From the NCBI GenBank assembly GCA_016181765.1, contig JACOYR010000001.1, forward strand, positions 157,062-221,061: 64,000 bases of DNA, given 5' to 3'. Origin of the DNA: Parcubacteria group bacterium (lineage in GTDB: Bacteria > Patescibacteriota > Patescibacteriia > UBA2169). How positions within the stretch are numbered: position 1 is the stretch's first letter; each line of letters begins with the position of its first letter. The notes under the pieces are model-generated. The model worked only from the letters and a program-made list of their open reading frames with translations. It did not search any database and was not told the DNA's origin. Below, piece after piece: positions 1 through 64,000 of this stretch. The translations under genes and the position numbers were made by a program.

Positions 1-1482
1 CTTATAAAATCTTCTTTTTTGTATTCCTTCTCGTCGTACCGAAGCGTGCGGAAATGCCTGGCGCGTATGCTGTTGCAATCCAAGGCAATAAGGTAATTCA
101 ACACCTTTTGCTTGTCCGGTGTATAACCCGCGGCAATATTAGAAAGCGCAGTTCGGCAGGAATCAAGGTCAGCAATTCTGAACACGCCATCGCAGTACAT
201 ATACCACACCGAACCGAAGACCAGAGCCGGTTTTCCGCGCAACAGCCCCTCCCAGCCCGCTGTTCCGGTGGCAACTCCAACGACTTGGGAGTGTTGCATC
301 AAATCATAGGTTGAGGTATCCAGGGGAACCAGTTTGACATTTGGCAGAGCGGCAATGCGCTCATAATACCCCGGATGCCGATACAGGCGCGAAAAAGCAT
401 TGGACGGCCGAAGCTGGTTGGGGTTTTCTTTAACATATAACTTCCACCCCGCAGGCAAAGAACGCGCTACCGTCTCCACCATCAACAACTGGTCGTCATA
501 CACGCCCGCCTGCGGGCAGGTGGTCCGCTCCGGCTGGACGTTCAGAGGCATGTACACAAATTTTTTGGAAAAATCCGGAATAACATGTAATCGCGCATAT
601 TCTTTTTCCAGTAATCGGTTTTGTTTTACCCATTGGTTAATGCGCAGCTTGTATCTAAACCCGCGCATAGGCGCATCTAATGTTTGCTCTTCATTTTTCA
701 TAAAAATCATCCGCAGGTACGAGAAACCCACACGCAAGATGCTCAAACGCAAAAGGTGCTTCAGGATCGTCCGAACGCCCGGAGTGCGAAATGGCGCGGG
801 CCGTGCGAGCGCGCGCTTTTGGTATTCCGGAGTTGCATCGGCAACCGAATTACTGTGTTTTCCATAATACGAGCGCAAATCAGGGCTTAAATCTTCCACT
901 TTGTAGGCTGTGTCTTTATGCGCGTCATAATAATTTCGTATTGCCAATGAAGATGTTGTATAGTCATCAACAAGGGTGGTTCTGCTTTCCACGGCAATTT
1001 GCTCGCTAATAATAACTTTAATATTGCGCCGTTTGGCAAGCGCGTAGAGAACGTAATTATTGCCGTTATGCGGCACATCAGGAAACAGAATCGCGTCCGG
1101 CTTGAATCTTTTAATCATACCCTGCCAAAACTGGATATACCGGTAATATAAATCCAGTTTTTTGGGAAGCGGCCATGCGGAGTAATCAATCCTGCTTATA
1201 AGCAGCAACGCAGTCCCCTCATAGGGATACAATTTTTCTATGAGCTCTTTGCTTGGGGGCTCAAAATTGGATACGTCAATTTCCTGTGGCGGGATATTCC
1301 GGATTGCATCATTCGCGTAATGGAAAATGGTGCCCGAAAAATGCTCTTTATCCGCCGCGATGGTTTTAAAATAATCGCGGTATCCCTGCCAATAGATAAT
1401 GCGCGCGCCCACATCACGCAGATGCAACGCAACATCTTTGAGTATGGGGGTTGAAAAGCCTATGATAAAAATCTTTTTATCC
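1..1482 (-). CDS. Partial CDS (C-terminus lies beyond the window start); putative capsule/teichoic-acid-type polysaccharide biosynthesis transferase (KpsC/KpsS/TagF-like). The family assignment is tentative.
   Basis: My own reverse-complement translation from the ATG at 1482 (MDKKIFIIGFSTPILKDVALH...) runs about 494 codons without a stop to position 1. It is missing from the ORF track because no stop lies inside the window. The plus-strand ORFs listed for 54..1078 are its antisense shadows. Motifs such as FVYMPLNVQPE and HPGYY weakly recall the capsule_synth/TagF families. Confidence 0.45.
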
Positions 1483-1490
1483 ATACAATC

Positions 1491-3281
1491 TTAATCTCTG
1501 ATGTTATAGACCTTGTAGAAATAAGACGCTTTGTCTTTGAGAAGCTCTTTCGGACTCCCCTGTTCAATAATCTTACCGTTATCAAGAACAATGAGTTTGT
1601 CGGAATTGCGCAGAGTGGAAAGACGGTGCGCAATGGCTAGAACTGTAATTTTACCTTTGAGATTTTCAATGACTTTCTGTATCTTTGCCTCGGATTCGTT
1701 ATCTAGAGAACTTGTCGCCTCGTCTAAAACGAGTATTTTTGGACTCCTCGCCAAAACGCGGGCAATAATAATCCGCTGCCGCTGCCCCGCCGAGAGCATA
1801 ACACCTCGTTCGCCAATAACGGTTTCAAATCCATTAGGGAGCCCTTGGATAAAATCATACATATGAGCCATGCGAGTTGCCTGCTCAACGTCTCTTTGTG
1901 TAAGCGTGTTGCTGTAGAACCTAATATTGTTGGCAATGGTATCATTCATAAGAAATAAATCCTGAGACACATACCCTATATTCCTGCGCCATTCCCGCAA
2001 GCCAAACTCAGTAATGTTTCTCCCGTCCAGAGTAATGGAGCCATTCTCCGGATTAAATAACCGGAGCAGCAGATCAACCAGTGTGGTTTTTCCCGCCCCG
2101 GAAGGGCCAATCAACCCAACCATTTCCCCTTTTCCCACCGAAAAACTCACCGCATCTAAGACGTTTTGGCTATCACTGTACCGAAAGGAAACATTCGTAA
2201 ACTCCAATGCATGATTAAAGACAACACGCTCATTGCCGGAATCTATTTCTGACACGCTATGCGACCTGTCCCGGTATTCAAGTACGCTTTTGAGGTATGG
2301 AACGGATTCGTTCATAGAATGCAGCGCGCCCTGAAACTGTTGTATGTACTGGAACATTCTCTGAATCAGATAGATAATAGCCGCCAGAGCGGCGAAGTTG
2401 AAATAGGGGGTCTGATAAGAAACAAAAAAAACAACGCTGATAAAAATAAGGCTCATGGGCTGCATGATGATGCTTGAAACACTGCTTAACAAGAAGACGA
2501 TGATTCTTAGTTTCCTTAGATCGGCAAAGTAACCAGCTCCTTTCCGAACCACCTGTTGACCCACGGACATTGCCTTCACTGTTTTCATGCCGAGAAGGTT
2601 TTCACTGACAAAATGCTGGACTTCTTTATTCATGGCGGCTGTCTTGTGCGCCGCCATTCTGGTTCGATACATGAGCGGCTTCAAGAGCAGGATAAGCACT
2701 CCGCCCAGAGTAAGCGTAATAAGCGATACGGAGGGAGAAATATTTATGGCTATCACTGCATACATCATTAAGCCGGTAGTAACCATAATGAACGTGCTGA
2801 TAAGTTTCAGCATCTGCGCGCCGTGCGTTACATCGTTCATTAAAATAACTTCCAAGTGCCCCAACTTCTGTTTTAAAAGATGCTCCCAGTTGGAAGCGAA
2901 TGTTGCGCCATAGAGCTCGTTTCTGGTCCGTTCTTCATAATCGGTTTGAATCTTAATCTGGACATAATTGAAAAATGCGAGCACCACAGCTTTCAAAACA
3001 AACATGCCGGAGATGAAAATCAGTATATACGCCAGATTAAAATCAATATGCGCATAGTAAAACACTTGCCTAATCGCCCTGGAAATAATGTCGCTTCCTT
3101 GATCTCCGCCGGCAATGAAAGAAAAAAGAGGGATAATGGCGTTTATACCAACACCTTCCAAAAGCCCGCTTAAAAATCCCAGCCCAGTCAACAGGATAAT
3201 CTGAAGTTTGTACCGTCCAAAAGCGCGGCGCGACAGCCGGATAATGTCATTGATTCTGTTGTCTCGAGGAAAGATACTCAT
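1491..3281 (-). CDS. ABC transporter, fused permease/ATP-binding protein (MsbA/exporter type)
   Basis: N-terminal six-helix transmembrane domain. Walker A GPSGAGKTTL, ABC signature LSAGQRQRIIIARVL and Walker B ILVLDEATSSLD. Confidence 0.9.
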   Translation of the reverse strand: MSIFPRDNRINDIIRLSRRAFGRYKLQIILLTGLGFLSGLLEGVGINAIIPLFSFIAGGDQGSDIISRAIRQVFYYAHIDFNLAYILIFISGMFVLKAVVLAFFNYVQIKIQTDYEERTRNELYGATFASNWEHLLKQKLGHLEVILMNDVTHGAQMLKLISTFIMVTTGLMMYAVIAINISPSVSLITLTLGGVLILLLKPLMYRTRMAAHKTAAMNKEVQHFVSENLLGMKTVKAMSVGQQVVRKGAGYFADLRKLRIIVFLLSSVSSIIMQPMSLIFISVVFFVSYQTPYFNFAALAAIIYLIQRMFQYIQQFQGALHSMNESVPYLKSVLEYRDRSHSVSEIDSGNERVVFNHALEFTNVSFRYSDSQNVLDAVSFSVGKGEMVGLIGPSGAGKTTLVDLLLRLFNPENGSITLDGRNITEFGLREWRRNIGYVSQDLFLMNDTIANNIRFYSNTLTQRDVEQATRMAHMYDFIQGLPNGFETVIGERGVMLSAGQRQRIIIARVLARSPKILVLDEATSSLDNESEAKIQKVIENLKGKITVLAIAHRLSTLRNSDKLIVLDNGKIIEQGSPKELLKDKASYFYKVYNIRD

Positions 3282-3288
3282 AGGCTAT

Positions 3289-4893
3289 TTACTCCGACCA
3301 ATCTGTCGCATCACTAGTCACTTCAATAAACTGAAACGGTGTTTTGTGATTTGATACAGAGTCGGAAAAATAATTTCTATCTTTCAATATATCGAAATCA
3401 CCATCGAAATACGTATTAAAAATAATTCGAAACGTATTTACTGGCGTAATGGTTTCATAAAAATTCGTCTCTCCATTCCCTGGCATATAATATGCATTCA
3501 AGATGCGCATTCGCTCTCTATAAAATCGCCCAGTTGATCGATCCTCTCCAGCGGTAGACCACGGACCATGATCACCCTGGATAATAATAATCGGCTCGGT
3601 CTCTGATTTTGTAAGTAGTTGATCGACCAATGCCAAAACTTTTTTGTTTACAAAAGTGACTTGATTTATATAGCGCTGCTTCTCGTCTTCACTCCAGCCA
3701 AAATTTTCAGGCGCCAATTGTAGTGGCGTATCCAGCACAGGTTCTCCATTTGGTCCAAACAAAAATGGTGGATGCGGAGCCATAATATGTGCGTATAAGA
3801 ACTTTGGTCCTTCCACGTCTGTAAACTCAGGCATTTGCGCGAGCTGATTAAATTGATACAATATCTGCTCACGATAGTCACTAAATACATACGCGTGTAT
3901 TGGGGGATATAAAAGTCCAGCCCGCAACAAAGTTGTATTGATAATCAACATTGAAAGCTCATCAAATTTTCCTCCTTGAAAATTAGCGTCTGCATATGGG
4001 TTCAGCCGCCGCGGGCCCCAGATTGACCTGAAATTAACATACGAATACCCCCTGCTTTTCAAAAACTGCGAAGCTTTGTTGTTCTCGATAAGCGGGCCGG
4101 TTGCGTCAAAATTTCTGTCCTTGCCTGCAACAACATCGGTCAGATAATTGACATATTCCATGTTAAGCGAAGAAGAAAGAGAAACATGGGTAACTGCAAA
4201 ATTGCTGGTGCTTTTATCGGGGATATAGAAGCCCCTGTTCCTTAATGCCGATATAAAAGAACTGTTATCGTAGTTATAATAGTCGCGCAACGTTTTCTCG
4301 TTGCCGTAGGCATCAAGAATGATATAGTAAATATCCGGTTTTGATGCTGCTGCGCCGGAATCAGCTACTGATACGGAATTAACAACAGATGCGTGGGGTA
4401 CGAAAGTCTTTTCCTTGAATAAGCCCGGAATAACTGAAAATAAGGATATCGCTATGAGTGCTACCGCAACCACATTCAAAAATTCAGAAAGGAGGCGCAA
4501 TCGCTTACGAGTAACGATTACGGATATCGTCAAAGTGACAAATACAATACCATACGTAGGCAGTACATAGCGCGCCCTGCCCAATTCAACACCGCCAATG
4601 GAGAACTCGAGCAATGCTTCGTAGATGTACCCATACGAAAAAAAGAATATGAGTAGCAGCGAGGTGCCCACAGCCGCCTTATGCGGATTTTTCAGCAACA
4701 GGTATGCATTGATCAGTACAATTGCCGTAATGCCAAGCGTCATGAGGATGGGAATAATAACATTTGAAAAGTCAAGTTCTGCGGGATTGTTGGTCCAGAA
4801 AAACAAAAATGGAAATATTGCGAGCAGAAACGGATGCGCGATGGAAAGTGAGCGTTTAAGTGAAAAACGTGAGAAAAACATATTGTTATGCAT
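3289..4893 (-). CDS. Membrane-anchored protein of the sulfatase/alkaline-phosphatase superfamily (LtaS/phosphoglycerol- or phosphoethanolamine-transferase-like)
   Basis: About five N-terminal TM helices followed by an extracytoplasmic domain with YYIILDAYG and IIIQGDHGPW motifs typical of the LtaS/MdoB/EptA sulfatase fold. Confidence 0.6.
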   Translation of the reverse strand: MHNNMFFSRFSLKRSLSIAHPFLLAIFPFLFFWTNNPAELDFSNVIIPILMTLGITAIVLINAYLLLKNPHKAAVGTSLLLIFFFSYGYIYEALLEFSIGGVELGRARYVLPTYGIVFVTLTISVIVTRKRLRLLSEFLNVVAVALIAISLFSVIPGLFKEKTFVPHASVVNSVSVADSGAAASKPDIYYIILDAYGNEKTLRDYYNYDNSSFISALRNRGFYIPDKSTSNFAVTHVSLSSSLNMEYVNYLTDVVAGKDRNFDATGPLIENNKASQFLKSRGYSYVNFRSIWGPRRLNPYADANFQGGKFDELSMLIINTTLLRAGLLYPPIHAYVFSDYREQILYQFNQLAQMPEFTDVEGPKFLYAHIMAPHPPFLFGPNGEPVLDTPLQLAPENFGWSEDEKQRYINQVTFVNKKVLALVDQLLTKSETEPIIIIQGDHGPWSTAGEDRSTGRFYRERMRILNAYYMPGNGETNFYETITPVNTFRIIFNTYFDGDFDILKDRNYFSDSVSNHKTPFQFIEVTSDATDWSE

Positions 4894-6289
4894 TGCGCGT
4901 TACATGATTATTTTTCATGAGATATAATATTCGTTCCGAGCCGGCAATCGGCGCTCGTTCCATGATTGAAAAATATGCGCTGAATTCGCGTTCAAAGGAT
5001 TCTTTCGTGTAGTCCGGGAAAATATCCCGCCTGGTTGCCAAAAGCTTTTGCACTTGCGAATCGCTTTTTGGAACAAACTCAATAATAAGGTGGCGGGCAA
5101 TGCTGCTGAAAAAGGAAGCAATGCGGGTCAATGGCACATTATTGGATATAACCAAATGATGGATAAGCGCGAGCGCGAACGTGCAATCAGCCGGACCGCG
5201 CATAATCAAAGAATCGCGCTCTTTGTTTTCCCAGCCGAGATCAGGACTCGGGTTAAGCACGTCCATTAAAAGCGGTAATAGGCGCGCATCGTTATCGCGC
5301 CGCATCCGGAGGTAATTTTTTTCCACTGATGCCGGATCATAATCAAACGAGACGGTTGCAATGCCGCGAGTGCTCGCAATCCTACTAAAGGTTCCATCAT
5401 TCGCGCCCACGTCCCAAACACTTCGTGCTCCGCTTTTTTCCAAAAATGCGGCCGTAAGCTTTTTCTTGTGTTCAAAAGATTCATTTGAGTAATTGGTAAA
5501 CGTATAATACTCAGCCCACTCGGTACCGCGCGGGCGCCAGCGCAAACGCCGCACGACGGATTCCAAATTATCCAACAAACCCAGCAGTGACGTTTTGCGC
5601 ATCTGGCGCTGGGCAGCAGTAGAGGTTTTGCCTGAAAAATGCGCCTGGCTTTTGGCGTGCAAATGGATATGCGAGAGCAGACCGAACAAAAAATACGTAC
5701 GGAACGGCAATAGTGCGCTTGCAAGATCCAGAGGCACTCCATCCATATGTATCCTAAGCCACTGGCTAAGCCGTATGTCTGTATAGGCCATAAGTGCGAG
5801 TGGGGCTAGAAAATGCTGGCAGAACTGGCGGTACGCAATCCAAGGGCTGCCTGCGGCATACTTTTCAAACGAAAGCGTATCAATAAGAATCGGTTTTCCA
5901 TCTAAAAATTGCATGTTGTACGCACTCGCATCTTTGAGAACCATGCCGTGCTCCAGAGCTTTCTTTTGAATGGCGAGCGTAAGCAGCGCCGCGTCTTTGA
6001 GCTGGCTGAAGCTCCACTCAAAAGGGTATGAGATAAAAGGAACTCTCCTCGGATGAATAACTTTATACCGTTCTTCGTGCCGGGGCGACTCCTCCGCGGG
6101 CAATTCCTTGTGCTCAATGAGCTGCCTGCTTGCAACGAGCTCACGATAAAGACCGGACGACATGAGCGCGTCATAGTGCTCCTGGTAGGATTTGTTCACC
6201 TGCCGGAAGAGCGCTCCGCTCTGTGAATCCGTATATATAAACCCACTTGGGTCGCGGAATGAGCTGGGATGTGCGGTAACAACATGCAT
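4886..6289 (-). CDS. Two-domain protein: N-terminal kinase-like (APH/protein-kinase-like fold) domain fused to a C-terminal class I SAM-dependent methyltransferase
   Basis: The N-terminal half has a catalytic-loop-like LKDASAYNMQF (D-x4-N) and IDTLSFE (DFG-like). The C-terminal half has the methyltransferase motif VWDVGANDGTFS and a Rossmann-fold continuation. Confidence 0.5.
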   Translation of the reverse strand: MHVVTAHPSSFRDPSGFIYTDSQSGALFRQVNKSYQEHYDALMSSGLYRELVASRQLIEHKELPAEESPRHEERYKVIHPRRVPFISYPFEWSFSQLKDAALLTLAIQKKALEHGMVLKDASAYNMQFLDGKPILIDTLSFEKYAAGSPWIAYRQFCQHFLAPLALMAYTDIRLSQWLRIHMDGVPLDLASALLPFRTYFLFGLLSHIHLHAKSQAHFSGKTSTAAQRQMRKTSLLGLLDNLESVVRRLRWRPRGTEWAEYYTFTNYSNESFEHKKKLTAAFLEKSGARSVWDVGANDGTFSRIASTRGIATVSFDYDPASVEKNYLRMRRDNDARLLPLLMDVLNPSPDLGWENKERDSLIMRGPADCTFALALIHHLVISNNVPLTRIASFFSSIARHLIIEFVPKSDSQVQKLLATRRDIFPDYTKESFEREFSAYFSIMERAPIAGSERILYLMKNNHVTRNA

Positions 6290-6290
6290 A

Positions 6291-6524
6291 CTAGCGCTCT
6301 TTGTCTTCTCTGGTTACTTTATTCTTGCTGCCGCCGATAAAAAAAGCTACTACCCTGTGCCAGAATATCTTGACCATGAAAAGTCCTCCGGCAACAAACG
6401 CAACCGCAAGCTGAACAAGGTAGCTTCCCGTGCCTGCGTCCAGGTACGCCTGGGCCGCGACAGGAAAAGAAAGGGCGTACGTAACGACTCCAAGAATGAG
6501 ATAAAAACGGTTGCGATGGAACAT
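6291..6524 (-). CDS. Small membrane protein (2 TM helices), hypothetical
   Basis: 77-aa ORF packed tightly between flanking operon genes. Two hydrophobic helices. Confidence 0.3.
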   Translation of the reverse strand: MFHRNRFYLILGVVTYALSFPVAAQAYLDAGTGSYLVQLAVAFVAGGLFMVKIFWHRVVAFFIGGSKNKVTREDKER

Positions 6525-6545
6525 AGGTGTGTATGCTAATGATTA

Positions 6546-8057
6546 CTATTTTATGAAAAATGGGCGGCCGCCATGCGGATAATACCGAATGGACGGGTAC
6601 ACTTCTCTTTCTGTAAAAAATTCATACACTGCCTTGCGCGCACCGGTCCAAGTTTCGTAGTCGTCAAGGATAACCATGCCCCCCGGAACCACTAAATCGT
6701 AGAGTTCGTCTAGGCAATACTTGGTTGATTCATAAATATCCGCATCAACAAACAGCAGCGCAATGTCCCCAATCTTCCGTTTTGCTTCTGGAACCGTATC
6801 CTGAAACCACCCCTTCTCGATGGAGACAATGTCGTCAACCCCAAGCGAATGCGTAATTTCCTGCGCCTTTTTATACTCTCCTTTGAACACGCCGGTTGTG
6901 CTTCGCTTGCCAAGATGCTCATCAGAAAATGGCACGCCTTTCTGAATTGCCTTATCCTTATCTGCTGTGCTGAATTCAGGCAGCCCTTCAAACGAATCAA
7001 ACTGCCAGACACGCCTCGTTTTTCCATGCTGTTTAACACGCCACGCCATTAATGCGCCCATACCGCCATTCCAGCATCCCATTTCTACAATGGAACCCGG
7101 TATGCCCTTTTTTTCTATATGATCAACCGCGTCGCATACTTGCCCCAGCACCCGATACCCGGCCAAAGTGTACGGAAATACCTTCTTGATAATTGGATAC
7201 AATAGTATCTTTTTGGGATCATTCCAAAAGAGCCGTCTGCATTTTCTTAATATATGTTTATTAATGTTTGATTCTCTCGGATTGATGCTTGAGCCCTTTG
7301 GCACAAAGTAATTATTGTCTTTAAAGTTACGCTCAATGAATCCCGCGGCGCGGGACAACTCTTCTTTGGTGTCAATCTCTATCCATCGCACCGGCCCGAG
7401 GTCAACCATCGTGGCCGGGTTATTGCCGCCCGATACATACTCCAAAATACCACGCTCAACAGACGCCTTCTGGTTGTTATCTTTCTTCAGAACATCATCC
7501 ACCTTCTCAAAAAATGCCGCAACCTGCCCCTCCGGACAATACCACATACTGTTAAAATAATAATCGTGCGTATCAAGCCCCTTAGACATGTTAATAACCG
7601 TATTGCGTTCATCCACTCGCACCATCATGTCCAGCTGCATTTCGTCCGATTCATGGCTCGTGCCGAATACTTTTATGCGGTCGTCAAGATGTTCTTTAAC
7701 AGTTCCGGCAATGCTTTTATCGTAAATATAATCACCATTGTACGTAATACATCCGCCGACTATTTCATCGCGCGCCTTCGCGAGGCTTGCAAGCGGTTCT
7801 GTTGTTGCGTATTCCGCATTCTCAACCAGCACAACATCCCTATCAATTGAAGCTACGGCCTCTTTCAGCTTGTCAAACTGGAACCCACCGACCACCACGA
7901 TTTTCTCGGGATTCAAAGCGCGCGCAAACGCGATTGAGTACTCAATAATAGGCCTACCACACACCATGGTGAGTGCTTTGGGCTGGTCTTTGGTCAGATC
8001 ACCCAGTCGCGTACCCATGCCAGCGGCAAGAATAACAGCGGTAAACTTATTCTCCAT
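6546..8057 (-). CDS. Fusion protein: N-terminal sugar/alcohol-phosphate nucleotidyltransferase (LicC/GlmU-NTP-transferase type) + C-terminal TylF/MycF-family (macrocin-type) O-methyltransferase
   Basis: N-terminus AVILAAGMGTRLGDLTKDQPKAL (NTP-transferase G-x-G-T-R motif). C-terminus MGCWNGGMG, QFDSFEGLPEF, VDADIYESTKYCLDELYDLVVPGGMVILDDY (TylF-like SAM binding and metal-dependent O-MT motifs). Confidence 0.7.
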   Translation of the reverse strand: MENKFTAVILAAGMGTRLGDLTKDQPKALTMVCGRPIIEYSIAFARALNPEKIVVVGGFQFDKLKEAVASIDRDVVLVENAEYATTEPLASLAKARDEIVGGCITYNGDYIYDKSIAGTVKEHLDDRIKVFGTSHESDEMQLDMMVRVDERNTVINMSKGLDTHDYYFNSMWYCPEGQVAAFFEKVDDVLKKDNNQKASVERGILEYVSGGNNPATMVDLGPVRWIEIDTKEELSRAAGFIERNFKDNNYFVPKGSSINPRESNINKHILRKCRRLFWNDPKKILLYPIIKKVFPYTLAGYRVLGQVCDAVDHIEKKGIPGSIVEMGCWNGGMGALMAWRVKQHGKTRRVWQFDSFEGLPEFSTADKDKAIQKGVPFSDEHLGKRSTTGVFKGEYKKAQEITHSLGVDDIVSIEKGWFQDTVPEAKRKIGDIALLFVDADIYESTKYCLDELYDLVVPGGMVILDDYETWTGARKAVYEFFTEREVYPSIRYYPHGGRPFFIK

Positions 8058-9888
8058 AGCTATTCTCTACTGCTTTCTTAATTAATTCTACGGGACATGG
8101 AATTCCATACTCGCCTTTTATTTTCCAAGCTTTGCCGATAGTATCGGGCAGAACGAACCGTACTTCGTTGGCTACTGTTTTTTTATTATACTTAAGCGCA
8201 TCAAGTATTGTTTGCGCATTAATGTACTCCGGAATTCTGCATGGCAACTGATACGCGCGGAAAATATCCTTATGCGCATCCACAGTATCTTCCCCGGCTT
8301 CCATTAAGGTTGCGAGTTCCGCCGAAACGCGCATGCCGATTGCAATTGATTGCCCGTGCGAGAGATCAAAACGGGAGAGAAACTCAATTGCGTGCCCCGC
8401 CTCATGGCCATACTGCAGAATCATAGCACGTTTGTGCTCGAACATGTCTTCGTGCATCAATTCAATTTTAAGTTGGATCGTCCGTTCAATGACTTCTTTT
8501 CGGAATGCAACATCAGCAACGTTGTCCGCGTTGTTAAGAAGATACTCATAAAAATCACGGTCCTGGCATATGGCATGCTTAATTGCTTCCGATATCCCGT
8601 CGCGAACCAACGAATCGGGGATGGATAGCGCCGGATCTATAACCACAAGGAGCGGCTGATAGTAGTTACCCACGAGATTTTTTCCTTTTTGCCCGTTAAT
8701 CCCTTGTTTTAAACTAATGGATACATCGAGCATATTCATAATCGTAGTCGGAAGATGTATGAGCCCGATTCCGCGGTACAAAGTGGCGGCCAGCAAGCCC
8801 GAAACATTCGCCACAACGCCGCCGCCTAGAGCGAAAATGATCGACTGCTCATCTATCCCGAGCGCGATAATTCTCTCTGCAAGATCATTGTATATTGACA
8901 TATTTTTACTCTGTTCCCCAGCCGGAATTACAAACTTGGCAACACGGTACCCCGCGTTCTGTAATTGCAAGAGCACGCTATCCCCAAAAAGAGCATCTAC
9001 ATTTTCGTCGGTTATAATAATGTGGTGCGATCCAGCGCGTTGGGGACCTATAATCCGAACCTTATCTAACTGTTTTAAAATTCCGGGTTCTATAATAATG
9101 CCGGTTTCTTGCGTCTTGGTATGTGTAAACGAAGTTGTAGGAACAATATCGTTAAGTGTCGCCAACTCGTGAGCGGGCCCTACATGCGCATGCGCGCGCC
9201 GCATAAACATTTCGGCGCGAAGCAAGGTGTCGGCAGCGTTTATATCGAACCACTGCATGTCCGGCAAAAATGAAATTTTTACCGGCGCCGCTTGATGCAG
9301 ATTCATAATCACTTCGGATGATTCTTTATGTGGATCCATGGCTCGAGCAATTTCCAAAAAATCAGTAATCCCTTTTTTCGTAAAATAATGAATTCCGGCA
9401 TGCAGGGCATCGTATGAAGCAATGTCTCTGCCCATGTTCAGCAGTTTTTTAAACCGTGTCTTGACAAAAACCGGAGCTCCGGAAAACTCGTTCTCTTTTT
9501 TGTGTTTAGCAACAAGCACTTCAACATCAGATTTTTTTGACAATGCGCGATAGGGATTATTTTCAAACACAAGGTCGCAGGAAGTAACAACGCATTCTGA
9601 TTCGACAAATTCCGCGGCACGGGAAAAAGAATGCAAAATACCGGCATCATCATTCGGCTCTTCGGCATATCGAATGTTTACATCCGTACCACTAAATTCA
9701 TTCACAACCGTTCGTACGAGAGCAGCATACGAGCCAACAACAATCACAATATCACGTATCCCGGCCTCCTGTAAAAGCTCAATCTGCCGAACAATAAGCG
9801 GCTTGCCGTACACCCGCAAAAGTGGCTTTGGCGTATCGAGCACATTAATTTTTTGGCCGCGGCCGGCAGCCAAAATAATTCCGATCAT
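8047..9888 (-). CDS. Fusion protein: N-terminal nucleotidyltransferase + C-terminal dehydroquinate-synthase-like (DHQS/sugar-phosphate-cyclase superfamily) domain
   Basis: N-terminus MIGIILAAGRGQKINVLDTPKPLL (NTP-transferase). C-terminus GGGVVANVSGLLAATLYRGIGLIHLPTT...KQGINGQKGKNLVGNYYQPLLVVIDP closely follows the DHQS/DOIS/EEVS nucleotide and metal-binding motifs (GGGV..D..G, PTT, KN-LIG-FYQP). Confidence 0.7.
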   Translation of the reverse strand: MIGIILAAGRGQKINVLDTPKPLLRVYGKPLIVRQIELLQEAGIRDIVIVVGSYAALVRTVVNEFSGTDVNIRYAEEPNDDAGILHSFSRAAEFVESECVVTSCDLVFENNPYRALSKKSDVEVLVAKHKKENEFSGAPVFVKTRFKKLLNMGRDIASYDALHAGIHYFTKKGITDFLEIARAMDPHKESSEVIMNLHQAAPVKISFLPDMQWFDINAADTLLRAEMFMRRAHAHVGPAHELATLNDIVPTTSFTHTKTQETGIIIEPGILKQLDKVRIIGPQRAGSHHIIITDENVDALFGDSVLLQLQNAGYRVAKFVIPAGEQSKNMSIYNDLAERIIALGIDEQSIIFALGGGVVANVSGLLAATLYRGIGLIHLPTTIMNMLDVSISLKQGINGQKGKNLVGNYYQPLLVVIDPALSIPDSLVRDGISEAIKHAICQDRDFYEYLLNNADNVADVAFRKEVIERTIQLKIELMHEDMFEHKRAMILQYGHEAGHAIEFLSRFDLSHGQSIAIGMRVSAELATLMEAGEDTVDAHKDIFRAYQLPCRIPEYINAQTILDALKYNKKTVANEVRFVLPDTIGKAWKIKGEYGIPCPVELIKKAVENSYGE

Positions 9889-10640
9889 ATACTCTTATTC
9901 ATGCGATTAATAAGCGCTACCTTCCTGCCTGACTGCAGCACTAGTATTCCCAAAAAGCCAATTGCATACATCCAGACAAAGATATCAATCCGGCCGAGAA
10001 GGGTAAAAACAAGCAGTGGTAGAACCATGCCAACCGAACTGAATATATTCCGGTTGACAATCCAATATGCCCAGCGGCTGAAAGACATTTTATTCGGGAC
10101 GGACTGCGCTGACGTGGCCCATGATTCAGATGCTTGTAAGGACATCAATCCATCCATTCTCACCTGTAAAAATCGGGTCAACAGCTTTGCCAATGTTCCA
10201 ACAAATCCGACAGCGAAGATGATTATATCCTGCGTTGCAATATACACGCCAATAGCAAGCGGCGCGAGCAGGAAAGCGTATTGCACGTCATGGCTGAACG
10301 GCTCCACAAACGCACTCCCCGCAAAGCCGGTATTTTTGCGCCAGCGAGCCACCTCCCCATCACAGGCATCTAGAATAATGGAACCATACACCAAACCAAC
10401 GCCGATCAATTGTTCCCGCAAACCGGAAAAAACAAACATCGAGATGCCCGCAAGATACACCAGAACGCCGATTACAGTAATCATGTTCGGCGTAATGGGG
10501 GTCGGGATAAGCAGCCGGGTGACGTAAATGGAAAAAAAACGGATTGTTCTTGCAACAAAGGTTTCGCGCGCCCCTTCTGGAGCTGTTTTTTGCAGCCGCT
10601 CGCGCAAATCGCGTATGTTAATTTTAGGCAATGTATTCAT
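9885..10640 (-). CDS. CDP-alcohol phosphotransferase (CDP-alcohol phosphatidyltransferase family) integral membrane enzyme
   Basis: Family signature D-x2-D-G-x2-A-R-x7,8-G-x3-G-x3-D is present as DACDGEVARWRKNTGFAGSAFVEPFSHD. Multiple TM helices. Confidence 0.75.
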   Translation of the reverse strand: MNTLPKINIRDLRERLQKTAPEGARETFVARTIRFFSIYVTRLLIPTPITPNMITVIGVLVYLAGISMFVFSGLREQLIGVGLVYGSIILDACDGEVARWRKNTGFAGSAFVEPFSHDVQYAFLLAPLAIGVYIATQDIIIFAVGFVGTLAKLLTRFLQVRMDGLMSLQASESWATSAQSVPNKMSFSRWAYWIVNRNIFSSVGMVLPLLVFTLLGRIDIFVWMYAIGFLGILVLQSGRKVALINRMNKSI

Positions 10641-11556
10641 AAAAATCTTGTTTTGAGACAGTAAAATTTTTGTAGCTGGAATAAAGATTATTCATTAAAA
10701 ATCTAAAATATCGCATTGTATTTTTCTTTAGAGATGCCATATAAAAGACATCAAATAAATGGCTGGCATACGCAAACATAATTGTTTTATATAATGCTTC
10801 ATATTCAAGGGCCGTAAGTTTTCGTACGCTTTTATACCCCCTATAAATATCTCTTGCGTATGTAAGATTCATCTTTTTATCGTACAGACCAAACCACATC
10901 ATCGTTTTTGCCAAATCAAGGACTAGCGGGCCAATATACGAATTATCAAAATCAATAATACCGTTCAGCCTTCCTTTGTAAAACAATACATTTTCCGGCT
11001 TTATATCAACATGAATTCCGCCGTTTGGCAGGCTTAAACTTAATCTGTATCTGATAATATCATCTTTGATTTCCTGAAATCTTCCCTTTAAAGGAATTCT
11101 GCTTTTAGCAACTGTCCGGGAGAATAAATTTATTTTGTTGCTCGTAAAGTTATAGTATTCATTTCTTTTACCCGACCATTTAAAATCCTTGGTCCTGCTG
11201 TGGATTTCGGCTAAGGTTTTACCTACATCTTTTCTTTGATTTAAAGTAATACTCTTTAAACTCTCTCCTGGAATATATTTATAAATAATTGCCGGGTACA
11301 AACCAACCTTAATAATCTCTTTGCCGCGTACAGGAACAATCTCCGGTACGGGCAACCCCGTAAGGCGCCCCAGTAGGGAAGTTTCAAAAGCAATCTCTTT
11401 TTCCTTTTTGTATCGGTATATTCTTAGTACATATTCCCCCTGTCCAGTTTTGACGTAATATGATTCATTAACTTGGCCGGACTTAAAACGCCTGATTTTT
11501 TTAACGTCTCCCAAATCCCAGCGCTTGCTTAAATTTTTAATTGAAGAGCTCATCAT
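10624..11556 (-). CDS. Aminoglycoside-phosphotransferase/choline-kinase-family small-molecule kinase
   Basis: Brenner motif GGIHVDIKPENVLF (H-x-D-x4-N) and IDFDNSY (DFG-like). About 310 aa, typical of APH/ChoK/homoserine-kinase-II enzymes. Confidence 0.65.
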   Translation of the reverse strand: MMSSSIKNLSKRWDLGDVKKIRRFKSGQVNESYYVKTGQGEYVLRIYRYKKEKEIAFETSLLGRLTGLPVPEIVPVRGKEIIKVGLYPAIIYKYIPGESLKSITLNQRKDVGKTLAEIHSRTKDFKWSGKRNEYYNFTSNKINLFSRTVAKSRIPLKGRFQEIKDDIIRYRLSLSLPNGGIHVDIKPENVLFYKGRLNGIIDFDNSYIGPLVLDLAKTMMWFGLYDKKMNLTYARDIYRGYKSVRKLTALEYEALYKTIMFAYASHLFDVFYMASLKKNTMRYFRFLMNNLYSSYKNFTVSKQDFYEYIA

Positions 11557-11560
11557 GCAA

Positions 11561-12583
11561 TTAAAATCTAATAACGCTTTTCAGTACTTTCCTGGTTTTA
11601 CCGGCGGCAAGAGCGTCCTCGATTTTTTCAAGCGGATAGACGTGATTTTTATCAAGGTAATCCCAGGCGTTTAATCTTTTATTTTTAATAAAATGAATAA
11701 TAGCATCGTGCGCTGAACCCTCGTCATAGGTGCGGCCATCGTAATAATTGAAATCTCCTTGCACTTGGGCTATGTCTATTTTGTAATCCAGATACTCATC
11801 CAAGCCATATACCCCTATTCTCCCGGATTTTTTGAGTAAAGGGAGTACATGGTTCAAAGTTTTGCTTTTGCCAACAGCATCAATAATGATATCTGCTCCA
11901 GAGTTCAATTCCGATGCGATGGCGCGAACATAGTCCGTGTCTTGGTAAGAAATGTACAGCTTTGTGTTTGCCTTGCTAAATAACTCTTTCCTGCCAGGAC
12001 TGCCGACTACGACTGGAATTAAACCAAGATTGCGAGCATGGTCTGCAAAAGCAAACGCAGTTGCTCCAGAACCGATGATTAAAACGACTTGTCCGGCTTT
12101 GGGTTCAATTCTCTTTAGGAACGAAAAGGTTTCGCGCCAGGTAATAATCATAGTTGACTCAATCGGGTCAAAACCAGCCGGCAAAACGCGGTGAATTGTT
12201 GATGCATGCCACAGAGACGCGTCCAGGCCGTCGTCGCGCATAGCTTGCCAGTCGGTAGCAATGCTCTTTTCGGCAAAAGCGCCCCACTGCATTTCATATC
12301 CGCTATCGCGAGGCAAACGATTGATTATCCGCGTTATAACATCACCTTTTTTAAAATTTTTGACTTTTTTCCCCCGTTCTATCACCTTACCTATACCCTC
12401 ATGCCCTAAAATTACCGGGTACCTAACATTATGATAGGGATCATTATGAACGATATGGAAATCAGTGGCGCCGCACACCGAAGCCGCCAGTGTTTCGCAC
12501 AAAACATCATAATCTCCGACAACCGGATCTGGCACGTCCTTGACAACAACTTCGCCTGGGGATTGTACAACTACGGCTTTCAT
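11561..12583 (-). CDS. Zinc-dependent alcohol/polyol dehydrogenase (MDR superfamily)
   Basis: MKAVVV...GDYDVLCETLAASVCGATD.H, GHEGIGKV, GDVI and Rossmann motif GSGATAFAFA. The coupling to the next gene by a start/stop ATGA overlap indicates an operon. Confidence 0.8.
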   Translation of the reverse strand: MKAVVVQSPGEVVVKDVPDPVVGDYDVLCETLAASVCGATDFHIVHNDPYHNVRYPVILGHEGIGKVIERGKKVKNFKKGDVITRIINRLPRDSGYEMQWGAFAEKSIATDWQAMRDDGLDASLWHASTIHRVLPAGFDPIESTMIITWRETFSFLKRIEPKAGQVVLIIGSGATAFAFADHARNLGLIPVVVGSPGRKELFSKANTKLYISYQDTDYVRAIASELNSGADIIIDAVGKSKTLNHVLPLLKKSGRIGVYGLDEYLDYKIDIAQVQGDFNYYDGRTYDEGSAHDAIIHFIKNKRLNAWDYLDKNHVYPLEKIEDALAAGKTRKVLKSVIRF

Positions 12584-13728
12584 ATAAAATCCATTATCAT
12601 TCGCGCGCGGCTATCCCAGGTATACTGCTTGACTGATTCGCGCGCCGCGCGCGGCAAATGTTTAATCTGATCCGGGTTGCGCATAACTCGATTAACTGAA
12701 CGGGCGAGATCATCCGGACTATCCGGCTCGCATAACAGCGCATTTTTATTGTGTGCTAAATACGGGGTAAAACTGGCGATACTACTGGCTACAATAGGCA
12801 CTCCAGACGCCATGTACTCAAACAGCTTAATGGGTGTGGTGTACTTCTGCGAGCGCTCCTCGTGCGCGGTATTAGGGAGTAGGAGCACATCAGCTGATTT
12901 TATAAATCGTATCACCTCCTTATGCGGCGTGAATGAGCGGAGGTACGTATTTGAAATACTGCATTCTTTGACGTACTGCGCTACTTTCGCGTAATCCTCT
13001 TTGGTGCCCCCTATCAAGACCACGGCAGCGCGAATGTCCTTGGCCGCATCCACAATCGTGTACACCCCTTTCCAACTATAGAAATGGCCAACGTACAGCG
13101 CGACCGGCATTCCAGGTTTGATTCCAAACTCCCGGTTCCAGAGTGATGCGTCCCGACTCACCGCATCGAACTCCGCGATATCAACACCATTCGGAGCACA
13201 TACGTACGATGCTTCTGGAATATCCATTGCGCGGTACTCATCAACCAACCCCCTTGCAACCACTACTTTTTTAGGGATGCGCTTTAAAAAAAACTCGTAC
13301 AATTCCTTAAATCGACTTTTCGGCTGATGATCTTCATATACAATCTGCTTCCCGGCGAGCGCCAGGAGAAAACTTGCAGTAATGTCGCGAGAGTATACGG
13401 TTCCGCGCCAGAACAGGCCGCAGAAAAACGCAACAAGCGCAAACCATACTCGCTGAAGCGGAAAATAGAGCGATTCACTTACGTACTGCAAAAGGCGGAC
13501 AACATCCGGCACGCGCGCGATGCTCATCAATCCGTCCTGAATATTGTAAAAATCCGCGATATTTGTTTTTATGTGGTTCTTCCGGCTCGGAATCAATAAT
13601 CTGACCGTACACCCTGCCCGCACGAGGGCTTCGATGGTTTTCGCAATCTGCAGACCATGCGCCTTTTCCGTGGGCATCCGCGAATTAGTGATATAGAGCA
13701 GGCGCATACGACCCCTTACTGCGGCCAC
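12580..13728 (-). CDS. Glycosyltransferase family 4 (GT-B fold)
   Basis: C-terminal EX7E-like region FEYMASGVPIVASS. N-terminal RLLYITNS...AHGLQIAKTIEAL. Confidence 0.7.
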   Translation of the reverse strand: MAAVRGRMRLLYITNSRMPTEKAHGLQIAKTIEALVRAGCTVRLLIPSRKNHIKTNIADFYNIQDGLMSIARVPDVVRLLQYVSESLYFPLQRVWFALVAFFCGLFWRGTVYSRDITASFLLALAGKQIVYEDHQPKSRFKELYEFFLKRIPKKVVVARGLVDEYRAMDIPEASYVCAPNGVDIAEFDAVSRDASLWNREFGIKPGMPVALYVGHFYSWKGVYTIVDAAKDIRAAVVLIGGTKEDYAKVAQYVKECSISNTYLRSFTPHKEVIRFIKSADVLLLPNTAHEERSQKYTTPIKLFEYMASGVPIVASSIASFTPYLAHNKNALLCEPDSPDDLARSVNRVMRNPDQIKHLPRAARESVKQYTWDSRARMIMDFI

Positions 13729-13970
13729 TTGTTGATGACATCCACAGCCCGCTTTTTAATTTTCATATATATATCTTCGGACTTCCTTTCTAATTCAGGT
13801 GATATGAGGCGCAAAATTTCCTTGCCCATAATACGATACTGTCCGCCGACCTTGTTGGCACGTAAAATTCCCCGTTTTAGTAGGCGTTTTACCGTACTTT
13901 CGCTAATCTTAAGCAAATCCTGGGCCTCCTGGGTCGTATAAACCGCATTTTCTTTGATTTCTTGAACCAT
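13716..13970 (-). CDS. Small helix-turn-helix DNA-binding protein (excisionase/MerR-type HTH)
   Basis: YTTQEAQDLLKISESTVKRLLKRGILRANKVGGQYRI is a classic excisionase-family HTH. It is the first gene behind a promoter region that contains tandem direct repeats. Confidence 0.6.
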   Translation of the reverse strand: MVQEIKENAVYTTQEAQDLLKISESTVKRLLKRGILRANKVGGQYRIMGKEILRLISPELERKSEDIYMKIKKRAVDVINKWPQ

Positions 13971-13979
13971 ATTGTGGAT

Positions 13980-14045
13980 AACTATAGTGATATACCAATA
14001 CTACCAAAAGTGTCAAAAAGTGTCAAAAGGTGTCATTGTTAATAA
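13980..14045. promoter_or_regulatory. Tandem 10-bp direct repeats (AAAGTGTCAAAA / AGTGTCAAAA / GGTGTCATTG) in the intergenic region upstream of the HTH gene; candidate operator array/promoter
   Basis: Repeats read directly in the sequence at about 14010 to 14040. The AT-rich intergenic region lies between convergent/divergent operon boundaries. Confidence 0.35.
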
Positions 14046-14090
14046 AAAATATCAAACAAAAAACCAATTATACTTAGTGTCCAGACAGCC

Positions 14091-14750
14091 CTATTGCCGA
14101 CACTCTTTTTCGATATCCACAGCTATGTCTTCCGGAGTTAATTTTTCCGCAAAAGACCCCTCCATCTCAAGCATTACCCGGGGAAAATCTTTTGAAAGGC
14201 CCTTTCCTGTGGCATTTGGGGAATATTGGGTTACCATAATTCCCCTATATTTAAGCTCAAGCCCAAGCGCCTCGCACAACCCAACCAAAGCATGCTTTGC
14301 CGTAAGATATGGGCCCAGACGCGGCATGGAATGGTTCGTAATTGCCGAACCTAATACAAAAATTCGGCGCAATGGGTGCTTGTGGGCAAGCAAGGCCTGC
14401 GCGACATGCCACAATCCTTTTACCTGTGTCTGCCAGTGCGCCTCATAATCCTCCCAACTCTCTTGAGAAAACTTTTTAAACTCAATCGGAGCGGCAACCG
14501 AGTATACGACATTATTAACCGGATCGCAGTCCGACAATACTGAATCAACGGCATCTGGGTCGGTTACATCAAGCGTCATAACCGATCCAACAATGCCTTT
14601 TGGCGGGCGGTACTCCCCTACCCCTGAATGTGTAAGCACCAAACTATGGCCTGTCTTAAAAAGGCGCTCACTGATAACTTTCCCAAAGGAGCTGGACGCG
14701 CCTATGATGAGCGTGGTTTGTATACTATTATCCGCCATAATGTCTATCAC
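14091..14750 (-). CDS. Short-chain dehydrogenase/reductase (SDR)
   Basis: N-terminal TLIIGASSSFGKVISERL (glycine-rich NAD(P)-binding motif). About 219 aa. Confidence 0.7.
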   Translation of the reverse strand: MIDIMADNSIQTTLIIGASSSFGKVISERLFKTGHSLVLTHSGVGEYRPPKGIVGSVMTLDVTDPDAVDSVLSDCDPVNNVVYSVAAPIEFKKFSQESWEDYEAHWQTQVKGLWHVAQALLAHKHPLRRIFVLGSAITNHSMPRLGPYLTAKHALVGLCEALGLELKYRGIMVTQYSPNATGKGLSKDFPRVMLEMEGSFAEKLTPEDIAVDIEKECRQ

Positions 14751-15150
14751 CTACTTTTGCCTCTCCTAAAACTGCGATTTCGCCCTGCGCATTGGTAATG
14801 GTAGTTTTAATCCGCAGCAGGGACACGGATTCAAGTTTTTCGGTTATCTCCCCGGCGACCGTAACTACATCTCCGACCAACACCGGCTTCCGGAATTCGG
14901 CGGTTTGCGAAAGGTACATATTATCATTCCCCAAAAAATACATGCCCACGAGCCGGGAAAATAAAGAAGCAAGAAGCATACCATGCGCCACGCAATCATC
15001 AAATCCCTTTTCCTGTGCAAAAACGCGGTCAGCATGCAGAAGATTCTTGTCGCCGGTAAGCGACGCAAAATCCGTTACCATGCCCCGCGTTATAGTAATG
15101 TTAAATGATTCCCGGTCGCCGACGTTACTATTGCCCCAATTAGCACTCAT
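14728..15150 (-). CDS. MaoC-like (R)-specific dehydratase, hot-dog fold
   Basis: FASLTGDKNLLHADRVFAQEKGFDDCVAHGMLLASLFSRLVG matches the MaoC/PhaJ hydratase motif. The ORF in the track starts further upstream (15261); the likely true start is the internal Met (MSANWG...). Confidence 0.7.
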   Translation of the reverse strand: MSANWGNSNVGDRESFNITITRGMVTDFASLTGDKNLLHADRVFAQEKGFDDCVAHGMLLASLFSRLVGMYFLGNDNMYLSQTAEFRKPVLVGDVVTVAGEITEKLESVSLLRIKTTITNAQGEIAVLGEAKVGDRHYGG

Positions 15151-15379
15151 ACTCAACAGCGTATTTATCAAGCGCCGCTTTAATGTCTGCGACCTTTTTA
15201 ACGGAAACAACTTCGTCAATAGTAAACGTAACCCCATAAGATTTTTCAAGCTCTGCCACAATCATGAGTCCGTTAAACGAATCCCAGCTCGGCGTGTTAT
15301 CTACAGATGTTTCTTCTGTAATGTCCTCTGCGGAGATGCCGAGAATCTCCGACAAAATCAGATATAATTTTTTATTCAT
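15140..15379 (-). CDS. Acyl carrier protein (DltC/ACP-like)
   Basis: LSEILGISAEDITEETSVDNTPSWDSFNGLMIVAELEKSYGV. The phosphopantetheine-attachment Ser lies in the DSF/DSL context. About 80 aa from the internal Met. Confidence 0.8.
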   Translation of the reverse strand: MNKKLYLILSEILGISAEDITEETSVDNTPSWDSFNGLMIVAELEKSYGVTFTIDEVVSVKKVADIKAALDKYAVEYEC

Positions 15380-16872
15380 AAGGCGCAACCGATGTGCTAA
15401 TAAAATCCAGCGGCTCAAACGTAAAATCACTTAAATCGTGTTCCCAGATGTCTTCCTCTCCGGATGCGCCTGCTTGTGCTACAAACCCGAAATCTCGGTA
15501 AAAGTCACGGACCTGGCTATTTTTCCGGGTTGGCAGATATTTCCCAACCACCTTTTTTGCCGCAATCTCTTTAAGCTGGTTCAAGACCGTCCCAAAAAAC
15601 TGGCACTCTATCCTCTTTCCTAGAATTCTACACGAAAGCAGCAAAGTGTCTATCTCCCAGCACCTCTTCTTGGTACCGGCGCGTGGTAAGATTGAACTGG
15701 TTAGTTTTTTGGGTAAGCTGCGAAGCGCGGGCAACATGTTCGTCGAGGATCGGGTGGATGTTAATGCGCATCCGGAGCCCCCGCAAAAAACTTTCAAGGT
15801 CAATAGATTTCTCTTTAAGCTTTCTCCTTTTTTTTTCGTCGGCATACATATGCGCTTTTTTGCGGTCCTCGTCTGTAATGCTGAACCGTGTGAATCCTTT
15901 ATACGAACGCAGCGCAGACACGTACTCCCGCGGATCGCGCGGAAGATCAATCACCGCCATCTCGGGAAGCGCGGACGCAACCAGTTCCCGATTGCGCGGA
16001 TCATCGTCAATAAACACCATGCTCTCAAGGCCGATGTTCAGCTCCTGCGCCAGCTCCTGCATGTTCTGCGCCTTGTTGCTCCAGTTAATGCGGGCTGCCG
16101 CAAAATCGTCTTCCGTAAGCAGCATATGCCTATGCTTCGCAAACACCTCCGCAACGTCGGCTTCGTTATTCCTGCTGTTGATGGCCAATATAATGCCGCT
16201 CTCCTGTAATTGCTTAATGGCACGCTGGAATTCGTAAAAAGGCGATCCCGCGCCACTCGGCGAAAGCGCGATGCCGGAGAGCCCATCTTCTCCGATAACA
16301 CCTCCCCAGAGCGTATTATCCAAATCCAGCACCAGACACTTTTTTGTTTTCCCGGCAAGCGGCACCAGATATGCGACAAGCTCGTTTGCAAAAAGCTCAA
16401 ACGCATGCGGCGCGAGCCGCATATCGGCAAGCTCGCGGTACTTTGTGTTCCAGTAGGCGTCCTTACCGAGAGACGCAATCCAACGGTTGAAATCAAAAAC
16501 ATGCACCTGCGTATTGTTTTTAAACCGGCGCACAAGCTCCTCGTTTACCGCTGTATCTGCCGCAGATTCGTCAACTTTGGTGCATACAATTATTTTTGCC
16601 GAAGTTTTAAAGCACAGCTGGTCAATCAGGGATATTTGGCTCACGGCATCCTCAAAATCCACTACCAGATAAATAATATCCAGTTTAAACGCGTACAACT
16701 CCTCTCCTAAAATTTCCTGCTGCCACTGCCCATACTCCCCGAGGTACGCCTGGATTGGGATGCCATAACGCGCGGCCTGTTGGCGCAGCTTTTCTTCCAC
16801 CCCTTTAACGGTGAAATTAGAAAGCAACGCTGCATGGTATGTTGTTTTATGCATAGCGCGCCGCAACCGCAA
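15372..16872 (-). CDS. FkbH-like HAD-superfamily enzyme (glyceryl-ACP loading type), with an apparent frameshift near 15630
   Basis: Hallmark CLVLDLDNTLWGGVIGEDG (HAD DxD motif in FkbH context). The 414-aa ORF stops at 15628 and protein-like sequence continues in another frame (…LGKRIECQFFGTVLNQLKEIAAKKVVGKY…) down to 15372. Confidence 0.6.
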
Positions 16873-17182
16873 CCGCGGTTTCGTCGGTGTGGCTAATGCT
16901 TATATAGAAGTGTTTGCTCGTCTCCCCGTCGATGCAGGCACGGGGCGTGCCGTCCTTTTGGTGCGCAACGGAAATGCGGTCAAACCTGCCGACCAGATCC
17001 CCGCCCGCAGCTTTCATAAGCGCTTCTTTCGCGGCGTACAACCCGGCCAAACTCGCGGACGGATTCGGGCGGTTGAATGCGTATTCCCATTCCTCGTGCG
17101 TAAAAAACTTTTTCCAATGCGGAAAATCACCCTGCGCAAGCTTGATAAAACGGCGGACAGCAATAATGTCAATTCCTATCAT
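16847..17182 (-). CDS. acpS: Holo-[acyl-carrier-protein] synthase (4'-phosphopantetheinyl transferase)
   Basis: MIGIDIIAVRRF...FTHEEWEYA...LAGLYAAKEALMKAAG...ISISHTDETAVAVA shows the full AcpS motif set. 111 aa. Confidence 0.85.
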   Translation of the reverse strand: MIGIDIIAVRRFIKLAQGDFPHWKKFFTHEEWEYAFNRPNPSASLAGLYAAKEALMKAAGGDLVGRFDRISVAHQKDGTPRACIDGETSKHFYISISHTDETAVAVAARYA

Positions 17183-17218
17183 ATGCAGTTCTATTTAAAA
17201 TATAACACACTGCGCCAA

Positions 17219-18409
17219 TCAGTCCAGCGCGGCCTCCCAATACATTTCAGCGGGCGTGGTGCGCGGATCCTCCAACACATTCGTAAGCCGGGCGCGCAGG
17301 GATGCGCAATCTTCAAATATGTCCCCGCTGCACAATGCATCGAGTATGTGCGTAAACAAAATGGATATGCCCGTCTCGGTTGCATGGAACCCGTCCAGCA
17401 TGTAAGTATCTTCAAGCCCCCATGCGCTGATGTCCGAAAAATCGAAAAACGGGAATCCGCGCTTCGTAAAAACCGGCGGAATTTGTTCCGAGAAAGCGCT
17501 TGCAAACGGAGCATAATGCGAATGTATAATCGCCTGGTATGCGTCGCTCGCAAACGGACCCGCAACTCCAATAACCGTTATGCCGCGCTTTTGGGCTTTT
17601 TCCAGAAACTCATCCAGCAACGCAACGCCGCGCTCATCAAAAGAGCTTTCAAGCTCAAAAGGCGGGTATCCGTTTTCCGCGCGCTCCACCACGGGGTTGG
17701 TTTCCCGGTCAACATATGAGGGATCCTCACGCATCATGCGCACATAGGTGCCGTACTGCCGGCTCCCGTCCCGCCTGAATCCGTCGCCGTTCTCAATAGC
17801 CGCAATGCCGATTGCGTGATTATTGGTAAGTGGATCCTTTCTGGTAAATACCGCAGCCACATAAGAAGGGTCTTTCAATAACGCAGTAAACAAATGCCGG
17901 CTTGCGTAGAGGTAGGAACGCCAATTGTATGCCTCTTCCCCTCTCACATGCTCTCTTGCAAACGCCCGCGTCTCAATGCGGGAGCTGTCAAACCACCACA
18001 TGTCCACCCCCAGGATAATAATATCCGGCGCATCTTCTTCTTTAAGAATATCAATAAAATCAATTAGATCCCTGAGGCTGATAAGCATATTGCCTGCATT
18101 ATAAAAAATATACGCGCCGCCAAACACCTCCTGTCGCAGTTCCAAAACACGGGAGGAACCAAGCGCAAGAACATCAACATCCTGCTGCTGTACATTGAAA
18201 TACTTGTACTTTGCGGTTTCTTCGGAAACAACCCGCCGCGCGAACAAATATTCCTCGGGCCGCGCCTGTTTGTCTACAACACTCTGCAATGTAGTAACTT
18301 CACCGGAGGCAATTGCCAAAAAAATTCCAAAACCCACCAGAGCAAAAACCGGGGCAAAAAACAATGCCATGGTTTTAAGGAACGCTCGGATATCTACAGT
18401 GTATTGCAT
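17219..18409 (-). CDS. DltD-like / SGNH-type extracytoplasmic O-acyltransferase partner protein (membrane-anchored)
   Basis: N-terminal TM helix, ALGSSRV serine motif and C-terminal YMLDGFHATETG (D-x2-H of SGNH/DltD-like triad). Sits immediately next to the MBOAT gene. Confidence 0.5.
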   Translation of the reverse strand: MQYTVDIRAFLKTMALFFAPVFALVGFGIFLAIASGEVTTLQSVVDKQARPEEYLFARRVVSEETAKYKYFNVQQQDVDVLALGSSRVLELRQEVFGGAYIFYNAGNMLISLRDLIDFIDILKEEDAPDIIILGVDMWWFDSSRIETRAFAREHVRGEEAYNWRSYLYASRHLFTALLKDPSYVAAVFTRKDPLTNNHAIGIAAIENGDGFRRDGSRQYGTYVRMMREDPSYVDRETNPVVERAENGYPPFELESSFDERGVALLDEFLEKAQKRGITVIGVAGPFASDAYQAIIHSHYAPFASAFSEQIPPVFTKRGFPFFDFSDISAWGLEDTYMLDGFHATETGISILFTHILDALCSGDIFEDCASLRARLTNVLEDPRTTPAEMYWEAALD

Positions 18410-18418
18410 ATATATATC

Positions 18419-19861
18419 CTAAAACTGGAAATAGATAAACGGATGGTAATCGTAATTACCCAAAAGGAGTAAACACAGAATAATGGCGTAGTAAATTCCC
18501 CACCGAACCAACACGGGCGCCTTTTCAATGCGCAGCACATGCTCTTTGGTGCGCTGTTTCCATTCCACCAGCACAAACAACACCGCCATGATTGTTTTTT
18601 TAACAAACATGGGAGCGAAAAATATGGCAACCATCTCAGGAGATGCGTCGGCGGCTATGGTGCCAAAAATATGCAGCGCTTCTGAAAGAGACTGCGCCCT
18701 AAAAAAAACAAACCCAACCAGCACCATGCAAAAGGTAAGTGAAATTTGCAAAAATCCGCCCATCCGATCCCAGTACTTTTTAATTGCATGGTATACAATA
18801 ATAAATACAGCCTGTGAAAATCCGAACACAATAAACGTCCAGGCAGCTCCGTGCCATAACCCCAACAGAGAAAGCCCAATAATAGTGGCAAGATAAAAAG
18901 AAACGCTATGGCGAACTGCCGGAGCAAAACGGGCAATGTCCTTAATGCGCGAAATGCGCATATATAGTGGAACAAAAATAAAATCCTGAAACCACGAGGT
19001 GAGTGTAATGTGCCATCGGCTCCAGAATTCTGAAATGTTTTTTGAAAAATACGGATACCGGAAGTTTCTGCTTAAATCAATCCCGAACAAGCGAGCCGTG
19101 CCAACTGCTATGTCCGAATACCCGGAAAAGTCGCAGTATATCTGGACCGCAAAAAAAACAGTAGCCGCAAAAAGCTGGGGCCCGGCAATAGTCTCCGGGT
19201 TCCTGTATGCGAGCTCAACCACTGCGGCTATGTTATCAGCAATCACCGCTTTCTTAAAAAGCCCCCATAGTATTTGGCGCACGCCATCATAGGCTTTTGC
19301 CAATTCAAAAACACGCTTTTCCTTAAACTGCCCCAACAAATGGGAGGCGCGCTCAATGGGGCCCGCAACCAGCTGGGGAAAAAACGAAACAAACACGAAA
19401 AACTGCACCCAGTCACGGGTTGGGCGTATTTTCCCTTGGTACAGCTCAATGCTGTAGCTTAGTGTTTGGAACGTATAGAAACTGATTCCTACCGGCAGTA
19501 TAATATGCAGTGTGGAAAGCGACGCATCCGTGAATCCGGCGACTGCGAGCAGGCTTTGCAGTGATTCCACGAAAAAATTAAAGTACTTAAAAAATCCCAA
19601 GAGCGAAAGGTGCACCAAAATACTTACCAGAAACCAGTGCTTTTTTGCGCGGCGCGTTTGTGCGCTATAAAGCTTTTGGCCCACAATAAAATCCGTTGCG
19701 CTTGAAATGAGGATGAGCGACAAGAACCGCCAATCCCACCATGCGTAAAACACGTAACTCGAAAAGAGCAGAAATAGATTCTGCTCTTTTCTGTGCATCC
19801 TCCAGTACGCCAAAAATACAATCACGAGAAAAAGAAAAAAAAGTGGTGAGTTAAAGCTCAT
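18419..19861 (-). CDS. Membrane-bound O-acyltransferase (MBOAT; AlgI/DltB family)
   Basis: DFSGYSDIAVGTARLFGIDLSRNFRYPYFSKNISEFWSRWHITLTSWFQDFIFVPLY matches the AlgI/DltB signature including the catalytic His. About 10 TM helices. Confidence 0.85.
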   Translation of the reverse strand: MSFNSPLFFLFLVIVFLAYWRMHRKEQNLFLLFSSYVFYAWWDWRFLSLILISSATDFIVGQKLYSAQTRRAKKHWFLVSILVHLSLLGFFKYFNFFVESLQSLLAVAGFTDASLSTLHIILPVGISFYTFQTLSYSIELYQGKIRPTRDWVQFFVFVSFFPQLVAGPIERASHLLGQFKEKRVFELAKAYDGVRQILWGLFKKAVIADNIAAVVELAYRNPETIAGPQLFAATVFFAVQIYCDFSGYSDIAVGTARLFGIDLSRNFRYPYFSKNISEFWSRWHITLTSWFQDFIFVPLYMRISRIKDIARFAPAVRHSVSFYLATIIGLSLLGLWHGAAWTFIVFGFSQAVFIIVYHAIKKYWDRMGGFLQISLTFCMVLVGFVFFRAQSLSEALHIFGTIAADASPEMVAIFFAPMFVKKTIMAVLFVLVEWKQRTKEHVLRIEKAPVLVRWGIYYAIILCLLLLGNYDYHPFIYFQF

Positions 19862-19874
19862 GGGTTGTGGTTAA

Positions 19875-20981
19875 TCATGGAGCGTACCTATTGCATGCCG
19901 CAATGACTGTATCTATCGCCTCTCTGCTTAATGTCGGATAGAGGGGAATGCTGATGGCTGTTGCGTGTATTGCTTCGCTCACCGGATACTGCTGGGTGGC
20001 CCAGTCGGCAAATGCTGCTTGTTTGTGGGGAGAAACCGGATAGTGAATAATAGTCCCAATCCCTTGCGTTGACAAATACTCCTGAAACGCATCCCTCTCT
20101 TTTGTGCGTACCACGAATAGGTGCCACACATGCGATTCATCGCTCTCTGTAGAGGGCAGTATTAATCTTTGGTTTGCAATACGTTCCGCGTATTGCCTGG
20201 CGATGGCGCGCCTTTTTTGGTTATCTGCATCCAAGTATTTAAGTTTAATGGACAATATAGCGGCGTGTAGTTCGTCCAATCGGCTGTTCATCCCTTGGTA
20301 CTGGTTGTAGTATTTTTTATGGCTCCCGTAGTTTCTTAAGGCGCGAAGTGTTTCGGCGAGTGCATCATCATTCGTAGTAATCGCGCCCGCATCGCCTAAG
20401 GCCCCTAAATTCTTTCCGGGATAAAAACTGAATCCCGCGGCATCTCCCAAGGAACCGGCTTTCTTGCCTTGATATGCAGCTCCGTGTGCCTGTGCCGCAT
20501 CTTCTATAATTTTCAAACCGTGCTTATCCGCAATCTCCTGTATCTGTGCCGAATAACCAACCAGGCCATATAAATGAACCACAAGTATGGCTTTTGTTTT
20601 TTTGGTTATATACTGTTCAATGAGACTAGCGTCAAGATTATACGTATTAATATCCGGCTCAACCAAAACCGGCTTGAGCCGATTTTCCGTAATTGCAAGA
20701 ATGGTTGCGATGTACGTGTTCGCAGGCACGATGATTTCGTCGCCTTCCTTAAATATACCAAGCTCTTTGTACGCGCGGATGATCAAAACAAGAGCTTCCA
20801 ACCCGTTGCCCACGCCAACGCAGTATGTGGTCCCGCAATACTCGGCAAATTCTTTTTCGAATGCGGAAACCCGCTCGCCGAGGATATAATGGCCTGAATC
20901 AATGACTGAAGTGACGGAACCAATTATCTCATCCCGATGCCTGGCATTAATTTCTTTTAGGTTTAAAAATGGAATCTTCAT
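19875..20981 (-). CDS. DegT/DnrJ/EryC1/StrS-family PLP-dependent sugar aminotransferase (ArnB/WecE-like)
   Basis: [21 protein letters not shown] and the overall DegT architecture. 368 aa. Confidence 0.85.
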
Positions 20982-20984
20982 ACT

Positions 20985-21980
20985 CTAATCCACATACTTA
21001 TCCAAATGCTCTTTGTAGTATGCAATCGTTTTTCCAAGCCCCTCGCGCAAGGGCGTCTTTGGCTGCCAGCCAAGATCATTCTTAATTTTATCAAAACTGC
21101 CATAGTAATCCCCAATGTCTATCTTTTTCTTTTCTTCGGGCCAAGGAACAAGCTCGCAACTGCCACGCCCGGAAAGCTCCACCAAAAGCTCGGCCAGCTC
21201 TTTTAAGCTGACAATGTCCGCGCTTCCAAGATTATAAATCTGTCCGTTAGCCTGTTCGTCTGAACCAACCAGCAAAAGCGCGTCGCAGACATCATCCACA
21301 AAATTCAAATCCCGCTTCTGGCTGCCATCCCCGTACAGCTGAATGATATTCCCCTCAACCGCTTGGCGGATAAACCAACCAATAAAGCCCTGGCGATTAT
21401 GCTTTACCAGCTGGCGCGGGCCATACACGTTGGTCATGCGCAAGCTGGCTGCCCGGATGCCATACACGTTGTTGTACAAAATATGGTACCACTCACCTGC
21501 ATTGATGTTGATGCCGTTCACGTCTGTGGGCTGGATTGGGTGCTTTTCGTCTGCAGGCAAATACTGCGGTTTGCCATAGATCTGGCGTGATGACGCATAA
21601 ATGATTTTAATTCCCGGGTTAAACTGCCGGCACGCTTCCAGAATAGACACCTGGCTAGTGACGTTGATTTCTAAATCAGTGAGTGGGTCTTTCATGCTAT
21701 CAATGTGCGAAACCTGGCCTGCTAAATTAAAAAGATAGTCTTTGCCCTGGATTAAATGGTTGATGCTGTAGCGGTCGCGGATATCACCAATGTTAATAAT
21801 GAGCTTATCTTGAATATCCTCCACGTTGAACATATTCCCGCCATACGACCAAATCAACGAATCAATAATGGTGACATTCGCTCCGAGCGCAACCAAACGG
21901 CGTGCCAAATTGGAACCGATAAACCCCAAGCCGCCGGTAATCAAAACGTTCTTTCTTTGGTATGCTTCCTCTATATTCAT
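20985..21980 (-). CDS. NAD-dependent nucleotide-sugar epimerase/dehydratase (extended SDR; UDP-sugar 4-epimerase/decarboxylase-like)
   Basis: VLITGGLGFIGSNLARRL (GxxGxxG). Catalytic Y-x3-K region present. 331 aa. Confidence 0.8.
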   Translation of the reverse strand: MNIEEAYQRKNVLITGGLGFIGSNLARRLVALGANVTIIDSLIWSYGGNMFNVEDIQDKLIINIGDIRDRYSINHLIQGKDYLFNLAGQVSHIDSMKDPLTDLEINVTSQVSILEACRQFNPGIKIIYASSRQIYGKPQYLPADEKHPIQPTDVNGININAGEWYHILYNNVYGIRAASLRMTNVYGPRQLVKHNRQGFIGWFIRQAVEGNIIQLYGDGSQKRDLNFVDDVCDALLLVGSDEQANGQIYNLGSADIVSLKELAELLVELSGRGSCELVPWPEEKKKIDIGDYYGSFDKIKNDLGWQPKTPLREGLGKTIAYYKEHLDKYVD

Positions 21981-22696
21981 AGCTTCTTTTTAAACAAAAT
22001 CAAATCAAACCACATAAACATCAGTTGCCATAACGTGCGGAATACGCGCCGAAAATTGAAGAACTGGGACGTGCCATACATGCGGAAGTAGTGATGCACG
22101 CCGACCTGCGCGAACTTGAATCCGGCCTGCTGAAACTTTTTAACCATTTCTATAGTGATGGTGCCCGTACTACTGGTGAGCGCGACTTTATCAAATACCT
22201 TTCGCCTAATCAGACGATAATCGCAGTCCGGATCGCGGATGGGAAGCCAGAACGCGAGGCGCATTATTTCTTGGTAAAACCAACCGACGAGAATGCGATG
22301 CAGTGGATCATGACGCTTGATTTTAAATCCGTTCACAATGTCCACATCATCAGACATCTTTTCCAGAAGCAAGGGCAGTTCTTTTACGTCATACTGCCCA
22401 TCCCCATCCGTATAGAAAATCAAATCCTTAATTGCGGCTGCAAAACCGGAACGCAGCGCCCCCCCGTAACCGCGATTTTTTTCGTGCATCACGAGCTTCA
22501 GTTTGGCAACATCATGCTGGAGATGCAACAAAAGCTCACGGCTGCCATCTGTAGATCCGTCGTCAATCACAATGATTTCATAATCATCCGTAAGGCGTTC
22601 AAGAACTTTTTTTACTTCCAACACCAAAGAAGCAATAGTCCCTTTGTCGTTGTAGCAGGGAAAGAACGCAGAAATTGAGTATGGTGTGGTGCGCAT
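21977..22696 (-). CDS. GT2 polyprenyl-phosphate sugar synthase (GtrB/ArnC/DPM1-like)
   Basis: SISAFFPCYNDKGTIASLV...YEIIVIDDGSTDGS (GT2 DxD context). C-terminal amphipathic/TM region. Start taken at the internal Met (track ORF starts at 22834). Confidence 0.7.
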   Translation of the reverse strand: MRTTPYSISAFFPCYNDKGTIASLVLEVKKVLERLTDDYEIIVIDDGSTDGSRELLLHLQHDVAKLKLVMHEKNRGYGGALRSGFAAAIKDLIFYTDGDGQYDVKELPLLLEKMSDDVDIVNGFKIKRHDPLHRILVGWFYQEIMRLAFWLPIRDPDCDYRLIRRKVFDKVALTSSTGTITIEMVKKFQQAGFKFAQVGVHHYFRMYGTSQFFNFRRVFRTLWQLMFMWFDLILFKKKL

Positions 22697-22707
22697 AAGT
22701 GGAGTAG

Positions 22708-23358
22708 TTATTTTTCTAAAAAGGCATAATATCCGCTCGTCTGTTTGCTTTGTGATTTTCCAAAAGTCCTGTCGAGCAACCTGCATATTGCCCGCAATAT
22801 GCCAATCCTCCCCAGCGGGCTGATGTGCAGCCATGTTTCGAGGGCACCGCGAACATTCTGGAATTCAACCCGTGAAAAATCACGACTTAAATGGCGGATT
22901 GCGTCCTCGGAGAACCGCCAATAGTCCTTATAGTAGCCTACTTCAGCATGGTAGTAAAACAAAAAAGGAACATAAATAAAGCAGTATCCGCCCGGCTTGA
23001 GCACCCGGAACATTTCTTGGAACGCCTGAGTAGGATTTTCCACATGCTCCAAAACTGCCAGGCATAGTATTGCTTCTTGGCTTGCATCTCCAAACGGCAG
23101 ATGATGGATGTCGCCGACAATGTCCGGATTAAAATCAGGAACCGGATCCAGTATTTTGTAATCAACCTCTTTAAAATATGGAGCAATCCACGCGCGCTTG
23201 GGATCGTATCGGTTGCCGCGCCCCTTAAGCACGCGCAAACCGCCGCCGATATCAATAACTGTTCTGCGCTCACTAAAAATCTTAGTAATTTTTTCTTTAA
23301 AAAACAAATCCCAGGGCGTCATATTTTTTTCGTTATATATAATCTCCAAAGCCGCCAA
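22708..23358 (-). CDS. Class I SAM-dependent methyltransferase
   Basis: VIDIGGGLRVL (motif I) and VLKPGGYCFIYVP (motif post II). Confidence 0.7.
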   Translation of the reverse strand: MAALEIIYNEKNMTPWDLFFKEKITKIFSERRTVIDIGGGLRVLKGRGNRYDPKRAWIAPYFKEVDYKILDPVPDFNPDIVGDIHHLPFGDASQEAILCLAVLEHVENPTQAFQEMFRVLKPGGYCFIYVPFLFYYHAEVGYYKDYWRFSEDAIRHLSRDFSRVEFQNVRGALETWLHISPLGRIGILRAICRLLDRTFGKSQSKQTSGYYAFLEK

Positions 23359-24113
23359 ACTATCCTGAGATGGTATGCAGCATTATGGTACTCATACCAA
23401 AATGGCAGGCGGCTTCTAGGTCTCCGCACGAGTCCTATGGCATATTTTACCCAGTACTTAAAAAACTTTTTAATATTTGCGCTTGTTTTTAAAAACAAGA
23501 TTTTCGGAGTGATAACTATGTCCTGCAGCTGCATGTCAATATATCCCGACCACTTTTCTTGAAGCACACTAATATCCTCAAGCGGCACATATTCAGGATT
23601 CAAAAGCGTACCGACTTGATACCCGATCTTAATTGTAATGCGCTCATGAATCCGTTTTATAAACCCCTCAACGGCAGGTAGATAGAAAAAACGCACTTGA
23701 TAACTAGGCCGCAACCGGTCTATTATTTTCTTCCCAACAACCGGCACACGGGGAAGATTGTACGCAAAGTAAATATTATCCTTGCCTCGCGCAATAATGC
23801 CTCGAATCTCCTCTACTGCGGCTTGGGACAAGTATTCATCGCTGTCAATATATAAAAACCAGTCATGTTTAGCCAATGCAATGCCCTTGTTCCGAACGTC
23901 GGCAAAGTGTTCAATACGGATATTTTGCTTGTTCGTCTCTCGTTGCGGAACAATCCGAGCATGGTACTGTTTTGCAATTTTGCGAGTTTGATCCGTGCTG
24001 TTGCCATCTAAAACAATAATATCATCAAAATCCTTAACACTTTCCAGACATCGGCCTAATGTTTGTTCTGAATTGTAGGTCAGCACTTCCACGGTACACC
24101 GAACTTTTTCCAT
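23319..24113 (-). CDS. Glycosyltransferase family 2
   Basis: CTVEVLTYNSEQTLGRCLESV...IIVLDGNSTDQT...YIDSDEYL (GT2 motifs). Start taken at the internal Met (track start 24251). Confidence 0.7.
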   Translation of the reverse strand: MEKVRCTVEVLTYNSEQTLGRCLESVKDFDDIIVLDGNSTDQTRKIAKQYHARIVPQRETNKQNIRIEHFADVRNKGIALAKHDWFLYIDSDEYLSQAAVEEIRGIIARGKDNIYFAYNLPRVPVVGKKIIDRLRPSYQVRFFYLPAVEGFIKRIHERITIKIGYQVGTLLNPEYVPLEDISVLQEKWSGYIDMQLQDIVITPKILFLKTSANIKKFFKYWVKYAIGLVRRPRSRLPFWYEYHNAAYHLRIVWRLWRLYITKKI

Positions 24114-24115
24114 AG

Positions 24116-24874
24116 CTATTGCTTTCGGCCGATAATAATATTCGTATCTCTGGTGCCAGGAATCATGTACGCAAGCATCCGAAATAAACTTACATACCAC
24201 GACCGCACAGAAGCTAGGGAAAGTTGAATCCGCATGCTCTGGACATTGCATGTTTGTATACTACTTACCCCAAGCCAATCAAACATGTGTGCTAATTCGC
24301 TTAGTGTATACTCGCGCCAGTGACCTTCATAGTTCTCTCCGCGGTTAAAAAAGTTTGGCAAATGGCCGGAAACGGGCGAGCGACCGAATAGCAACCGAAT
24401 GCGGTTCAATAAATGGCTGATGTTCGGTGTTGCAATATAGAGCAGGCCGGCCGGCTCCAAAACATCAAGCATACACCCCAAAAACCGTTTGGGATCCTTT
24501 TGGTGCTCAATGGTTGCAATGCTGATGACTGCCCCGTATGTCCCGCCCACATCATCCCGCAGAATGTCTTTAGGTACAATGGACAATCCATGCTCTTCCC
24601 AAACAGCCTTTAGACCTTCAATATCACGGATGCCGAATGTGTTGTTCGGCTCAAACATGTACTTATCAACGCCCATGACATTGTAGCCGAGTAGTATGAG
24701 CGCCACGTCCAAAATCCCGATGCCGCAGCCGACATCTAAAATCGCGCTCTCTTTAGGGATGTGTTTGGTGATATGGAGCAGGTGGACGAGGTTGTTATTA
24801 AACTCCCATCGCTGCTTGTCGCTGTACGGGGACAGCACGCCATATGCTTTAGTGAGTGCTTCTGTATGTGTCAT
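24116..24874 (-). CDS. Class I SAM-dependent methyltransferase
   Basis: ILDVGCGIGILDVALILLGYNVMGVDK (motif I). Confidence 0.7.
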   Translation of the reverse strand: MTHTEALTKAYGVLSPYSDKQRWEFNNNLVHLLHITKHIPKESAILDVGCGIGILDVALILLGYNVMGVDKYMFEPNNTFGIRDIEGLKAVWEEHGLSIVPKDILRDDVGGTYGAVISIATIEHQKDPKRFLGCMLDVLEPAGLLYIATPNISHLLNRIRLLFGRSPVSGHLPNFFNRGENYEGHWREYTLSELAHMFDWLGVSSIQTCNVQSMRIQLSLASVRSWYVSLFRMLAYMIPGTRDTNIIIGRKQ

Positions 24875-26055
24875 AGCGCATGTAACCCTTCCATGACAAT
24901 GCTATCAAGTCGCTCTTGTGAAAACAGGTCTTGGCTTAACGCTAACGCATTTTTTGACAATTGACGGCGCAGGTTAATGTCTTGAAGCTTTAAAATTTGC
25001 TTTACAAATTCATCTTTTGTATCAGCAAACAAAGCGTGCTTTTTGTCTTGATACAGATATCCGGCAATGCCACGCGACGACACGACTGACGGGATTCCAT
25101 ACACAAGCGGCTCAAAAATCTTCTGCTGCATGCCTGCACCCATAATGGAAGGAATCACTGCCGCATCAGCTTCATTCATAAGAAACGCGTCCAGATCATC
25201 AACAAACCCTTCTTCTTTTATATTGTTGACGCACAATACGGATAAATCTTTTGGCAGTTTCTTGCCCAGAATATGGAAAAAGAATTTTCCGGGAGCGCGC
25301 TTTTCCACCTCCGGCGCCACTTCTTTGATAATGAACTCAGCCGCTTTTCGGTTATGGTGCACATTGTACGAAGCGCCCATGAAAAACAAATGCAGTACGT
25401 CGCTCTCGCGGATATCCCGCGACTGTTTCGCCAGACGCGGCAAGCTACGCAAGGGCAGAGTGGCGACCCGTTTTGCGCCCAATTTCTTGTATTGACGTTC
25501 CTCGTTGGGGGTTATGGCGAACAGGTAATCGCTCGCGCGTATAGTGTGTAATTCTGAATACCACTTGGGTAAAAATTTTATGAGATTCGTGATACTCACC
25601 CCATCTTCCTGTAAAAAGTGACTCGGCTCAACATTGATTGACCGCGTAACAATAGGGATGTTCCGCTCTCTGAAAATATGATACAGCGGGTAGAGGTACG
25701 TATACTCAAACCACGCGACATCCGGCTTGAACTCGCTGATTGCGGTTCTGACTGCCTGCTGAATGCCGGGAAGCTTGTACTCGTACGCCGCGCCGTCCCA
25801 ATTGATTGGATTCAAAAACTGCGTGAGTTTTTGAAAAAAGCTCTTTTGTTCATAAGGAATCAAATCAATGACCATGCCACGCTCGCGGCCCCATGACATG
25901 ATGGCATCCCTATCCTGCCAATCAAAATATTTTGAGACGATGCGCACATCAAAACCCAAACGTTTTAACTGCAAAAATCCGGACAACCTATCCTGCTCGC
26001 ACGCACCTGTAGTTGGTAGGGGGAATTTGGGGCTGATAATGAGTATTTTTTTCAT
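24871..26055 (-). CDS. Glycosyltransferase (GT-B, GT4-like)
   Basis: MKKILIISPKFPLPTTGAC... at the N-terminus. C-terminal EADAAVIPSIMGAGMQQKIFEPLVYGIPSVV resembles the GT4 EX7E region. Confidence 0.6.
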   Translation of the reverse strand: MKKILIISPKFPLPTTGACEQDRLSGFLQLKRLGFDVRIVSKYFDWQDRDAIMSWGRERGMVIDLIPYEQKSFFQKLTQFLNPINWDGAAYEYKLPGIQQAVRTAISEFKPDVAWFEYTYLYPLYHIFRERNIPIVTRSINVEPSHFLQEDGVSITNLIKFLPKWYSELHTIRASDYLFAITPNEERQYKKLGAKRVATLPLRSLPRLAKQSRDIRESDVLHLFFMGASYNVHHNRKAAEFIIKEVAPEVEKRAPGKFFFHILGKKLPKDLSVLCVNNIKEEGFVDDLDAFLMNEADAAVIPSIMGAGMQQKIFEPLVYGIPSVVSSRGIAGYLYQDKKHALFADTKDEFVKQILKLQDINLRRQLSKNALALSQDLFSQERLDSIVMEGLHAL

Positions 26056-27917
26056 GAATACTTTTCCATAAATGTACGATACCACATCTGAAATGTCATC
26101 ACAGACCAAAGCGTGTTCAAGGCATATTGTTTTTTGCCGATGTGGGCATCAAGCATCTTCTGTAAGGCCTTAAAATCAAACAGGTCTTTGGTGCCGGTGC
26201 AGTAGGATTCGGAGAGTACCTCGCGGAACAGCGGCTCCATGGACCCGCGCAACCATTTGGCGGCCGGGGAAAACCAGCCCCATTTTGGCTGATTCCGCAC
26301 AAAATCCGGCAAATATTCAGCCATTGCCTCGCGTAATATTACCTTGCCTTGGTAGTGTTTCCCGACATTCGCAAATCCAAATCCCTTGCTTCCAAGCTTC
26401 CACGCAACCGGAATGCGGTCCGCGAGTTCCACGAGCTGGTGATCCAAAAACGGCACGCGCTGTTCCAAACCATGCGCCATGGACATTTTATCACTGCGCA
26501 ATAATGACTCATCAGGCAGCCAACTCTGGATATCGGTCCGCATAAACTGGCGCGTGAAATCTTTAACATCAACTGTTTTAAAAAAACGCTCGCGCATATA
26601 CACAGGCAGTACTGATGGGTCATTATGGCTTTTTAGGAACGACGAAATAGTATCTTCTTTTTGCGCGAAAAAGCTCAAATACCGATCAACACCGGGCTTT
26701 GCGTCCAGTTTGTCCCGCAATGATGACTTTCTAAGTATGGAGGCCGTGAGTTTTGCTCCGGGCAGCCGGCGAATGGTTCCCACAATTGCGTTGTAGTAGT
26801 ACCGCTCATACCCACCAAAAAGTTCGTCTCCCCCGTCGCCTCCGAGGACTACTTTGACGTGCTCTGTCGTATGCCGCGCCAGAAGCAAATTGACCGCTTG
26901 AATGTGGTTGGAGATGGGCTCATCCATGTGGTAGACCGCCTTCTCCAGAGTATCCAAAACATCATCTGCGGATACCACATACTCATGGTGCTTTGTCTTA
27001 AAGTGCTCTGCGGTGCGGCGCGCAACCAAAAAATCATTGTTGTACTTATCCGCTTCTTCGGTTTCCTCAAACCCGATTGAAAACGTGTTCACCTTATCCG
27101 ACATGTTGGACATAATGCCCGCAATAATGGTTGAGTCAATGCCTCCGCTCAAAAATACCCCAACCGGACGGTCGGACATAAGCCGTTTCTTGACTGAATC
27201 ATGCATCAGTTCGCTGACCTCGCGCTTTGCCTGTTCCTTATCGGTAAGTAGTAATTCGTTTTTGATTTCCCAATAGCACGCCTTTTTGACATCTCCTGCC
27301 TTGCTAACCAGTGCGTAGTGACCTGGCTCAAGCTTAAAAACATTCTGCCACATGGTTTGCGGTGACGGAACATAGAGCAGCCGGAAATAAATATTGAGTG
27401 CATCATAATTAAGCGGCGCATCCACATCATGTTCAAGAATCGCTTTGGCTTCCGAAGAAAAAATAAATTGACCGCCTTTATGGTAATAATACAATGGCTT
27501 GATACCGATGCGGTCGCGGGCGATGAACAATTCCTCGCTCTCCGTGTTCAAAATGGCCAATGCAAACATGCCGTTGAATTTTTGCAGGCATTCCGGCCCC
27601 CACTCCTGGTACGCGTACAATATGACTTCGGTATCTGTTTTTGATACAAATGAATACCCTTTTGTTTGGAGCTCTTTTTTGATGTCTAAAAAATTATATA
27701 TCTCGCCGTTAAAAGTAATAACAAACTTTTTGCCCGCACTCACCATGGGCTGGTGGCCTTTTTCGCTTAAATCAATAATAGATAAGCGGTTGTGGCCCAA
27801 TGACCATTGGTCCGACAAAAACACGCCGCTAGCATCCGGACCGCGGTGTTTTGTGATGCTGTTCATTTTTTGAATCAACGCATCGTCTTTGAAATTAAAT
27901 CCGTTTATGCCGCACAT
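26052..27917 (-). CDS. asnB: Asparagine synthetase B-type glutamine-dependent amidotransferase
   Basis: N-terminal MCGINGF (class II GATase nucleophile Cys2). PP-loop SGGIDSTIIAGIM. 621 aa. Confidence 0.85.
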   Translation of the reverse strand: MCGINGFNFKDDALIQKMNSITKHRGPDASGVFLSDQWSLGHNRLSIIDLSEKGHQPMVSAGKKFVITFNGEIYNFLDIKKELQTKGYSFVSKTDTEVILYAYQEWGPECLQKFNGMFALAILNTESEELFIARDRIGIKPLYYYHKGGQFIFSSEAKAILEHDVDAPLNYDALNIYFRLLYVPSPQTMWQNVFKLEPGHYALVSKAGDVKKACYWEIKNELLLTDKEQAKREVSELMHDSVKKRLMSDRPVGVFLSGGIDSTIIAGIMSNMSDKVNTFSIGFEETEEADKYNNDFLVARRTAEHFKTKHHEYVVSADDVLDTLEKAVYHMDEPISNHIQAVNLLLARHTTEHVKVVLGGDGGDELFGGYERYYYNAIVGTIRRLPGAKLTASILRKSSLRDKLDAKPGVDRYLSFFAQKEDTISSFLKSHNDPSVLPVYMRERFFKTVDVKDFTRQFMRTDIQSWLPDESLLRSDKMSMAHGLEQRVPFLDHQLVELADRIPVAWKLGSKGFGFANVGKHYQGKVILREAMAEYLPDFVRNQPKWGWFSPAAKWLRGSMEPLFREVLSESYCTGTKDLFDFKALQKMLDAHIGKKQYALNTLWSVMTFQMWYRTFMEKYS

Positions 27918-27919
27918 AC

Positions 27920-28660
27920 TTATTTTTTACGCGCGATGCAGAGCACCGAAAGCCCAAAAGGAAAATTAACATATAGTATGAGTTTCGCCTCAAAAAAAAG
28001 GACCCATTTAAACAAAAAATTCAAGACTGGGTTCGCGCGGAACGTGCTCCCCGCAATATCTTTTTGCGGATACCAGTGTTCGGAAAACCGCTTCGCGACT
28101 GCCAAAGGAAACAAGAAACAGTTTACGTGGGATGCTTTTTCTATCAAGAATCCGGCCTCCGAAAGCTTTTGCATGAGTTCTCTTTTCGCATATCGCTTCT
28201 TGGTCCACACCACGTCATCCTGGTGCCCGCGCAACCAGTCGTAAGCAGGCTCCCGCACAATCAGGATGCCGCCGGGCCGCAACACCCGCCAGAACTCCCG
28301 AAGCGCCTGCGCATCATTCCCTGCCTTGGCGTGGTACAGCACGTCAAGGCAGGTCACCGCAGCAAACATAGCATCCGGATACGGCAATTCGGTAATTGAG
28401 CCAAGCGCAATGCGCTCGGCAATGTGCTTTTCTTCAGCAAACGCAATGGCGGCCGGAGATTGATCGATGCCATATATGCGTCCATACTGCGCAAGCAGAT
28501 TGAACACGCCCCCGGTGCCACACCCCGCATCCAAAATAACATTCTCCTGCCCACGCGGAACATATCGGGAAAGTTCCGCATCAATAATGCGCTGCATTCC
28601 TACGTGCCACCAAAATGCTCCTTCGCGCTCGTTCATGAGTTGGTATGCTTCACGCTCCAT
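27920..28660 (-). CDS. Class I SAM-dependent methyltransferase
   Basis: VILDAGCGTGGVFNLLAQYGRIYGIDQSPAAIAFA, LRPGGILIV. Confidence 0.7.
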   Translation of the reverse strand: MEREAYQLMNEREGAFWWHVGMQRIIDAELSRYVPRGQENVILDAGCGTGGVFNLLAQYGRIYGIDQSPAAIAFAEEKHIAERIALGSITELPYPDAMFAAVTCLDVLYHAKAGNDAQALREFWRVLRPGGILIVREPAYDWLRGHQDDVVWTKKRYAKRELMQKLSEAGFLIEKASHVNCFLFPLAVAKRFSEHWYPQKDIAGSTFRANPVLNFLFKWVLFFEAKLILYVNFPFGLSVLCIARKK

Positions 28661-30401
28661 GCGCCATATCATTAAACATAAATATCGCGATGCCATCACG
28701 ATCATATACTTTAGCAAGATCGGGATACTGGTCTAACTTCCACTCCGGGTTGAGTGTTTTATCCCACACAAAATAATCCAAACGATAACGCCGCAGCAAA
28801 TCAAGATTCCAGCCATTCTGCGCCAAACGATCGTATGTAGATTGCACAAGCGCGAGCTCGCGCGCAAGCGAAAACTCGGTCGTCCATGGAACCCCCAAGC
28901 GGTCGTGCAACCAGTGCGTGTTCCGCTCAATCATCGCAGGCTGGGTCCATAGAATTCTTGGAACCTCCCCGAGCCCGAAGTTTGCCGCTTTGAATTGACC
29001 AATGTCAAAAAAATGAAACAAGAGAGTCCGTTCAATAATCTCAGCATCGCTGGCCAATAAATAGTACGCATTCTCGCTGTAGTACACGTTCGCATGCGTG
29101 TACACAGGTACGAGCCACATGAATCCGAGATTTGAGAACACAACCGAATCAGTCGGCGCATTCCCGTTTATCCACGCCAGAGAATCTGTATAGCGCTGCT
29201 CGATCTCTTCTGTGGCCGCAATCCGTAAACTGCGCTGGTACGGAGGGAAATTGAATGTCTGGAGCCGCCAGGCTGGCACTGCCACCATGAGTGCCACCGC
29301 GCCTGCGACGGACGCATCAAACATCTTCCGCGCTGCCCACGCATGTTTAAAAATGACGTTAAACAGATACTGCCCCGCAAGAAAATATACAAAAATCGGC
29401 ATATACGACCAATGATTCGCATTCTCAACGGTAATGCCAGTGATAATTTGATGATTAGGATAGACGACATTCGCGATAAGCAGCGCGAACAGAATGTGCG
29501 AACGCTGTTCGCGCTGCAAACAATAATGTCGTGTCACAAAGATAAAGAACGCAAGCCATACCAGAGCAACGGCGAGCCGCGGAAACGTCTCCGGCCAGTG
29601 GGTGGAAAACACGCCCATGCGCAAGGCCATCTCATGGTAAAAAGGCGCTTCTACGCCAAAAATGACGCGAACCAAATAGGGCCCCGCAATGACCAACGCA
29701 ACGGCCGCAATCGCGAGGTGCCGCTTGAACTGAACATGGTCCCGCCGCACAATCAACAGCAGCGCGTACACGCCCAACACTACCAATAAAAACGACCAGT
29801 GGAAAAAATACGTCAAAAACAGCAATCCAAGCGCCAGGCCGCACATGAGCGTGCGCAATCGCTTATATTTGTTTTCGAGAATAAGCCCAAACCAGCTCAA
29901 CAAAAATATCAACAACAATGGGAATGATACGACCGGGTGAATCGGTTTGGTCATGCCGCCAGTCACCACCGTAAAAAACGCGAGTGAAAGCACAAACGAA
30001 CTCGCACGATTGGGGTATAACAACATCAGCAATAAGTAAAACAGCGCCGCCATCAATGCGGGCGAAACAAATGTCAGCCCAGCCTGGAGCGCGGGGATGG
30101 AGATGTGCAGACTCCAGGCAAAAAATGCCATAAACAGTTCTCCACCAACCGCCTGCGGGTATGTCTCGTCTTTATGTTCGGCCACGTATGGGTTGTTCAT
30201 GTCCAAATGCCCATCCAATGCCTCATGCGCCCGGGACAAATAAAAGTTCGCGTCATCGTTGAACTGCGGCCAGATACCTTGAAAACTGTCCCCCATTCGC
30301 TGCAGCGAAAAGAAAAGCGGTAGAACACTAAACGTGCCAACCAGTAGGGCAACCGCGACAAGCGGCCAATACTTTTTGAGTAACAAAAATTTACCGGACA
30401 T
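28650..30401 (-). CDS. Polytopic membrane protein with large C-terminal extracytoplasmic domain; possible GT-C-fold glycosyltransferase (ArnT/PMT-like)
   Basis: At least 10 predicted TM helices followed by a soluble domain of about 200 aa. No diagnostic motif was recognised, so the call rests on architecture and context only. Confidence 0.4.
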   Translation of the reverse strand: MSGKFLLLKKYWPLVAVALLVGTFSVLPLFFSLQRMGDSFQGIWPQFNDDANFYLSRAHEALDGHLDMNNPYVAEHKDETYPQAVGGELFMAFFAWSLHISIPALQAGLTFVSPALMAALFYLLLMLLYPNRASSFVLSLAFFTVVTGGMTKPIHPVVSFPLLLIFLLSWFGLILENKYKRLRTLMCGLALGLLFLTYFFHWSFLLVVLGVYALLLIVRRDHVQFKRHLAIAAVALVIAGPYLVRVIFGVEAPFYHEMALRMGVFSTHWPETFPRLAVALVWLAFFIFVTRHYCLQREQRSHILFALLIANVVYPNHQIITGITVENANHWSYMPIFVYFLAGQYLFNVIFKHAWAARKMFDASVAGAVALMVAVPAWRLQTFNFPPYQRSLRIAATEEIEQRYTDSLAWINGNAPTDSVVFSNLGFMWLVPVYTHANVYYSENAYYLLASDAEIIERTLLFHFFDIGQFKAANFGLGEVPRILWTQPAMIERNTHWLHDRLGVPWTTEFSLARELALVQSTYDRLAQNGWNLDLLRRYRLDYFVWDKTLNPEWKLDQYPDLAKVYDRDGIAIFMFNDMAHGA

Positions 30402-31455
30402 GCAGTTGCTTCTTTATGATGGACACAATGCGCGCCGACGTTTTTCCGTCCCAGTATTTGATGCGCGCCGTTCGCTTTTTAAAATTGACCCCGTGGTACG
30501 CTTTTAGGATTGAGCGTTTCGCAACGCCGCCAATGATATTTGTCCCGCTGGTGACAGTAATTGGCCGTTCGGTTTCCGTACGCAAGGTAAGGCAGGGAAT
30601 GCCCAGGTAGCTTGTTTCTTCTTGCACGCCGCCCGAATCCGTGAGTACTAAGCGCGCATGCTTCAAATATGAGACGGCTCGTGCATACGAGAGTGGAGGC
30701 AGTAAATGACATGCAACCTTGAGCTTCTTTGTAAGACCGAACTTCTGCGCCATTTTTTTGGTGCGCGGATGTAGGGGCAGGTAGATGATTGCATCTTCGG
30801 CAATGACCTCAAGTGCCGCGATAATCTCGGAAAACACTTTTTTGCTGTCAACATTTTCCGTCCGGTGCAGCGTGCAAAAGTAATACTTCCCACTGACTTT
30901 TTTTGCCTTTTTTATAAACAGTTTGAGCGTATCAATCATGATGTTCCCGACAAAGTGCACACAGCCTGTAATGCCTTCGCGCTTGAGGTTCTTAACTCCC
31001 TCTTCTTGGGTGACGAACAACAGGTCTGACAGCCGGTCTGTTTGTATACGATTATGCTCTTCCGGCATCTTGTTATTGAATGACCGCAACCCAGCCTCTA
31101 CGTGGCCGAGGGAGATACGCATTTTCTTTGCGACCTGCGCCGCCCACAAGGTTGCGTTCACATCTCCAACCACAATAACCATGCGCGGCTCTTCTTTTTT
31201 GAATATTTTTGCAAGTCCGGCTTTGATGTCGTGCATCTGTTCTTTGCTTGACGTGTGAGACGGCTTGAGTGTGTAGTCGGGCTTGAGGTTGAATTCTTTT
31301 AAAAAATCATCAGCCATGTTCTTGCTGAAGTGCTGGCCCGTGTTCACTAAAAAATGGCGCATCTTCTGCTTTTTGAGCTCGCGGACCAGAGGCGCGACTT
31401 TCATAAAATTCGGCCGCGCTCCTGCGATGATTGCTATGGATGGCTGTTTGGTCAT
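30391..31455 (-). CDS. wecB: UDP-N-acetylglucosamine 2-epimerase (non-hydrolysing)
   Basis: IAIIAGARPNFMKVAPL, NTGQHF, HVEAGLRSFN..MPEEHNR (WecB/MnaA signature). Confidence 0.85.
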   Translation of the reverse strand: MTKQPSIAIIAGARPNFMKVAPLVRELKKQKMRHFLVNTGQHFSKNMADDFLKEFNLKPDYTLKPSHTSSKEQMHDIKAGLAKIFKKEEPRMVIVVGDVNATLWAAQVAKKMRISLGHVEAGLRSFNNKMPEEHNRIQTDRLSDLLFVTQEEGVKNLKREGITGCVHFVGNIMIDTLKLFIKKAKKVSGKYYFCTLHRTENVDSKKVFSEIIAALEVIAEDAIIYLPLHPRTKKMAQKFGLTKKLKVACHLLPPLSYARAVSYLKHARLVLTDSGGVQEETSYLGIPCLTLRTETERPITVTSGTNIIGGVAKRSILKAYHGVNFKKRTARIKYWDGKTSARIVSIIKKQLHVR

Positions 31456-31456
31456 A

Positions 31457-32482
31457 TTATGTTCCGGGCTGAATATACGCGTTCATCTGACTAACAAGTG
31501 ACGATAGGCTGTGACGGTCTTTGACGATGTTCGCAAGATACACGGAATCATATGGTTTCCATTTTTCCGACAAAATGAATTTCGCAATTTCCTTTGGGTC
31601 ATCACGCCCAATGGAAGCAGGTAAGCCAATTGCCTCTGAATTGGTTTTGGTGGTGATGGGATACACACCAAAGAGCATTCCCTCCAGCATGGTCTTATCA
31701 ATGGTTTCGGATGCCATGTTCACCATGACGCGGTGTTGCGCGTATACCTCTTTAAGTTGGTGCATAGGAAGCGGCCCTTTGAATGTGACGCGATGTTCCA
31801 ATCTTTCGGCTGTAACGAGCTCAAGCAGCTCCTGCACGTAATCCTTTTCCACGTCCCTGCCATACACGGTCAATGAATACTCTTCCGGCAAGTACTTCAA
31901 GGCCATAATGCCGAACTCAAGGCGCTTTGATCGGCACAAGCGGTGCACGGTAAGCAGTTTCTGTGGCGATTGATTGTTTTCTGACGGAGTAGACCTCCAA
32001 AAATCCACATCAATACCATGACCAGTGATGACCTTTTTGGGGCTCCCCTCGTACTGCGGCAAACTTTGACGGGTAGCCGCAAATAACCGCTTGCACAGCC
32101 ACCCGGCCAAGCGCATGTGCGCGTGCATGGTGTAGTGCGTGTACCATAAGTACATGGGCACGCGCTTAAGCCACCAGTACCAGCCGCCGAGCGTGAAATA
32201 TTCTGGATTCATATGCACAAACACGCGATCGTACTCAAGCGTAAAAATCAATTTCAAAAATCTACAAGCCCGCCGCAACGTGCCATAGCCATTCTCTTTA
32301 CTTAATGAATGCACCGGGAATGATCCATCAAACTCGCCTTTCTCCAAACAAATAACCTGCACACCAATACCCTGCCTGATGAATTCTTTTATCCATAAAA
32401 TAATAAACGCCAAATCATCATCATCTTGATGAATCTTTTGGGTGATGAAGATCAGCGATGGTTTGTTGCTTACATCTGCCAT
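31457..32482 (-). CDS. Glycosyltransferase (GT-B fold, GT1/GT4-like)
   Basis: Size and C-terminal region resemble GT-B enzymes. Motifs are weak. Confidence 0.45.
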   Translation of the reverse strand: MADVSNKPSLIFITQKIHQDDDDLAFIILWIKEFIRQGIGVQVICLEKGEFDGSFPVHSLSKENGYGTLRRACRFLKLIFTLEYDRVFVHMNPEYFTLGGWYWWLKRVPMYLWYTHYTMHAHMRLAGWLCKRLFAATRQSLPQYEGSPKKVITGHGIDVDFWRSTPSENNQSPQKLLTVHRLCRSKRLEFGIMALKYLPEEYSLTVYGRDVEKDYVQELLELVTAERLEHRVTFKGPLPMHQLKEVYAQHRVMVNMASETIDKTMLEGMLFGVYPITTKTNSEAIGLPASIGRDDPKEIAKFILSEKWKPYDSVYLANIVKDRHSLSSLVSQMNAYIQPGT

Positions 32483-33567
32483 AGTTGTTTTTGGCGTTCA
32501 AGCAGTGCTTCCTTGTCCGGCAGCTGGAGAACTACAGAACGGGCAACGGCCCCAAGCTGTGCGCGTACAGCCTCGTCGGCAACTAAACGAAGCATGGCCT
32601 CGGTAAGCGCGTTCCCGTCTCCAACCGGGACCACGATGCTGTTCTCTTGGTTGATAATTTCTCCGACCAGCCCGACATCTGTAGTAATAATCGGCAATCC
32701 GGCTACGGCCGCTTCAATTAATGTCCTGCCATAACCCTCATAATTTGAGGTGTTTAGGAATATATCTGCGCTTGCAAAGTATTGAGCCAGATTCCGAACA
32801 AATCCCTCAAACACAACAGAATCCTGCAGTTGATACATGGCAACAAGCTGCTCAAGGTGTTTTTGTTCGGAGCCACTGCCTGCGATTACCAACCCGATCT
32901 TGGAATTCGCCCGCGCTACATCAGCAAACGCGCGGATGGCAAGGCTGATATTTTTCTCCGGCTCAAGCCGGGATGCCATGAATACAATGGTTTCAAACTG
33001 GGAATACTTCTTGTGCAAATCAATTTCCGGTGCTTCGTTTGGTACAAGGCTGACAAAAATAGGAAGCACGGCGATTTTCTCTTCTGGCAAGCCCAAATCA
33101 ACTAAAGACCGCTTAATGCGTTCGCTTACCACGCGAATTGAATCAGCCTTCGGCAAAAGCCGTTTGGCGATATTCACGCGGATAAAATTCTTAAACGACA
33201 TGCGACCAAAATACGGGCTCAAAAAATCGGTATGCACCTGCAACTGCAATTTTGACTTGAGGCGGCGGCGAATGAGCCACCCAGCTAGCCCAGTTTCAAA
33301 CGGATCTTGCGCCGTGACCACATCAACAGTTCCATTGATTGACTGCTTAGCAATGCGCAGCATATCTAAAACATACCACAATTTTGAGCGCGAGTTTGTT
33401 GGAATCGCACGCACCCTATCGGAAATCGCAAACTCCCGGTGCGGCGAAACCGTACACACAATAATATCAAGCCGCTCCGCGAGCGTTCCATAGTCTTTCA
33501 TCCGGCTTTGGCTTTCGCTTGCGGATTCAAGGATTGAAGCATCAGTTGAGAGCATCAGCACCCTCAT
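32470..33567 (-). CDS. Glycosyltransferase family 4
   Basis: MRVLMLSTDASILE...; EGYGRTLIEAAVAGLPIITTDVG (EX7E). Confidence 0.75.
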   Translation of the reverse strand: MRVLMLSTDASILESASESQSRMKDYGTLAERLDIIVCTVSPHREFAISDRVRAIPTNSRSKLWYVLDMLRIAKQSINGTVDVVTAQDPFETGLAGWLIRRRLKSKLQLQVHTDFLSPYFGRMSFKNFIRVNIAKRLLPKADSIRVVSERIKRSLVDLGLPEEKIAVLPIFVSLVPNEAPEIDLHKKYSQFETIVFMASRLEPEKNISLAIRAFADVARANSKIGLVIAGSGSEQKHLEQLVAMYQLQDSVVFEGFVRNLAQYFASADIFLNTSNYEGYGRTLIEAAVAGLPIITTDVGLVGEIINQENSIVVPVGDGNALTEAMLRLVADEAVRAQLGAVARSVVLQLPDKEALLERQKQLWQM

Positions 33568-34027
33568 GTGGAATTTCTTTTTTAAACGTAATAAATTTAT
33601 TAACCGCGTAACTCGCGGCTGCAACGCCACCCATAATAATCACGGATGCGAGCAAGTACCAGATATGAAACTTATCAACCAGGGCATAGATTAAAATCGG
33701 GGTCAGAAAAAATTCCGCGCTACCCATCATCGTGTAAATGGCTGACTGCGTTTTAATGCGCCGCCACCCATACTCCCGGAACGTCCAAAACTTTTGAAGC
33801 AGAAAACCAGCAATATGAGAGACAAGGAATGCAACCACCGAGGAAGCAACATACCAGATGCCGAACAAATCAGTCAGCACATACAACGAAACCAAATTAA
33901 CTACTGCGGACGTGCCGCCCGAAATAATATATTTAATCCCAGTCTTGTTGGTATGGATAAGCTCAAGCAGCCACGGCGCATGCTGTGCCAGTGTCTGCTT
34001 GAGATATTGTTTAACGGGCTGGTACAT
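33542..34027 (-). CDS. GtrA-family small membrane protein (polyprenyl-phosphate-sugar flippase-like)
   Basis: KYIISGGTSAVVNLVSLYVLTDLFGIWYVASSVVAFLVSHIAGFLLQKFWTF. Four TM helices, typical GtrA family size. Confidence 0.7.
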   Translation of the reverse strand: MYQPVKQYLKQTLAQHAPWLLELIHTNKTGIKYIISGGTSAVVNLVSLYVLTDLFGIWYVASSVVAFLVSHIAGFLLQKFWTFREYGWRRIKTQSAIYTMMGSAEFFLTPILIYALVDKFHIWYLLASVIIMGGVAAASYAVNKFITFKKEIPHEGADALN

Positions 34028-35165
34028 GCGCTTGGTTGATTAATTTTTGATACTCGTCCTCGTACTGCCGAGCTATCACATTCCAACTGAATTGCCGCTT
34101 AACAACATCCCGTCCCGCAGGCTGCAATGCATCTTTATAACTATGCGGCTGGCTCCTTATATCGTTGATTTTCTTGGCAACTCCCCGCGCATTGTTTTCT
34201 GTAATTGCCTCAACAATGCCTTCCTTAATCAAATCCTTGATGCCGCCAACCGGCGCGCCAATCACCGCCAATCCCGCGGCGGTTGCCTCCAGAAACGAAT
34301 TTCCAAGCCCCTCTGACCGCGAAGGGCGAACGAACGCGTCAGACGACCACAATAGTTCCGGGAGGCTCTCGTGGCTAACATGCCCAAGAAACAAAACTCT
34401 GTTTCCGAACTTTTCAGCTTGAGCCTTCAACTTCTGCTCGTCTTTTCCGGTACCTGCGATAACCAGCTTCACCTGCTCCGGAACATGCTCCATTGCATCA
34501 ATTAGAATATCAATGCCATTCTTGCGCACCAGCCGCGAAGTAGTGATGACAACAAACTCATTTTCTTTGATGCCCCAACTTTTACGAATTTCCCGTTGCC
34601 GCTCTTCGCTGACTTCTTGAAAAAAACGCTCGTCAACCGCGTTTGGTATAATGACAATATCCTCTACCCTGGCTCCGTACTTTTGAGCCCGCTTACTAAG
34701 CCACGTGCTGATGGCCGTAATCTTGTCCGTTTTGGTGTATATTTGCGCGTACGTCTTTTTCCAGAACCAGGTCCGCTTGTTGATGAACTCGTCCGGATCC
34801 CCGCTCTGCAAGGTCAGAAGGTAGGGGACGGATGGACAGCGCCTCTTGAATAACAAGGCCGCAAAGCCCGCGTATGTCTCAAGCACCGCGTGAATGATAT
34901 CGTACGGCTTTTCGACGTGCTTGCGCAGCGCGAGACGAGCCGCGCGCCAGGGGTACAGCCACTTGTCCAACAATGAACGGCCGCTTCCCACGCGGTACAC
35001 GTTCACGTTTCCGATGCGCTCATGCCGGGGCAAGCGCACATTCAAACGCGCCGTAAACAAATCAAACTCGTACCCTTCTAGGCGGTTGGTAACCTCTTTG
35101 ATGGCAACCTCTGCCCCGCCAATGAAGGGATCATAGGTCACTGAAAATAGTGCTACGCGTTTCAT
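34011..35165 (-). CDS. Glycosyltransferase family 4
   Basis: MKRVALFSVTYDPFIGGAEVAIKE...; EGLGNSFLEATAAGLAVIGAPVGG. Confidence 0.75.
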   Translation of the reverse strand: MKRVALFSVTYDPFIGGAEVAIKEVTNRLEGYEFDLFTARLNVRLPRHERIGNVNVYRVGSGRSLLDKWLYPWRAARLALRKHVEKPYDIIHAVLETYAGFAALLFKRRCPSVPYLLTLQSGDPDEFINKRTWFWKKTYAQIYTKTDKITAISTWLSKRAQKYGARVEDIVIIPNAVDERFFQEVSEERQREIRKSWGIKENEFVVITTSRLVRKNGIDILIDAMEHVPEQVKLVIAGTGKDEQKLKAQAEKFGNRVLFLGHVSHESLPELLWSSDAFVRPSRSEGLGNSFLEATAAGLAVIGAPVGGIKDLIKEGIVEAITENNARGVAKKINDIRSQPHSYKDALQPAGRDVVKRQFSWNVIARQYEDEYQKLINQAHVPAR

Positions 35166-35938
35166 AGGGTGCGGTACTTCTGATTCATCTCATCCACCTT
35201 CTCAAGCAGCCCAACGTCAACGCCTTTTTTCTTTCCGAGTTCAACCAATGCGAGAAGGTCTTTGGGCAAGCACTTGCCCCCATACCCGCGGTACCCGCCG
35301 TGCAGCACGTCAAAGTGCGAATCAATAATGCGCTGGTCCGACACAAACGCTTCCTTCACTTCGTTGTAATCAACCCCAAGTGATTGGCATAAATCATACA
35401 GCATATTACCGAACACGACCTTGGTCGCATAAAATGTGTTGACAGCGTACTTGACGAGTTCCGTAGAAGCGGCGGACATGATTTTTTTGTACGGCGCATG
35501 TGGAAGCATGTCTAAAACTGATCGGCTGACATCGCGGCTCGTTGACGTATAGCCCACTAATTGTTTATCAGGGTTTTTGAAATCTTGTTCTGCCGTCGCC
35601 TGCGTCAGAAATTCCGGATTGAACAGAACTTTAAGATGCTGATATTTTTGTTGAAAATAATCCGTGGTGCCAGGCACGCATGTTGACTTGATGACGACTA
35701 TGCGCGGCTCGTTGATTGAACCGATTTTTTCAAACACGTCATCAAGCGCGCTCCGGTTGAACCCGTTTTCGTACGGCGTGGGCACGCACACGAAAATCAA
35801 CTCTTGCTTGAGCACCTCCTCCAAGGGATCCATAAGCTTGAATTTGTCGTACACATTGGATCCTCCAAAAAAGGAGGCAACACTGCTTCCCACAAAACCG
35901 CCTCCCATGATCCCTATTGTATACTTATGATTTGACAT
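35162..35938 (-). CDS. Nucleotide-sugar dehydrogenase (UDP-Glc/UDP-ManNAc dehydrogenase family) lacking the C-terminal UDP-binding domain
   Basis: N-terminal GIMGGGFVGSS Rossmann motif, then LIFVCVPTP and the central dimerisation domain (NMLYDLCQSLGVDYNEVKEAF). The ORF ends after about 260 aa and abuts the next gene, so the C-terminal domain of about 100 aa is absent. Confidence 0.55.
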   Translation of the reverse strand: MSNHKYTIGIMGGGFVGSSVASFFGGSNVYDKFKLMDPLEEVLKQELIFVCVPTPYENGFNRSALDDVFEKIGSINEPRIVVIKSTCVPGTTDYFQQKYQHLKVLFNPEFLTQATAEQDFKNPDKQLVGYTSTSRDVSRSVLDMLPHAPYKKIMSAASTELVKYAVNTFYATKVVFGNMLYDLCQSLGVDYNEVKEAFVSDQRIIDSHFDVLHGGYRGYGGKCLPKDLLALVELGKKKGVDVGLLEKVDEMNQKYRTL

Positions 35939-36003
35939 GATACGATGAAAATTGTTGACATGCAGTAATAGTACCAGAAATGCCCTAAAAAACAAGCAGA
36001 TTC

Positions 36004-37107
36004 ATGACCACAATTCTCTACATTGTAACGCAGCAGGAATTCGGGGGCGCACAGCGGTACATATTTGATTTGGCCACGAATTTAGATAAAAGTCAATACG
36101 ACGTTCATATAGCCGCGGGAGAGGAAAAGGAGGGATTCCCAGCTTCTAATGGGGACAAGTTTTTTGACCGCGCCAGAGGCCAAAATTTGACCGTACACAG
36201 CCTCAAACACCTGGTTCGGCCCATCTCCCTTATTAATGATTTTTTAGCCTATTTTGAACTCAAAAAGCTCATTTCCGAGCTCAAGCCGGACATTGTGCAT
36301 CTGAACAGTTCAAAGGCAGGGGTCCTGGGCTCCATGGCAGCCAAGGCGCTTGGAGTGCCCAAAATCATTTACACGGCGCACGGGTTCGTATTCAACGAAC
36401 CAATGAACCCGCTCAAACGCTGGCTCTATACCCACGCCGAACTCGGCACCGCCAAGCGCGTTGACCGCATTATCGCGGTTTCTGAATTTGACCGACAAGC
36501 CGGAATCAAAGCCGGAATTGACGAAAACAAAATAGTGACCGTGCACAATGGCATTGATCCCTCATCTTTACGCTTCTTTTCAGAAGAAGATGCACGCGCT
36601 CAACTGAACATAACAGAGCACACACCGCTCATCGGCTGTATCGCAAACTTTTATCAGACCAAGGGGCTAGATGTGCTGATTGGCGCAATGGCAGACATCA
36701 ACGCACAGCTCGTCATCGTTGGAGACGGCGAACTGCGGCCGCAGTTGGAAGAACAAATCAAAAAACTCAACCTGGCCGACCAAGTCCATCTCACAGGCCA
36801 GCTTCCGGACGCGCACCAATACCTCAAAGCGTTTGATATATTCGTGCTTGCCTCCCGCAAAGAGGGGTTCCCCTACGTTCTGCTTGAGGCGGCTGCCGCG
36901 GGGGTCCCGATTGTGGCAACCAGAGTTGGGGGTGTTCCGGAAATCATTCATGACGAAATAACCGGCTACCTTGCAGAACCCTGCAATCCTGATGAGCTCG
37001 CACAAAAAATCAGCCAAGCGCTCGCGCACCCCCTTGCTCCGCAACTGCCAAAAGACTGCACCGTGCAGCACATGGTTGAAAAGACGCTTGCCGCGTACCG
37101 CGCCTAG
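36004..37107 (+). CDS. Glycosyltransferase family 4
   Basis: MTTILYIVTQQEFGGAQRY; EGFPYVLLEAAAAGVPIVATRVGGVPEII. The only plus-strand gene in the cluster. Confidence 0.8.
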   Translation: MTTILYIVTQQEFGGAQRYIFDLATNLDKSQYDVHIAAGEEKEGFPASNGDKFFDRARGQNLTVHSLKHLVRPISLINDFLAYFELKKLISELKPDIVHLNSSKAGVLGSMAAKALGVPKIIYTAHGFVFNEPMNPLKRWLYTHAELGTAKRVDRIIAVSEFDRQAGIKAGIDENKIVTVHNGIDPSSLRFFSEEDARAQLNITEHTPLIGCIANFYQTKGLDVLIGAMADINAQLVIVGDGELRPQLEEQIKKLNLADQVHLTGQLPDAHQYLKAFDIFVLASRKEGFPYVLLEAAAAGVPIVATRVGGVPEIIHDEITGYLAEPCNPDELAQKISQALAHPLAPQLPKDCTVQHMVEKTLAAYRA

Positions 37108-39389
37108 AAAGCGCTCTGCTTGAGTTCGGAAATATTGCCATCCCGGATCGCTTGGATGAACACGGCGGCCTCCGGCGCAAAGCCCGGATCAAGTTCCGCG
37201 GCTTTTTGAGCCGCCCGAATCGCATCCTCGTACCGGTCAGCCAGCACATACCCTATGGCCAAGGCCGAGTAAGCGCGTGCGTTTCTGGGTTCAAACTTAG
37301 CGAGGTGCTCGTACACCGTAACCATTTTCTGATACTCGCCGGCCGCGGCAAGTTCTTCAGCCAGCACATAGGCAATGGTGGTAACCTCGGGCTGGCGGCC
37401 ATACTCAATAAAGGACTTGTTCACAATTGCGTCATACGCCTCGGAAAGATCGCCGCTCGTCAAAAAAGCGCGGCCCAGGTAGTAATACGTCGCCCCAAAG
37501 CGCGGCTCCAGCTCCACTGCCTGCTTAAGGATTTCAATGGCTCTCTCACTCTCTCCGGCAAGCACATATGACTCGCCGAGCACCAAATACATCTGAATGC
37601 GGCCCGGGGAAAGTTCGCGTGCCCGTTCCAGGTAGCCAATGGCATCGGCAAGGCGCTCCTTGTTGTCGTCAATCAGAAACCACGTATTGTTGAGCTGGCC
37701 AAGCTTTAGATAAAACACCGCGTCATTCGGCTTTTTTTTAATCTCCCGCAAAAGCGCCTGTTCTGCTTCGGAAAACGCGGCGAGTATATCCGCTTTAAGG
37801 GCTCCGGATGCCTGAATCTGGTCGTTTTTTTCAGACAAGCCCATCAAATACTCAACAAAATTGAGTGTTACATTCTCGGATGGAATGAGGTTAACCGCAA
37901 CCGCCCGGCGGTAGTGGGCCAATGATTCCGCAATATCCTCGGTAAGGAACGCCTGGCCCGTGTTCCTGGCCGCGCGAATTACGTTGGTGTTTAGGGCAAC
38001 AATCGCCCAGAGCGCGAGCGGCACGAGTAGAACCGCGGCTGTGATCGGCCCTGCCTTTGCGGGGCTCTGCTCGTGATTGCGCAAAGCCGCGCTATCGCGG
38101 TACCGAAACTCAACGAGCGCCAAAAACGCCGCAAAAAATAGGAGCGAGTGGAAATCATCAAACACAAAAAACAAATATGTAAAGTACGCGATTGAGAGTC
38201 CGCCGAACAGCAGAAACTCACCGAGCGCAAAGCGCCGACTCCGGTACCCGCGAACCAGGTACCAGCCAACCAGCGCCGGAAACCCCATGTACAGCGCAAG
38301 CGCTATGATGCCTGACTCGGCAAGAATGTTAAAAAACTGGTTGTGCGCCCTATCAAAGTACGTTTCCGTTGGGGCGAGCAGATAGTACTCTGCCGGAAAA
38401 TACTCGTTAAAAAGAATGTTATAGTTCTCCATGCCCACGCCGGTAAGCGGGTCCTTGCGAAATCCCTGAATGGCCGCGTTCCACCCGATAAAACGGGTTT
38501 GAGACGTGCTGTCGCTGATTGAAATGGTGACCACGCGCCGCAAAACCGGAACCGTGCGCACGAGAGGCGAACTGCGGAACTGGAAACCAAGCGCAAGCGC
38601 CAATGCCGCCAGCACGAAAAGCGCGCCAATGGCCTGCTTTGCCATCCGGCGGCGCCCCAGAAATACATACGCAAGACCAGCGAAAGCCGCGCCCGCAAGC
38701 AAACCAAGATACGCGCCTCGGATGTCCGTGAGCGTGAATGCGTACAAATCTATCGCGATGACAGAAAGGTAAAACAGTCGAGCCCGGTTGCCTTTATGTG
38801 TCCGCATCAAAAGATACAGCGCAAACGCGATGTTGAAAAGCAGATACATGGCAACGTACGTCGGGTTGCCGAGCGTTGAAACAATGCGCGTCCCCTCCCC
38901 GGCGCCAAAGAGATAGATGCCGAACAAATCCGGACTGCGCTGAAGAATGCCGTAGATGCTTACGCCGATGCTCGTGATAAGCGACACATGGAAAAACACG
39001 CGCCACTGCCGCTCCCCAAAAAACATGCGGCTAAGCACATAAAACAAAAATAAATGCCCCACCGTAAAAATTCCCCACATGCGCTCCAAATCCCCGAAAA
39101 AACTTGCTAAGGGCGCCTCGCCGAAGAGAGCGGCAATGGATTCAACCATGAGCAGACCCAAAAAAATCCAAAAAAAGTACTGCTGTTTGAGGTTCGTAAA
39201 CCGAATGCGTCCCAAAGCCCAAAGCCACACAGCCAGCGTCGCGACAATCTCAATGATGATGCGGAAGAATACGGTCCTGATAGTGACATACGGAAACGTG
39301 AATCCTGGCCACAACACAAGCGGGAGCACTGCGCTTGTGTACAGGAGCACGCGAGAAACGGTTATGAACTTTTGATTGGCATCTTGCAT
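37104..39389 (-). CDS. Wzy_C (O-antigen ligase / O-oligosaccharyltransferase) family membrane protein with C-terminal TPR repeat domain
   Basis: RFIGWNAAIQGFRKDPLTGVGMENY...DRAHNQFFNILAESGII is the Wzy_C signature. At least 10 TM helices. The C-terminal part of about 300 aa carries TPR-like repeats (AIEILKQAVELEPRFGATYYYLGRAF...). Start set at the internal MQDANQ, because the track ORF start (39692) reads through the terminator hairpin as Pro/Gln-rich low-complexity sequence. Confidence 0.75.
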   Translation of the reverse strand: MQDANQKFITVSRVLLYTSAVLPLVLWPGFTFPYVTIRTVFFRIIIEIVATLAVWLWALGRIRFTNLKQQYFFWIFLGLLMVESIAALFGEAPLASFFGDLERMWGIFTVGHLFLFYVLSRMFFGERQWRVFFHVSLITSIGVSIYGILQRSPDLFGIYLFGAGEGTRIVSTLGNPTYVAMYLLFNIAFALYLLMRTHKGNRARLFYLSVIAIDLYAFTLTDIRGAYLGLLAGAAFAGLAYVFLGRRRMAKQAIGALFVLAALALALGFQFRSSPLVRTVPVLRRVVTISISDSTSQTRFIGWNAAIQGFRKDPLTGVGMENYNILFNEYFPAEYYLLAPTETYFDRAHNQFFNILAESGIIALALYMGFPALVGWYLVRGYRSRRFALGEFLLFGGLSIAYFTYLFFVFDDFHSLLFFAAFLALVEFRYRDSAALRNHEQSPAKAGPITAAVLLVPLALWAIVALNTNVIRAARNTGQAFLTEDIAESLAHYRRAVAVNLIPSENVTLNFVEYLMGLSEKNDQIQASGALKADILAAFSEAEQALLREIKKKPNDAVFYLKLGQLNNTWFLIDDNKERLADAIGYLERARELSPGRIQMYLVLGESYVLAGESERAIEILKQAVELEPRFGATYYYLGRAFLTSGDLSEAYDAIVNKSFIEYGRQPEVTTIAYVLAEELAAAGEYQKMVTVYEHLAKFEPRNARAYSALAIGYVLADRYEDAIRAAQKAAELDPGFAPEAAVFIQAIRDGNISELKQSAF

Positions 39390-39412
39390 GGGTTCATCAT
39401 AGCAGGAGCAAC

Positions 39413-39462
39413 AAAAAAAAGCACCCCCTCCTCTCGCGAGAGGAGGGGGGCTTTTTGCAATC
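39413..39462. terminator. Strong bidirectional rho-independent terminator (perfect 12-bp GC-rich inverted repeat flanked by A-run and T-run)
   Basis: aaaaaaaaGCACCCCCTCCTCTCGCGAGAGGAGGGGGGCttttt. It lies downstream of the giant surface-protein gene on the minus strand. Confidence 0.85.
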
Positions 39463-39495
39463 AGTTGTGTAGTAACTGACTGGAGAGAGAATCCC

Positions 39496-42400
39496 TTATG
39501 ACTTGGAGATTGTCCAACCGTCAAGCGGGATGTAAGAGGACTGGGTGCTTGATGTTGGCACCTGGTACCCATGCGTCCAGTCCTTGCCAGTACCTCTATT
39601 GAGGGTCGCAGCGGCTGACGCGTACGATTTCGCGCTATGGTCGTTAGTGTTTGCTGAATAGTCGGACCACAAGAAGTTGTAGTTTGTGGCATTCAAGCCA
39701 ACCACGCCGTAGCGGTAATTGGTTGTCACGTACGAGAGAGAGGAGAGGTCATGAGTCAAGGCCGCGGTCTGGGTGTCGTCCCCAAGGAGTTGGACTGTGA
39801 CCGAGTCAGAATCCGTGCTTGCTCCCACATGTGCGTTCGCCACGTCAAGCTTAAGCTCGTAGGTGTTGCTGGAGCCGGCATCAATGATCTCTTCCCCATC
39901 GCCATCGTCAGCATTGTCGTACCCAGTCCGCTGGTCACCCAGGAGAACTGTGACGTACGTGCTCGTTGAGTTCTCAGCCCGGCTGGCCAAACCCGCGTTC
40001 GCCATAGATTGCGATGTAAGGGTTGCGGTGCCGGAAGGCGAAAGCTCATCCCCTGCCGCAGTACCAGTGCCGTCAAAGATGACGTACTCGCTGGTGCCCA
40101 AGAGCGAACCGTTGCGATAGAGCTTGAAGTTGGAGAGCGAGAGCAAGGTGCTCGTGGTGGTGTCTGTCCATGAAACCTGGAACGTCATCTTCTTCAGGCG
40201 CACCTGCCCGCCCACTGCTGAAACTTTGAAGTTGGCAACCTGCTTCTGGCTGATTGCACCACCGGAAAGCGTAGTGGAGGTTAAGGCCATGCGCTCAACC
40301 AACGGGTATGCCCTGCGCACGGTGAGCGCGTTGCCGGTAACACCGGTTGTGGGGCCGTTCACTGCGGTTGAGGAGCCAACGCCCCGCGCTGTTATGGCAC
40401 GTGTAGTGCTAGAATCCTCCAAAGGAGTCGCATTCAAGGAGAATGTGTGCGTGGAACCGGATGAAATGGTCGGCCACACATTCACGTCCGCTTTCAGGGT
40501 AAGGGTCTTTTCCGTGCCCTTGGCCACGCGGTACGCATTGGAAGTTCCGAGGTTAAAGTCAACGTATCCGCCCAAGACCGGGGTTCCGGTTGCCAAGGTG
40601 AGAGCGGAAAGCGTGGACCCGATCGGCGTAGAACCATCAAAGAGCTTGAAGTTCTTGAGCGTTGAGGTCGGCTTGCCATCTGCAACGGTCGCGTTGAGCG
40701 TTTCCGCGGCAATGGTGTCGCTGATAATGAACCGCGTAACGTCAACATCTTCGGTAAGCGCCGTAAGCTTGAACTTATACACTTCAACGCCCGTGGCGCC
40801 GCCGGTGATGATGTTTGCTTTTACCTGGGCGCTGGAAGCCACGTTTTCAACCGTGAGGGAGCCGGAGGCCGCCAGATACAGGTTCTGTAAGCCCGCTGAC
40901 ATGGTTCCGTTGGCTGAAGCGCTGGTATCATCCCCGGTTGCGGTAACCGTTGACGGGTACACCACACCGCTTGTGTCAGCATTCACAGAATTAAGCTGGG
41001 TCGTGGTTGCGGAACTCAAGATATCAGCGTAGATGTTTACCACCATCTGCTTAGCCACGCCGAGCTTGATTGCCGGCGAGGCATTGAAGTTATAGGTGGT
41101 GTCTTCGGTATCCGTGAGCGTGCCCACGGTGGTGCCAATGGCTGTGCCAGCCGCATAGTTGCCGTTGGCGTCAGCCGGGCCGCCGGATTCAAGGCGCATA
41201 TTCTGGAATGTGTCAGCTAAGGAGGAGCCAGTGGTTGCGCCAACATCGTCCGTGAGCGTGATTTGCGTGACAGTCACGCCTTCACCCGCGCCGGCCGTAA
41301 TCACGAACGAGCCAATGATCACGTTCTGTTGGCCAAGTACGCCAGTCGGGTTAGCGGCAGACGCATCGCCAACTCCAGTGTTTTCAGCGACACTCAAGGT
41401 GCCGGAAGAACCAGTAAGCGTGTTGCCCGCGACAGAAGGCGTGCTAATGGCTGTGGAAGAAGAGAGAGCGCGCGCGTTAGACGAGCCCGCGGACAAGGTT
41501 ACGGAGATGGAAGCCGCAGCAGCGTAGTTGGTGCCTGCCGCATTCTTGGTGTCTCCGCGGATTTCAATCACTTTTGTGACGCTGGCTGGAATAACCACGC
41601 TCGCTCCGAACGTGAATGCCGCGTCGTCGTTGGTTGCATCAGTGTCGCTGGTTGAGCCGACCTGGGCCCCATCAAAGTACACCTTCACATTGTCCATGCC
41701 ATCCAGAGCGGCAGGAGTCGTAACGGTAAGGGAGTTGATGCGGACATCTTCGCCGGTTGCCTTGAAGTCAAATTTAGCCAAGGTAACGCCCGTCGCGCCA
41801 ACAGCCACATTGCCGGTCGGGGATGAAGTGCTCTTTGAAACAGTCAAAGAGCCGGCATTGACGGTGGTGTTGGTGGTTGAAGAGTTGGACTCAATAATGG
41901 TCCACGTATCCGCGCGGTTGAGCTTGACGTACACATTATACTGCTTGTCGTACACATTCATGTGGTACATCTCCTGCATCTGGAAGTGGATGGTGCGGCT
42001 GGAGCCGGATACCACGTCAAAAATGAGTGATACGGTCTTAGTCTTGCCTTTTTCAATGAGGTACGGGGTTGGGAACGTGAATACGATTTCGTCGCTGTCA
42101 TTCATGCTTGCTACGGTCTCGGAAACGTTAACTCCCCCAACCTGCAGCTGGAAGTCCTTGAGATCGGTCTTTGAGGCCGAACCGGTCATGGAAACCTTCA
42201 TGTACCGGATTTCCATGTCCTGGTCTGTCCCAGCCAGGGTGAAGCGCCATCCCTCGTGGTTATCGGTTCCCGGGTTCACGGTTGCGGCAGCGGCCGGGGA
42301 TACGTTCGTAAGGGTCACGTACCCAAGGTCAGAAGCGGTTGCAACACTCATGGTGTTGCCCATAAGCGGGAATGAGCCAGAAACCGAAGCCCCGTCCGTT

Positions 42401-43563
42401 GCAACGTCAGACGCTGAATTCATGGAGAAGTACATGGTCTTGCCGGAACCCGTGTCATCAGCAAGGTCAATGCGCAAGGTAACGTACTTGGTGGAACCTG
42501 CTGGAACCGTAATCAAGCCGCTGGCATTGGTGAATGTGACCACGCCCGATGAGTAGGAGTTGGACGCGGCGATAAAGCTGGAACCCACGCCATCGCCCTC
42601 AAACAGGTAGAGCGAGTTAGCATCCGCGTTCGCGGAAATGCCGCCGCGCGTGAATTTAAGGGTCGTCACTTTTACGGCGCCATCCGAGCCTGCGGTCAAA
42701 GCGACTTTGGTCAGGGGAATAAACGCCTGGGCTCCGTCATTGCCGCCGTTTGAAGAGTCAGCAATCACGGTTGCAGCAGCCGGAGTATCGCTTGCCAAGG
42801 AAACCGTCAACCCGGATCCAACCGGCGTTGTGGTGCCCGGAGGAGTGGTTACCACAGGAGCTGCGCCCACGCCGTCAGGAATAGTGACGGAAGATTCCTT
42901 TACCACAATCTGGGAGCCATCTGCATAGGTCTCGGAAGAAGGAATGGTAATAACCGGAATGTTCGCGTATCCATTCACCTTAATCACGTCCGTGGAAGCA
43001 AATGGCCGCTTCTGGTCCGCCTGCAAGAGGTAGACCGTGGAAGAGTTCGCGTACTTTACCAAGGTTCCGTTGGGGTGCGTGGTGGTTGAAGTCACCATGT
43101 CACCGGCTGCGCCATACTTGTCCAAAAAGGACTGCGGAAGCCAGGTGATGTTGTCGTAGTTGAATCCGAGCGTTTCAAAGACTTCGGCGGACACGATCGG
43201 GCGAAGTTTTTCGCCGGATACAAAGTACACTGCCGGTGTCTCTAATGCTCTGATCAACGCGCCATCGCGGAATTCCACGTCATTCCCGACGGTAAACCCG
43301 GACAGGTTCGTGGTGAACGTGCTACTGAAGTTCGCTGGGAAGCCCCAGGACGTGTACACGTTCTGGTGGGGGAATGGGTGAATAGTCACGCCATCCGCGT
43401 CCACAAGATACACTGCCGGATTGCCTGCGCCCTTAATGAGGTCGCCTGCTGCTGCACCGACTGTGACCGGCGCCAGCGCAAACAAACCAACGCTCCACAC
43501 TATGGTGGATACCGTTAAAGTAGCTGACAGGACCTTTTTAGAGTGTTTTATGATATCACTCAT
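39496..43563 (-). CDS. Very large secreted surface protein (1355 aa), rich in Thr, Ser, Gly and Ala, repetitive and probably beta-rich; S-layer/adhesin-like
   Basis: N-terminal signal peptide/TM helix (LSATLTVSTIVWSVGLFALAPVTVGAAAG). Three N-terminal repeats of about 55 aa (AVYLVDADGVTIHPF..., AVYFVSGEKLRPIVSAEVFETLGF..., TVYLLQADQKRPFASTDVIKVNGY...). About 40% of residues are T/S/G/A with almost no Cys. RBS AAGGAG lies upstream of the ATG. Confidence 0.8.
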   Translation of the reverse strand: MSDIIKHSKKVLSATLTVSTIVWSVGLFALAPVTVGAAAGDLIKGAGNPAVYLVDADGVTIHPFPHQNVYTSWGFPANFSSTFTTNLSGFTVGNDVEFRDGALIRALETPAVYFVSGEKLRPIVSAEVFETLGFNYDNITWLPQSFLDKYGAAGDMVTSTTTHPNGTLVKYANSSTVYLLQADQKRPFASTDVIKVNGYANIPVITIPSSETYADGSQIVVKESSVTIPDGVGAAPVVTTPPGTTTPVGSGLTVSLASDTPAAATVIADSSNGGNDGAQAFIPLTKVALTAGSDGAVKVTTLKFTRGGISANADANSLYLFEGDGVGSSFIAASNSYSSGVVTFTNASGLITVPAGSTKYVTLRIDLADDTGSGKTMYFSMNSASDVATDGASVSGSFPLMGNTMSVATASDLGYVTLTNVSPAAAATVNPGTDNHEGWRFTLAGTDQDMEIRYMKVSMTGSASKTDLKDFQLQVGGVNVSETVASMNDSDEIVFTFPTPYLIEKGKTKTVSLIFDVVSGSSRTIHFQMQEMYHMNVYDKQYNVYVKLNRADTWTIIESNSSTTNTTVNAGSLTVSKSTSSPTGNVAVGATGVTLAKFDFKATGEDVRINSLTVTTPAALDGMDNVKVYFDGAQVGSTSDTDATNDDAAFTFGASVVIPASVTKVIEIRGDTKNAAGTNYAAAASISVTLSAGSSNARALSSSTAISTPSVAGNTLTGSSGTLSVAENTGVGDASAANPTGVLGQQNVIIGSFVITAGAGEGVTVTQITLTDDVGATTGSSLADTFQNMRLESGGPADANGNYAAGTAIGTTVGTLTDTEDTTYNFNASPAIKLGVAKQMVVNIYADILSSATTTQLNSVNADTSGVVYPSTVTATGDDTSASANGTMSAGLQNLYLAASGSLTVENVASSAQVKANIITGGATGVEVYKFKLTALTEDVDVTRFIISDTIAAETLNATVADGKPTSTLKNFKLFDGSTPIGSTLSALTLATGTPVLGGYVDFNLGTSNAYRVAKGTEKTLTLKADVNVWPTISSGSTHTFSLNATPLEDSSTTRAITARGVGSSTAVNGPTTGVTGNALTVRRAYPLVERMALTSTTLSGGAISQKQVANFKVSAVGGQVRLKKMTFQVSWTDTTTSTLLSLSNFKLYRNGSLLGTSEYVIFDGTGTAAGDELSPSGTATLTSQSMANAGLASRAENSTSTYVTVLLGDQRTGYDNADDGDGEEIIDAGSSNTYELKLDVANAHVGASTDSDSVTVQLLGDDTQTAALTHDLSSLSYVTTNYRYGVVGLNATNYNFLWSDYSANTNDHSAKSYASAAATLNRGTGKDWTHGYQVPTSSTQSSYIPLDGWTISKS

Positions 43564-43797
43564 ATAGGTTCTCCTTTTAGGTATTCCCGCCGACCTGGCG
43601 GAAATAGTTGTTTATTATAGGACTTTCTCGGCTGATCGCTTCAAAACTCTGAACCGAATCAGGCGCGAAAGCCCTATGCTTGGTTAATAAAGGTTAATAA
43701 GAAAATCAAACAAAACAATACTTTTACCGGAAACAATTCGTCTCATTCACTAATATGAGACGGAAATCAATGCACATTCGTTACATTTACGCTTTTA

Positions 43798-43825
43798 TTT
43801 ATAGCAGATTTCATTCAGATGTCAA
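43798..43825 (-). promoter_or_regulatory. Sigma-70-type promoter candidate for the surface-protein gene (TTGACA-16 nt-TATAAA on minus strand), giving a leader of about 225 nt
   Basis: The reverse complement reads TTGACAtctgaatgaaatctgcTATAAA. The leader contains a 9-bp inverted repeat (cgtctcata...tatgagacg) at about 43736 to 43765. Confidence 0.4.
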
Positions 43826-43911
43826 CAATTATTATAGCACGCTTTCCCATTTGGAATCAATACAGTTATACACAAAGCTTTATTTTGGCTAATGTTAGCG
43901 TGTTATTTGCT

Positions 43912-45279
43912 TTATGAACCAAATGACTCTTCCATAGATGTTTCGCCCTGATTGCTGTTCTCTTGCTCTATCTTCTGGTTAAACGCACTTGGAGTGCTTG
44001 TTCCAAGTGTTGACGGATTAGTAGTTTCTGTGTCTTTGCTCTGTTTTTCAGTTCCTTCAGCAATTGCTTTTGCCTCTTTTACTTTTTCCACTACCTGCCC
44101 CAGCTGGCCCATATCTTTGGTATCAAGAATTTTCTTGGCCTCATCAATTGCCTCTTGAACCTGGCTTGGCGCGGAAGGAACTTTTATGAGCACTGGCTGT
44201 GTGGATGAAGCCGCAGTAGTGGCAGCGGGTGGCGCTACCGGCGCAGTATCTATGTTCTTTTCAATCTTATCAATCTTTTTCTGTATTTTATCAACCGCCT
44301 CCTGCTGCACGGTTTCACTCTTGGATGTTTGGGCTTTTCCCACAAACACCTCAAGGGACTTGATGTTTGCCTGGTCAACCGCATCAAGCGCGCTGTCCAG
44401 AGTCGCCAAGAGATCTCTTCCCGCTGCTGAATCAGCTTGGGCATCTTTTGGCGATACACCCTCTTCCGCAACCGCAGGAGTGGTTGTAGATGTTCCCAGC
44501 GCCTGTTGGGTGCTGCTTGCTGCTTCAGCCGGCAACGTTACTGCATCTGCTCCCCCTGCAGGTTCAGGCTCTGCGCCTGAACCTGGTGGCATATCTTTGG
44601 GAGAGGAACCTGATTCGCCAGTTTCTGGCGCCTGCGGAGCGCTCTTTTGCTCGGAAAGCTGTTCTTTGATCACCAGCAAATCTTCAGCCAGTTGAATAGT
44701 TGCGGTATTTACCAGCCCAGAAATTTTAAGGACCTTTTCCTCGGATTTTTCTTCCTGGCCCATCTTTTCAAGCCGTTTCTGCACTGAATGCAAATCATTG
44801 CTGAACCGCTTCATGGCCTGTTCAATGTGCGGTGCGCTTTCAGCCGTAGTGTCCTGCTTTAATATCTGGTTCACTTCAAGCAGACGGGAGGTGGCGAACG
44901 AAATTTCCAGTTCTGCCTTTTTTGATTCAGAAAACGCAACTCCAACTTGAGCCGCTTCAAGCCCGAGCTTCACCGAGTACAGCGCATCCCCGGGCAAACT
45001 CGCGCGGGCTGCCTGGACCGTGGACACGGAACTATACGAAACCACGGCAAAAATGAGCACAAAAGCGACCGCAGGCTTGAGTATGGCCTGGGCGAACAAG
45101 GTATGGAAAAGTTGGGAAAAGAATGCGCGGTCGCGCACTTCTGCTGGAGCATCCTGCCAAACATGGCTTCTGCGTATTTCGGCAAGCAGAGCCTCGCGCA
45201 CGCTTAAACGCCACGATTCTTGCGAATAAAGCGTGGTTCTGGATGCGCTAAGCTGTTTGATAAATCTGGAAAAACGCAT
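43912..45279 (-). CDS. Putative anti-sigma factor: single-pass membrane protein with cytoplasmic N-terminus, coiled-coil and Pro/Ala/Ser-rich extracytoplasmic region
   Basis: Lies 5 bp downstream of the ECF sigma gene on the same strand. Has a TM helix at about aa 65 to 88, then low-complexity and coiled-coil segments. No catalytic motifs. Confidence 0.5.
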   Translation of the reverse strand: MRFSRFIKQLSASRTTLYSQESWRLSVREALLAEIRRSHVWQDAPAEVRDRAFFSQLFHTLFAQAILKPAVAFVLIFAVVSYSSVSTVQAARASLPGDALYSVKLGLEAAQVGVAFSESKKAELEISFATSRLLEVNQILKQDTTAESAPHIEQAMKRFSNDLHSVQKRLEKMGQEEKSEEKVLKISGLVNTATIQLAEDLLVIKEQLSEQKSAPQAPETGESGSSPKDMPPGSGAEPEPAGGADAVTLPAEAASSTQQALGTSTTTPAVAEEGVSPKDAQADSAAGRDLLATLDSALDAVDQANIKSLEVFVGKAQTSKSETVQQEAVDKIQKKIDKIEKNIDTAPVAPPAATTAASSTQPVLIKVPSAPSQVQEAIDEAKKILDTKDMGQLGQVVEKVKEAKAIAEGTEKQSKDTETTNPSTLGTSTPSAFNQKIEQENSNQGETSMEESFGS

Positions 45280-45284
45280 AGTAA

Positions 45285-45857
45285 TCAGGCCTCTGGAATC
45301 AGTGTTTTAATCTGCTTAACGGCGCGGTGCAAGGCAACGCGGATTGCTCCGTTGGTTTTGCCCTGCGCTTCAGCTATCTCCTTAATGCTTAAGTCCTGCA
45401 CATAGCGCAGGATAATCAATTCCCGATGGTCGTCTGAAAGCTGGTCCAGCACCTGGAACACCAGGCGCATGTCATCGTTGTGCTGTATGTTTTCAACGAT
45501 GTTTGAACTCATGTCTTCAACCGACTCCAAGCCATCTTCATCAAAGGCGGCAACTTCTTTCTGGGAAGAACGGTAGTGGTCAATGACCACGTTCCGCGCA
45601 ATCCGGTACAGAAGGGCGCGGAAATCTTTAATGTATTTCTTTTGGACGCTTACGTACTGCCATGCTTTTAAGAACACTTCAGCGGTCACGTCTTGTGCCT
45701 CGTGCGTGTTCCTGACGCGCATCACTACAAACCGGTATATGTCTTCAACATATTTGTCGTACAGCGTTCCGAACGCCTGTTCGTCACCGGCAATGCTTGA
45801 GGCAATAAGAAACTGGTCGCTGAATTTCCCGCTCATACAAGAAGACGAAAAAACCAA
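45285..45857 (-). CDS. ECF-type RNA polymerase sigma-70 factor
   Basis: Region 2 (EQAFGTLYDKYVEDIYRFVVMRVRNTHEAQDVTAEVFLKAWQ) and region 4 HTH (LSDDHRELIILRYVQDLSIKEIAEAQGKTNGAIRVALHRA). Confidence 0.85.
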   Translation of the reverse strand: MVFSSSCMSGKFSDQFLIASSIAGDEQAFGTLYDKYVEDIYRFVVMRVRNTHEAQDVTAEVFLKAWQYVSVQKKYIKDFRALLYRIARNVVIDHYRSSQKEVAAFDEDGLESVEDMSSNIVENIQHNDDMRLVFQVLDQLSDDHRELIILRYVQDLSIKEIAEAQGKTNGAIRVALHRAVKQIKTLIPEA

Positions 45858-45927
45858 GTATTTGTTACCTGCCTTAATAAAAATAGGCTTTCACTTAAGC
45901 AGAAAAGCCCTTTTTTGTCTACATTTC

Positions 45928-46665
45928 CTATACCCAAGGAGTTGAAACGAGCACAATCAGAATGAAAAACGCGTATATCGCCAGTTTTTTGATGATAATC
46001 ATTTTTCTGATCCGCTCGGGGAAAAGATAATATTTGATGAAATCATAACAGAACAGAACCAATACCGTAAGGACTAAAGCAAGGGTCACCTCGGTAAACG
46101 GAAGCCAGGCAACCACCGAAAAGAGCTCTAATCCGAGCAAAAGCAGAACAAGCCAGGCGCTAAACACGCTCCCGGGAGGCGGTTGGAGCGTGCGCACGCC
46201 TGTGTAGGAAAACACGCCAAAACTCACCCCGAACACACTCAATGTTTCCCACACCTCCCAGCCAATCACCGAGAGCAGGCCAAAACTGGTTACAGACCAG
46301 AAAAAAGTCCCCCCGAAAAAGAGCGCCAAACGAACCGTAACCAGCTGGCTCTGTTCGGATCTTAAGCGTGCGCTCGCGTACATAAGCCCGAGCCACACGA
46401 GGAACGGAACCGCATATTTTATATAGGCAAAATCCAGCCATAAAAACCACCAGAATGCTCCCACCACGAATAAAACAACGGCAATCCGGTCTGCCATAAT
46501 GCCGCGGAACGGGCTTGTGTCATCCGAAAAGCGCACACTTACGATGCTTGAGCTGGCCAGGCACAAAAGCAGCCAGTACAGCACGCGGCCCGGGTCTGCG
46601 AGCGCAAGCTCCCAGCTTGCGAGAACCCCCAAAATTCCGAGCCAAAAAATAAGTGACTTTAGCAT
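45928..46665 (-). CDS. Hypothetical integral membrane protein (about 7 TM helices)
   Basis: Hydrophobic helices throughout. A terminator-like hairpin with a T-run lies just downstream, at about 45880 to 45915 on the minus strand. Confidence 0.5.
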   Translation of the reverse strand: MLKSLIFWLGILGVLASWELALADPGRVLYWLLLCLASSSIVSVRFSDDTSPFRGIMADRIAVVLFVVGAFWWFLWLDFAYIKYAVPFLVWLGLMYASARLRSEQSQLVTVRLALFFGGTFFWSVTSFGLLSVIGWEVWETLSVFGVSFGVFSYTGVRTLQPPPGSVFSAWLVLLLLGLELFSVVAWLPFTEVTLALVLTVLVLFCYDFIKYYLFPERIRKMIIIKKLAIYAFFILIVLVSTPWV

Positions 46666-46677
46666 ACTGCCTGCGGG

Positions 46678-47139
46678 CTATGGGGCGATTTCTAAAATGT
46701 AGGTATGCTCCCCAGGGATAAACAGGAATGATTCTCCGCTTTTGGTGTTAATAAGCCCAAATCGATCAAGAGTTTCGTCCCAAACTGCCTCAAAACGCCC
46801 GTTTTCAAATGTTTTTTCATACAAAAGGTTCTCATCCCGCACCACGTACACGCGTACACCCTCTGTGCCGGCCCGGCGCGCCACGAGCAGGGTATCGCTT
46901 TCAAACGCGCCGGTTGCGCGGCTAGACGCAAGGACCACATCCTGCACGGAGAGTGTAAACCGCTCAACCGCGGCGCCGCGCACACTGCCAAAATCTATGT
47001 TCGGGTATGTGCCGTATTCCTCCGAACCCCAATAAAAAAAAGCGAACAAGGAGCTCCACGCGAGCACCCCAATCGTGCTGATGATGATGCTCGTTTTTCG
47101 GGATAGGGTCATGGTTGATCGGCAACCGCAGGCAGCCAC
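46678..47139 (-). CDS. Hypothetical protein with N-terminal signal anchor
   Basis: ORF with an N-terminal hydrophobic segment. No recognisable motif. Confidence 0.4.
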   Translation of the reverse strand: MAACGCRSTMTLSRKTSIIISTIGVLAWSSLFAFFYWGSEEYGTYPNIDFGSVRGAAVERFTLSVQDVVLASSRATGAFESDTLLVARRAGTEGVRVYVVRDENLLYEKTFENGRFEAVWDETLDRFGLINTKSGESFLFIPGEHTYILEIAP

Positions 47140-47582
47140 GGGTATTGCGCGTACAACAGGGCCTGCTTTTCCTTGAGAAGATTAATGTCAGAAAACTCGC
47201 CTTTTGCCGCTTCTTTTGCCAAAAAAATCAGGGAAGTGTGCAGAGATCGGTAGATTGGCGGAACCGGAGAAGCAAGCAACGAATCGTACGCGCCGCCCGC
47301 ATCAGGAACCACGCCCGCGGAATCCGCGAGCGCCTCAATAACCCCATTAATCTGGAGTACGCTCGCAATCACCACATCCCGGTAATCCTGAATCCCGGGG
47401 CCCGGCTCAACCGCGTCTCCGGCCACATAGCGAGCCAAGGGAAGGGGTTCGGGCGCGCGTTTTGGCTCCTGCGAGATTCGGGAGCGCTCCGCGATAATCA
47501 GGCCAAAACTGGCTGCAAATAAAAACAAAAAACTGATTTGCAAATAACGCATTTGCTCACGGTTTGTTTTTGTTTTGAACAT
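47109..47582 (-). CDS. Hypothetical secreted protein
   Basis: N-terminal signal-peptide-like segment (LQISFLFLFAASFGLIIA). An extended -10 (TGgTATAAT) lies on the minus strand at about 47591 to 47599, so the true start is probably the internal Met. Confidence 0.4.
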   Translation of the reverse strand: MFKTKTNREQMRYLQISFLFLFAASFGLIIAERSRISQEPKRAPEPLPLARYVAGDAVEPGPGIQDYRDVVIASVLQINGVIEALADSAGVVPDAGGAYDSLLASPVPPIYRSLHTSLIFLAKEAAKGEFSDINLLKEKQALLYAQYPWLPAVADQP

Positions 47583-47622
47583 ACAAAAATTATACCATTT
47601 TTCGGCATGGGCGTAAAAATGA

Positions 47623-47760
47623 CTAGTGGTTTGCAGGGGGCATTATTTTCGCAACGAGAATGATGGAGCCCGCCAACCGGGTTCCCGCGAGTTCGTGAAG
47701 CGAACGAGTGGGTGGTCTAAGGCGGGCGACCCTTCGGAGTGGAGAAATTTGCACCCCCGA
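47623..47760 (+). ncRNA. Candidate structured RNA element (about 135 nt, multi-stem) of unknown class
   Basis: The 5' G-run (gcaggggg) pairs with the 3' C-run (cacccccg). An internal 11-bp hairpin (cattattttcg/cgagaatgatg with 2 G-U pairs) favours the plus strand. Internal pairings gcccgcc/ggcgggc and gttcg/cgaac. It lies outside any ORF, upstream of two TTGACA promoter-like repeats. Confidence 0.25.
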
Positions 47761-47794
47761 ACACCCACATATTTTTACGAAGTTGTGTTGAAAA

Positions 47795-47905
47795 AAAGCT
47801 GACAAGTTTTGTGGCTTATGTTAGCATAGAATTAATCAATTTCCACACCCTTGTCAAAAAATAAATTGACAAGTAATATAGGGGAATTAGAATTAATCCA
47901 CAACC
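47795..47905 (+). promoter_or_regulatory. Two tandem promoter-like direct repeats (TTGACAAGT-N18-TAGAATTAATC) upstream of the TrmB-family regulator gene
   Basis: ttgacaagttttgtggcttatgttagcatagaattaatc and ttgacaagtaatataggggaattagaattaatc. Confidence 0.4.
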
Positions 47906-47908
47906 GCA

Positions 47909-48649
47909 ATGATTGAGACTACCTTAAAAAAATTCGGGTTTACGGATAAAGAGATTCTGGTATACCTAGAACTCCTGAAACTCGGGTCAGCGCCGGTGCG
48001 CGCCCTGTCCGAAGCAGTGGACATCAACCGCACCACCATCCACTCCATTCTGCGCCGCCTTGGGGATTACGGGCTTGTAAGCTTTGTGGATAAGGAAAAG
48101 CGCAGGTACTTTGCCGCAGAGCCCCCTGACCACCTCCTGGGCGCGCTCAAAATGAAGCAGAACGACCTTGAGCAGACCAGGGCTGACATTGAGAAGATCA
48201 TTCCCGAGCTCCGGTCTCTGTACGAGAAATCCGAGTACAAGCCAAAGGTCAAGTACTTTGAGGGGGATTCCGGCATCCGCACCATCCTGCAGGACGTGCT
48301 GGACGCAACTGCTGCCACGCAGAAAAAGCAGTACTACGTGTACTCGTCATCCACCATCCGCAACACCCTGACCCGCGTGTTCCCGGAGTTCAACGACGAG
48401 CGCATCCGCCGCACCATCCGCGTGCAGTCCATCTCAATCGGCCCGGGGGGCATCCTGCGCGGCCTGGACGAGCGCAAGTGGCTCTCCCAGGAAGAATCAA
48501 GCCCCACTTACACCCTGATCTACGCCGGAAAGATAGCCCTCATCTCGCTTGACGAATCCATCTCTCCGCACGGCGTGGTCATGGAGGACCAGAACACCTA
48601 CCAAACCCAAGTCATGATATTCAGGCACCTGTGGGAAAAACTCTCTTGA
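47909..48649 (+). CDS. TrmB-family transcriptional regulator
   Basis: N-terminal winged HTH: FGFTDKEILVYLELLKLGSAPVRALSEAVDINRTTIHSILRRLGDYGLV. C-terminal effector-like domain. Confidence 0.75.
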   Translation: MIETTLKKFGFTDKEILVYLELLKLGSAPVRALSEAVDINRTTIHSILRRLGDYGLVSFVDKEKRRYFAAEPPDHLLGALKMKQNDLEQTRADIEKIIPELRSLYEKSEYKPKVKYFEGDSGIRTILQDVLDATAATQKKQYYVYSSSTIRNTLTRVFPEFNDERIRRTIRVQSISIGPGGILRGLDERKWLSQEESSPTYTLIYAGKIALISLDESISPHGVVMEDQNTYQTQVMIFRHLWEKLS

Positions 48650-48746
48650 TGGAATGGCGCTGCTGATGAACGTACTGTCAGCAGAGCCATCTCATTGAGA
48701 TGCATCGTCCTTCAACAAGCAGCACTCAATCCTGGGGAGAAATTGA

Positions 48747-49010
48747 GTGGCCACATCAGAGCAACTCATCAGAGAGGCCATTGCAACCGGCAGGGCTGTG
48801 ATAAGGCTCGCGGACGGAAACGTGCATGTCTGCGACTTGTCGCAGCACATGTTCCCGGATGTTGTGTGCAACGCGCCCGGTTGCGCCAGAGCCTATGACA
48901 GCCGCCTTGCGCGCGTGCCGCACTTGGAACGGTGGCTGAACGGAACATCGGCCGCAAACATCATCAAACGGGACAATTGGCGGTTCGGACTGTGTCCGGA
49001 CCACTGCTGA
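48747..49010 (+). CDS. Small Cys-rich hypothetical protein (87 aa)
   Basis: Six Cys including HVCDLSQH...VVCNAPGCARAY...GLCPDHC. Local GC is visibly higher than in the glycan locus. A strong terminator follows. Confidence 0.4.
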   Translation: MATSEQLIREAIATGRAVIRLADGNVHVCDLSQHMFPDVVCNAPGCARAYDSRLARVPHLERWLNGTSAANIIKRDNWRFGLCPDHC

Positions 49011-49039
49011 CCCACTACCCGGCGAGTCCGCACACGAGC

Positions 49040-49100
49040 CTCGCGTCTCTCACTTTGAACCCAAGGAATGAGAGATGCGAGGCTTCCTTTTTTTAGGGAA
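49040..49100 (+). terminator. Rho-independent terminator (15-bp stem followed by T7)
   Basis: gcctcgcgtctctca...tgagagatgcgaggc then ttccttttttt. Confidence 0.75.
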
Positions 49101-49241
49101 GCGGAAAAATCAGAAAATTCCAAAAATTGATTTTCAGCAAAAACAGCGAATCATCAAACCATCCATCAATCCAAAACAACGCACCGAAGTGTGCCATACA
49201 TCAAACCATATATTTGTGTCGCACAATATTGGAGCGGGGAA

Positions 49242-49559
49242 TCAGGCAAAGCTAGAGTTATCCACAGGCACCCACTCGCCATACTCATCTTTAAACAACT
49301 CCACGGTATCAACAAACTCGTCATCCGAGTAAACCCTTTCAATTCCCGTGCTCTGCCCTACCCTGCCCGAGTAATGGGTTTTCTCTTCCAAGAGCCGCGG
49401 CTTTACAGAGCGCCGTAGCTTCATCTTTCCCATGGGATTTACAAATACAATTTCTTCAGTTGTTTCTCCTTCCATCTCTCCGTTTACGGTTTGATGCTCC
49501 AGGATTTCGCAGTCATCCTTGAGGCGCCCCACCACTGCTTGCCATTTTTCTTCGGTCAT
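49242..49559 (-). CDS. Hypothetical acidic protein (105 aa)
   Basis: ORF only. No motif recognised. Confidence 0.35.
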   Translation of the reverse strand: MTEEKWQAVVGRLKDDCEILEHQTVNGEMEGETTEEIVFVNPMGKMKLRRSVKPRLLEEKTHYSGRVGQSTGIERVYSDDEFVDTVELFKDEYGEWVPVDNSSFA

Positions 49560-49675
49560 AGTATGACTATTGTACCAATCCCCGCATTATCTGTACAATT
49601 AAACACGTACGTTCTCTCTGCCGGGCTGTAGCGGTTCGAGCCCCGCCAGCCCGACAGAGCGAAAGTATGCACCAT

Positions 49676-49714
49676 AAAACCGCCCCGGGACAAACCCGGA
49701 GCGGTTTTACGTTA
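49676..49714 (-). terminator. Rho-independent terminator downstream of the RRM-protein gene
   Basis: aaaaccgc-cccgggacaaacccgg-agcggtttt inverted repeat. On the minus strand the stem is followed by TTTTATGG. Confidence 0.7.
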
Positions 49715-49721
49715 AGCGATA

Positions 49722-50033
49722 TTACTCGCGCTCACGAGGAGGGCGAGCTTCATTGACTACGATGTTGCGGCCGCCGAAATCGGTGCCGTTCAACGCGTCA
49801 ATGGCTTTTTGCGCTTCCTCATCAGAGGACATTTCCACGAATCCGAAGCCTTTGCTCCGTCCCGAGAACTTGTCCGTGATGATGGCAGTGCTGGTAACCT
49901 GGCCATGTGCGCCAAACGCCTGAGACAGATCGTCTTCAGTGGTCTGGTACGGCAGGTTGCCCACGTATAGTTTCTTTGCCATAGTCTGGATGCAGGAGTC
50001 CGTCAGAAATAAATAAACGGAGGCGCCTGGCAT
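49722..50033 (-). CDS. RNA-binding protein with a single RRM domain
   Basis: RNP-2 LYVGNL and RNP-1 KGFGFVEM. 103 aa with a Gly/Arg-containing tail. Confidence 0.85.
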   Translation of the reverse strand: MPGASVYLFLTDSCIQTMAKKLYVGNLPYQTTEDDLSQAFGAHGQVTSTAIITDKFSGRSKGFGFVEMSSDEEAQKAIDALNGTDFGGRNIVVNEARPPRERE

Positions 50034-50122
50034 CTATCTTATCACCTGTTTTCGACGATCCGCATCCAAACGAGAAAACCCGCCTATAGAGTTCGCGGCG
50101 GGCCAAGAGAATGCGAAAAACA

Positions 50123-50151
50123 AGGCACCCCTATACTAGCATGGATAGGTC
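50123..50151 (-). promoter_or_regulatory. Sigma-70-type promoter for the RRM-protein gene (TTGACA-17 nt-TAGTAT, minus strand); 5' UTR of about 80 nt
   Basis: The reverse complement reads TTGACAcatggacctatccatgcTAGTAT. The UTR contains a cccgcc...ggcggg hairpin. Confidence 0.5.
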
Positions 50152-50237
50152 CATGTGTCAATAGTGGATGTTATTGGGGGCTTTTAGACGAAAAAACCCT
50201 GCCGAGCACGAAACCCGGCAGGGCACCAAACACAAAG

Positions 50238-50702
50238 TCACGCTGCTCTGCGCATGGATTCCTGCGCTGCAGCTGGCTGCGGCCTTGGAATATCCTGCTC
50301 GCGCCACTCGCGGGTGCGGCCCCTTAAGTCGCGCGCATACTCCAGGCACTCCCGGCTAAGCTCGGGCCAATCGCGCAGGTAGTGCGCCGCAAGGAGCGCG
50401 AGATGCCGGGTTCCGGCGATACGCCGCTCATCGCTGTCCTCGGGCGCGTCCTGGGCGCGCGATCCATACCGCGCCGCGCGCTCCGCAAGCCTGAATGGCT
50501 CATACGCTTCCCCCTGCTCTTTGTGTTCCTCCTCCGTATCAGACTGTGGCTGCGCCCCCTCGGCCGCAATCCGCAGTTCGTCTTCGGAGAGATCAGCACC
50601 AACTGCAAAAGCAAGCTCCGCGATCTCCTCGCGCAACTTTACTCTCTCGTTGTGCATGTCCGGGTTCTCCCCATAGACGTGAAGTGCGACTTCTCGCTCC
50701 AT
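50238..50702 (-). CDS. Hypothetical acidic protein (154 aa) in a GC-rich segment
   Basis: This is the C-terminal portion of the 382-aa track ORF. The upstream part of that ORF is antisense to the GerMN gene and was discarded. A terminator hairpin with a T-run lies at about 50178 to 50215 on the minus strand. Confidence 0.35.
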   Translation of the reverse strand: MEREVALHVYGENPDMHNERVKLREEIAELAFAVGADLSEDELRIAAEGAQPQSDTEEEHKEQGEAYEPFRLAERAARYGSRAQDAPEDSDERRIAGTRHLALLAAHYLRDWPELSRECLEYARDLRGRTREWREQDIPRPQPAAAQESMRRAA

Positions 50703-50799
50703 ACTGCTTCTAGTATACTCCCGGGAGTTTGAAAAGTAATCCACACCTCCGGATTGCCGCCTTTCTCTCTGCGATAACCGCATGGTATAGTACGAACAT

Positions 50800-51639
50800 A
50801 TGAGTGCTAAACATGTCATTTCCGGCATTGTTGTTGTGGCCATCGCAATCGTTGTCTGGGTAATATTTTTACGCGCGCCGCAAGCCCAAACGCCGAACAA
50901 TGGCCGCAATACTGCCGAAGAAACGCCGGTGAAGCTCTTTGAACCGCAGAACAACGCTATTGTTTCCTCTCCCCTCACTTTGCGCGGCGAAGCGCGCGGC
51001 GCGTGGTACTTTGAAGCTTCATTCCCAATGAAACTGCTTGATGCGAACAACAACCAGATTGCCGTGACTCCGGCACAGGCCCAGGGCGATTGGATGACTG
51101 AAAACTTTGTGCCTTTTCTCGCAACACTGGAATTTGAATCCCCTGCCACAGAGACCGGAATGCTGGTTCTGCAAAAAGACAACCCCTCGGGCTTGCCGGA
51201 GTTTGACGCGGAAATCAAAATTCCGGTTCGGTTCAACCCAGAGAGCGAGGAGATGAGCGTACAAGCCTTTTTCAGCAACACAACTCTTGACCCGGATATA
51301 CTTGACTGCGCAAAAGTGTTCCCGGTAACGCGCACCATCCACAAAACCGAGGCCTCTGCACGGGCCGCGCTCCTTGAACTCCTCAAAGGCCCGAACCCGG
51401 TTGAACAGGAAGCCGGATTTATGACGTCCTTGAATAGCGGGGTTGAAATTCAGAGCCTCACCATCCAGGACGGCAAAGCTCTAGCTGACTTCAGCCCCCG
51501 GCTTGATGAAAACATGGGCGGCTCCTGCCGCGTTACCGCCATCCGGGCGCAAATTACGCAAACCCTCTTGCAGTTCCCGACTGTTCGCGAAGTGGCCATC
51601 TCAATTGATGGTAAAACCGACCTCATTCTCCAACCGTAA
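50800..51639 (+). CDS. GerMN-domain membrane-anchored protein (GerM/Gmad-like)
   Basis: N-terminal TM helix. C-terminal [39 protein letters not shown]...[29 protein letters not shown] matches the GerMN domain pattern. Confidence 0.7.
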
Positions 51640-51974
51640 CCGGGAGGGATTCAGGGTCCATCCAACCCGAAAGGTCTGCTTCGCTTGCCACGTACCCGCG
51701 TATATCCGCGCTGGTTCCTTTTCTGAACATGCTCTTGCAATGGATATTGTTTCCGTTTAATATGGTTCTCTTCGGTTCCATCCCGGCCATTGAAGCCCAA
51801 ACCAGGTTGGCGATAGGAAAGTACCTGGGCTTTAGCGTGACAAAGAAAGTCAGATAAAAAACCGTTTTTATTTGACTTTCTACGAGATCTATAGTAGTTT
51901 ACTTTTGACTCAAAAGTTGAGTTAACGCTCTATAGAAAACGCAGCGCCTCGCAACAGGAAAGGATGGTCATCAC

Positions 51975-52607
51975 ATGGTGGCCACGATGGAGCAGCAACC
52001 CATCATCGCGGTGTCGGCTGCCGAATGGAAGCAGTTCGGATGTCCGTACTGCGGCTACCGTTCCGGCTACCCCCGTATGTCCTGCGGCGGAGCTACCCTC
52101 GTGGAGTGCGGGAGTCCGGAATGCAACAAGGGCTGCCTCGTGCTCGCCGAGGACATCACCGAGTCGCCCGTCGGCATCAACAACATCTACCCGCAGCTCC
52201 AAGACCATCCGCGGCGCGGCATTCCGAGCCACGGCCAGCCGGACACCAGACCCGAAGGCGGCGGAGAATTCTTCCGCTCCCGCGGCATGGGCCTGGACAA
52301 CTGTTCCTGCTTCGTCTGTGGCACGCACGATCGCGATGGAAAAGGTCATTACATGCTCAACAATATCGCGGCGTTCGTGCGGTGCAAGGAGGCGGGCGAG
52401 CGCGTGGTGGCCATGTTCGCGCGCGGCGCGCGTCTGGACTACCGCGAACACGAGCCGGACTATGTGCAGGTCAAAGTCGGCGCGTGTGATGCGCACCAGC
52501 CCAACCTGATACTGCTCAACGCGCTCACCAGAGACGGCATCATCACGGTAGAGCGCATCAGACGGGCCGCGCAGTTCAAGCGGAAACGCCGCTCGCGAAC
52601 CGCCTAG
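51975..52607 (+). CDS. Hypothetical protein with two zinc-ribbon-like Cys clusters (210 aa)
   Basis: CPYCGYRSG...CGGATLVECGSPECNKGC and CSCFVCGTH...C...C. Very GC-rich, with long ORFs open in several frames. This frame was chosen for an RBS-like aggaaagga upstream and the most protein-like composition. Confidence 0.4.
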   Translation: MVATMEQQPIIAVSAAEWKQFGCPYCGYRSGYPRMSCGGATLVECGSPECNKGCLVLAEDITESPVGINNIYPQLQDHPRRGIPSHGQPDTRPEGGGEFFRSRGMGLDNCSCFVCGTHDRDGKGHYMLNNIAAFVRCKEAGERVVAMFARGARLDYREHEPDYVQVKVGACDAHQPNLILLNALTRDGIITVERIRRAAQFKRKRRSRTA

Positions 52608-52659
52608 CACGCCCTTCACGCCCCCGCCACGATCCAAGTGGCGGGGGCTCTTTTTATAA

Positions 52660-53070
52660 TCACCGCACCAGCAGCCAGCCGTACAGCAACAGAAAACCGA
52701 GGTAAAAAGCCGCCAGCATCATCACAAACAACCCAGCCAGTTGCGCCCGGCCGGGGCGGTGCGCGCACCCCAAACTGATGGCGAGCAAAAGCGCAAACAC
52801 CCACCCCAAGGTTTCAATGGTCTGGGCCAGATGCCAGGCATCAGTCCGCCATACCAATAAACTCCGGCTAAAGAGGTACGCTTCCCGCGTATCGCCTTTA
52901 TCGTAATCCCGGTATTTATTCTTCCAGCTTACTTCCGGATTCCACCACTCTTGATTTGGCAGTGACGCGAACACGCTGCGGCCGTAATGGAACTGGAGCG
53001 TGTCGGAAACGCCCTTGGCCATGCCGGCCGTGAAAATAAAGAGCAGGATGAAGATTAATGTTTTAGGCAT
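52660..53070 (-). CDS. Hypothetical membrane/secreted protein (136 aa)
   Basis: N-terminal signal peptide and two further hydrophobic helices. Confidence 0.4.
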   Translation of the reverse strand: MPKTLIFILLFIFTAGMAKGVSDTLQFHYGRSVFASLPNQEWWNPEVSWKNKYRDYDKGDTREAYLFSRSLLVWRTDAWHLAQTIETLGWVFALLLAISLGCAHRPGRAQLAGLFVMMLAAFYLGFLLLYGWLLVR

Positions 53071-53214
53071 AGGGGTGTGCCCTTATCATATACCGAAATA
53101 CTGCTTGTTTGCAAAAAAAGACCTGATGCCCAAGAAACATGCATTGACAATTGATAAAAAATCTGCAATAGTAAAAAACTGAAACTTGCAGTTCTTCTCA
53201 AACCAGGGCAGGCA

Positions 53215-53382
53215 GGTATGGAACTCACAACGCTCCATGAGTGGTTGTCCGCTGTTTCGCTTCCCGGGCTGGTGATCATTGTAGCACTCGCGGTCATTGG
53301 CCTCGCGAGCATCGGAGCTATGATGGGGATGGCCGTGGAAGCACTCACCTGGAACCGCCGCAACAAAGGAGGCAGCTCATGA
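53215..53382 (+). CDS. Small single-TM peptide (55 aa) whose stop overlaps the start of the next ORF (ATGA)
   Basis: MELTTLHEWLSAVSLPGLVIIVALAVIGLASIGAMMGMAVEALTWNRRNKGGSS. Below the track's size cut-off. AAAGGAGG lies immediately before the downstream ATG. Coordinates are accurate to about 2 nt. Confidence 0.35.
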   Translation, partial: GMELTTLHEWLSAVSLPGLVIIVALAVIGLASIGAMMGMAVEALTWNRRNKGGSS

Positions 53383-53651
53383 CCGAGAACCACAGCACGT
53401 GGCACTTCATCGGCGGAAAAGAGTACGAACATGATGGGATCAGGTACACGGGCCGATACCGCGAACAAGGAGAGAGCGTCCTGAAGCGGACGTTCTGTAT
53501 GCCCGATCCTAAAGAGTCCAAGCCGGCCCAGGAATGGCTGCGCCTCGCCAATAAGGCGGGCAATGAACTCGCTCGGCCATCTTCCCCGCGCCCCCGCACA
53601 CCAACCCATCGGTGCTCGCGGGGGCTTCTTTTTTTTAAAACCACGCCATAA
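53379..53651 (+). CDS. Hypothetical protein (90 aa), translationally coupled to the preceding small peptide
   Basis: MTENHSTWHFIGGKEYEHDGIRYTG... The track lists a longer GTG-started version (53241) that is out of frame with the small peptide. A terminator-like GC hairpin plus T8 overlaps its last codons. Confidence 0.35.
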   Translation: MTENHSTWHFIGGKEYEHDGIRYTGRYREQGESVLKRTFCMPDPKESKPAQEWLRLANKAGNELARPSSPRPRTPTHRCSRGLLFFKTTP

Positions 53652-53654
53652 TAT

Positions 53655-53690
53655 TGACAAATTATCAAGGATATGATATCATACCCTATC
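53655..53690 (+). promoter_or_regulatory. clpB promoter candidate (TTGACA-16 nt-TATCAT) overlapping a perfect 12-bp palindrome TATGATATCATA
   Basis: attgacaaattatcaaggatatgatatcatacc read directly. The palindrome could be an operator. Confidence 0.4.
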
Positions 53691-53815
53691 CTACGAAACA
53701 GGGATTTGTACGAGATACGGGCGCTAGAATCACCAGTCAGACAGTATTTGCAGGACCACAGGAGTTAGAGTAAGCCCGTATATCGTACAGATTCTTGTTC
53801 CGCAGCCGAACGAGT

Positions 53816-56380
53816 ATGAATTTCAATAACTACACAACCAAAGCCGCGGAGGCTTTAGAGAGCGCCTTGCAGTTGGCAGGCACGCTCAACCACCAGGGAC
53901 TCTTGCCAGGGCACCTGTTTTTGGTATTGCTCAGGCAAGCGGGCGGGCTGGTGCCGGTCATCCTTTCCAAAATGGGCAAAAATCCGGGTGAGTTGGCACA
54001 GGCTGTGCAGGAAAATTTAACCAGGCAGCCGCAAGTGAGCGGAACATCATCCCAGCACCTGACCCCGGAATTGAAAGCGGTTTTTGATGGCGCGGAAAAA
54101 GAGGCAGAGCGCCTAAAGGATGAGTACGTGTCTGTTGAGCATTTGTTGCTCGCGCTTTTGGATGACAAGGACATAGTAGAGCTTGCGGGCATCTCCAAAA
54201 GTGACGCGGAAAAAGTTTTGAAAGATGTGCGCGGTTCCCAGAGCGTCACGGACCAGGACCCCGAGGGAAAGTACCAGGTGCTGGAAAAGTACACCACTGA
54301 TTTTACGGCGCTCGCGCGTGACGGCAAGATTGATCCGGTGATCGGGAGGGATGATGAGATCCGGCGCATCATGCAGATTCTCACGCGCCGCACCAAAAAC
54401 AACCCCGTGCTCGTCGGCGAGCCAGGGGTTGGCAAGACCGCCATTGTTGAAGGCCTTGCAAAAAAGATTGTGGACCAGGACGTGCCCGAGCCTTTGCGCG
54501 GCAAGCGCGTGCTGGGTTTGGATTTGGCAAGTATGATTGCAGGCACCAAGTACCGCGGCGAATTTGAAGACCGCCTGAAAGCGTTGATTAAGGAGGTAGA
54601 GGCAGCCGAAGGCCGCATCATTTTGTTTGTTGATGAATTGCACACCGTGGTTGGGGCTGGATCTGCCGAAGGCGCCATGGATGCGGGAAACATTCTCAAG
54701 CCCGCGCTCGCGCGCGGCAAGCTCCACGCGGTCGGCGCTACGACTTTGAAGGAGTATCGCTTGCGCATTGAAAAAGACGCAGCCCTGGAGCGCAGGTTCC
54801 AGCCTGTGTACGTTGAAGAGCCCTCGGTTTCCGATACTATTTCCATTTTGCGCGGCATCAAAGACCGCTATGAAGTGCACCACGGCATTGCCATCCGCGA
54901 CAACGCGCTCGTGGCTGCGGCCCATCTTTCCAGCCGCTACTTGACGGATAGGTTTTTGCCGGACAAGGCAATTGACTTGATGGATGAAGCAGCTTCTGTG
55001 TTGCGCTTGGAAATTGATTCCAAGCCAACAGTGATTGACAAGATCCACCGCAAGCTGCGCCAGCTTGAAATTGAGCGCGAGGCCCTGAAAAAGGAAAAGG
55101 ACGATGCATCCCGGCTGCGCCTTGCGGAGATTGAAAAGCAGATCGCGGAAATCAAGGAAGAGAACAAGTCCCTGGAGCTTGCCTGGCAGAACGAGAAGCA
55201 GCACATTGACGCCATTAAGCACGCCCAGTCCGAAATTAACGGCTTAAAGCGCGAGGCAGAACGCAAGGAGCGCATCGGCGACTTGCAGGGCGTTGCCGAG
55301 ATTAACTATGCCAAGATTCCGGAGCTTGAGAAGCAGGTGAAAGGCGCCAAGCTGAAATTGGCGGAAGCGCAGAAGGGCAATCCCCTCTTGAAGGAAGAGG
55401 TGGACGAGGAAGACATTGCAAAGGTGGTGTCCCGCTGGACCGGCATTCCAGTGAACCGCCTGGTGACCGAAGAAGAGAAGCGCCTCGCAAGCATGGAAGA
55501 GGAAATCTCCATGCGCGTCATCGGCCAGAAAGACGCGATTCATGCGGTCTCAAATGCCATTCGCCGCTCCCGCGCGGGCATTTCCGAAGAAACCAAACCT
55601 ATTGGGTCGTTTATGTTCCTGGGCCCGACAGGCGTGGGCAAGACCGAGCTCGCGAAATCAGTGGCCAGTTTCCTGTTTAATGACGAGAAGCAGATTGTCC
55701 GCATTGACATGAGTGAGTACATGGAAAAGCACGCGGTCGCCCGTTTGATTGGCGCGCCTCCCGGGTATGTTGGGTATGATGAAGGCGGGCAACTGACCGA
55801 GGCCGTGCGCCGCAGGCCGTACACTGTGGTGTTGCTGGATGAGATTGAAAAAGCCCATCCGGACGTGTTCAACGTGCTTTTGCAGGTATTGGACGAGGGG
55901 CGCTTGACCGACTCCAAGGGCCGGACTGTTAATTTTAAGAACACGGTCATTATTATGACCTCAAACCTGGGCTCTGACATCATTGAAGAGCACATGGACG
56001 ACCGGAAGCGCCAGGAAGCGGAAGTTGAAAAGCTTTTGCACAAAATGTTCCGCCCCGAATTTTTGAATCGTTTGGATGATGTCATCATCTTCCAGCATCT
56101 GACTGAAGCCGAGATTGCGGACATTGTTGATTTGCAGCTGGCACAAGTAAAAGAGCGGCTTGAGCAGAAAGGCATTACACTGGCTATGGCTGACAGCGCC
56201 AGAAAGCACCTCGCAGAGGCAGGCTATGACAAGGCGTTTGGCGCGCGGCCGTTAAAGCGCCTGATCCAGAACGAAATCCTGGATGAGCTTGCGCTTTCCA
56301 TTATTGAGGGTAAAATTGGAGATGGAGACTCGGTAACCATTGACTACCGGGGCAACTCCATTGAAATCAAGAAATCCTAG
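53816..56380 (+). CDS. clpB: ATP-dependent chaperone/disaggregase ClpB
   Basis: Clp N domain. Two AAA+ modules with Walker A GEPGVGKT and GPTGVGKT. Long middle coiled-coil. Sensor motifs. Start set at MNFNNYT. Confidence 0.95.
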
Positions 56381-56416
56381 CGCTCTCTCACAACTTCACC
56401 GCAGAGGAGGCCTGCG

Positions 56417-56692
56417 ATGGCTCTTAGTAGCAACAAAACACCCCTGCTACTGGCGTGCACGCTCGCCTTTGCCAGAATCCAAGAAACGGAATTCAGAGTG
56501 TGCATCCGGCCGAACGGCGAGCCGCCCATACCGCTTCCGTGGAGTGAAGCGGGTCTGGAAAGGCTCAAGGCGGAACACAGGGGCGCGTTCCGCCATATAG
56601 CGCAGGAGGGCCTGCTCGCGGTTCTTTCCGAGCACCCGCTCGTCGTGGCACTCGGCTGGGAAGAGTACGGAATTGTCTCTTGCATCGGCTAA
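56417..56692 (+). CDS. Hypothetical small protein (91 aa)
   Basis: RBS GGAGG lies 6 nt upstream of the ATG. No motif. Confidence 0.35.
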   Translation: MALSSNKTPLLLACTLAFARIQETEFRVCIRPNGEPPIPLPWSEAGLERLKAEHRGAFRHIAQEGLLAVLSEHPLVVALGWEEYGIVSCIG

Positions 56693-56790
56693 ATGCGCCG
56701 CAGACGGAGTTGGGGCCGGGTGGAACACAGCAGTTCCATCTGGCCTCTTTTTTTGATATACTGACATATTATTCACTCGCGCTTTACTCT

Positions 56791-57330
56791 ATGGTTACTA
56801 CGCTTTCGGTTTTAACGCTTATCGCGGATATCATCATCGTGCTCGCAATCCTTGCCTGGATCGTGGAACGATTCCATAAACTCCGGTTTTTGAACCCAGT
56901 CAAGCAATTAGTCCGTAAGTACAGCCTGGAACTGCTCTTCATCATACCCTTGATTGCAACTCTTGGTAGCCTCTACCTCTCCGAAATCAAGGGCTGGACT
57001 CCGTGCAAGCTCTGCTGGTACCAACGCATAGCTATGTACCCGCAGGTGATTCTGGTGGGAACGGCGCTCGCGCGCAAAGCAAAAGGCATCGCGAGCTACC
57101 TCATCCCCCTCTCTTTGATTGGCGCGCTGATTTCAACGTTGCACTACACCGAACAAATCCGCGCTCGCCTCTCTCCGCTTGATCCGCTCGCTCCGTGCGA
57201 CCTTTCCGGCGTATCCTGCGCCGCAACCCCCATCTTCCACTTCGGGTACATCACTATTCCGGTGATGGCGTTTTCCGCGTTTGTGCTGATTCTGATTGTG
57301 GCGCTGGTAAGCACATCCAAGAGCGAGTAA
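56791..57330 (+). CDS. dsbB: Disulfide bond formation protein B (DsbB/BdbC family)
   Basis: CKLCWYQRIAMYP (the C-x2-C pair in BdbC-type context). Four TM helices. A second Cys pair (CDLSGVSC) sits in the second periplasmic loop. Start taken at the internal Met. Confidence 0.75.
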   Translation: MVTTLSVLTLIADIIIVLAILAWIVERFHKLRFLNPVKQLVRKYSLELLFIIPLIATLGSLYLSEIKGWTPCKLCWYQRIAMYPQVILVGTALARKAKGIASYLIPLSLIGALISTLHYTEQIRARLSPLDPLAPCDLSGVSCAATPIFHFGYITIPVMAFSAFVLILIVALVSTSKSE

Positions 57331-57331
57331 C

Positions 57332-58491
57332 ATGAAAAAAATCCTTGCCGTACTTGCCCTGGTTGTGGTTCTGGGCCTGCCCGCGCTCACAGCAGGCGCC
57401 CAAGAGGCGCCCAAACCGGAGCGAACCGTGATTGAGGTGTTTGAGCGGGATGACTGCAGCCACTGCAGGGACTTTTTCGCATTTATTGATGATCTCGCGG
57501 CCGAGCGGGATGATTTTGTAGTGCGCTCGTATGATCTCTACACCCCGGAAGGAAAGACTTTTTTTGATGAAGCAACAAATGCGCTGCAACTTGTAAAAGG
57601 CACGCCCATCATCTACCTCAAAGGTACTATTATCCAAGGGTTTGACACCGCAGAAACCACGGGCGCGCAAATCACCGCGCTTCTTGACGCGAATGACCAA
57701 ACAGCCTCCCTATCCTTGCGCGAAGTTGTTGACGCGGCTAAGAGCGGGAAAACCGACCAGCCCGTGCTCCCCTCGGGCGCGATCTGTGATGACAAAACGT
57801 TGTGCACAGTGCAAACCCCTGCCGCAACCGTGCGCATCCCGTTCACGGATAGAATAATTGATCCGGGCCAGTACTCCTTGCCCGTGCTCGCCGCGATCCT
57901 CGGAACCGTGGACGGATTCAATCCCTGCGCCATGTGGGTGCTCGTGATGTTCCTCGCGGCCCTGGTTGCCATCAATTGTGGCTGTATGCCTGGGATTTCA
58001 TCGGGTTGGACCACATCGTCACTCCGCTCGTGGGGCTCGTTGCAATCGCTGCGGGGGCTTACTTTTTGCGTGAATTTCACCGCGGCGAGGTTGCCTGCAG
58101 CATCGCAAACCCGCAACAGCGCAAACGGATTTCGGAAAAAATCAAAGACTTCGCGAGCAAGCCCCTCACCATACTCGGCGCACTCGGCATCATCGCAATC
58201 GCATTTTCCGTGAACATCTTTGAGTTCGCGTGCTCCATCGGCATTCCCCAGACCTTCACCAAAATCCTGGATCTCGCAAACCTCTCCTGGGCAGCGAAGC
58301 AGCTCTACAACGCAATCTACATCCTGGGCTACATGCTGGATGATTTCATCGTGTTCGGCATTGCCTTGTATAGTTTTGAAAAAATCGGCGTCACGCAAAA
58401 ATACTCGCGCATCTCCCACCTCATTGGCGGGTTACTGATGGCAGCGCTCGGCTTGATACTGCTCTTGAAACCCTCGCTGCTTGTACTGTAG
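57332..58491 (+). CDS. Thioredoxin-like (CSHC) secreted domain fused to a DsbD/CcdA-like polytopic membrane domain; apparent frameshift at about 57975 to 57990
   Basis: Signal peptide, then VFERDDCSHCRDFF (thioredoxin-fold CxxC). The hydrophobic domain begins GFNPCAMWVLVMFLAALVAI in one frame and continues LWLYAWDFIGLDHIVTPLVGLV...EFACSIGIP in the other. The junction lies within ...gccatcaattgtggctg.... Confidence 0.45.
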
Positions 58492-58983
58492 CGCGTACCG
58501 GCTGAATTCATACACGCCGAAAAACAAAGCGCTGTACGCGACATAACCCGCGAATGAATTCCGAAAAAACGGAATCCCGGCGGCATATGACGCCATGAGC
58601 CCTACAACATCAGGCGAATACATGCCGCTCGCAGCCCAGACCGCCGCATTTGTGGTGAGATAGAAGATGACCGATGACGCAATGCTCGCGCCCAGCGCGG
58701 TCGTGAATGAGTAGCGCTGCCGTGCCGCGTAGGATGCGCCGAGCGTGAACGCGTAGGACGCGTACACCGTAGCCATGACCGAGAACTGGTACGGCCCGAT
58801 GATAACATCAGAGAGAGCCAGGGCCGCGAGCGGAAGCCAGAGCCACTTCCGCGGAAGCAAAAATCCAAAAAACAGCATCAGGGAGCCCATTGGCGTAAAG
58901 TTCCACGGATGCGGGATGATGCGGCCGATAACCGCGAGCATGGCGGCGAACGCGCCAAAAAAAACCAGGTTTGTTTTATTCAT
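58432..58983 (-). CDS. Small polytopic membrane protein (183 aa); possible ECF-type substrate-capture (S) component
   Basis: About six TM helices. Last gene of a riboswitch-fronted operon. Assignment is by size, topology and context only. Confidence 0.35.
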   Translation of the reverse strand: MNKTNLVFFGAFAAMLAVIGRIIPHPWNFTPMGSLMLFFGFLLPRKWLWLPLAALALSDVIIGPYQFSVMATVYASYAFTLGASYAARQRYSFTTALGASIASSVIFYLTTNAAVWAASGMYSPDVVGLMASYAAGIPFFRNSFAGYVAYSALFFGVYEFSRYALQYKQRGFQEQYQAERCHQ

Positions 58984-59419
58984 AGTTCTTGAATAAGGAT
59001 GAAGTGAATTTCCACATAATCACATCTCCGGGCCGCACCGCGTACGCGTCCGCCGCGACCTCGGCATATTTGTTGTTCACCCAGTACTGCCAGTACTTTT
59101 TGTCAGCGCCGTTCTCATAGCCGTTGATGTTCCCAATGAGGATGCCGAGGTCGCCATAGTCAGTTGCGGCCACGGAAAGCTCGCCCGATGCGGCGGCGGT
59201 CCGTTCCAGCAACGACCATACCGTATCTCCTTCGGCGACGGAACGATCAGAAAATCCGAGCAGCTCCGAGCCGGTGTCAATCATGATGCTGGTCGGTTGC
59301 TCGGTTTGCGCGTACTCGCCCCTCTCGCCGGTTGCGGATTGGCCATCAAACCCGAGCCCGAGCAAAAACCCGGCAACCAAGAATAGGATTCCGAGAACAA
59401 GAAACTTAATCTGCTTCAT
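58976..59419 (-). CDS. Secreted/anchored small protein (147 aa), DUF4430-like
   Basis: N-terminal TM/signal segment. Soluble domain with GDTVWSLLE...YWQYWVNNKYAEV...GDVIMWKF reminiscent of DUF4430 proteins found in cobalamin-uptake loci. Tentative. Confidence 0.35.
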   Translation of the reverse strand: MKQIKFLVLGILFLVAGFLLGLGFDGQSATGERGEYAQTEQPTSIMIDTGSELLGFSDRSVAEGDTVWSLLERTAAASGELSVAATDYGDLGILIGNINGYENGADKKYWQYWVNNKYAEVAADAYAVRPGDVIMWKFTSSLFKNYE

Positions 59420-59958
59420 ACAAAACTGATTTGATAATTATGGCCGTGGCTCTCGCCTTTCCGGCGGCGAATCAGGTATGCCGCAATGATAATCAACGTG
59501 CCGTCAACCGCGTATACCGCAACATGCCAAAGGTTCGGAAGCGTGATCGGCGCACGCGGCGTGGACGCTCCCGCAACACGCGGCGCAATGAACTCAAGGG
59601 GGATGCGGATGCCGCCCGCGACTTTCAGAGCCGAACCCTGGCGGCTGTCCAAAGAAACAATCGCAAGGTGTGTTTTTTGGGATTCCGCGGGCATACGAAA
59701 CCGCAGCACCACGTCCTGCGACTCTCCGGGAGCCAGGCTAAACTGTGCCGGATTCATGCTCGCGCGTTCTCTGAACGCGCCAGGCACCGAAAGCCCATAG
59801 CGCTGGGGGATGGTGTCTGTGTTGGTGACCCGCACGCGGGACGTGGCCACTTCTCCGGTAATCCCTTGCACCGCAATGCGCGAAACATCAACCGAAGAGC
59901 TTCCGGCAAGCACGGCGGACGGAATGAGCAGCAGTATTGCAATGATCGCATGCTTCAT
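59416..59958 (-). CDS. Cell-surface protein with signal peptide and C-terminal membrane anchor (180 aa)
   Basis: Signal peptide, beta-rich central region, C-terminal hydrophobic helix followed by RRRKGE. Confidence 0.4.
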   Translation of the reverse strand: MKHAIIAILLLIPSAVLAGSSSVDVSRIAVQGITGEVATSRVRVTNTDTIPQRYGLSVPGAFRERASMNPAQFSLAPGESQDVVLRFRMPAESQKTHLAIVSLDSRQGSALKVAGGIRIPLEFIAPRVAGASTPRAPITLPNLWHVAVYAVDGTLIIIAAYLIRRRKGESHGHNYQISFV

Positions 59959-59960
59959 AC

Positions 59961-61778
59961 CTAATTCGCGCTATGCGCCCAAAAAATTAAGGTTCCGCTC
60001 TCTGCTCCGGCGCTTGCATAGGAGCCGGGCACGGATAGCGTGACGCCGACTGGCGCGTTCCTGTTCCCGGCAACGCTCTTCTGCCACTGGGGCGGAGCCA
60101 CGTTATCCAAGGTCAGGTTGCCGGTGAACAGCGATGATCCGGACACAGATGCGGTAGTGATGATGCTTCCCGCGCTGCTGTTGGTAATCGTAGCCTGACG
60201 GGTTCCGGACTGGCCCGGAAGCAGGGTGCCGAAGTTCAAATCTCCGGACACGCCGAAGCTCACGCCGCCCGTAGGCGTTGATCCGGGCCCCGGGCTGCCG
60301 CCGGCGCCACTGCTGCCAATGGTCACCGAGAGCGGCAAACTTGCCTGCTCCGGAGCATCCCCGACGACAACGAGAATCGCGCCGCTGCGCACGCGGTTAT
60401 CCGCTTCCGCAACCAAGTAGAAGGCACCCTCCTGATTCCAAACAAGACTGACCTGGCCCGCGGCATTGCTGGTGAATGACTCGCTGCCGCGTTTTAAGGT
60501 CGCGCCCGAGAACGGCTGCCATGAGCCGCTTGAGTACTCCTGCACAACCGCGGTTGTTGCGTCCCCTGCCGCGACTGATGAGACGTCATGCACCGCGCGC
60601 AGGGGTTTATCATCCCATGCTCCGTAGTACCAGACAAGCTCGTCTCCTTCGGACATAACGTAATCGCCTGCTCCGACTTGGGCCATTTCGTAGTTTGGCA
60701 GGTACGACCAGCCGTCCGGGCCAGCAGCTGCCTCGCCCGCGATGGTGGTAAGGTAGGGCCCGTACTGCGTATCTTGAATGACGTACGTATACCCGCACGG
60801 GCCCGCCGCGGACTTGATGACGTCAAGGCTGGTTCTGCCTTGCGCCTCTGTATCACAGATCGTTTCCGATTGGCCCTCAATGCGCAACGTAACGGTCGGA
60901 GGCGCGGCAATTGACGCGACCGGGTAGTATTTTCCGGCCATCGCTATTGCCGCGTAGGACGTGGAGACCAGCGTGAATAAATCAGCGCTTAAAGATTGCG
61001 CATCAAACAAAAAGTATCCACCCGCGTGCTGGCGCGCGTTCAAATAATCAACCGGCGTTTTCCCGGCCCGCGACCAAAAACTGACATCCTCTCCGAGCGC
61101 ATACAGCGCGGACAGCGCCCAGGCGGTTGACGGCGTATTGGAAGCGCCTCCCAAAGCCAGGGGAAATCCGCCATCATCATTCTGGCTCGCAAGCAAATAC
61201 TCCGAAGCCCCAAGAACCGCGTCATCGCTCGGCGCAACTCCGGCGGCAACAAGCGCCATGATGCCCATGGCCGTGTAATCAATGCTTGATTCAGTGGCAC
61301 CAGCGGACCAATCCCATCCTCCGTCCGCAAGCTGGTTGGTTTTGAGGTAATTGACTGTCTGCACGACCAAGGAATCATTGGACGGAACGCCCGCTGCATG
61401 AAGCGCGAGCAGCCCAAAGATATCATCGCTCACCATGCTCGCATCTCCGATTTGTCCGTTGCTCGCTTTCTGGCGAAGCCCGTACACCAAGTTTTCGTTG
61501 CCAAATGAACGCGGGTCGCGGCCCAAGGCCGTGATTGCGAGAATATAGGTCGCATAATCATTGGCAGTACTCCCGTCCAGCGCCTTCAAAAATGAGGCAT
61601 CAACGCCTCCTGCGCCGATGGCCGAGCGCGCCATGACTGACCAGTCGGTCTGCGGGTTAATGCCCGCGAGATAGGCCCCAACTTCCGGAGCGACCGCGGC
61701 GCGCGTGGAATCAAAAATCCCTGCCACCGGCAAAACCAGAAGCATGGCGGCTACAATATAGGAAGCGAGTGTTTTCAT
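59961..61778 (-). CDS. Secreted protein with prenyltransferase/squalene-oxidase (alpha-alpha toroid) repeats
   Basis: Signal peptide. Repeats such as DGGWDWSAGATESSIDYTAMGIMALVAAG and NDDGGFPLALGGASNTPSTAWALSALYALG (QW-like terpenoid-cyclase repeats). C-terminal Gly/Ser-rich, beta-rich domain. Confidence 0.65.
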   Translation of the reverse strand: MKTLASYIVAAMLLVLPVAGIFDSTRAAVAPEVGAYLAGINPQTDWSVMARSAIGAGGVDASFLKALDGSTANDYATYILAITALGRDPRSFGNENLVYGLRQKASNGQIGDASMVSDDIFGLLALHAAGVPSNDSLVVQTVNYLKTNQLADGGWDWSAGATESSIDYTAMGIMALVAAGVAPSDDAVLGASEYLLASQNDDGGFPLALGGASNTPSTAWALSALYALGEDVSFWSRAGKTPVDYLNARQHAGGYFLFDAQSLSADLFTLVSTSYAAIAMAGKYYPVASIAAPPTVTLRIEGQSETICDTEAQGRTSLDVIKSAAGPCGYTYVIQDTQYGPYLTTIAGEAAAGPDGWSYLPNYEMAQVGAGDYVMSEGDELVWYYGAWDDKPLRAVHDVSSVAAGDATTAVVQEYSSGSWQPFSGATLKRGSESFTSNAAGQVSLVWNQEGAFYLVAEADNRVRSGAILVVVGDAPEQASLPLSVTIGSSGAGGSPGPGSTPTGGVSFGVSGDLNFGTLLPGQSGTRQATITNSSAGSIITTASVSGSSLFTGNLTLDNVAPPQWQKSVAGNRNAPVGVTLSVPGSYASAGAESGTLIFWAHSAN

Positions 61779-61784
61779 ATAAAA

Positions 61785-61960
61785 ATACCTGCTTCCTCAA
61801 GCAGGGTCTTTAATGGGCGCAAAACGCTCACTTCCTTACTCGAGGAACCGTCCGCCGAATCGGCGAACGACCTTTCAGTACTCGGACTCCCCGCCCTTGA
61901 GGCGGGTCACCGTTGCGGCACAGCGCCGGATTTGCACCGGACTTCCCTGAAAGGATTTAT
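61785..61960 (-). ncRNA. Cobalamin (B12) riboswitch with terminator/RBS-sequestering expression platform
   Basis: Minus-strand core AGGGAAGUCCGGUGCAAAUCCGGCGCUGUGCCGCAACGGUGA matches the B12-element consensus (GGGAAG-CGGUG-AAAUCCG...CCGC-AC-GU-A). P1 is CCUGAAAGG/CCUUUCAG. Downstream hairpin cctgcttgaggaagcagg plus UAUUUUUAU lies directly before the ATG of the 605-aa gene and sequesters GAGGAAG. Confidence 0.7.
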
Positions 61961-62026
61961 TTAATTGTTACGCAGTGTTACCTTACCACATCCGAGTTGC
62001 GATTCAAGCATACGGTTGTGGATAAC

Positions 62027-62064
62027 GTTCCCCCATGGCCAACCGAACCTTTCTCGGCCATGGG
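62027..62064 (-). terminator. Hairpin (11-bp GC-rich stem) downstream of nrdJ; candidate terminator without a clear U-run
   Basis: cccccatggcc...ggccatggggg. Confidence 0.35.
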
Positions 62065-62087
62065 GGGTCACGACAAGCATGAAAATA

Positions 62088-64000
62088 CTAACACTTGGAA
62101 TACCCGCAGCTCCGGCACAGTTGGCACCCTTCGCCCATTTCAAGCACGCCCCCGCACTGCGGGCACTCGGGCGCGTGGCCATGGTCCGCCATTGAGGTGG
62201 AAGCTGCGTGAGTGCCGTGCGCCGCGGCGCCATGATGCAAGGCAAGTTGGGTCTGCTCGCCCCTGATGTGGCGTTCCAGAACTTTTGCGATAGCGTCCGG
62301 AAGCGAAAGAATCTTGTCACCGTTCGTGCCGAAGCTGGGCATGGGCCCGCGGATGCCTTTGAGCTGGGTAATCACGGCTTCCGCAGCAATGCCGCTGCGC
62401 AAGGCAAGGGACGCAAGCCTGCACACGGCTTCCGATTTCGCGTTAAAGAATCCGCCTGCCTTGCCGATTTGCGCGAACACCTCAAACGGCGCGCCGTCCT
62501 CTCCTTCGTTCACGGTCACGTACAAGGAGCCGTACGCGGTCTTTACCTTGTATGTCTTTCCGCTCACCACCTCGGGCCGCGCCTTGGGCTCGCGGTGCGG
62601 CGTTGCTGCTTCGGTATGCGCCTGTTCCTGTTTTTTCGCGGATGCATCCAATGATTCAAGCACTGAAACATCACGGGAGTTCTCCCGAAAATAGGTTACG
62701 CCCTTGCACCCGAGCTCGTACGCTTTTAGGTATAACTCTTTCACGTCCTCGTGCGTATGGTTCTCGGGCGCGTTCACGGTCTTTGATATTGAGGCATCGG
62801 TGTACTTCTGGATGACTGCCTGCATGGTAACATGCTCCAAGGGAGTGAGCTGCTTGGCATTCACAAAGTAATCCGGAACCGGCTCCCCGGGGTGCTGTTC
62901 TAGGTACTCCTTATACATCTGGTGGTACACAATATGCTCGCCAATCCGGTCCTTTCGCTTAAACGAAAAATCGTACACCGGCTCAATGCCGGAAGAAACC
63001 CCTGCCAAGAGGCTCGTGGTTCCGGTCGGAGCCTGGGTTTGGAGAACGCCGTTGCGAATGCCATACTGCTCAATACTTGTCCGAATATCCTCGGGAAGGC
63101 GCTGAATGTAGACGCCCTGCAGGTACTTCTCTTTATCAAAATCCGGAAACGATCCTTTTTCGCGGGCAATCTCAACGGACGCGCGGTAGGATTCGTCCCG
63201 GATAAACCGGTACACCTGCTCCGCGAGCGCGAGAGCCTCGCCGCTGCCGTAGCGGACCTTGAGCTTAATGAGGAAATCCCCGAGCCCCATGGTGCCCAAG
63301 CCGGTCCGGCGCACGTTCATCTGCGCCCTGCGGTTCTCTTCGTACGCATACGGAGTCGCGTCCACCACGTTGTCCGCGAACCGCATGGCAATGCGGACTG
63401 CCTTTCCCAAAGCTTCCCAGTCAACCGTGTTGTCGTCTCTGGCGAACGGCACCAAATTGATGGCCCCTAAATTGCACACGCCCCACGCGGGCAAAGGCTG
63501 CTCCCCGCACGGGTTCACGCTGATGATGTCCTCAAAATACCAGGTATTGGATTCCTTATTGCAGCGCTCCATGAACACGCACCCGGGCTCTCCTGATGCG
63601 TGCGCTGATTCGGTGATGAGATCCCAGAGTTTCGCGGCTCTGACCGTCTTGAACACCTTACCGTCCCACTTGAGATCCCAATCCGCATCGCGCGCAACGG
63701 CGTCCATAAAGCGGTCCGAGACGCACACCGAGAGGTTGGCGTTCGTAATCTGGCCCATCTGGCGCTTGACGGTGATGAATTCCTCAACGTCCGGATGGTC
63801 GTCGTTGATCATGAGCATCAGGGCTCCTCTCCGGCTTCCGCCCTGCTCAATCAAGCCCGTCACGAACGAGTACAAAGCGCCGAACGAAACCGCGCCCGAA
63901 GCGCGCCCGTTCACGCCTTTTACGTACGCGCCGCGCGGGCGCAGTGAAGACAGGTTGACGCCCACCCCGCCGCCGCGCGCCATAATCTCCATCATAGTGG
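62088..64000 (-). CDS. nrdJ: Adenosylcobalamin-dependent (class II) ribonucleotide reductase, N-terminally truncated by the window edge
   Basis: Active-site region SVNPCGEQPLP. Thiyl-radical Cys and the redox pair are present. C-terminal zinc ribbon CPQCGGVLEMGEGCQLCRSCGY. The ORF is open to the window end. Confidence 0.85.
   Translation of the reverse strand, partial: TMMEIMARGGGVGVNLSSLRPRGAYVKGVNGRASGAVSFGALYSFVTGLIEQGGSRRGALMLMINDDHPDVEEFITVKRQMGQITNANLSVCVSDRFMDAVARDADWDLKWDGKVFKTVRAAKLWDLITESAHASGEPGCVFMERCNKESNTWYFEDIISVNPCGEQPLPAWGVCNLGAINLVPFARDDNTVDWEALGKAVRIAMRFADNVVDATPYAYEENRRAQMNVRRTGLGTMGLGDFLIKLKVRYGSGEALALAEQVYRFIRDESYRASVEIAREKGSFPDFDKEKYLQGVYIQRLPEDIRTSIEQYGIRNGVLQTQAPTGTTSLLAGVSSGIEPVYDFSFKRKDRIGEHIVYHQMYKEYLEQHPGEPVPDYFVNAKQLTPLEHVTMQAVIQKYTDASISKTVNAPENHTHEDVKELYLKAYELGCKGVTYFRENSRDVSVLESLDASAKKQEQAHTEAATPHREPKARPEVVSGKTYKVKTAYGSLYVTVNEGEDGAPFEVFAQIGKAGGFFNAKSEAVCRLASLALRSGIAAEAVITQLKGIRGPMPSFGTNGDKILSLPDAIAKVLERHIRGEQTQLALHHGAAAHGTHAASTSMADHGHAPECPQCGGVLEMGEGCQLCRSCGYSKC

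Follow-up and report, generated by a model that had tools for sequence, protein, structure and literature searches.

DHQS-family cyclases eliminate the phosphate of their substrate, and known kinases include PfkB-type enzymes for myo-inositol as well as APH enzymes for aminocyclitol rings. The pairing of an alcohol dehydrogenase with a nucleotidyltransferase (NTase) is the theme of CDP-ribitol supply (TarJ/TarI), while LtaS, EptA and GacH transfer lipid head groups onto external glycans. We know of no description of a nucleotide-activated cyclitol-phosphate pathway of the kind considered here. In acarbose formation, a cyclase, a Zn-ADH, kinases and an NTase lead to GDP-valienol; the acarbose/validamycin branch employs the AcbC/ValA cyclase, the Zn-ADH AcbL/ValN, cyclitol kinases and the NTase AcbR/ValB (PMC9200736).

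Here, a stretch of 64,000 nucleotides from a Parcubacteria MAG (the window) was analysed. Its cassette core of five co-directional genes (6546–12583, minus strand) plausibly encodes an uncharacterised NDP-cyclitol-phosphate pathway. With a probability of about one half, the cassette would make a nucleotide-activated carbocyclic polyol (a deoxy-inositol-type cyclitol) to be phosphodiester-linked onto a membrane-bound surface-glycopolymer intermediate. The chemical steps, the substrate, the product and the way in which two NTases share the work are inferred from sequence homology, residue conservation, linked genes and fused domains.

Gene order and boundaries of the cassette

Domain calls for the ORFs of the window were made with Pfam and NCBIfam profiles (Table 1), and the ORF listing placed all cassette ORFs on the minus strand. 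Around the cassette, a single minus-strand glycan locus extends from 1.5 to 36 kb, containing GT2, GT4, DegT, epimerase and Asn-synthase-like genes, with a GC content of 0.41–0.48 versus 0.51–0.59 across the remaining window. The overlapping start and stop codons described in the first-pass annotation were found at four gene junctions (8047/8057, 9885/9888, 10624/10640 and 12580/12583), and the cassette is translationally coupled within a 35-kb glycan operon having glycosyltransferases and an ABC exporter. The same annotation had delimited a six-gene block at 4886–11556 ending with the Zn-dependent dehydrogenase; the genes are co-directional, but this range contains five long ORFs only, the dehydrogenase lies beyond its end at 11561–12583, and a previously overlooked 77-aa membrane ORF fills the gap between 6289 and 6546. 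The gene block as first observed was partly confirmed, and the pathway drawn from it is partly supported.

Table 1. Features of the cassette and adjacent genes (positions in the window)
Feature	Position	Strand	Basis or remark
ABC exporter, fused-domain, 596 aa	1491..3281	-	Pfam ABC_membrane + ABC_tran
Multi-pass membrane protein, sulfatase/alkaline-phosphatase fold, 534 aa; third gene of separate module	3289..4893	-	Pfam
Uncharacterised N-terminal domain + class-I SAM methyltransferase, 467 aa; second gene of separate module	4886..6289	-	
Membrane ORF, 77 aa; first gene of separate module	6291..6524	-	Sequence read; gene call on identical contig
Second NTase (aa 1-245) + TylF-type O-methyltransferase (aa 294-487)	6546..8057	-	Pfam
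DHQS-like sugar-phosphate cyclase domain, aa ~260-613 of 613-aa fusion	8050..9111	-	Pfam DHQ_synthase + DHQS_C
NTase domain, aa ~1-245 of 613-aa fusion	9154..9888	-	Pfam NTP_transferase, NTP_transf_3
Divergent CDP-alcohol phosphotransferase (PT), membrane protein, 251 aa	9885..10640	-	Pfam PF01066
APH/choline-kinase-fold small-molecule kinase, 310 aa	10624..11556	-	Pfam APH, 103.6 bits
Zn-dependent medium-chain dehydrogenase, 340 aa	11561..12583	-	Pfam ADH_N + ADH_zinc_N
GT4 glycosyltransferase	12580..13728	-	Pfam Glycos_transf_1; directly upstream of cassette

The gene at 4886–6289, previously counted into the pathway with a putative kinase-like domain, belongs together with 6291–6524 and 3289–4893 to a module that is independent of the cyclitol pathway and very widespread (>8000 proteins' worth of unrelated contexts). 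The small ORF precedes a 460-aa methyltransferase in unrelated genomes, and the sulfatase-fold gene always follows this methyltransferase in unrelated contexts. The sulfatase domain of 3289–4893 (aa 206–448) scored 26.5 bits in Pfam (cutoff 25) and the architecture is LtaS/EptA-like; a PDB sequence search with this protein gave no match. The ABC exporter, with orthologues of 47–69% identity in five related loci, is probably the exporter or flippase of the locus product. The GT4 gene is a frequent cassette neighbour, with orthologues on the same strand in 10 related loci at a median of 4 kb upstream.

The cyclase fusion, kinase, dehydrogenase and nucleotidyltransferases

The fusion of an NTase with a DHQS-like cyclase at 8047–9888 stands as first called, with NTP_transferase followed by the N-terminal DHQ_synthase (99 bits) and DHQS_C (98.7 bits) domains in Pfam. 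The best NCBIfam match of the cyclase was aroB TIGR01357 (257 bits, under the equivalog cutoff of 305). In the PDB search, DHQS (2.8e-42) and the DOIS BtrC (4.2e-42) were the top matches, and ValA (EEVS) and DDGS were further away at 99 and 80 bits. Residues R372, D388, K394, N404, E434, K437, K474, H495, H499, H511 and K569 are invariant; the metal, phosphate and catalytic residues of the superfamily are all invariant across 51 fusion proteins, and the NAD ligands of the family are also retained. Pfam, the PDB matches and the complete metal and phosphate ligands bear out the earlier assignment, and by sequence the domain is a true homologue of the DHQS-family sugar-phosphate cyclases. The fusion cyclases form a separate clade, with DHQS and DOIS roughly equidistant (~1e-42 each).

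It is extremely improbable that we are dealing with a plain shikimate-pathway enzyme, a 3-dehydroquinate synthase (AroB) joined to an NTase by chance, even though the aroB profile is the best NCBIfam match of the fusion and several sources label homologues '3-dehydroquinate synthase'. The score falls below the equivalog cutoff, and two residues present in 55/55 AroB-like matches are exchanged: the DAHP-carboxylate Arg is Ala or Gly among the fusion proteins (here A488), and Asn268 is replaced by Gln in 49/51. No shikimate genes were annotated in the neighbourhood, and in 52/57 loci the fusion is accompanied by a reductase and a kinase. The K-Q and x-Y-G-H motifs match BtrC, and Q492 occupies the position of Asn in AroB and of Glu243 in BtrC, the residue proposed for phosphate elimination in DOIS; this Gln counts against the main reading.

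An Fe-ADH or G1P dehydrogenase, the alternative named in the first-pass annotation, was rejected: the DHQ_synthase N- and C-terminal matches of ~99 bits each compare with a weak 28.9 bits for Fe-ADH_2 (G1PDH family), no Fe-ADH or G1PDH structure matched the cyclase at E<1e-3 in the PDB search, and the ligands are present. These results also speak against a domain that does not cyclise but uses its bound NAD+ to act on a polyol or sugar phosphate in another way (dehydrogenating it like G1P dehydrogenase, epimerising it or serving as a phospho-lyase), giving a CDP-alditol or CDP-sugar derivative. The Fe-ADH_2 match, Gln492 and the pairing of ADH and NTase would suit such a function, yet neither the phosphate pocket (R372, K394, N404, H499, K569) nor the aldol/elimination residues vary, and the accompanying dedicated kinase makes most sense if the substrate loses its phosphate, so that we consider it quite unlikely.

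The kinase call stands with its APH score. NCBIfam matched it as homoserine-kinase-II-like (122 bits, below cutoff), a PDB match was 2ppq, and 8 orthologues all keep H182-x-D184-x-K-x-x-N189 and D202-F-D204; it is proposed to be the cyclitol kinase. The dehydrogenase, likewise upheld by both Pfam domains, is the proposed keto-cyclitol reductase. Its NCBIfam matches include threonine DH and scyllo-inosose 3-dehydrogenase IolM over the N-terminal part, and its orthologues adjoin the fusion in 9 class-A loci.

The NTase of the fusion is IPCT-like (NF041135, 75 bits, NCBIfam), with PDB matches to RmlA, LicC and IPCT 2xme; G9, K21, D105 and D215 are at least 90% conserved in 32 homologues. For 6546–8057, the combination of NTP_transferase with a TylF domain (131.7 bits) held in Pfam. 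The TylF domain is specific to this lineage; 17 class-A loci carry NTase-only orthologues ('NT2', ~249 aa).

The phosphotransferase, its acceptor and the proposed route

The PT scored 25.2 bits against CDP-OH_P_transf PF01066 (cutoff 22), with AF2299 (1.9e-9) and IPCT-DIPPS 4mnd (3e-5) as top PDB matches and archaetidylinositol-P and PIP synthases as NCBIfam matches. Its motif reads D91xxD94G95xxA98R99...G108x4E113-P-x-S-H117-D118, and E-P-x-S-H-D-x-Q-Y is invariant among orthologues. The first-pass annotation had made its call dependent on the complete family signature; the DxxDGxxAR half is present, but motif alignment showed the canonical Gx3Dx3D half to be absent and replaced by Gx4-E-P-x-S-H-D, so that the chemistry of the PT may differ. 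Since the variant is kept across a family of 2176 representatives (E≤1e-10), this weakens the notion of a canonical member more than that of an enzyme working like one. The CDP-inositol enzymes IPCT and DIPPS/AF2299 are the nearest relatives of NTase and PT by sequence similarity, and the PT is proposed to be a phospho-cyclitol transferase.

The NTase–cyclase arrangement, put forward earlier as undescribed, is not peculiar to the window: the search returned 343 relatives in species-level genomes (CPR, uncultured Gammaproteobacteria and many Myxococcota), many of which do not lie in a glycan locus. Among the 57 loci with enough flank, 52 had, within 4.5 kb of the fusion, a Zn-ADH or SDR as reductase together with an APH or PfkB kinase. 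Non-orthologous displacement was seen between Zn-ADH and SDR and between APH and PfkB, the latter taking the place of the APH kinase in Myxococcota. Natural fusions link NTase, cyclase and APH (L018, 929 aa), NTase, cyclase and SDR (P0033), APH kinase and PT (P0253 in L006, P0245), PT and NTase (P0254, P0258) and a TagF-like enzyme and PT (P0262 in L090; order GT4, TagF~PT, ZnADH, fusion, APH). Neighbourhoods, displacement and fusions strongly back the suggested logic of cyclase, reductase, kinase, NTase and PT.

In the proposed route, the DHQS-like domain would, as its conserved catalytic set suggests, cyclise a common sugar phosphate, releasing the phosphate and yielding a keto-cyclitol; the best guess for the substrate is a hexose 6-phosphate such as glucose-6-P. 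The ketone would be reduced by the Zn-ADH (SDR in other genomes), and the APH-type kinase (PfkB in Myxococcota) would restore the phosphate, a dedicated kinase being needed because DHQS-family cyclases eliminate it. An NTase would then form the NDP-cyclitol, probably as the CDP form, the divergent PT, in related loci also a TagF-like enzyme, would move the phospho-cyclitol to a lipid-linked acceptor hydroxyl on the cytoplasmic side of the membrane, and the ABC transporter would export the product; the TylF domain would O-methylate the cyclitol unit. Two NTases and one kinase count against a linear scheme: the NTase fused to PT in P0254 and P0258 is of the second-NTase type (32–37% identity, versus only 22–24% to that of the cyclase fusion), which leaves one NTase without a role. 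One locus (L089) combines a TagF-like enzyme, PT~HAD and the second NTase without a cyclase, so PT and second NTase may handle another alcohol phosphate.

Alternatively, with the supply steps unchanged, the PT could load the phospho-cyclitol onto diacylglycerol or another lipid alcohol by a Kennedy-type route that does not require CDP-diacylglycerol. The resulting phosphatidylinositol-like lipid would be the end product, or the donor for the sulfatase-fold enzyme acting on an external glycan. The PT family acts mainly on lipid head groups, matching the NCBIfam hits; in Bradymonadales the operon of the fusion adjoins, in back-to-back orientation, MIPS and a canonical PT resembling PIP synthase, and both in the window and in Falkowbacteria the cassette is followed by a sulfatase-fold membrane protein and an ABC exporter of the lipid-flippase type. 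The sulfatase-fold gene, however, sits in the independent module found without cyclitol genes and is missing from most class-A loci, AF2299 and DIPPS, structurally the closest relatives of the PT, use non-lipid acceptors, and the teichoic-acid-type TagF-like~PT fusion points to a glycopolymer; the lipid product is accordingly judged unlikely.

Little credence is given to a soluble phosphodiester solute like di-myo-inositol phosphate (a di-cyclitol phosphate or cyclitol-phospho-alcohol) instead of a surface substituent. In its favour, NTase and PT resemble IPCT and DIPPS most, and HAD phosphatases fused to close PT relatives (P0264, P0266, P0273, P0278) fit transfer onto a phospho-alcohol with subsequent dephosphorylation. 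Moreover, ~50 Myxococcota loci carry the fusion–SDR–PfkB trio without adjacent transferase or glycan genes, so the end use may differ between lineages. The cassette is nevertheless embedded in, and co-transcribed with, glycosyltransferase, flippase or ABC exporter and TagF-like genes in the window and at least 15 related loci, and the PT~HAD relative itself has a TagF-like gene on one side and a Wzx-type flippase on the other.

Comparison with known systems

The fusion shares its two-domain fold family with the superfamily of sugar-phosphate cyclases (DHQS, DOIS, EEVS, EVS, DDGS, EboD/DEIS). With DOIS BtrC it shares the metal ligands E434, H495 and H511, the phosphate and catalytic residues, the S-x-K-Q and x-Y-G-H motifs and the absence of the carboxylate-binding Arg of AroB, but it differs in the Gln at Glu243 and the fused NTase. 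Aminoglycoside clusters pair DOIS with aminotransferases, whereas the partners here are a reductase and a kinase.

The IPCT/DIPPS system has a comparable IPCT-like NTase and DIPPS/AF2299-like membrane PT, and relatives of the cassette likewise show NTase–PT fusions and, in some, a fused phosphatase. Its cyclitol derives from MIPS, which was not detectable within the window; that of the cassette would come from cyclase, reductase and kinase. The PT motif variant and the glycan locus, as opposed to a thermophile solute operon, are further differences.

Like the acarbose/validamycin branch, the cassette couples a DHQS-like cyclase to a reducing enzyme (Zn-ADH or SDR), a kinase and an NTase, which together would lead to a nucleotide-activated carbocycle. 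Its cyclase is of a non-EEVS type, its kinases belong to other families (APH, PfkB), and its hosts are CPR, Gammaproteobacteria and Myxococcota rather than actinomycetes with secondary-metabolite clusters. The place of a pseudoglycosyltransferase is taken by a CDP-alcohol PT or a TagF-like enzyme, which implies a phosphodiester rather than a C–N/C–O pseudoglycosidic linkage.

In teichoic-acid systems (TarI/TarJ for CDP-ribitol, TagD/TagF for CDP-glycerol), a reductase and an NTase supply the CDP-polyol. Resemblance extends to the ABC exporter and to the TagF-like Glyphos_transf enzymes of 11 related loci, in place of which the window has just one gene with a weak Capsule_synth-like match, truncated at the window edge. 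In contrast to these systems, a member of the CDP-alcohol PT family participates in the cassette, and its polyol would be carbocyclic, needing a cyclase and a kinase.

Cassette genes and their setting

Profile searches (Pfam, NCBIfam) confirmed five of the six domain descriptions given by the first-pass annotation (table), whereas the kinase-like part that it had seen in the gene at 4886-6289 was left without profile support: the N-terminal 250 residues matched nothing listed, and hhalign against the APH family returned a probability of 0.08%. The Zn-ADH gene, which had been placed inside 4886-11556, lies beyond that end, and the gap 6289-6546 was found to contain a 77-aa membrane ORF that had been overlooked.

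Features of the cassette and its surroundings in window coordinates
Feature	Position	Strand	Profile score or remark
Capsule_synth gene, 513 aa (KpsC/KpsS-like, weak)	1-1484	minus	cut by window edge
Envelope trio	3289-6524	minus	
Membrane ORF of the trio, 77 aa	6291-6524	minus	
NTase + TylF O-methyltransferase	6546-8057	minus	TylF 131.7 bits (Pfam/NCBIfam)
NTase + DHQ_synthase N + DHQS_C (the fusion)	8047-9888	minus	99 + 98.7 bits
CDP-OH_P_transf (PT)	9885-10640	minus	25.2 bits, cutoff 22, marginal
APH kinase	10624-11556	minus	103.6 bits
Zn-ADH	11561-12583	minus	Pfam/NCBIfam
Acylation module	about 13970-19861	minus	
FkbH-like gene	about 15372-16854	minus	TIGR01686, 315.7 bits
ORFs of the split FkbH-like gene	15628-16872 and 15372-15950	minus	overlapping frames

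The gene at 4886-6289 had also been counted as part of the pathway, from which it was removed because the trio to which it belongs (small membrane ORF, 460-aa methyltransferase, sulfatase-fold membrane protein) recurs without cyclitol genes in Dehalococcoidia and other genomes. There it adjoins STT3/AglB, GT-C enzymes, or an ABC transporter together with a Stealth protein; in the window and in Falkowbacteria it follows the cassette. More than 8000 homologues of 4886-6289 (about 60% identity) were found in bacteria and archaea, and the trio is an independent, very widespread envelope module. It is uncharacterised, though highly conserved, and was seen also in the loci L086, L087 and L088; its 460-aa protein joins an N-terminal domain of no known kind to a SAM methyltransferase domain that is nearest to phosphate O-methyltransferases (WbdD, MePCE, BCDIN3D). 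No PDB sequence match was obtained for the sulfatase-fold protein, for which we infer an LtaS/EptA-like role from architecture alone.

Every long ORF from about 1.5 kb to 36 kb lies on the minus strand, and this region forms one large glycan locus with GT2, GT4, a DegT aminotransferase, epimerases, an Asn-synthase-like gene and a UDP-GlcNAc 2-epimerase. The GC content of this locus is 0.41-0.48, compared with 0.51-0.59 elsewhere in the window, with a minimum of 0.407 at 10-12 kb over the kinase and ADH genes. The low GC of 1-36000 relative to 36000-64000 is consistent with horizontal acquisition or with hypervariability of a surface-glycan region. At the window edge, the Capsule_synth gene, which has orthologues in L001 and L011, follows an ABC exporter, and it may serve a TagF-like role in the window locus.

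Directly upstream of the cassette (L085 1-5800 in the corresponding locus), an acylation module of the Dlt type, equipped with an FkbH loader, was observed, comprising an MBOAT, a 396-aa unknown protein, an AcpS-type PPTase, an FkbH-domain protein, a carrier protein, a MaoC dehydratase and an SDR. Such a composition points to transfer of a glycerate-derived acyl group, carried on an ACP, onto an extracytoplasmic polymer. A contig from SRR12113424, 100% identical in all other respects, has 110 nt (L085 4117-4226) that the window is without at 15662/15663 in the FkbH-like gene, and the loss splits the gene into two overlapping frames. Either an assembly artefact or strain variation may lie behind it, or the gene may be a pseudogene.

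Identity of the cyclase domain

In a PDB sequence search, the C-terminal domain of the fusion (613 aa) matched bacterial DHQS (2.8e-42) and BtrC, a 2-deoxy-scyllo-inosose synthase (4.2e-42), at the same level, while ValA/EEVS (99 bits) and DDGS (80 bits) were more distant on scores only, EEVS, DDGS and EboD having been set against the fusion by score alone or not at all. Pfam reported both DHQS domains, PF01761 (99 bits) and PF24621 (98.7 bits). The residue fingerprint was rebuilt from PDB alignments and from our own alignment of 120 homologues plus the BtrC segment, among them 51 fusion proteins and 55 AroB-like hits. R372, D388, K394, N404, E434, K437, K474, H495, H499, H511 and K569 were kept in 51/51 fusions and were invariant also in a separate 32-sequence alignment. 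These include the metal ligands E434, H495 and H511 and an intact phosphate pocket (K394, N404, H499, K569, R372); together with the Gly-rich NAD motif G355-G357, these superfamily features were invariant in 32-51 sequences.

A role as plain Fe-ADH or as a G1P-dehydrogenase-like enzyme was rejected, since the 28.9 bits of Fe-ADH_2 fall short of the roughly 99 bits that each DHQS domain reached and no Fe-ADH or G1P dehydrogenase chain was among the PDB matches of the fusion at E<=1e-3. The DHQS-like assignment made in the first-pass annotation thus withstood the first of the refuting comparisons named there, with DHQS ahead of Fe-ADH/G1PDH and with metal and phosphate ligands kept.

A plain AroB function was rejected as well. 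The domain reached 257.1 bits with the aroB equivalog TIGR01357 (NCBIfam), under the cutoff of 305, and two substrate-site positions differ consistently: at position 488, 47/51 fusions have Ala or Gly where 55/55 AroB-like hits have Arg, and at position 492, 49/51 fusions have Gln where 55/55 have Asn. This Arg is the DAHP-carboxylate ligand, R264 in A. nidulans, and the AroB Asn is Asn268 of the RxxLNxGH motif. The fusion motifs S-x-K-Q and x-Y-G-H agree with BtrC and not with the AroB motifs GGKT and LNxGH. DOIS-like positions shared with BtrC are K141-Q142, G239 (aligned with A488) and Y244 in BtrC numbering. Gln492 aligns with BtrC Glu243, the proposed phosphate-elimination position, and the Glu is absent there from the window fusion. 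Cyclisation of an NDP-linked sugar supplied by the fusion's own NTase was set aside as less likely, since the tight monophosphate pocket is conserved in full and the DOIS/DHQS mechanism requires a free anomeric centre. By residues and scores, the domain is homologous to sugar-phosphate cyclases, with its phosphate pocket intact; it is neither AroB, plain ADH nor a canonical DOIS.

Distribution, phosphotransferase and modules

The fusion, to the first-pass annotation an arrangement not yet described, is not confined to the window: 343 relatives were found in a scan of one genome per species, and about 54 full-length fusion clusters in the protein database. Hosts include CPR (Falkowbacteria, Magasanikbacteria, Taylorbacteria, Saccharibacteria), uncultured Gammaproteobacteria and a Cytophagia MAG, and Myxococcota/Bradymonadales are the most numerous, cultured Lujinxingia vulgaris included. 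Two classes of loci were distinguished. Class A (about 20 loci; CPR, Gammaproteobacteria, Cytophagia) carries the fusion, a variant PT, an APH kinase, a second, stand-alone NTase (NT2, TylF-fused in the window) and a Zn-ADH or SDR, always within glycan loci with many methyltransferases, GT2/GT4, Wzx or ABC exporters and GT-C enzymes; 11 of these loci contain TagF-like Glyphos_transf enzymes. Class B (about 50 Myxococcota loci) is a tight operon of fusion, SDR and PfkB kinase, which in Bradymonadales stands back-to-back with MIPS and a canonical PIP-synthase-like transferase. In four Bradymonadales/Lujinxingiaceae loci (L024, L025, L033, L079; about 7.3-9.6 kb in locus coordinates) this arrangement gives a hint that the cyclase product and the metabolism of inositol phospholipids are linked.

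Among the 57 loci with at least 2.5 kb of downstream flank, 52 had a reductase as well as a kinase within a distance of 4.5 kb. SDR stands in for Zn-ADH, and PfkB for APH, in a non-orthologous displacement; this argues that the functions are what is required, and not particular families. Unfused cyclase homologues (about 40% identity) were also observed in cultured Burkholderiaceae, Paraburkholderia atlantica CNPSo 3155 (L082 9848-11092) and Trinickia symbiotica (L083), where they sit with an SDR in GT4-rich polysaccharide loci; from these, cyclase-derived units may also occur in proteobacterial exopolysaccharides or O-antigens.

The PT clears the PF01066 gathering score marginally, and its closest solved structures are AF2299 (1.9e-9) and IPCT-DIPPS (3e-5). 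Of the complete signature D-x2-D-G-x2-A-R-x8-G-x3-D-x3-D, whose lack the first-pass annotation had named as refuting, only the first half was recovered (D91-x2-D94-G-x2-A98-R99), a result that formally counts against the original claim; the second half reads x8-G108-x4-E113-P-x-S-H117-D118, and E-P-x-S-H-D-x-Q-Y is invariant in 9-19 orthologues. An exhaustive profile search returned 39 representatives at E<=1e-30 and 2176 at E<=1e-10. EPx[ST]HD was present in 31 of the nearest 150 and the canonical second half in only 7, with G-x3-D-x3-H-[DN] in many other relatives among the matches listed. The PT thus appears to be a divergent but conserved branch of the family, with CDP-alcohol phosphotransferase as its putative activity. 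Across this large branch (P0253-P0402), G-x3-[DE]-x3-H-[DN] replaces the canonical G-x3-D-x3-D, and the fusion partners of its members are APH kinases, NTases, HAD phosphatases, TagF-like domains and a GINT1_N domain; no characterised member was found among P0253-P0402.

Domain fusions tie the parts of the cassette together. NTase-cyclase-APH (L018, 929 aa) and NTase-cyclase-SDR (P0033, 862 aa) proteins were found, as were APH-PT fusions (P0253, equal to L006, and P0245) and PT-NTase fusions (P0254, P0258), the NTase part of the latter being 32-37% identical to NT2 versus 22-24% to the cyclase-fused NTase. A TagF-like-PT fusion (P0262) lies in a locus of the order GT4, TagF~PT, Zn-ADH, fusion, APH. 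PT-HAD phosphatase fusions (P0264 and others) also occur, and a P0264 relative belongs to a module without cyclase (Wzx, TagF-like, PT~HAD, NT2). It follows from these fusions and separate modules that a supply module (cyclase/NTase, reductase, kinase) and an installing module (NT2, PT, TagF-like) each occur alone; the cyclitol-supply and phospho-alcohol-installing modules are combined in class A, the window included.

Proposed pathway and comparison with known systems

The observation of the first-pass annotation is confirmed in part, and its interpretation likewise supported in part: the cassette is credible as a modular, uncharacterised pathway built from known enzyme families. In the best-supported, linear reading, the cyclase would convert a sugar phosphate to a keto-cyclitol and Pi, the reductase would yield the cyclitol, and the kinase the cyclitol phosphate; an NTase would then form the NDP-cyclitol, probably the CDP form, from which PT or a TagF-like enzyme would place a phosphodiester-linked cyclitol on a membrane-bound acceptor, and the product would be exported. 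DHQS-family cyclases eliminate the phosphate of their substrate, so a dedicated kinase is needed. PfkB-type inositol kinases and APH enzymes phosphorylating aminocyclitol rings exist. In acarbose biosynthesis, GDP-valienol is likewise made by way of a cyclase, a Zn-ADH, kinases plus an NTase (PMC9200736).

The most far-reaching reading, tentative and with a probability of roughly 0.3, is that the fusions form a new, widespread sugar-phosphate cyclase clade. The deoxy-inositol or similar carbocycle that they make would be activated with CDP and go into the envelope as a building block. In CPR and some Gammaproteobacteria, the outcome would be one of two: a poly- or oligo-(cyclitol phosphate) of teichoic-acid-like kind, which the variant PT would prime and TagF-like enzymes would extend, or a lipid head group that mimics inositol. 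For predatory Myxococcota/Bradymonadales, the product would serve as a free NDP-cyclitol metabolite.

To our knowledge, DHQS-like cyclases beyond the shikimate pathway have so far been confined to natural-product routes (aminoglycosides, acarbose/validamycin, mycosporines/gadusol) and the cryptic ebo operon. If correct, the reading would provide the first primary-metabolism, non-antibiotic use of such a cyclase outside that pathway, together with a bacterial surface phospho-polyol of a new class, and would extend carbocycle biosynthesis to cell-envelope chemistry in groups whose biochemistry has hardly been studied (CPR/Patescibacteria, uncultured Gammaproteobacteria, predatory Myxococcota). 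The few nucleotide-activated polyols (CDP-glycerol, CDP-ribitol, CDP-inositol, GDP-valienol) would gain a member, and a large, motif-divergent CDP-alcohol phosphotransferase branch would gain a role. The hypothesis is testable on the fusion-SDR-PfkB trio of cultured Lujinxingia vulgaris, the soluble enzymes being assayable in vitro. The known cyclase types are DHQS, aDHQS, DOIS, EEVS, EVS, DDGS and EboD/DEIS, listed without mention of an NTase fusion (PMC12904256); a literature search returned no paper on an NTase-cyclase fusion or on CDP-cyclitol from a DHQS-like enzyme, an absence which is not proof.

In the IPCT/DIPPS system, inositol-1-phosphate is supplied by MIPS, whereas tblastn with a MIPS query found none in the window, where NF041135, whose cutoff is 580, scored 75, 42 and 28 bits. 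As to teichoic-acid-type CDP-polyol systems, a TagF-family enzyme is present in 11 related loci and is PT-fused in P0262/L090; the window itself has only the weak Capsule_synth-like gene, cut at position 1. Compared with CDP-polyol and NDP-cyclitol systems together, the window pathway, itself uncharacterised, would be a variant of these known systems.

Follow-up and report, generated by a model that had tools for sequence, protein, structure and literature searches.

A candidate acyl-ACP-fed MBOAT-SGNH system with an FkbH-type loading cassette in a Parcubacteria glycan locus

Seven co-directional ORFs lie on the minus strand at 14091-19861 of a Parcubacteria group bacterium window (the whole 64-kb stretch of DNA analysed here), encoding an MBOAT, an SGNH protein, AcpS, FkbH, an ACP, a MaoC-type protein and an SDR. 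On balance, we read the locus as encoding an MBOAT-SGNH system, fed by acyl-ACP, for the esterification of an extracytoplasmic glycan. The five-gene module running from AcpS to SDR probably assembles an acyl group of three carbons on the carrier protein, and we infer this group to be lactyl, pyruvoyl or glyceryl. Since the combination of this cassette with an MBOAT-SGNH pair recurs in distant bacteria and in archaea, it probably represents a previously undescribed envelope decoration.

Gene content and the interrupted FkbH frame

The preliminary description of this DNA had listed seven adjacent genes with their families; all seven ORFs are real, and profile searches confirmed the domain identities (Table 1). 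Intergenic gaps are 9, 36 and 13 nt and overlaps are 8-11 nt, an operon-like spacing. The gene model of the ACP was taken from L006, a second contig carrying the locus.

Table 1. Features of the seven-gene run and its immediate context.
Feature	Coordinates	Strand	Evidence
SDR, 215 aa	14091..14738	-	adh_short E 2e-15; KR domain E 4e-8; GASSSFG and Y144-x3-K148
MaoC-type (R)-specific hydratase/dehydratase, 140 aa	14728..15150	-	PF01575 E 2.6e-18; hydratase-2 motif GD34KNLLH39
Stand-alone ACP, 79 aa	15140..15379	-	PF00550 (PP-binding) 24.7 bits vs cut-off 20.8; phosphopantetheine Ser34 in WDSF
FkbH-family HAD-IIIC enzyme, interrupted	15372..16854	-	TIGR01686 242 bits vs cut-off 146.65; DLDNT, DDD
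AcpS-type 4'-phosphopantetheinyl transferase, 111 aa	16847..17182	-	PF01648 E 7e-16; TIGR00556 64.6 bits vs cut-off 45
Membrane-anchored SGNH-fold acyltransferase, DltD-like, 396 aa	17219..18409	-	TM helix 7-35; putative triad Ser86 (GSSR), Asp339, His342 (DGFH)
MBOAT, PatA/AlgI-type by sequence, 480 aa	18419..19861	-	PF03062 E 3e-12, 47 bits vs cut-off 27; His284 (RWH), His337 (WHG)
Context: DegT/PseC-type sugar aminotransferase, immediately upstream	19875..20981	-	TIGR03588 209 bits, below cut-off; 73% identity to L001
Context: HTH_17 gene, downstream edge of five-gene cassette	13716..13970	-	90% identity to L001

The FkbH gene is a special case. Its family identity and its phosphatase nucleophile (the leading Asp of DLDNT, a motif spanning residues 183-187 in the 414-aa window ORF) are as the preliminary description had them, but the reading frame is broken in the window, which that description had missed. 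The N-terminal and HAD part (DLDNT, DDD) occupies one frame with a stop at 15628 (ORF 15628-16872, 242 bits over TIGR01686 profile positions 2-223), and the Cys domain of the C-terminus (LSCRILG, with its Cys codon at 15630-15632) lies in a different one (ORF 15372-15950, 38 bits, profile positions 257-321). Comparison by blastn with L006 places the interruption at window 15662/15663, where 110 bp are missing; this gap is the only difference, the L006 contig being 100% identical over its remaining 21.5 kb. Because of the missing 110 bp, the domain with the invariant Cys (LSCRxLG), contiguous and intact in L006, is out of frame in the window.

As sequenced, the window copy would be inactive, and this frameshift counts against the ACP-fed reading. 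An intact FkbH allele is nevertheless present in the same population: the L006 allele (P0014) encodes 521 aa, with Cys436. Its catalytic residues are conserved, D168, D170 (25 homologs) and C436 being invariant in the FkbH family alignment. The ends of the deletion show no microhomology, and the deletion could be an assembly error. The remaining four genes of the cassette are unbroken, with their catalytic motifs retained.

FkbH-DH-KR loading modules have been proposed to make lactate starters in polyketide synthesis. More generally, FkbH domains are described as loaders of unusual units onto ACPs, with glyceryl-S-ACP as a cited product (PMC4552970). Like the FkbH/OzmB/Tmn16-type glyceryl-ACP loaders of polyketide pathways, the protein in the window scores above the TIGR01686 cut-off, with DxDxT, the invariant Cys and a dedicated ACP next door, and the accompanying dehydratase and reductase could turn glyceryl into lactyl. 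Unlike them, it has no PKS or NRPS for company. Of the methoxymalonyl-ACP subcluster (FkbG/H/I/J/K), neither the dehydrogenases of the FkbK and FkbI types nor the O-methyltransferase FkbG lies beside the window FkbH and ACP, whose neighbours are instead a MaoC-type dehydratase and a free-standing SDR, all within a glycan locus of a CPR bacterium. A TylF-like methyltransferase was confined to two relatives, L090 and L091.

The MBOAT-SGNH pair

The preliminary description had called the MBOAT AlgI/DltB-type. The first half of that label holds: by its sequence the protein is PatA/AlgI-type. It ends in PFIYFQF followed directly by the stop, so that an FxYxxF shuttle motif (F475-I-Y477-F-Q-F480) is fused to it, and the same motif is present in the MBOATs of L001, L003, L093 and L095 and in 14 of 16 FkbH-linked MBOATs that were examined. 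Among MBOATs of solved structure the closest is DltB (6bug, E 3e-26), and His284 and His337 match the DltB histidines. We rejected a DltB-type assignment, which would entail a protein of about 400 aa with no fused shuttle and a separate DltX: the window MBOAT has 480 aa and the fused FIYFQF, and scores 163 bits against the DltB model TIGR04091, well under the cut-off of 375. With the shuttle motif fused to the MBOAT, there is no DltX. The partner protein does have a DltD-like SGNH fold, with which the preliminary description stood or fell, DltD being its closest solved structure.

In these features the pair resembles the envelope-polymer O-acetyltransferases PatA/PatB, AlgI/AlgJ(X) and WssH/WssI, which likewise combine an MBOAT with an invariant His, a pair of additional C-terminal helices that end in the FxYxxF Tyr shuttle, and an adjacent membrane-anchored SGNH partner with a Ser/His/Asp triad (putative here) in a polysaccharide locus. 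The motif was defined as a C-terminal acyl shuttle in MBOATs that, as far as they have been characterised, use acyl-CoA as donor without a carrier protein (PMC12148441), and this donor preference counts against feeding by an ACP. The same study modelled the PatA tunnel with the phosphopantetheine arm of acetyl-CoA inside (PMC12148441); as an ACP carries the same arm, we count this result in favour of ACP feeding. Whereas the known acetyltransferases draw on acetyl-CoA, a dedicated ACP stands alongside with loading and tailoring enzymes and a PPTase both here and in the 18 MBOAT-linked loci described below.

The Dlt system (DltA, DltC, DltB, DltX, DltD) shares the logic of passing an acyl thioester from a carrier protein to an MBOAT, a Tyr shuttle, an SGNH protein and finally a polymer, and also has a small operon-encoded carrier with a phosphopantetheine Ser. 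However, the window ACP is not a DltC ortholog. An adenylating enzyme of the DltA type (D-alanine:carrier-protein ligase) is absent among the locus genes, where FkbH-type HAD/Cys loading would take its place, and the predicted acyl group is a neutral C3 hydroxy- or oxo-acid rather than D-alanine. The earlier picture of a Dlt-like cassette with its D-alanine activation replaced is an analogy, without descent from Dlt, because the MBOAT is of the PatA/AlgI and not the DltB type.

Recurrence and separability of the two halves

The search for FkbH genes beside MBOAT genes, suggested in the preliminary description, covered a sample of 160 FkbH loci, drawn from both genomes and metagenomes, with MBOATs scored within the retrieved flanks. 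An MBOAT lies near the FkbH/ACP module in 18 of the 160, and an ACP adjoins FkbH in 107. These 18 comprise one deep archaeal-type clade and at least six independent lineages (at least seven in total), with shuffled gene orders, one of them SGNH-MBOAT-ACP-MaoC. A recognisable SGNH-like partner is found in 13/18, its family being remotely homologous to the SGNH protein of the window (hhalign probability 95%, E 2.5e-8). MaoC accompanies 14/18 MBOAT-linked loci vs 32/142 of the others (p = 6e-6). By tblastn, the four other candidate types of output transferase tested (Hexapep, GNAT, KAS III and an unknown 376-aa family) occur in 0/18 vs 66/142 (p = 5e-5), although ORF clustering turned up a hexapeptide acyltransferase in the MBOAT locus L041; the exclusivity is therefore not absolute, and L041 counts against ACP feeding. 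All seven components come together again in L126, a groundwater contig with the order TM/GSS protein-MBOAT-FkbH-ACP-MaoC-SDR-AcpS, at identities to the window of only 36% for FkbH and 31% for the MBOAT.

The recurrence, the MaoC enrichment, the transferase exclusivity and the L126 set all count for the ACP-fed reading. So do the tight co-directional spacing, the catalytic His and Tyr shuttle, and the MBOAT-SGNH-AcpS junction, which is kept in an independent sample (85, 80 and 79% identity; dN/dS 0.08, 0.14 and 0.19), the AcpS copy in L176 standing at 79% and 0.19. We likewise count the lack of any other detectable acyltransferase across the glycan locus (5-37 kb), together with the GNAT that trails the cassette in its closest relatives having no homolog anywhere in the 64-kb window.

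The MBOAT-SGNH pair and the five-gene cassette are nonetheless separable, which counts against the ACP-fed reading. In L001, DegT-MBOAT-SGNH (73, 63 and 48% identical to the window) runs straight into HTH_17 (90%) without the cassette, and in L003, L093 and L095 members of the SGNH family are paired with an MBOAT with no ACP nearby, the usual arrangement for this family. Conversely, in the closest relatives of the cassette (FkbH identity 60-66%) it is followed by a 364-aa GNAT, with no MBOAT, in nonulosonic-acid loci with NeuB, NeuC and a CMP-synthetase. A further point against is the distance of the window MBOAT from the other FkbH-linked MBOATs, with which it shares 28-36% identity. A comparable putative donor module is known from cj1302, an FkbH-domain gene in the flagellar glycosylation island of Campylobacter jejuni (PMC7099621); such glycosylation loci hold the same kind of FkbH/ACP module and differ in pairing it with a GNAT, a hexapeptide protein, a KAS III or the unknown 376-aa partner, and not with an MBOAT. 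The earlier claim that an FkbH-loaded ACP feeds the MBOAT and its DltD-like partner thus gains comparative support and is weakened by the independence of the halves in L001 and the NeuB loci.

This independence would be expected if the two halves were mere neighbours, the MBOAT-SGNH pair acting as an ordinary PatAB/AlgIJ-type O-acetyltransferase using acetyl-CoA, and the cassette feeding a separate cytoplasmic transferase that is encoded elsewhere or unrecognisable. A possible target would be N-acylation of the amino sugar from the adjacent DegT and 4,6-dehydratase; no N-acyltransferase is visible at the locus, though the amino sugar is made there. The absence of an MBOAT from the retrieved flanks of 142/160 FkbH loci and the fused shuttle shared with acyl-CoA users also fit two independent modules. 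We nevertheless consider this explanation unlikely, as it leaves the cassette without a transferase in the locus or the window and has to accommodate FkbH-MBOAT adjacency in at least seven lineages in rearranged orders (ACP-MaoC directly downstream of the MBOAT among them), the statistical tie of the MBOAT to MaoC, its exclusion of the other transferase types (L041 apart), and the complete set in L126. That the cassette is instead a decaying insertion, which arrived without its GNAT partner and leaves only plain MBOAT-SGNH acylation functional, agrees with the broken FkbH, the missing GNAT and the cassette-free L001, but is very improbable given the intact allele on a contig identical at all other aligned bases, the four intact companion genes, the AcpS maintained beside SGNH in a second sample, and a deletion that could be an assembly error.

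A proposed route for the acyl group

In the ACP-fed reading, AcpS would, judging by its family, convert the ACP to its holo form. By homology to FkbH-type loaders, a glyceryl unit from 1,3-bisphosphoglycerate would then be transferred to the ACP via the HAD site (DxDxT) and the C-terminal Cys of FkbH. The MaoC-type enzyme may dehydrate glyceryl-ACP to 2-hydroxyacryloyl/pyruvoyl-ACP, which the SDR may reduce to lactyl-ACP. By analogy with PatA and DltB/DltX, the acyl group would leave the phosphopantetheine arm through the membrane tunnel of the MBOAT, to be placed by the catalytic His337 on Tyr477 in the C-terminal FIYFQF of the same protein. The SGNH protein (Ser86/Asp339/His342) would finally take it up and use it to esterify a hydroxyl on the surface glycan whose synthesis the surrounding 35-kb locus encodes.

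Beyond this locus, we tentatively propose, as a single joint claim, a widespread and undescribed class of envelope acylation in bacteria and archaea, spanning Parcubacteria, Nitrosopumilales-type archaea, Micrarchaeota, Acidobacteriota, Alphaproteobacteria and Myxococcota. In it, a PatA/AlgI-type MBOAT with a fused Tyr shuttle would be fed not by acyl-CoA but by a dedicated ACP, on which FkbH would load a C3 unit from glycolysis and MaoC and an SDR would tailor it, so that surface glycans would come to bear O-lactyl, O-pyruvoyl or O-glyceryl esters. If true, Dlt would be joined by a second MBOAT-SGNH pathway that depends on a carrier protein, and archaea would have their first.

A cassette and an MBOAT-SGNH pair in a glycan locus

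Seven co-directional genes from a Parcubacteria (CPR) metagenome-assembled genome encode an MBOAT, a 396-aa SGNH protein and a five-gene cassette (AcpS, FkbH, ACP, MaoC and SDR). They sit in a glycan locus of ~35 kb that also contains genes for glycosyltransferases, methyltransferases, a 4,6-dehydratase, a DegT aminotransferase, GtrA, a UDP-GlcNAc 2-epimerase and an ABC exporter. HMM searches bore out each of the gene names given in the preliminary description, and the catalytic motifs or residues are present: DLDNT in FkbH, Ser34 in the ACP, GD34KNLLH39 in MaoC, Y144xxxK148 in the SDR, and His284 and His337 in the MBOAT. Promoter and terminator scans over 13-22 kb returned counts at chance level and are uninformative on co-transcription. 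The GC content of the cassette (0.49 vs 0.46-0.48 in its flanks) provides no usable signal of horizontal transfer.

Features of the window and of compared loci (positions are those of the window unless a locus is named)
Feature	Position	Strand	Assignment and details
Seven co-directional genes	14091-19861	minus	order MBOAT, 396-aa protein, AcpS, FkbH, ACP, MaoC, SDR
MBOAT			PF03062; DltB model 163 bits, below cut-off 375 (HMM search)
SGNH protein	17219-18409	minus	396 aa
AcpS			PF01648, E 7e-16 (HMM search)
FkbH			TIGR01686, 242 bits vs cut-off 146.65 (HMM search)
FkbH, first frame	15628-16872		ORF covering profile positions 2-223
FkbH, second frame	15372-15950		ORF covering profile positions 257-321
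ACP			PP-binding, 24.7 bits, above cut-off (HMM search)
MaoC			PF01575, E 2.6e-18 (HMM search)
SDR			adh_short, E 2e-15 (HMM search)
Sub-cluster conserved with L001	6546-12583	minus	Zn-dependent alcohol dehydrogenase; APH/homoserine-kinase-like kinase; CDP-alcohol phosphotransferase-like membrane protein; NTP-transferase fused to AroB-like sugar-phosphate cyclase (TIGR01357, 257 bits, below cut-off); NTP-transferase fused to TylF-type methyltransferase
Dehydrogenase ORF	35162-35995	minus	UDP-glucose/GDP-mannose dehydrogenase, 277 aa only
Two very large ORFs	37104-43563	minus	862 and 1355 aa, just past the glycan locus
Micrarchaeota MBOAT	L049:707-1879		390 aa, adjoins AcpS-FkbH-ACP-MaoC
TylF-like O-methyltransferase	L090:3102-3863; L091:9531-10292		253 aa, between FkbH and ACP

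The whole glycan island is compositionally distinct from the remaining window, with a GC content of 0.41-0.51 over positions 1-36000 and 0.51-0.59 over 36000-64000. The sub-cluster that it shares with the related Parcubacteria contig L001 looks like a pathway to a cyclitol or polyol phosphate substituent in nucleotide-activated form, an unusual feature for a CPR glycan locus. In the dehydrogenase ORF the C-terminal UDP-binding domain is missing and the N-terminal domain is incomplete; it may therefore be a gene fragment.

The 396-aa protein has the same sequence as HYT31_00910 (Parcubacteria group bacterium). It has no Pfam match of its own and no meaningful match in the PDB by sequence search; its SGNH/DltD-like assignment was obtained by fold comparison only, which did recover the DltD/SGNH-like fold that the preliminary description had attributed to this product. 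Gly84 and Ser86 (GSSR) and His342 are invariant in 13 homologs, and Asp339 (DGxH) is nearly so. By profile search the family comprises 5077 representative clusters at E<=1e-3, some members of which match DltD, DUF1574 or GDSL weakly.

MBOATs of the DltB type take D-Ala off the carrier protein DltC and pass it to a tyrosine of the microprotein DltX, which lies in an FxYxxF motif. [quoted passage not shown] Outside Dlt, the use of acyl-CoA is given as the reason why MBOAT-SGNH pathways do without a carrier protein (PMC12148441). The window's MBOAT ends in ...PFIYFQF with the tyrosine at position 477; judged by its length (480 aa) and this C-terminal FIYFQF, it is of PatA/AlgI-type and not DltB-type architecture. 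If fed by ACP, it would be a hybrid of the two known modes, sharing the fused C-terminal FxYxxF with PatA/AlgI and carrier-protein feeding with Dlt. Among the FkbH-linked MBOATs examined, 14 of 16 have a C-terminal FxYxxF, the exceptions being L104, which runs off its contig, and the complete but short Micrarchaeota protein of L049. The latter has a DltB-like architecture, and a separate DltX-like microprotein might be encoded there.

Recurrence of FkbH-linked MBOATs

We surveyed 160 FkbH loci, 80 from one-genome-per-species contigs and 80 from metagenomes, and counted neighbours by tblastn instead of greedy ORF clustering, which handled small overlapping genes badly. An ACP lies beside FkbH in 107 loci and MaoC is present in 46. 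The search for FkbH-MBOAT adjacency that the preliminary description had suggested found an MBOAT inside the retrieved flanks of 18 of the 160 loci (6 genome and 12 metagenome), 13 of them with a recognisable SGNH-like partner. These 18 loci represent one deep clade and at least six independent lineages, which include Micrarchaeota, Acidobacteriaceae, Thalassospiraceae and Polyangiaceae. Within the deep clade, to which Nitrosopelagicus belongs, FkbH proteins are 52-81% and MBOATs 46-88% identical, that is, the two co-diverge. In hhalign, the partner proteins found in the archaeal-type clade align with the window's SGNH family at a probability of 95% and E 2.5e-8 across 240 columns, GSS block included, which makes the two remotely homologous. 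Gene order varies: SGNH-MBOAT-FkbH-ACP-MaoC, SGNH-MBOAT-ACP-MaoC opposite FkbH, MBOAT-ACP-MaoC-FkbH, and FkbH-ACP-MBOAT-TM protein. All seven components are co-directional on the groundwater contig L126 (317-aa TM/GSS protein, MBOAT, FkbH, ACP, MaoC, SDR, AcpS), where FkbH is only 36% and the MBOAT only 31% identical to the window's proteins. A 468-aa membrane protein of L013, considered as a divergent MBOAT, was rejected on account of its Wzy/ligase-like look and lack of a shuttle motif.

MaoC is found in 14 of the 18 MBOAT-linked loci vs 32 of the 142 others (Fisher p = 6e-6). Hexapeptide, GNAT, KAS III or unknown 376-aa family genes are found in 66 of the 142 loci lacking an MBOAT vs none of the 18 (tblastn, p = 5e-5), with ORF clustering placing one hexapeptide gene in MBOAT-linked L041. 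The output transferases look like alternatives to each other. Since tblastn detects no SDR in some MBOAT-linked loci, such as L141, the ester may differ between lineages.

The commonest neighbours of FkbH and ACP (L010-L175) are a Glyoxalase_4 protein (57/160 loci by tblastn, often <20 nt from FkbH), which could be a thioester epimerase, and the ~376-aa family (30/160, usually ~300 nt downstream), which has no Pfam match and may be a dedicated acyltransferase. The named genome loci with AcpS beside FkbH (L010-L056, together with metagenome loci) belong mostly to CPR bacteria and archaea: Patescibacteria, Saccharibacteria, Nanoarchaeota, Micrarchaeota, Nitrosopumilales, Asgard and Bathyarchaeia. 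To our knowledge these lineages lack ACP-dependent fatty-acid synthesis, in which case the PPTase would come with the cassette.

Separable halves and a split FkbH frame

On L001 the genes follow the window's order, DegT-MBOAT-SGNH-HTH_17-GT-ADH-kinase onward (DegT 73%, MBOAT 63%, SGNH 48% and HTH 90% identical), and the five genes from AcpS through SDR are absent. Members of the SGNH family directly follow an MBOAT with no ACP nearby in three further loci (L003, L093, L095) and stand alone in two (L004, L094). The cassettes most closely related to the window's (FkbH 60-66% identical, order [AcpS]-FkbH-(TylF-like methyltransferase)-ACP-MaoC-SDR) have no MBOAT in their loci; where the contig is long enough a 364-aa GNAT follows, and most lie with NeuB, NeuC or a CMP-sugar synthetase. 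No homolog of this GNAT or of NeuB is encoded in the window. Each half thus exists without the other: the cassette is a portable module that donates acyl groups, and MBOAT-SGNH is a portable module for output. The TylF-like enzyme of L090 and L091 is reminiscent of FkbG; by analogy, the C3 acyl group of those nonulosonic-acid loci may be O-methylated.

The junction of the two halves is stable. An independent sample yielded L176, a contig of 2.7 kb on which the order MBOAT-SGNH-AcpS and the 36-nt spacer are both kept (85%, 80% and 79% identical to the window, with Nei-Gojobori dN/dS of 0.08, 0.14 and 0.19, respectively), and the last of these values places the cassette's AcpS under purifying selection on that contig. 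A specialised "ACP-linked" clade as the origin of the window's MBOAT is rejected: the protein shares only 28-36% identity with MBOATs linked to FkbH elsewhere, and 63% and 47% with MBOATs that have no cassette beside them.

The FkbH domain is split over two frames. An intact 521-aa FkbH (P0014, 100% identical) is encoded on another assembly (L006, from SRR12113430), the 21.5 kb of which match the window at every aligned base (blastn); the sole difference is a clean 110-bp segment absent from the window between 15662 and 15663, with no microhomology at the ends of the deletion. Because of this gap, a real variant or else an error of assembly, the window copy as sequenced lacks the in-frame C-terminal domain that carries Cys436, a residue that, like Asp168 and Asp170, is invariant in an alignment of 25 homologs.

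Functional coupling of the cassette with MBOAT-SGNH is likely for the architecture in general. For this window we lean only slightly toward an acyl-ACP-fed MBOAT-SGNH system, our confidence being lowered by the cassette-less L001, by an MBOAT whose phylogenetic position is not a specialised one and by the broken FkbH. A weaker candidate is a pair of independent modules, one for acetyl-CoA-dependent O-acetylation and the other making acyl-ACP for a cytoplasmic transferase that escaped detection, whose target could be the amino sugar of DegT; no other acyltransferase is recognisable in the window's glycan locus. That the cassette is a decaying insertion is improbable, given the intact FkbH allele and the purifying selection.

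Proposed mechanism and significance

FkbH domains load unusual units onto ACPs, glyceryl-S-ACP being a cited case (PMC4552970). Gene content, catalytic-residue conservation, the SGNH fold, the shuttle motif and the co-occurrence pattern are observed here, and every chemical step of the acyl-ACP-fed system is inferred. AcpS would generate holo-ACP, onto which FkbH would put a glyceryl unit; MaoC would take off the 3-hydroxyl to yield 2-hydroxyacryloyl/pyruvoyl-ACP, and the SDR would reduce this to lactyl-ACP. The MBOAT would then shift the acyl group to Tyr477, from which the SGNH protein would transfer it, outside the membrane, to a hydroxyl of the glycan. The lactyl assignment is based on this chemistry and on the FkbH-DH-KR loading modules of polyketide synthases, which have been proposed to make lactate starters.

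The literature searched contains no description of an FkbH/ACP-fed MBOAT-SGNH system. FkbH and MBOAT appear together only in aeruginosin/suomilide papers, where both act on different moieties, and MBOAT, SGNH and "acyl carrier protein" only in an unrelated review; the only FkbH gene that this literature places in a glycan locus is the uncharacterised cj1302 of the Campylobacter jejuni flagellar glycosylation island. Neither the component families nor the MBOAT-SGNH logic is new; feeding by FkbH/ACP would, on comparative genomics, be the new part.

The carrier-free rule outside Dlt (PMC12148441) would meet a counter-example in a recurrent FkbH/ACP-MBOAT-SGNH architecture, which, if true, would mean that fused-shuttle MBOATs can take acyl-ACP. 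Part of the "HAD-IIIC/FkbH-like" family in glycan loci, which is very large and of which no member appears to have been characterised, would gain a function, and the possession of an own AcpS by lineages that, as far as we know, lack ACP-dependent fatty-acid synthesis would be explained. The architecture is of interest for how envelopes are acylated and for what chemistry CPR bacteria and archaea display at their surfaces. It would predict a new non-acetyl ester, of a C3 hydroxy- or oxo-acid, in CPR bacteria and ammonia-oxidising archaea, whose cell surfaces are poorly known.

What the first reader, a model, noticed from the sequence alone, without database searches (positions are those of the whole stretch)
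58432..62090. Cobalamin riboswitch controlling a four-gene surface-protein operon immediately downstream of B12-dependent nrdJ
A clear B12-element core with a terminator-like hairpin that also sequesters the RBS precedes genes for four products. These are a secreted protein with prenyltransferase/squalene-oxidase repeats, a surface-anchored protein, a DUF4430-like protein and a small six-TM membrane protein. From established knowledge, such riboswitches repress B12 uptake and salvage genes. The inference is that these proteins form an extracellular cobalamin or corrinoid capture system. It is adjacent to, and functionally linked with, the class II RNR that needs adenosylcobalamin. The function of the alpha-alpha-toroid-repeat surface protein in B12 capture is not established.
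Basis: partly seen in the sequence, partly recalled or inferred. Interest (0 to 1): 0.6.

Follow-up and report, generated by a model that had tools for sequence, protein, structure and literature searches.

The report
B12-riboswitch-controlled vitamin B12 capture operon
A vitamin-B12-sensing RNA switch in a tiny candidate-phyla-radiation bacterium controls four genes that most likely grab B12 outside the cell with a protein shaped like human transcobalamin and pass it to a small membrane carrier, feeding the B12-dependent DNA-precursor enzyme encoded next door.

Summary
Rfam places an AdoCbl riboswitch at 61846..61968 (-), 52.6 bits against a cut-off of 50. It sits between the nrdJ stop and four tightly coupled genes (58432..61778, -) in a Parcubacteria MAG.

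- **Gene A (605 aa):** a full bacterial look-alike of transcobalamin, with an alpha/alpha toroid plus a DUF4430 beta-grasp. Its 15 best PDB fold matches are transcobalamin, haptocorrin and intrinsic factor.
- **Gene B:** the membrane anchor of A. It follows A in 72 of 73 related loci, and is fused to A in the remaining one.
- **Genes C and D:** C (DUF4430) and D (DUF6580) mirror the CbrS-CbrT pair of the Lactobacillus nrdJ-cbrS-cbrT-pduO cluster. D is a distant relative of ECF S-components.
- **Conservation:** the B12 core motif lies just upstream of A in 55 of 73 Patescibacteria loci and nowhere else in them. Class II RNR and cobalamin adenosyltransferase genes recur nearby.
- **DUF6580 elsewhere:** it also sits in B12-riboswitch operons outside this group.

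It is less new than implied: toroid plus beta-grasp surface proteins were predicted to bind B12 in 2007. What appears new is the CPR-wide A-B module and the B12 link of DUF6580. No binding, transport or regulation was measured.

The parts
62088..63998 (-). nrdJ, the adenosylcobalamin-dependent (class II) ribonucleotide reductase. Its 5' end is cut by the window edge. It is the B12 consumer and is not under this riboswitch.
   Evidence: TIGR02504 NrdJ_Z 514.5 bits (cut-off 400); PF02867 and TSCPD.
61980..62007 (-). Promoter-like site: TTGAAT, 16 nt, TGgTAAGGT (extended -10), ending about 10 nt before the aptamer.
   Evidence: Read from the sequence. The same TGnTAAGAT element sits at the equivalent place in L002 and L004. 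The consensus scan did not flag it, so this is inference.
61846..61968 (-). AdoCbl/cobalamin riboswitch aptamer.
   Evidence: RF01482, 52.6 bits, E 8.5e-7. Core motif at 61909..61938 with 0.05 expected by chance.
61832..61847 (-). P13-like hairpin UUCCU-CGAGUA-AGGAA. Its 5' strand (61847..61839) can instead pair with 61801..61793 as an antiterminator.
   Evidence: It matches the Rfam consensus P13 loop CuUCGAGGcAAaG. A YTCGAG hairpin is present in 45 of 64 related leaders. The minimum-free-energy fold contains the long-range helix.
61779..61805 (-). Intrinsic-terminator-like hairpin (61805..61788) plus U tract (61787..61779). Its 3' arm AAGCAGG overlaps the likely ribosome-binding site, 9 nt before the ATG.
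   Evidence: A terminator plus U run precedes gene A in 60 of 64 related leaders.
59961..61778 (-). A: secreted transcobalamin-like protein. Alpha/alpha toroid at residues ~30-285, DUF4430/SLBB beta-grasp at ~295-390, then two beta-sandwich domains at ~391-487 and ~508-605.
   Evidence: Pfam. AF2 model with pLDDT 88.9. Foldseek top 15 hits are TC, haptocorrin and IF, E 5e-13 to 7e-10. The beta domain hits only TC/haptocorrin in the PDB, E 1.6e-6.
59416..59958 (-). B: Ig-like protein with a signal peptide and a C-terminal transmembrane anchor; proposed membrane tether of A.
   Evidence: Weak FixG_C/PapD-like hits. Follows A in 72 of 73 loci. Natural A::B fusion P0013/L004, E 5e-43.
58976..59419 (-). 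C: membrane-anchored single DUF4430 (transcobalamin beta-domain-like) protein; counterpart of CbrS.
   Evidence: PF14478, E 8e-14. 34% identity over 65 aa to the Lactobacillus CbrS-position protein, E 7e-7. Natural DUF6580::DUF4430 fusion P0468.
58432..58983 (-). D: DUF6580 membrane protein with 6-7 helices, related to ECF S-components; proposed B12 translocator in the CbrT position.
   Evidence: PF20221, E 2e-39. AF2 pLDDT 96.2. hhalign to S-component domains gives probability 91.6%, E 8e-7. The only PDB profile hit is CbrT 6fnp_A, E 0.27. DUF6580 lies in B12-riboswitch operons elsewhere.

Best explanation
This is a B12-repressed corrinoid scavenging operon of a B12-auxotrophic Parcubacteria (CPR) cell.

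Regulation (inferred). Transcription starts at an own promoter between nrdJ and the aptamer. When AdoCbl is plentiful it binds the aptamer and the P13-like hairpin stays closed. The terminator at 61805..61788 then forms; it stops transcription and also buries the ribosome-binding site. When B12 is scarce, the 5' strand of P13 (UUCCUCGAG) pairs with CUUGAGGAA. This dissolves the terminator and the four genes are made.

Capture and uptake (inferred).
- A is exported and held at the cell surface by its partner B, which has an Ig-like domain and a C-terminal membrane helix.
- A captures cobalamin between its toroid and beta-grasp domains, as transcobalamin does.
- The vitamin is handed to C, a membrane-tethered beta-grasp domain equivalent to CbrS.
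- D, an S-component-like DUF6580 protein equivalent to CbrT, carries it across the membrane. D either works with an ECF module encoded elsewhere or works alone, as BtuM does.
- Inside the cell, an adenosyltransferase makes AdoCbl for NrdJ. In close relatives this is pduO, directly upstream of nrdJ.

Shown here: the RNA family match, operon structure, folds, homologies, fusions and conserved synteny. Inferred: ligand, direction of regulation, the hand-over order and the energy source.
For: 1. The riboswitch is real and conserved. One search gives the Rfam hit. Cobalamin-clan Rfam hits lie just 5' of A in L009, L015, L021, L032, L054, L065, L070 and L078. The core motif lies within 500 nt upstream of A in 55 of 73 loci. 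The few remaining hits are also + strand and 5' of or at the start of A (about 850-1000 nt upstream in L001/L005/L007, where an extra gene intervenes), with no hit elsewhere in about 880 kb.
2. A resembles transcobalamin. Foldseek aligns about 400 columns covering both TC domains. At sequence level, GYTYVIQDTQYGPYLTTIAGE aligns with GFTYETQASLSGPYLTSVMGK of human TC.
3. A and B form one unit.
4. C and D match CbrS-CbrT. Lactobacillus loci L089 and L090 read RNR-II, DUF4430, PF12822 (CbrT), PduO, as described in PMC5997447. C is similar to CbrS. A DUF6580::DUF4430 fusion exists.
5. D is related to S-components. Distant relatives of A are fused to S-component domains labelled PF12822, PF07155 or PF20221.
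6. In L070 and L078 a different S-component-like 6-TM gene fills the D slot, followed by a class II RNR and pduO.
7. Functional neighbours recur: NrdJ in 17 loci, PduO in 9 and CobA/BtuR in 7 of 80.
8. DUF6580 follows Cobalamin riboswitches in loci named Terriglobales/Acidoferrum by their sources (L085, L086, L091) and in L092.
9. The expression platform has a conserved P13-like hairpin and terminator.
Against: - No experiment supports any step: ligand binding, transport and B12-dependent repression are all untested.
- The Rfam score is only 2.6 bits above the cut-off. cmscan also aligned the model's P13 to a different hairpin from the one I propose.
- A does not reach the Pfam transcobalamin model PF01122. 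The Foldseek TM-scores are low (0.26-0.45) and the rmsd is about 20 A, so the relative domain placement in the model differs from holo-TC.
- Foldseek of D against the PDB gave no significant E-value. The best TM-score was 0.51/0.56 to FolT 4huq_S, and the CbrT profile hit is only E 0.27.
- C and D are absent downstream of A-B in most loci (C in 26 of 65, D in 20 of 65), so A-B can work with some other transporter.
- In Bdellovibrio, DUF6580 lies next to acs and dus with no riboswitch, so the family need not be B12-specific everywhere.
- No ECF module was seen in the window, and the rest of the genome could not be read.
- A related Lactobacillus sakei operon has been argued to take up heme.
Confidence: 0.78

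Rival explanations
1. The machinery is the same but the cargo differs. The surface proteins and DUF6580 would take up heme, another tetrapyrrole, or only incomplete corrinoids such as cobinamide. The riboswitch would merely co-ordinate this with B12 status.
For: A bioRxiv study of the L. sakei lsa1836-1840 ECF-like operon, which has transcobalamin alpha- and beta-like subunits, argues for heme uptake. ECF-CbrT also transports cobinamide. Binding residues were not analysed here.
Against: Three classes of B12 riboswitch precede A in many lineages. The recurring neighbours are B12-specific: class II RNR, PduO and CobA. The beta domain of A matches only B12 carriers in the PDB.
Confidence: 0.08
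2. A-B is a B12 binder, but the operon does not itself translocate B12. D (DUF6580) would have another role, such as membrane scaffold or processing. Import would go through an unrelated transporter, with A-B mainly sequestering or storing B12 at the surface, possibly taking it from a host cell.
For: Most loci have only riboswitch-A-B, without C-D. The structural match of D to S-components is weak by Foldseek. DUF6580 occurs in non-B12 contexts in Bdellovibrio.
Against: D occupies the CbrT position next to a CbrS-like protein. It is homologous to S-component domains and is fused to DUF4430 in P0468. It lies in B12-riboswitch operons with TonB receptors and BtuCD-like genes in another phylum. 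In L070 and L078 another S-component-like protein replaces it.
Confidence: 0.1
3. A is an enzyme of the terpenoid cyclase/prenyltransferase superfamily acting on envelope lipids, and the riboswitch association is incidental.
For: Pfam and NCBIfam hits to squalene-hopene cyclase and prenyltransferase domains, and PDB sequence hits to drimenyl diphosphate synthase.
Against: The scores are far below the family cut-offs (37 bits against 323 for TIGR01787) and cover only 2-3 toroid repeats. The protein is secreted. There is no DxDD motif (residues 115-120 read VSDDIF). The best fold matches are the non-enzymatic B12 carriers. The toroid is followed by the TC beta domain.
Confidence: 0.02
4. The regulation is purely translational. 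The hairpin at 61805..61788 only masks the ribosome-binding site and does not terminate transcription.
For: The stem has only 7 bp and the U tract is interrupted (UAUUUUUAU). The 3' arm lies 9 nt before the ATG.
Against: Stronger hairpins with runs of 5-8 U sit at the same place in relatives, for example L021, L013 and L004. The two modes are not exclusive.
Confidence: 0.25

Closest known systems
ECF-CbrT and the nrdJ-cbrS-cbrT-pduO cluster of Lactobacillus delbrueckii (Santos et al. 2018, PMC5997447; PDB 6FNP)
   Same: A small DUF4430 protein is followed by a roughly 180-aa S-component-type membrane protein, next to class II RNR, with pduO present in close relatives of the window. The predicted role is the same: B12 import for NrdJ.
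   Different: The membrane protein is DUF6580 (PF20221), not PF12822, and matches CbrT only at E 0.27. A riboswitch is present here but was not detected in L089 or L090. There is an additional full-length transcobalamin-like protein A with its anchor B. No ECF module was seen nearby.
Animal transcobalamin, intrinsic factor and haptocorrin
   Same: Two-domain build, an alpha/alpha toroid followed by a beta-grasp. These proteins are the 15 best fold matches. The GPYLT and W motifs of the beta domain are conserved.
   Different: About 17-20% identity, and no match to Pfam PF01122. A has two extra beta-sandwich domains and a separate membrane-anchor subunit. It is bacterial and riboswitch-regulated.
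Bacterial SLBB (transcobalamin-like) surface proteins predicted by Burroughs, Balaji, Iyer and Aravind 2007 (PMC1796856)
   Same: Secreted or anchored toroid plus SLBB proteins predicted to bind extracellular B12.
   Different: That work described mainly Gram-positive bacteria and some archaea. It covered neither Patescibacteria, nor the obligate A-B pair, nor DUF6580, and it does not mention riboswitches (0 occurrences).
BtuM of Thiobacillus denitrificans (Rempel et al. 2018, PMC6072759)
   Same: A small 6-TM S-component-like protein proposed to import B12 without an ECF module. This is a possible working mode for D.
   Different: No sequence match: 6FFV is absent. There is no conserved cysteine ligand in DUF6580. 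BtuM lacks extracellular partner proteins.
Lactobacillus sakei lsa1836-1840 ECF-like operon (bioRxiv 10.1101/864751)
   Same: An ECF-type transporter encoded together with transcobalamin alpha-like and beta-like proteins.
   Different: There the alpha and beta parts are separate proteins with a dedicated ECF module, and the authors propose heme as the substrate.

Membership tests
Cobalamin riboswitch clan CL00101 (Rfam AdoCbl RF01482) | Covariance-model score at or above the curated gathering score | tested here: met
   52.6 bits against 50, E 8.5e-7, full-length model match.
Cobalamin riboswitch clan CL00101 (Rfam AdoCbl RF01482) | Conserved B12-box/core sequence in a 5' leader, conserved in orthologous leaders | tested here: met
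   Core motif present with no mismatch, 0.05 expected by chance. It is present upstream of A in 55 of 73 loci. Rfam hits occur in 8 related loci.
Cobalamin riboswitch clan CL00101 (Rfam AdoCbl RF01482) | P13 hairpin/expression platform able to switch between two structures | tested here: inconclusive
   A conserved YTCGAG hairpin and competing terminator/antiterminator pairings were found. However, cmscan aligned P13 to another hairpin, and the L5-L13 contact was not verified.
Cobalamin riboswitch clan CL00101 (Rfam AdoCbl RF01482) | Binds AdoCbl and represses the downstream genes | not testable with these tools
   Needs in-line probing, in vitro transcription, or a reporter or RNA-seq experiment with and without B12.
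Transcobalamin/intrinsic factor/haptocorrin (Pfam PF01122 plus PF14478) | N-terminal alpha6/alpha6 toroid followed by a C-terminal beta-grasp (SLBB) domain | tested here: met
   AF2 model. Foldseek top 15 hits are TC, HC and IF over about 400 columns. PF14478 hit at residues 336-386.
Transcobalamin/intrinsic factor/haptocorrin (Pfam PF01122 plus PF14478) | Sequence match to the eukaryotic Cobalamin_bind model PF01122 | tested here: not met
   No PF01122 hit at E <= 0.1 for A. One distant relative, P0063, carries a precomputed PF01122 hit.
Transcobalamin/intrinsic factor/haptocorrin (Pfam PF01122 plus PF14478) | High-affinity cobalamin binding between the two domains | not testable with these tools
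   Needs binding assays or a co-structure.
ECF transporter S-component superfamily (e.g. PF12822, CbrT) | Small protein of about 6 transmembrane helices homologous to S-components | tested here: met
   AF2 model with 6-7 helices. hhalign of the DUF6580 profile against PF12822-, PF07155- or PF20221-labelled S-component domains (P0067, P0068 and P0087 carry PF12822) gives probability 91.6%, E 8e-7, 145 columns. The only PDB profile hit is CbrT, at a weak E of 0.27. The best Foldseek TM-score is to FolT 4huq_S, 0.51/0.56, with a non-significant E-value.
ECF transporter S-component superfamily (e.g. PF12822, CbrT) | Direct match to a named S-component Pfam model | tested here: not met
   Only PF20221 (DUF6580) is hit.
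ECF transporter S-component superfamily (e.g. PF12822, CbrT) | An ECF module (EcfA, EcfA', EcfT) in the same genome | not testable with these tools
   No pair of ABC ATPases is present in the 64 kb window. The 335 kb source contig could not be fetched; only a 1.9 kb copy was returned.
CbrS-CbrT type B12 uptake cluster | DUF4430 gene immediately followed by the S-component gene, clustered with nrdJ and a cobalamin adenosyltransferase | tested here: met
   The window has nrdJ, riboswitch, A, B, C (DUF4430), D. pduO lies directly upstream of nrdJ in L001, L003, L004, L007, L009 and L013.
BtuM | Sequence relationship to BtuM and a conserved cobalt-ligating cysteine | tested here: not met
   No hit to 6FFV. 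There is no conserved Cys among the invariant columns of the DUF6580 alignment.
Class II terpenoid cyclases/prenyltransferases (enzymes) | Full-length match above the family cut-offs and the catalytic DxDD motif | tested here: not met
   TIGR01787 scores 37 bits against a cut-off of 323. Residues 115-120 read VSDDIF. The protein carries a signal peptide.

The most novel reading that the evidence does not exclude
DUF6580 would be a large, unstudied family of vitamin B12 (corrinoid) membrane carriers. The 50%-identity library holds about 5,000 clusters at E <= 1e-10. On this reading the family is S-component-like, works with a DUF4430 'CbrS-like' partner, and possibly needs no ECF module. The A-B pair would be a true bacterial transcobalamin tethered to the cell surface, and the main B12 scavenging device of the candidate phyla radiation. 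That would bear on how these reduced, often epibiotic cells obtain B12 for DNA synthesis, and on the proposed bacterial origin of animal B12 carriers.
Probability: 0.5. Interest if true: 0.6.

Novelty: new variant of a known kind. Interest (0 to 1): 0.45.

Why it matters
Patescibacteria have tiny genomes, and the ones carrying this system depend on a B12-requiring ribonucleotide reductase to make DNA precursors. How they obtain the vitamin is therefore central to their dependence on other microbes.

The locus offers three things:
- A compact, testable B12 acquisition route for this group.
- A bacterial protein with the full two-domain build of human transcobalamin. The PDB searches here found no solved bacterial example.
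- A functional lead for DUF6580, a domain of unknown function with thousands of members, which recurs in B12-riboswitch operons in more than one bacterial group.

The general idea is not new. B12-riboswitch-controlled uptake genes, transcobalamin-like bacterial surface proteins and S-component B12 carriers have all been described.

Tried and rejected
- **Single-sequence PDB searches.** Searches with C and D gave nothing meaningful.
- **Source contig.** Fetching the 335 kb contig through protein A returned only a 1.9 kb copy. pduO, ECF-module and B12-biosynthesis genes of this genome could not be checked.
- **Literature.** Rodionov et al. 2009, the original CbrT prediction, is not held. Searches for DUF6580, and for B12 or riboswitches in Patescibacteria/CPR, found nothing. 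That is a limit of the library, not proof of novelty.
- **Iterated C profile.** My iterated HMM for C absorbed A because both carry DUF4430, so the 'C' labels at the A position were corrected by hand.
- **Terminator finder.** My automatic finder picked a hairpin inside the coding region for the window.
- **Terpene-cyclase reading of A.** Considered and rejected; see the rival explanations.
- **BtuM membership of D.** Considered and rejected; see the membership tests.
- **Rfam sensitivity.** Rfam at the gathering threshold missed riboswitches that the core motif finds (L001, L003, L016, L052). Counts of riboswitch conservation therefore rest on the motif.

Full report
**1. What is in the window**

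A scan of all 64 kb against Rfam gives a single hit. It is the AdoCbl riboswitch aptamer RF01482 at 61846..61968 on the minus strand, 52.6 bits (gathering score 50), E 8.5e-7, matched over the full model. The conserved core, written as GGTNNNANTCCNNNNCTGNNCCGCANCNGT, occurs once (61909..61938, no mismatch) against 0.05 expected by chance.

The aptamer lies between the stop codon of a class II ribonucleotide reductase gene and four minus-strand ORFs. The reductase gene is nrdJ (62088..63998, cut by the window end; TIGR02504 at 514 bits, TSCPD domain). The ORFs are:
- A, 59961..61778
- B, 59416..59958
- C, 58976..59419
- D, 58432..58983

Their junctions are a 2-nt gap, an ATGA overlap and an 8-nt overlap, so they form one translationally coupled operon. 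Protein A is 100% identical to a protein of a Parcubacteria group MAG.

**2. The leader**

Reading the minus strand, the elements in order are:
- a promoter-like TTGAAT, 16 nt, TGgTAAGGT (62007..61980), whose extended -10 is also present in L002 and L004
- the aptamer
- a variable hairpin
- a hairpin UUCCU-CGAGUA-AGGAA (61847..61832)
- the hairpin CCUGCUU-GAGG-AAGCAGG (61805..61788)
- UAUUUUUAU, then the ATG

The 61847..61832 hairpin matches the consensus P13 loop of RF01482 (CuUCGAGGcAAaG, printed). A hairpin of the form YTCGAG is found downstream of the core in 45 of 64 related leaders, and a terminator-like hairpin with a U run precedes gene A in 60 of 64.

In the window the minimum-free-energy fold pairs UUCCUCGAG (61847..61839) with CUUGAGGAA (61801..61793). 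This is incompatible with the terminator (z about -3.7).

I therefore propose three states. With ligand, P13 is closed and the terminator forms, which is the off state. Without ligand, the antiterminator forms, which is the on state. The 3' arm of the terminator, 9 nt from the ATG, doubles as the ribosome-binding site. This is inference from sequence and comparison. The L5-L13 contact and ligand dependence were not tested, and cmscan placed the model's P13 on the variable hairpin instead.

**3. Protein A is a bacterial look-alike of transcobalamin**

Pfam finds toroid repeats (SQHop_cyclase, Prenyltrans) at residues ~105-255 and a DUF4430 domain at 336-386.

The AF2 model (pLDDT 88.9) has four parts: a helical toroid (~30-285), a beta-grasp (~295-390) and two beta-sandwich domains. 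Its 15 best Foldseek matches in the PDB are transcobalamin, haptocorrin and intrinsic factor. These have E-values of 5e-13 to 7e-10 and about 400 aligned columns, covering both domains of those proteins, and they rank ahead of the terpene cyclases.

The beta domain alone hits only transcobalamin and haptocorrin in the PDB (E 1.6e-6). The conserved stretch GYTYVIQDTQYGPYLTTIAGE aligns with GFTYETQASLSGPYLTSVMGK. Y342, L343 and W357 are (nearly) invariant in 48 homologues.

There are caveats. TM-scores are low and rmsd is high, so the relative domain placement in the model differs from ligand-bound transcobalamin. A also does not reach Pfam PF01122.

Burroughs et al. 2007 had already predicted that bacterial surface proteins combining a toroid with this beta-grasp (SLBB) domain bind extracellular B12, and that animals acquired transcobalamin from such proteins.

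**4. Protein B is the anchor of A**

B has a signal peptide, an Ig-like domain (weak FixG_C/PapD-like hits) and a C-terminal membrane helix followed by RRRK. Among 80 related loci from species-representative genomes, all Patescibacteria-type MAGs, B follows A in 72 of 73 cases with enough downstream sequence. The single exception, L004, encodes a natural A::B fusion: in P0013, residues 536-699 match B residues 19-180 at E 5e-43.

**5. C and D correspond to CbrS and CbrT**

C is a membrane-tethered single DUF4430 domain. D is DUF6580, modelled with pLDDT 96.2 as a bundle of 6-7 helices.

Several lines link D to ECF S-components:
- A profile of 58 DUF6580 proteins finds one PDB sequence only, 6fnp_A, at a non-significant E of 0.27. 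This is CbrT, the B12-specific S-component of ECF-CbrT. The CbrT fragment belongs to PF12822.
- Distant relatives of A from high-GC bacteria are fusions of an N-terminal S-component domain with a toroid. Pfam labels that domain PF12822, PF07155 or PF20221.
- The DUF6580 profile matches these S-component domains with hhalign probability 91.6%, E 8e-7, over 145 columns.
- Foldseek gives no significant E-value, but the best TM-scores are to S-components: FolT 4huq_S at 0.51/0.56, then 5edl and CbiM.

Santos et al. 2018 state that cbrT lies in an nrdJ-cbrS-cbrT-pduO cluster. I fetched CbrT loci to check. In L089 (L. helveticus) and L090 (99% identical to 6fnp_A) the order is class II RNR, a 136-149-aa DUF4430 protein, PF12822 CbrT, PduO adenosyltransferase. 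C is 34% identical to that DUF4430 protein over 65 residues, E 7e-7. A natural DUF6580::DUF4430 fusion exists (P0468). No riboswitch was detected in the Lactobacillus loci at the gathering threshold.

**6. Conservation of the regulon**

Rfam finds Cobalamin-clan aptamers of three families (AdoCbl, AdoCbl-II, Cobalamin) immediately 5' of A in L009, L015, L021, L032, L054, L065, L070 and L078.

The core motif, allowing up to 3 mismatches, lies within 500 nt upstream of A in 55 of 73 loci that have enough upstream sequence. The few remaining hits are also + strand and 5' of or at the start of A; in L001, L005 and L007 they lie about 850-1000 nt upstream because an extra gene intervenes. There is no hit on the other strand or elsewhere in about 880 kb.

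The minimal conserved unit is riboswitch-A-B. C follows in 26 and D in 20 of 65 loci. In L070 and L078 a different S-component-like 6-TM protein, with the motif RxLPxRPPNVE, takes the place of D. It is followed by an ATP-cone class II RNR and pduO.

Clustering of neighbours shows NrdJ in 17 loci, PduO-type adenosyltransferase in 9 and CobA/BtuR in 7. In all six close relatives with upstream sequence the order is pduO-nrdJ-riboswitch-A. The window most likely has pduO just beyond its end.

**7. DUF6580 outside this group**

- In three loci whose proteins the sources name Terriglobales or Acidoferrum (L085, L086, L091), a Cobalamin riboswitch (up to 83.5 bits) precedes a TonB-dependent receptor, a Diphthami_syn_2-like gene and DUF6580, next to FecCD/ABC genes.
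- L092 reads NrdR, RNR, CobA, Cobalamin riboswitch, DUF4430, DUF6580.
- L093 has DUF6580 between a CobQ-like gene and a BtuF-like binding protein.
- Bdellovibrio-type loci show no B12 link.

The family has 6,795 clusters at E <= 1e-3 and 5,022 at E <= 1e-10 in the 50%-identity library. I found no paper mentioning it.

**8. Interpretation**

The best-supported reading is a B12-repressed corrinoid scavenging operon:
- A, tethered by B, captures cobalamin outside the cell in the way transcobalamin does.
- C receives it at the membrane.
- D translocates it, either with an ECF module encoded elsewhere or alone, as proposed for BtuM.
- A PduO-type enzyme makes AdoCbl for NrdJ.

The RNA family match, operon structure, folds, homologies, fusions and synteny are shown by computation. 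The ligand, the sign of regulation, the hand-over order and the energy source are inferred.

The rivals are a different cargo (heme, as argued for L. sakei, or only cobinamide), a non-transport role for D, an enzymatic role for A, and purely translational control. They are listed with their tests in the rival explanations.

**9. Comparison and novelty**

The riboswitch is an ordinary member of a well-known family. The protein set is a variant of the CbrS-CbrT type of B12 uptake cluster, combined with the transcobalamin-like surface proteins predicted in 2007.

As far as the held literature shows, three things are new:
- the obligate A-B capture module and its wide distribution in Patescibacteria
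- the use of DUF6580 in the S-component position
- the recurrent placement of DUF6580 in B12-riboswitch operons in more than one bacterial group

I rate it a new variant of a known kind, of moderate interest.

Noticed in passing
window 56680..58491 (+): A DsbB gene (56680..57330) is followed by two overlapping ORFs in different frames (57332..58213 and 57934..58491). Together they look like one gene: a thioredoxin-like domain (CSHC) plus a CcdA/DsbD-like membrane domain, broken by a frameshift near 57950-58000. This could be an assembly error, a pseudogene or recoding. DsbA-like thioredoxin genes also sit next to A-B in 11 of 80 related loci. A has a nearly invariant cysteine pair, C308/C328, so a link to disulfide formation in the exported proteins is possible.
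   Followed up: partly
L001:5114-5890, L005:1502-2104, L007:5317-5931: In three close relatives an extra gene of 200-258 aa lies between the riboswitch and gene A. It has a twin-arginine-like signal (SRRRFL), in two cases followed by a cysteine (possible lipobox), and no Pfam match. It is absent from the window.
   Followed up: partly
L085:4324-5004, L086:4321-5004, L091:4202-4894; proteins P0432, P0466: A Diphthami_syn_2 (PF01902, PP-loop ATPase-like) gene sits between the TonB receptor and DUF6580 in the B12-riboswitch operons of L085, L086 and L091. It is fused to DUF6580 in P0432 and P0466. Its role in B12 handling is unknown.
   Followed up: no
L055:2537 and 3828; L055:2728-3717: This Buchananbacteria locus has two B12 core motifs. 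The first precedes a shorter toroid-only gene (329 aa, weak Prenyltrans hit) and the second precedes gene A. It is a tandem riboswitch-gene duplication.
   Followed up: no
window 62030..62066 (-): An 11-bp G+C-rich hairpin (CCCCCATGGCC ... GGCCATGGGGG) follows the nrdJ stop codon by about 20 nt but has no U tract. It may end or stabilise the nrdJ transcript.
   Followed up: no
window 61846..61878 (-) versus 61832..61847 (-): cmscan aligned the 3' hairpin (P13) of the AdoCbl model to GUUCGCCGAUUCGGCGGAC. Comparison with related leaders and with the model's own consensus loop points to the next hairpin, UUCCUCGAGUAAGGAA. The Rfam hit may therefore be about 15 nt too short.
   Followed up: partly
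L001:2262-4226 and 4244-4732: nrdJ appears split into two adjacent ORFs in L001. This could be a frameshift, a stop codon, or a genuinely split gene.
   Followed up: no
Loci L002, L006-L008, L011, L013, L032, L035, L038, L046, L054 and others: Many third-party MAG records carrying this Patescibacteria-type locus are titled 'uncultured Gammaproteobacteria bacterium' or 'Candidatus Saccharibacteria bacterium'. The titles look like placeholder or wrong taxonomy.
   Followed up: no
window 1..37100 and 39496..43563 (-): More than half of the window is a long, mostly minus-strand run of ORFs of unchecked function. There is also a 1355-aa ORF with an N-terminal hydrophobic segment. None of this was analysed.
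   Followed up: no
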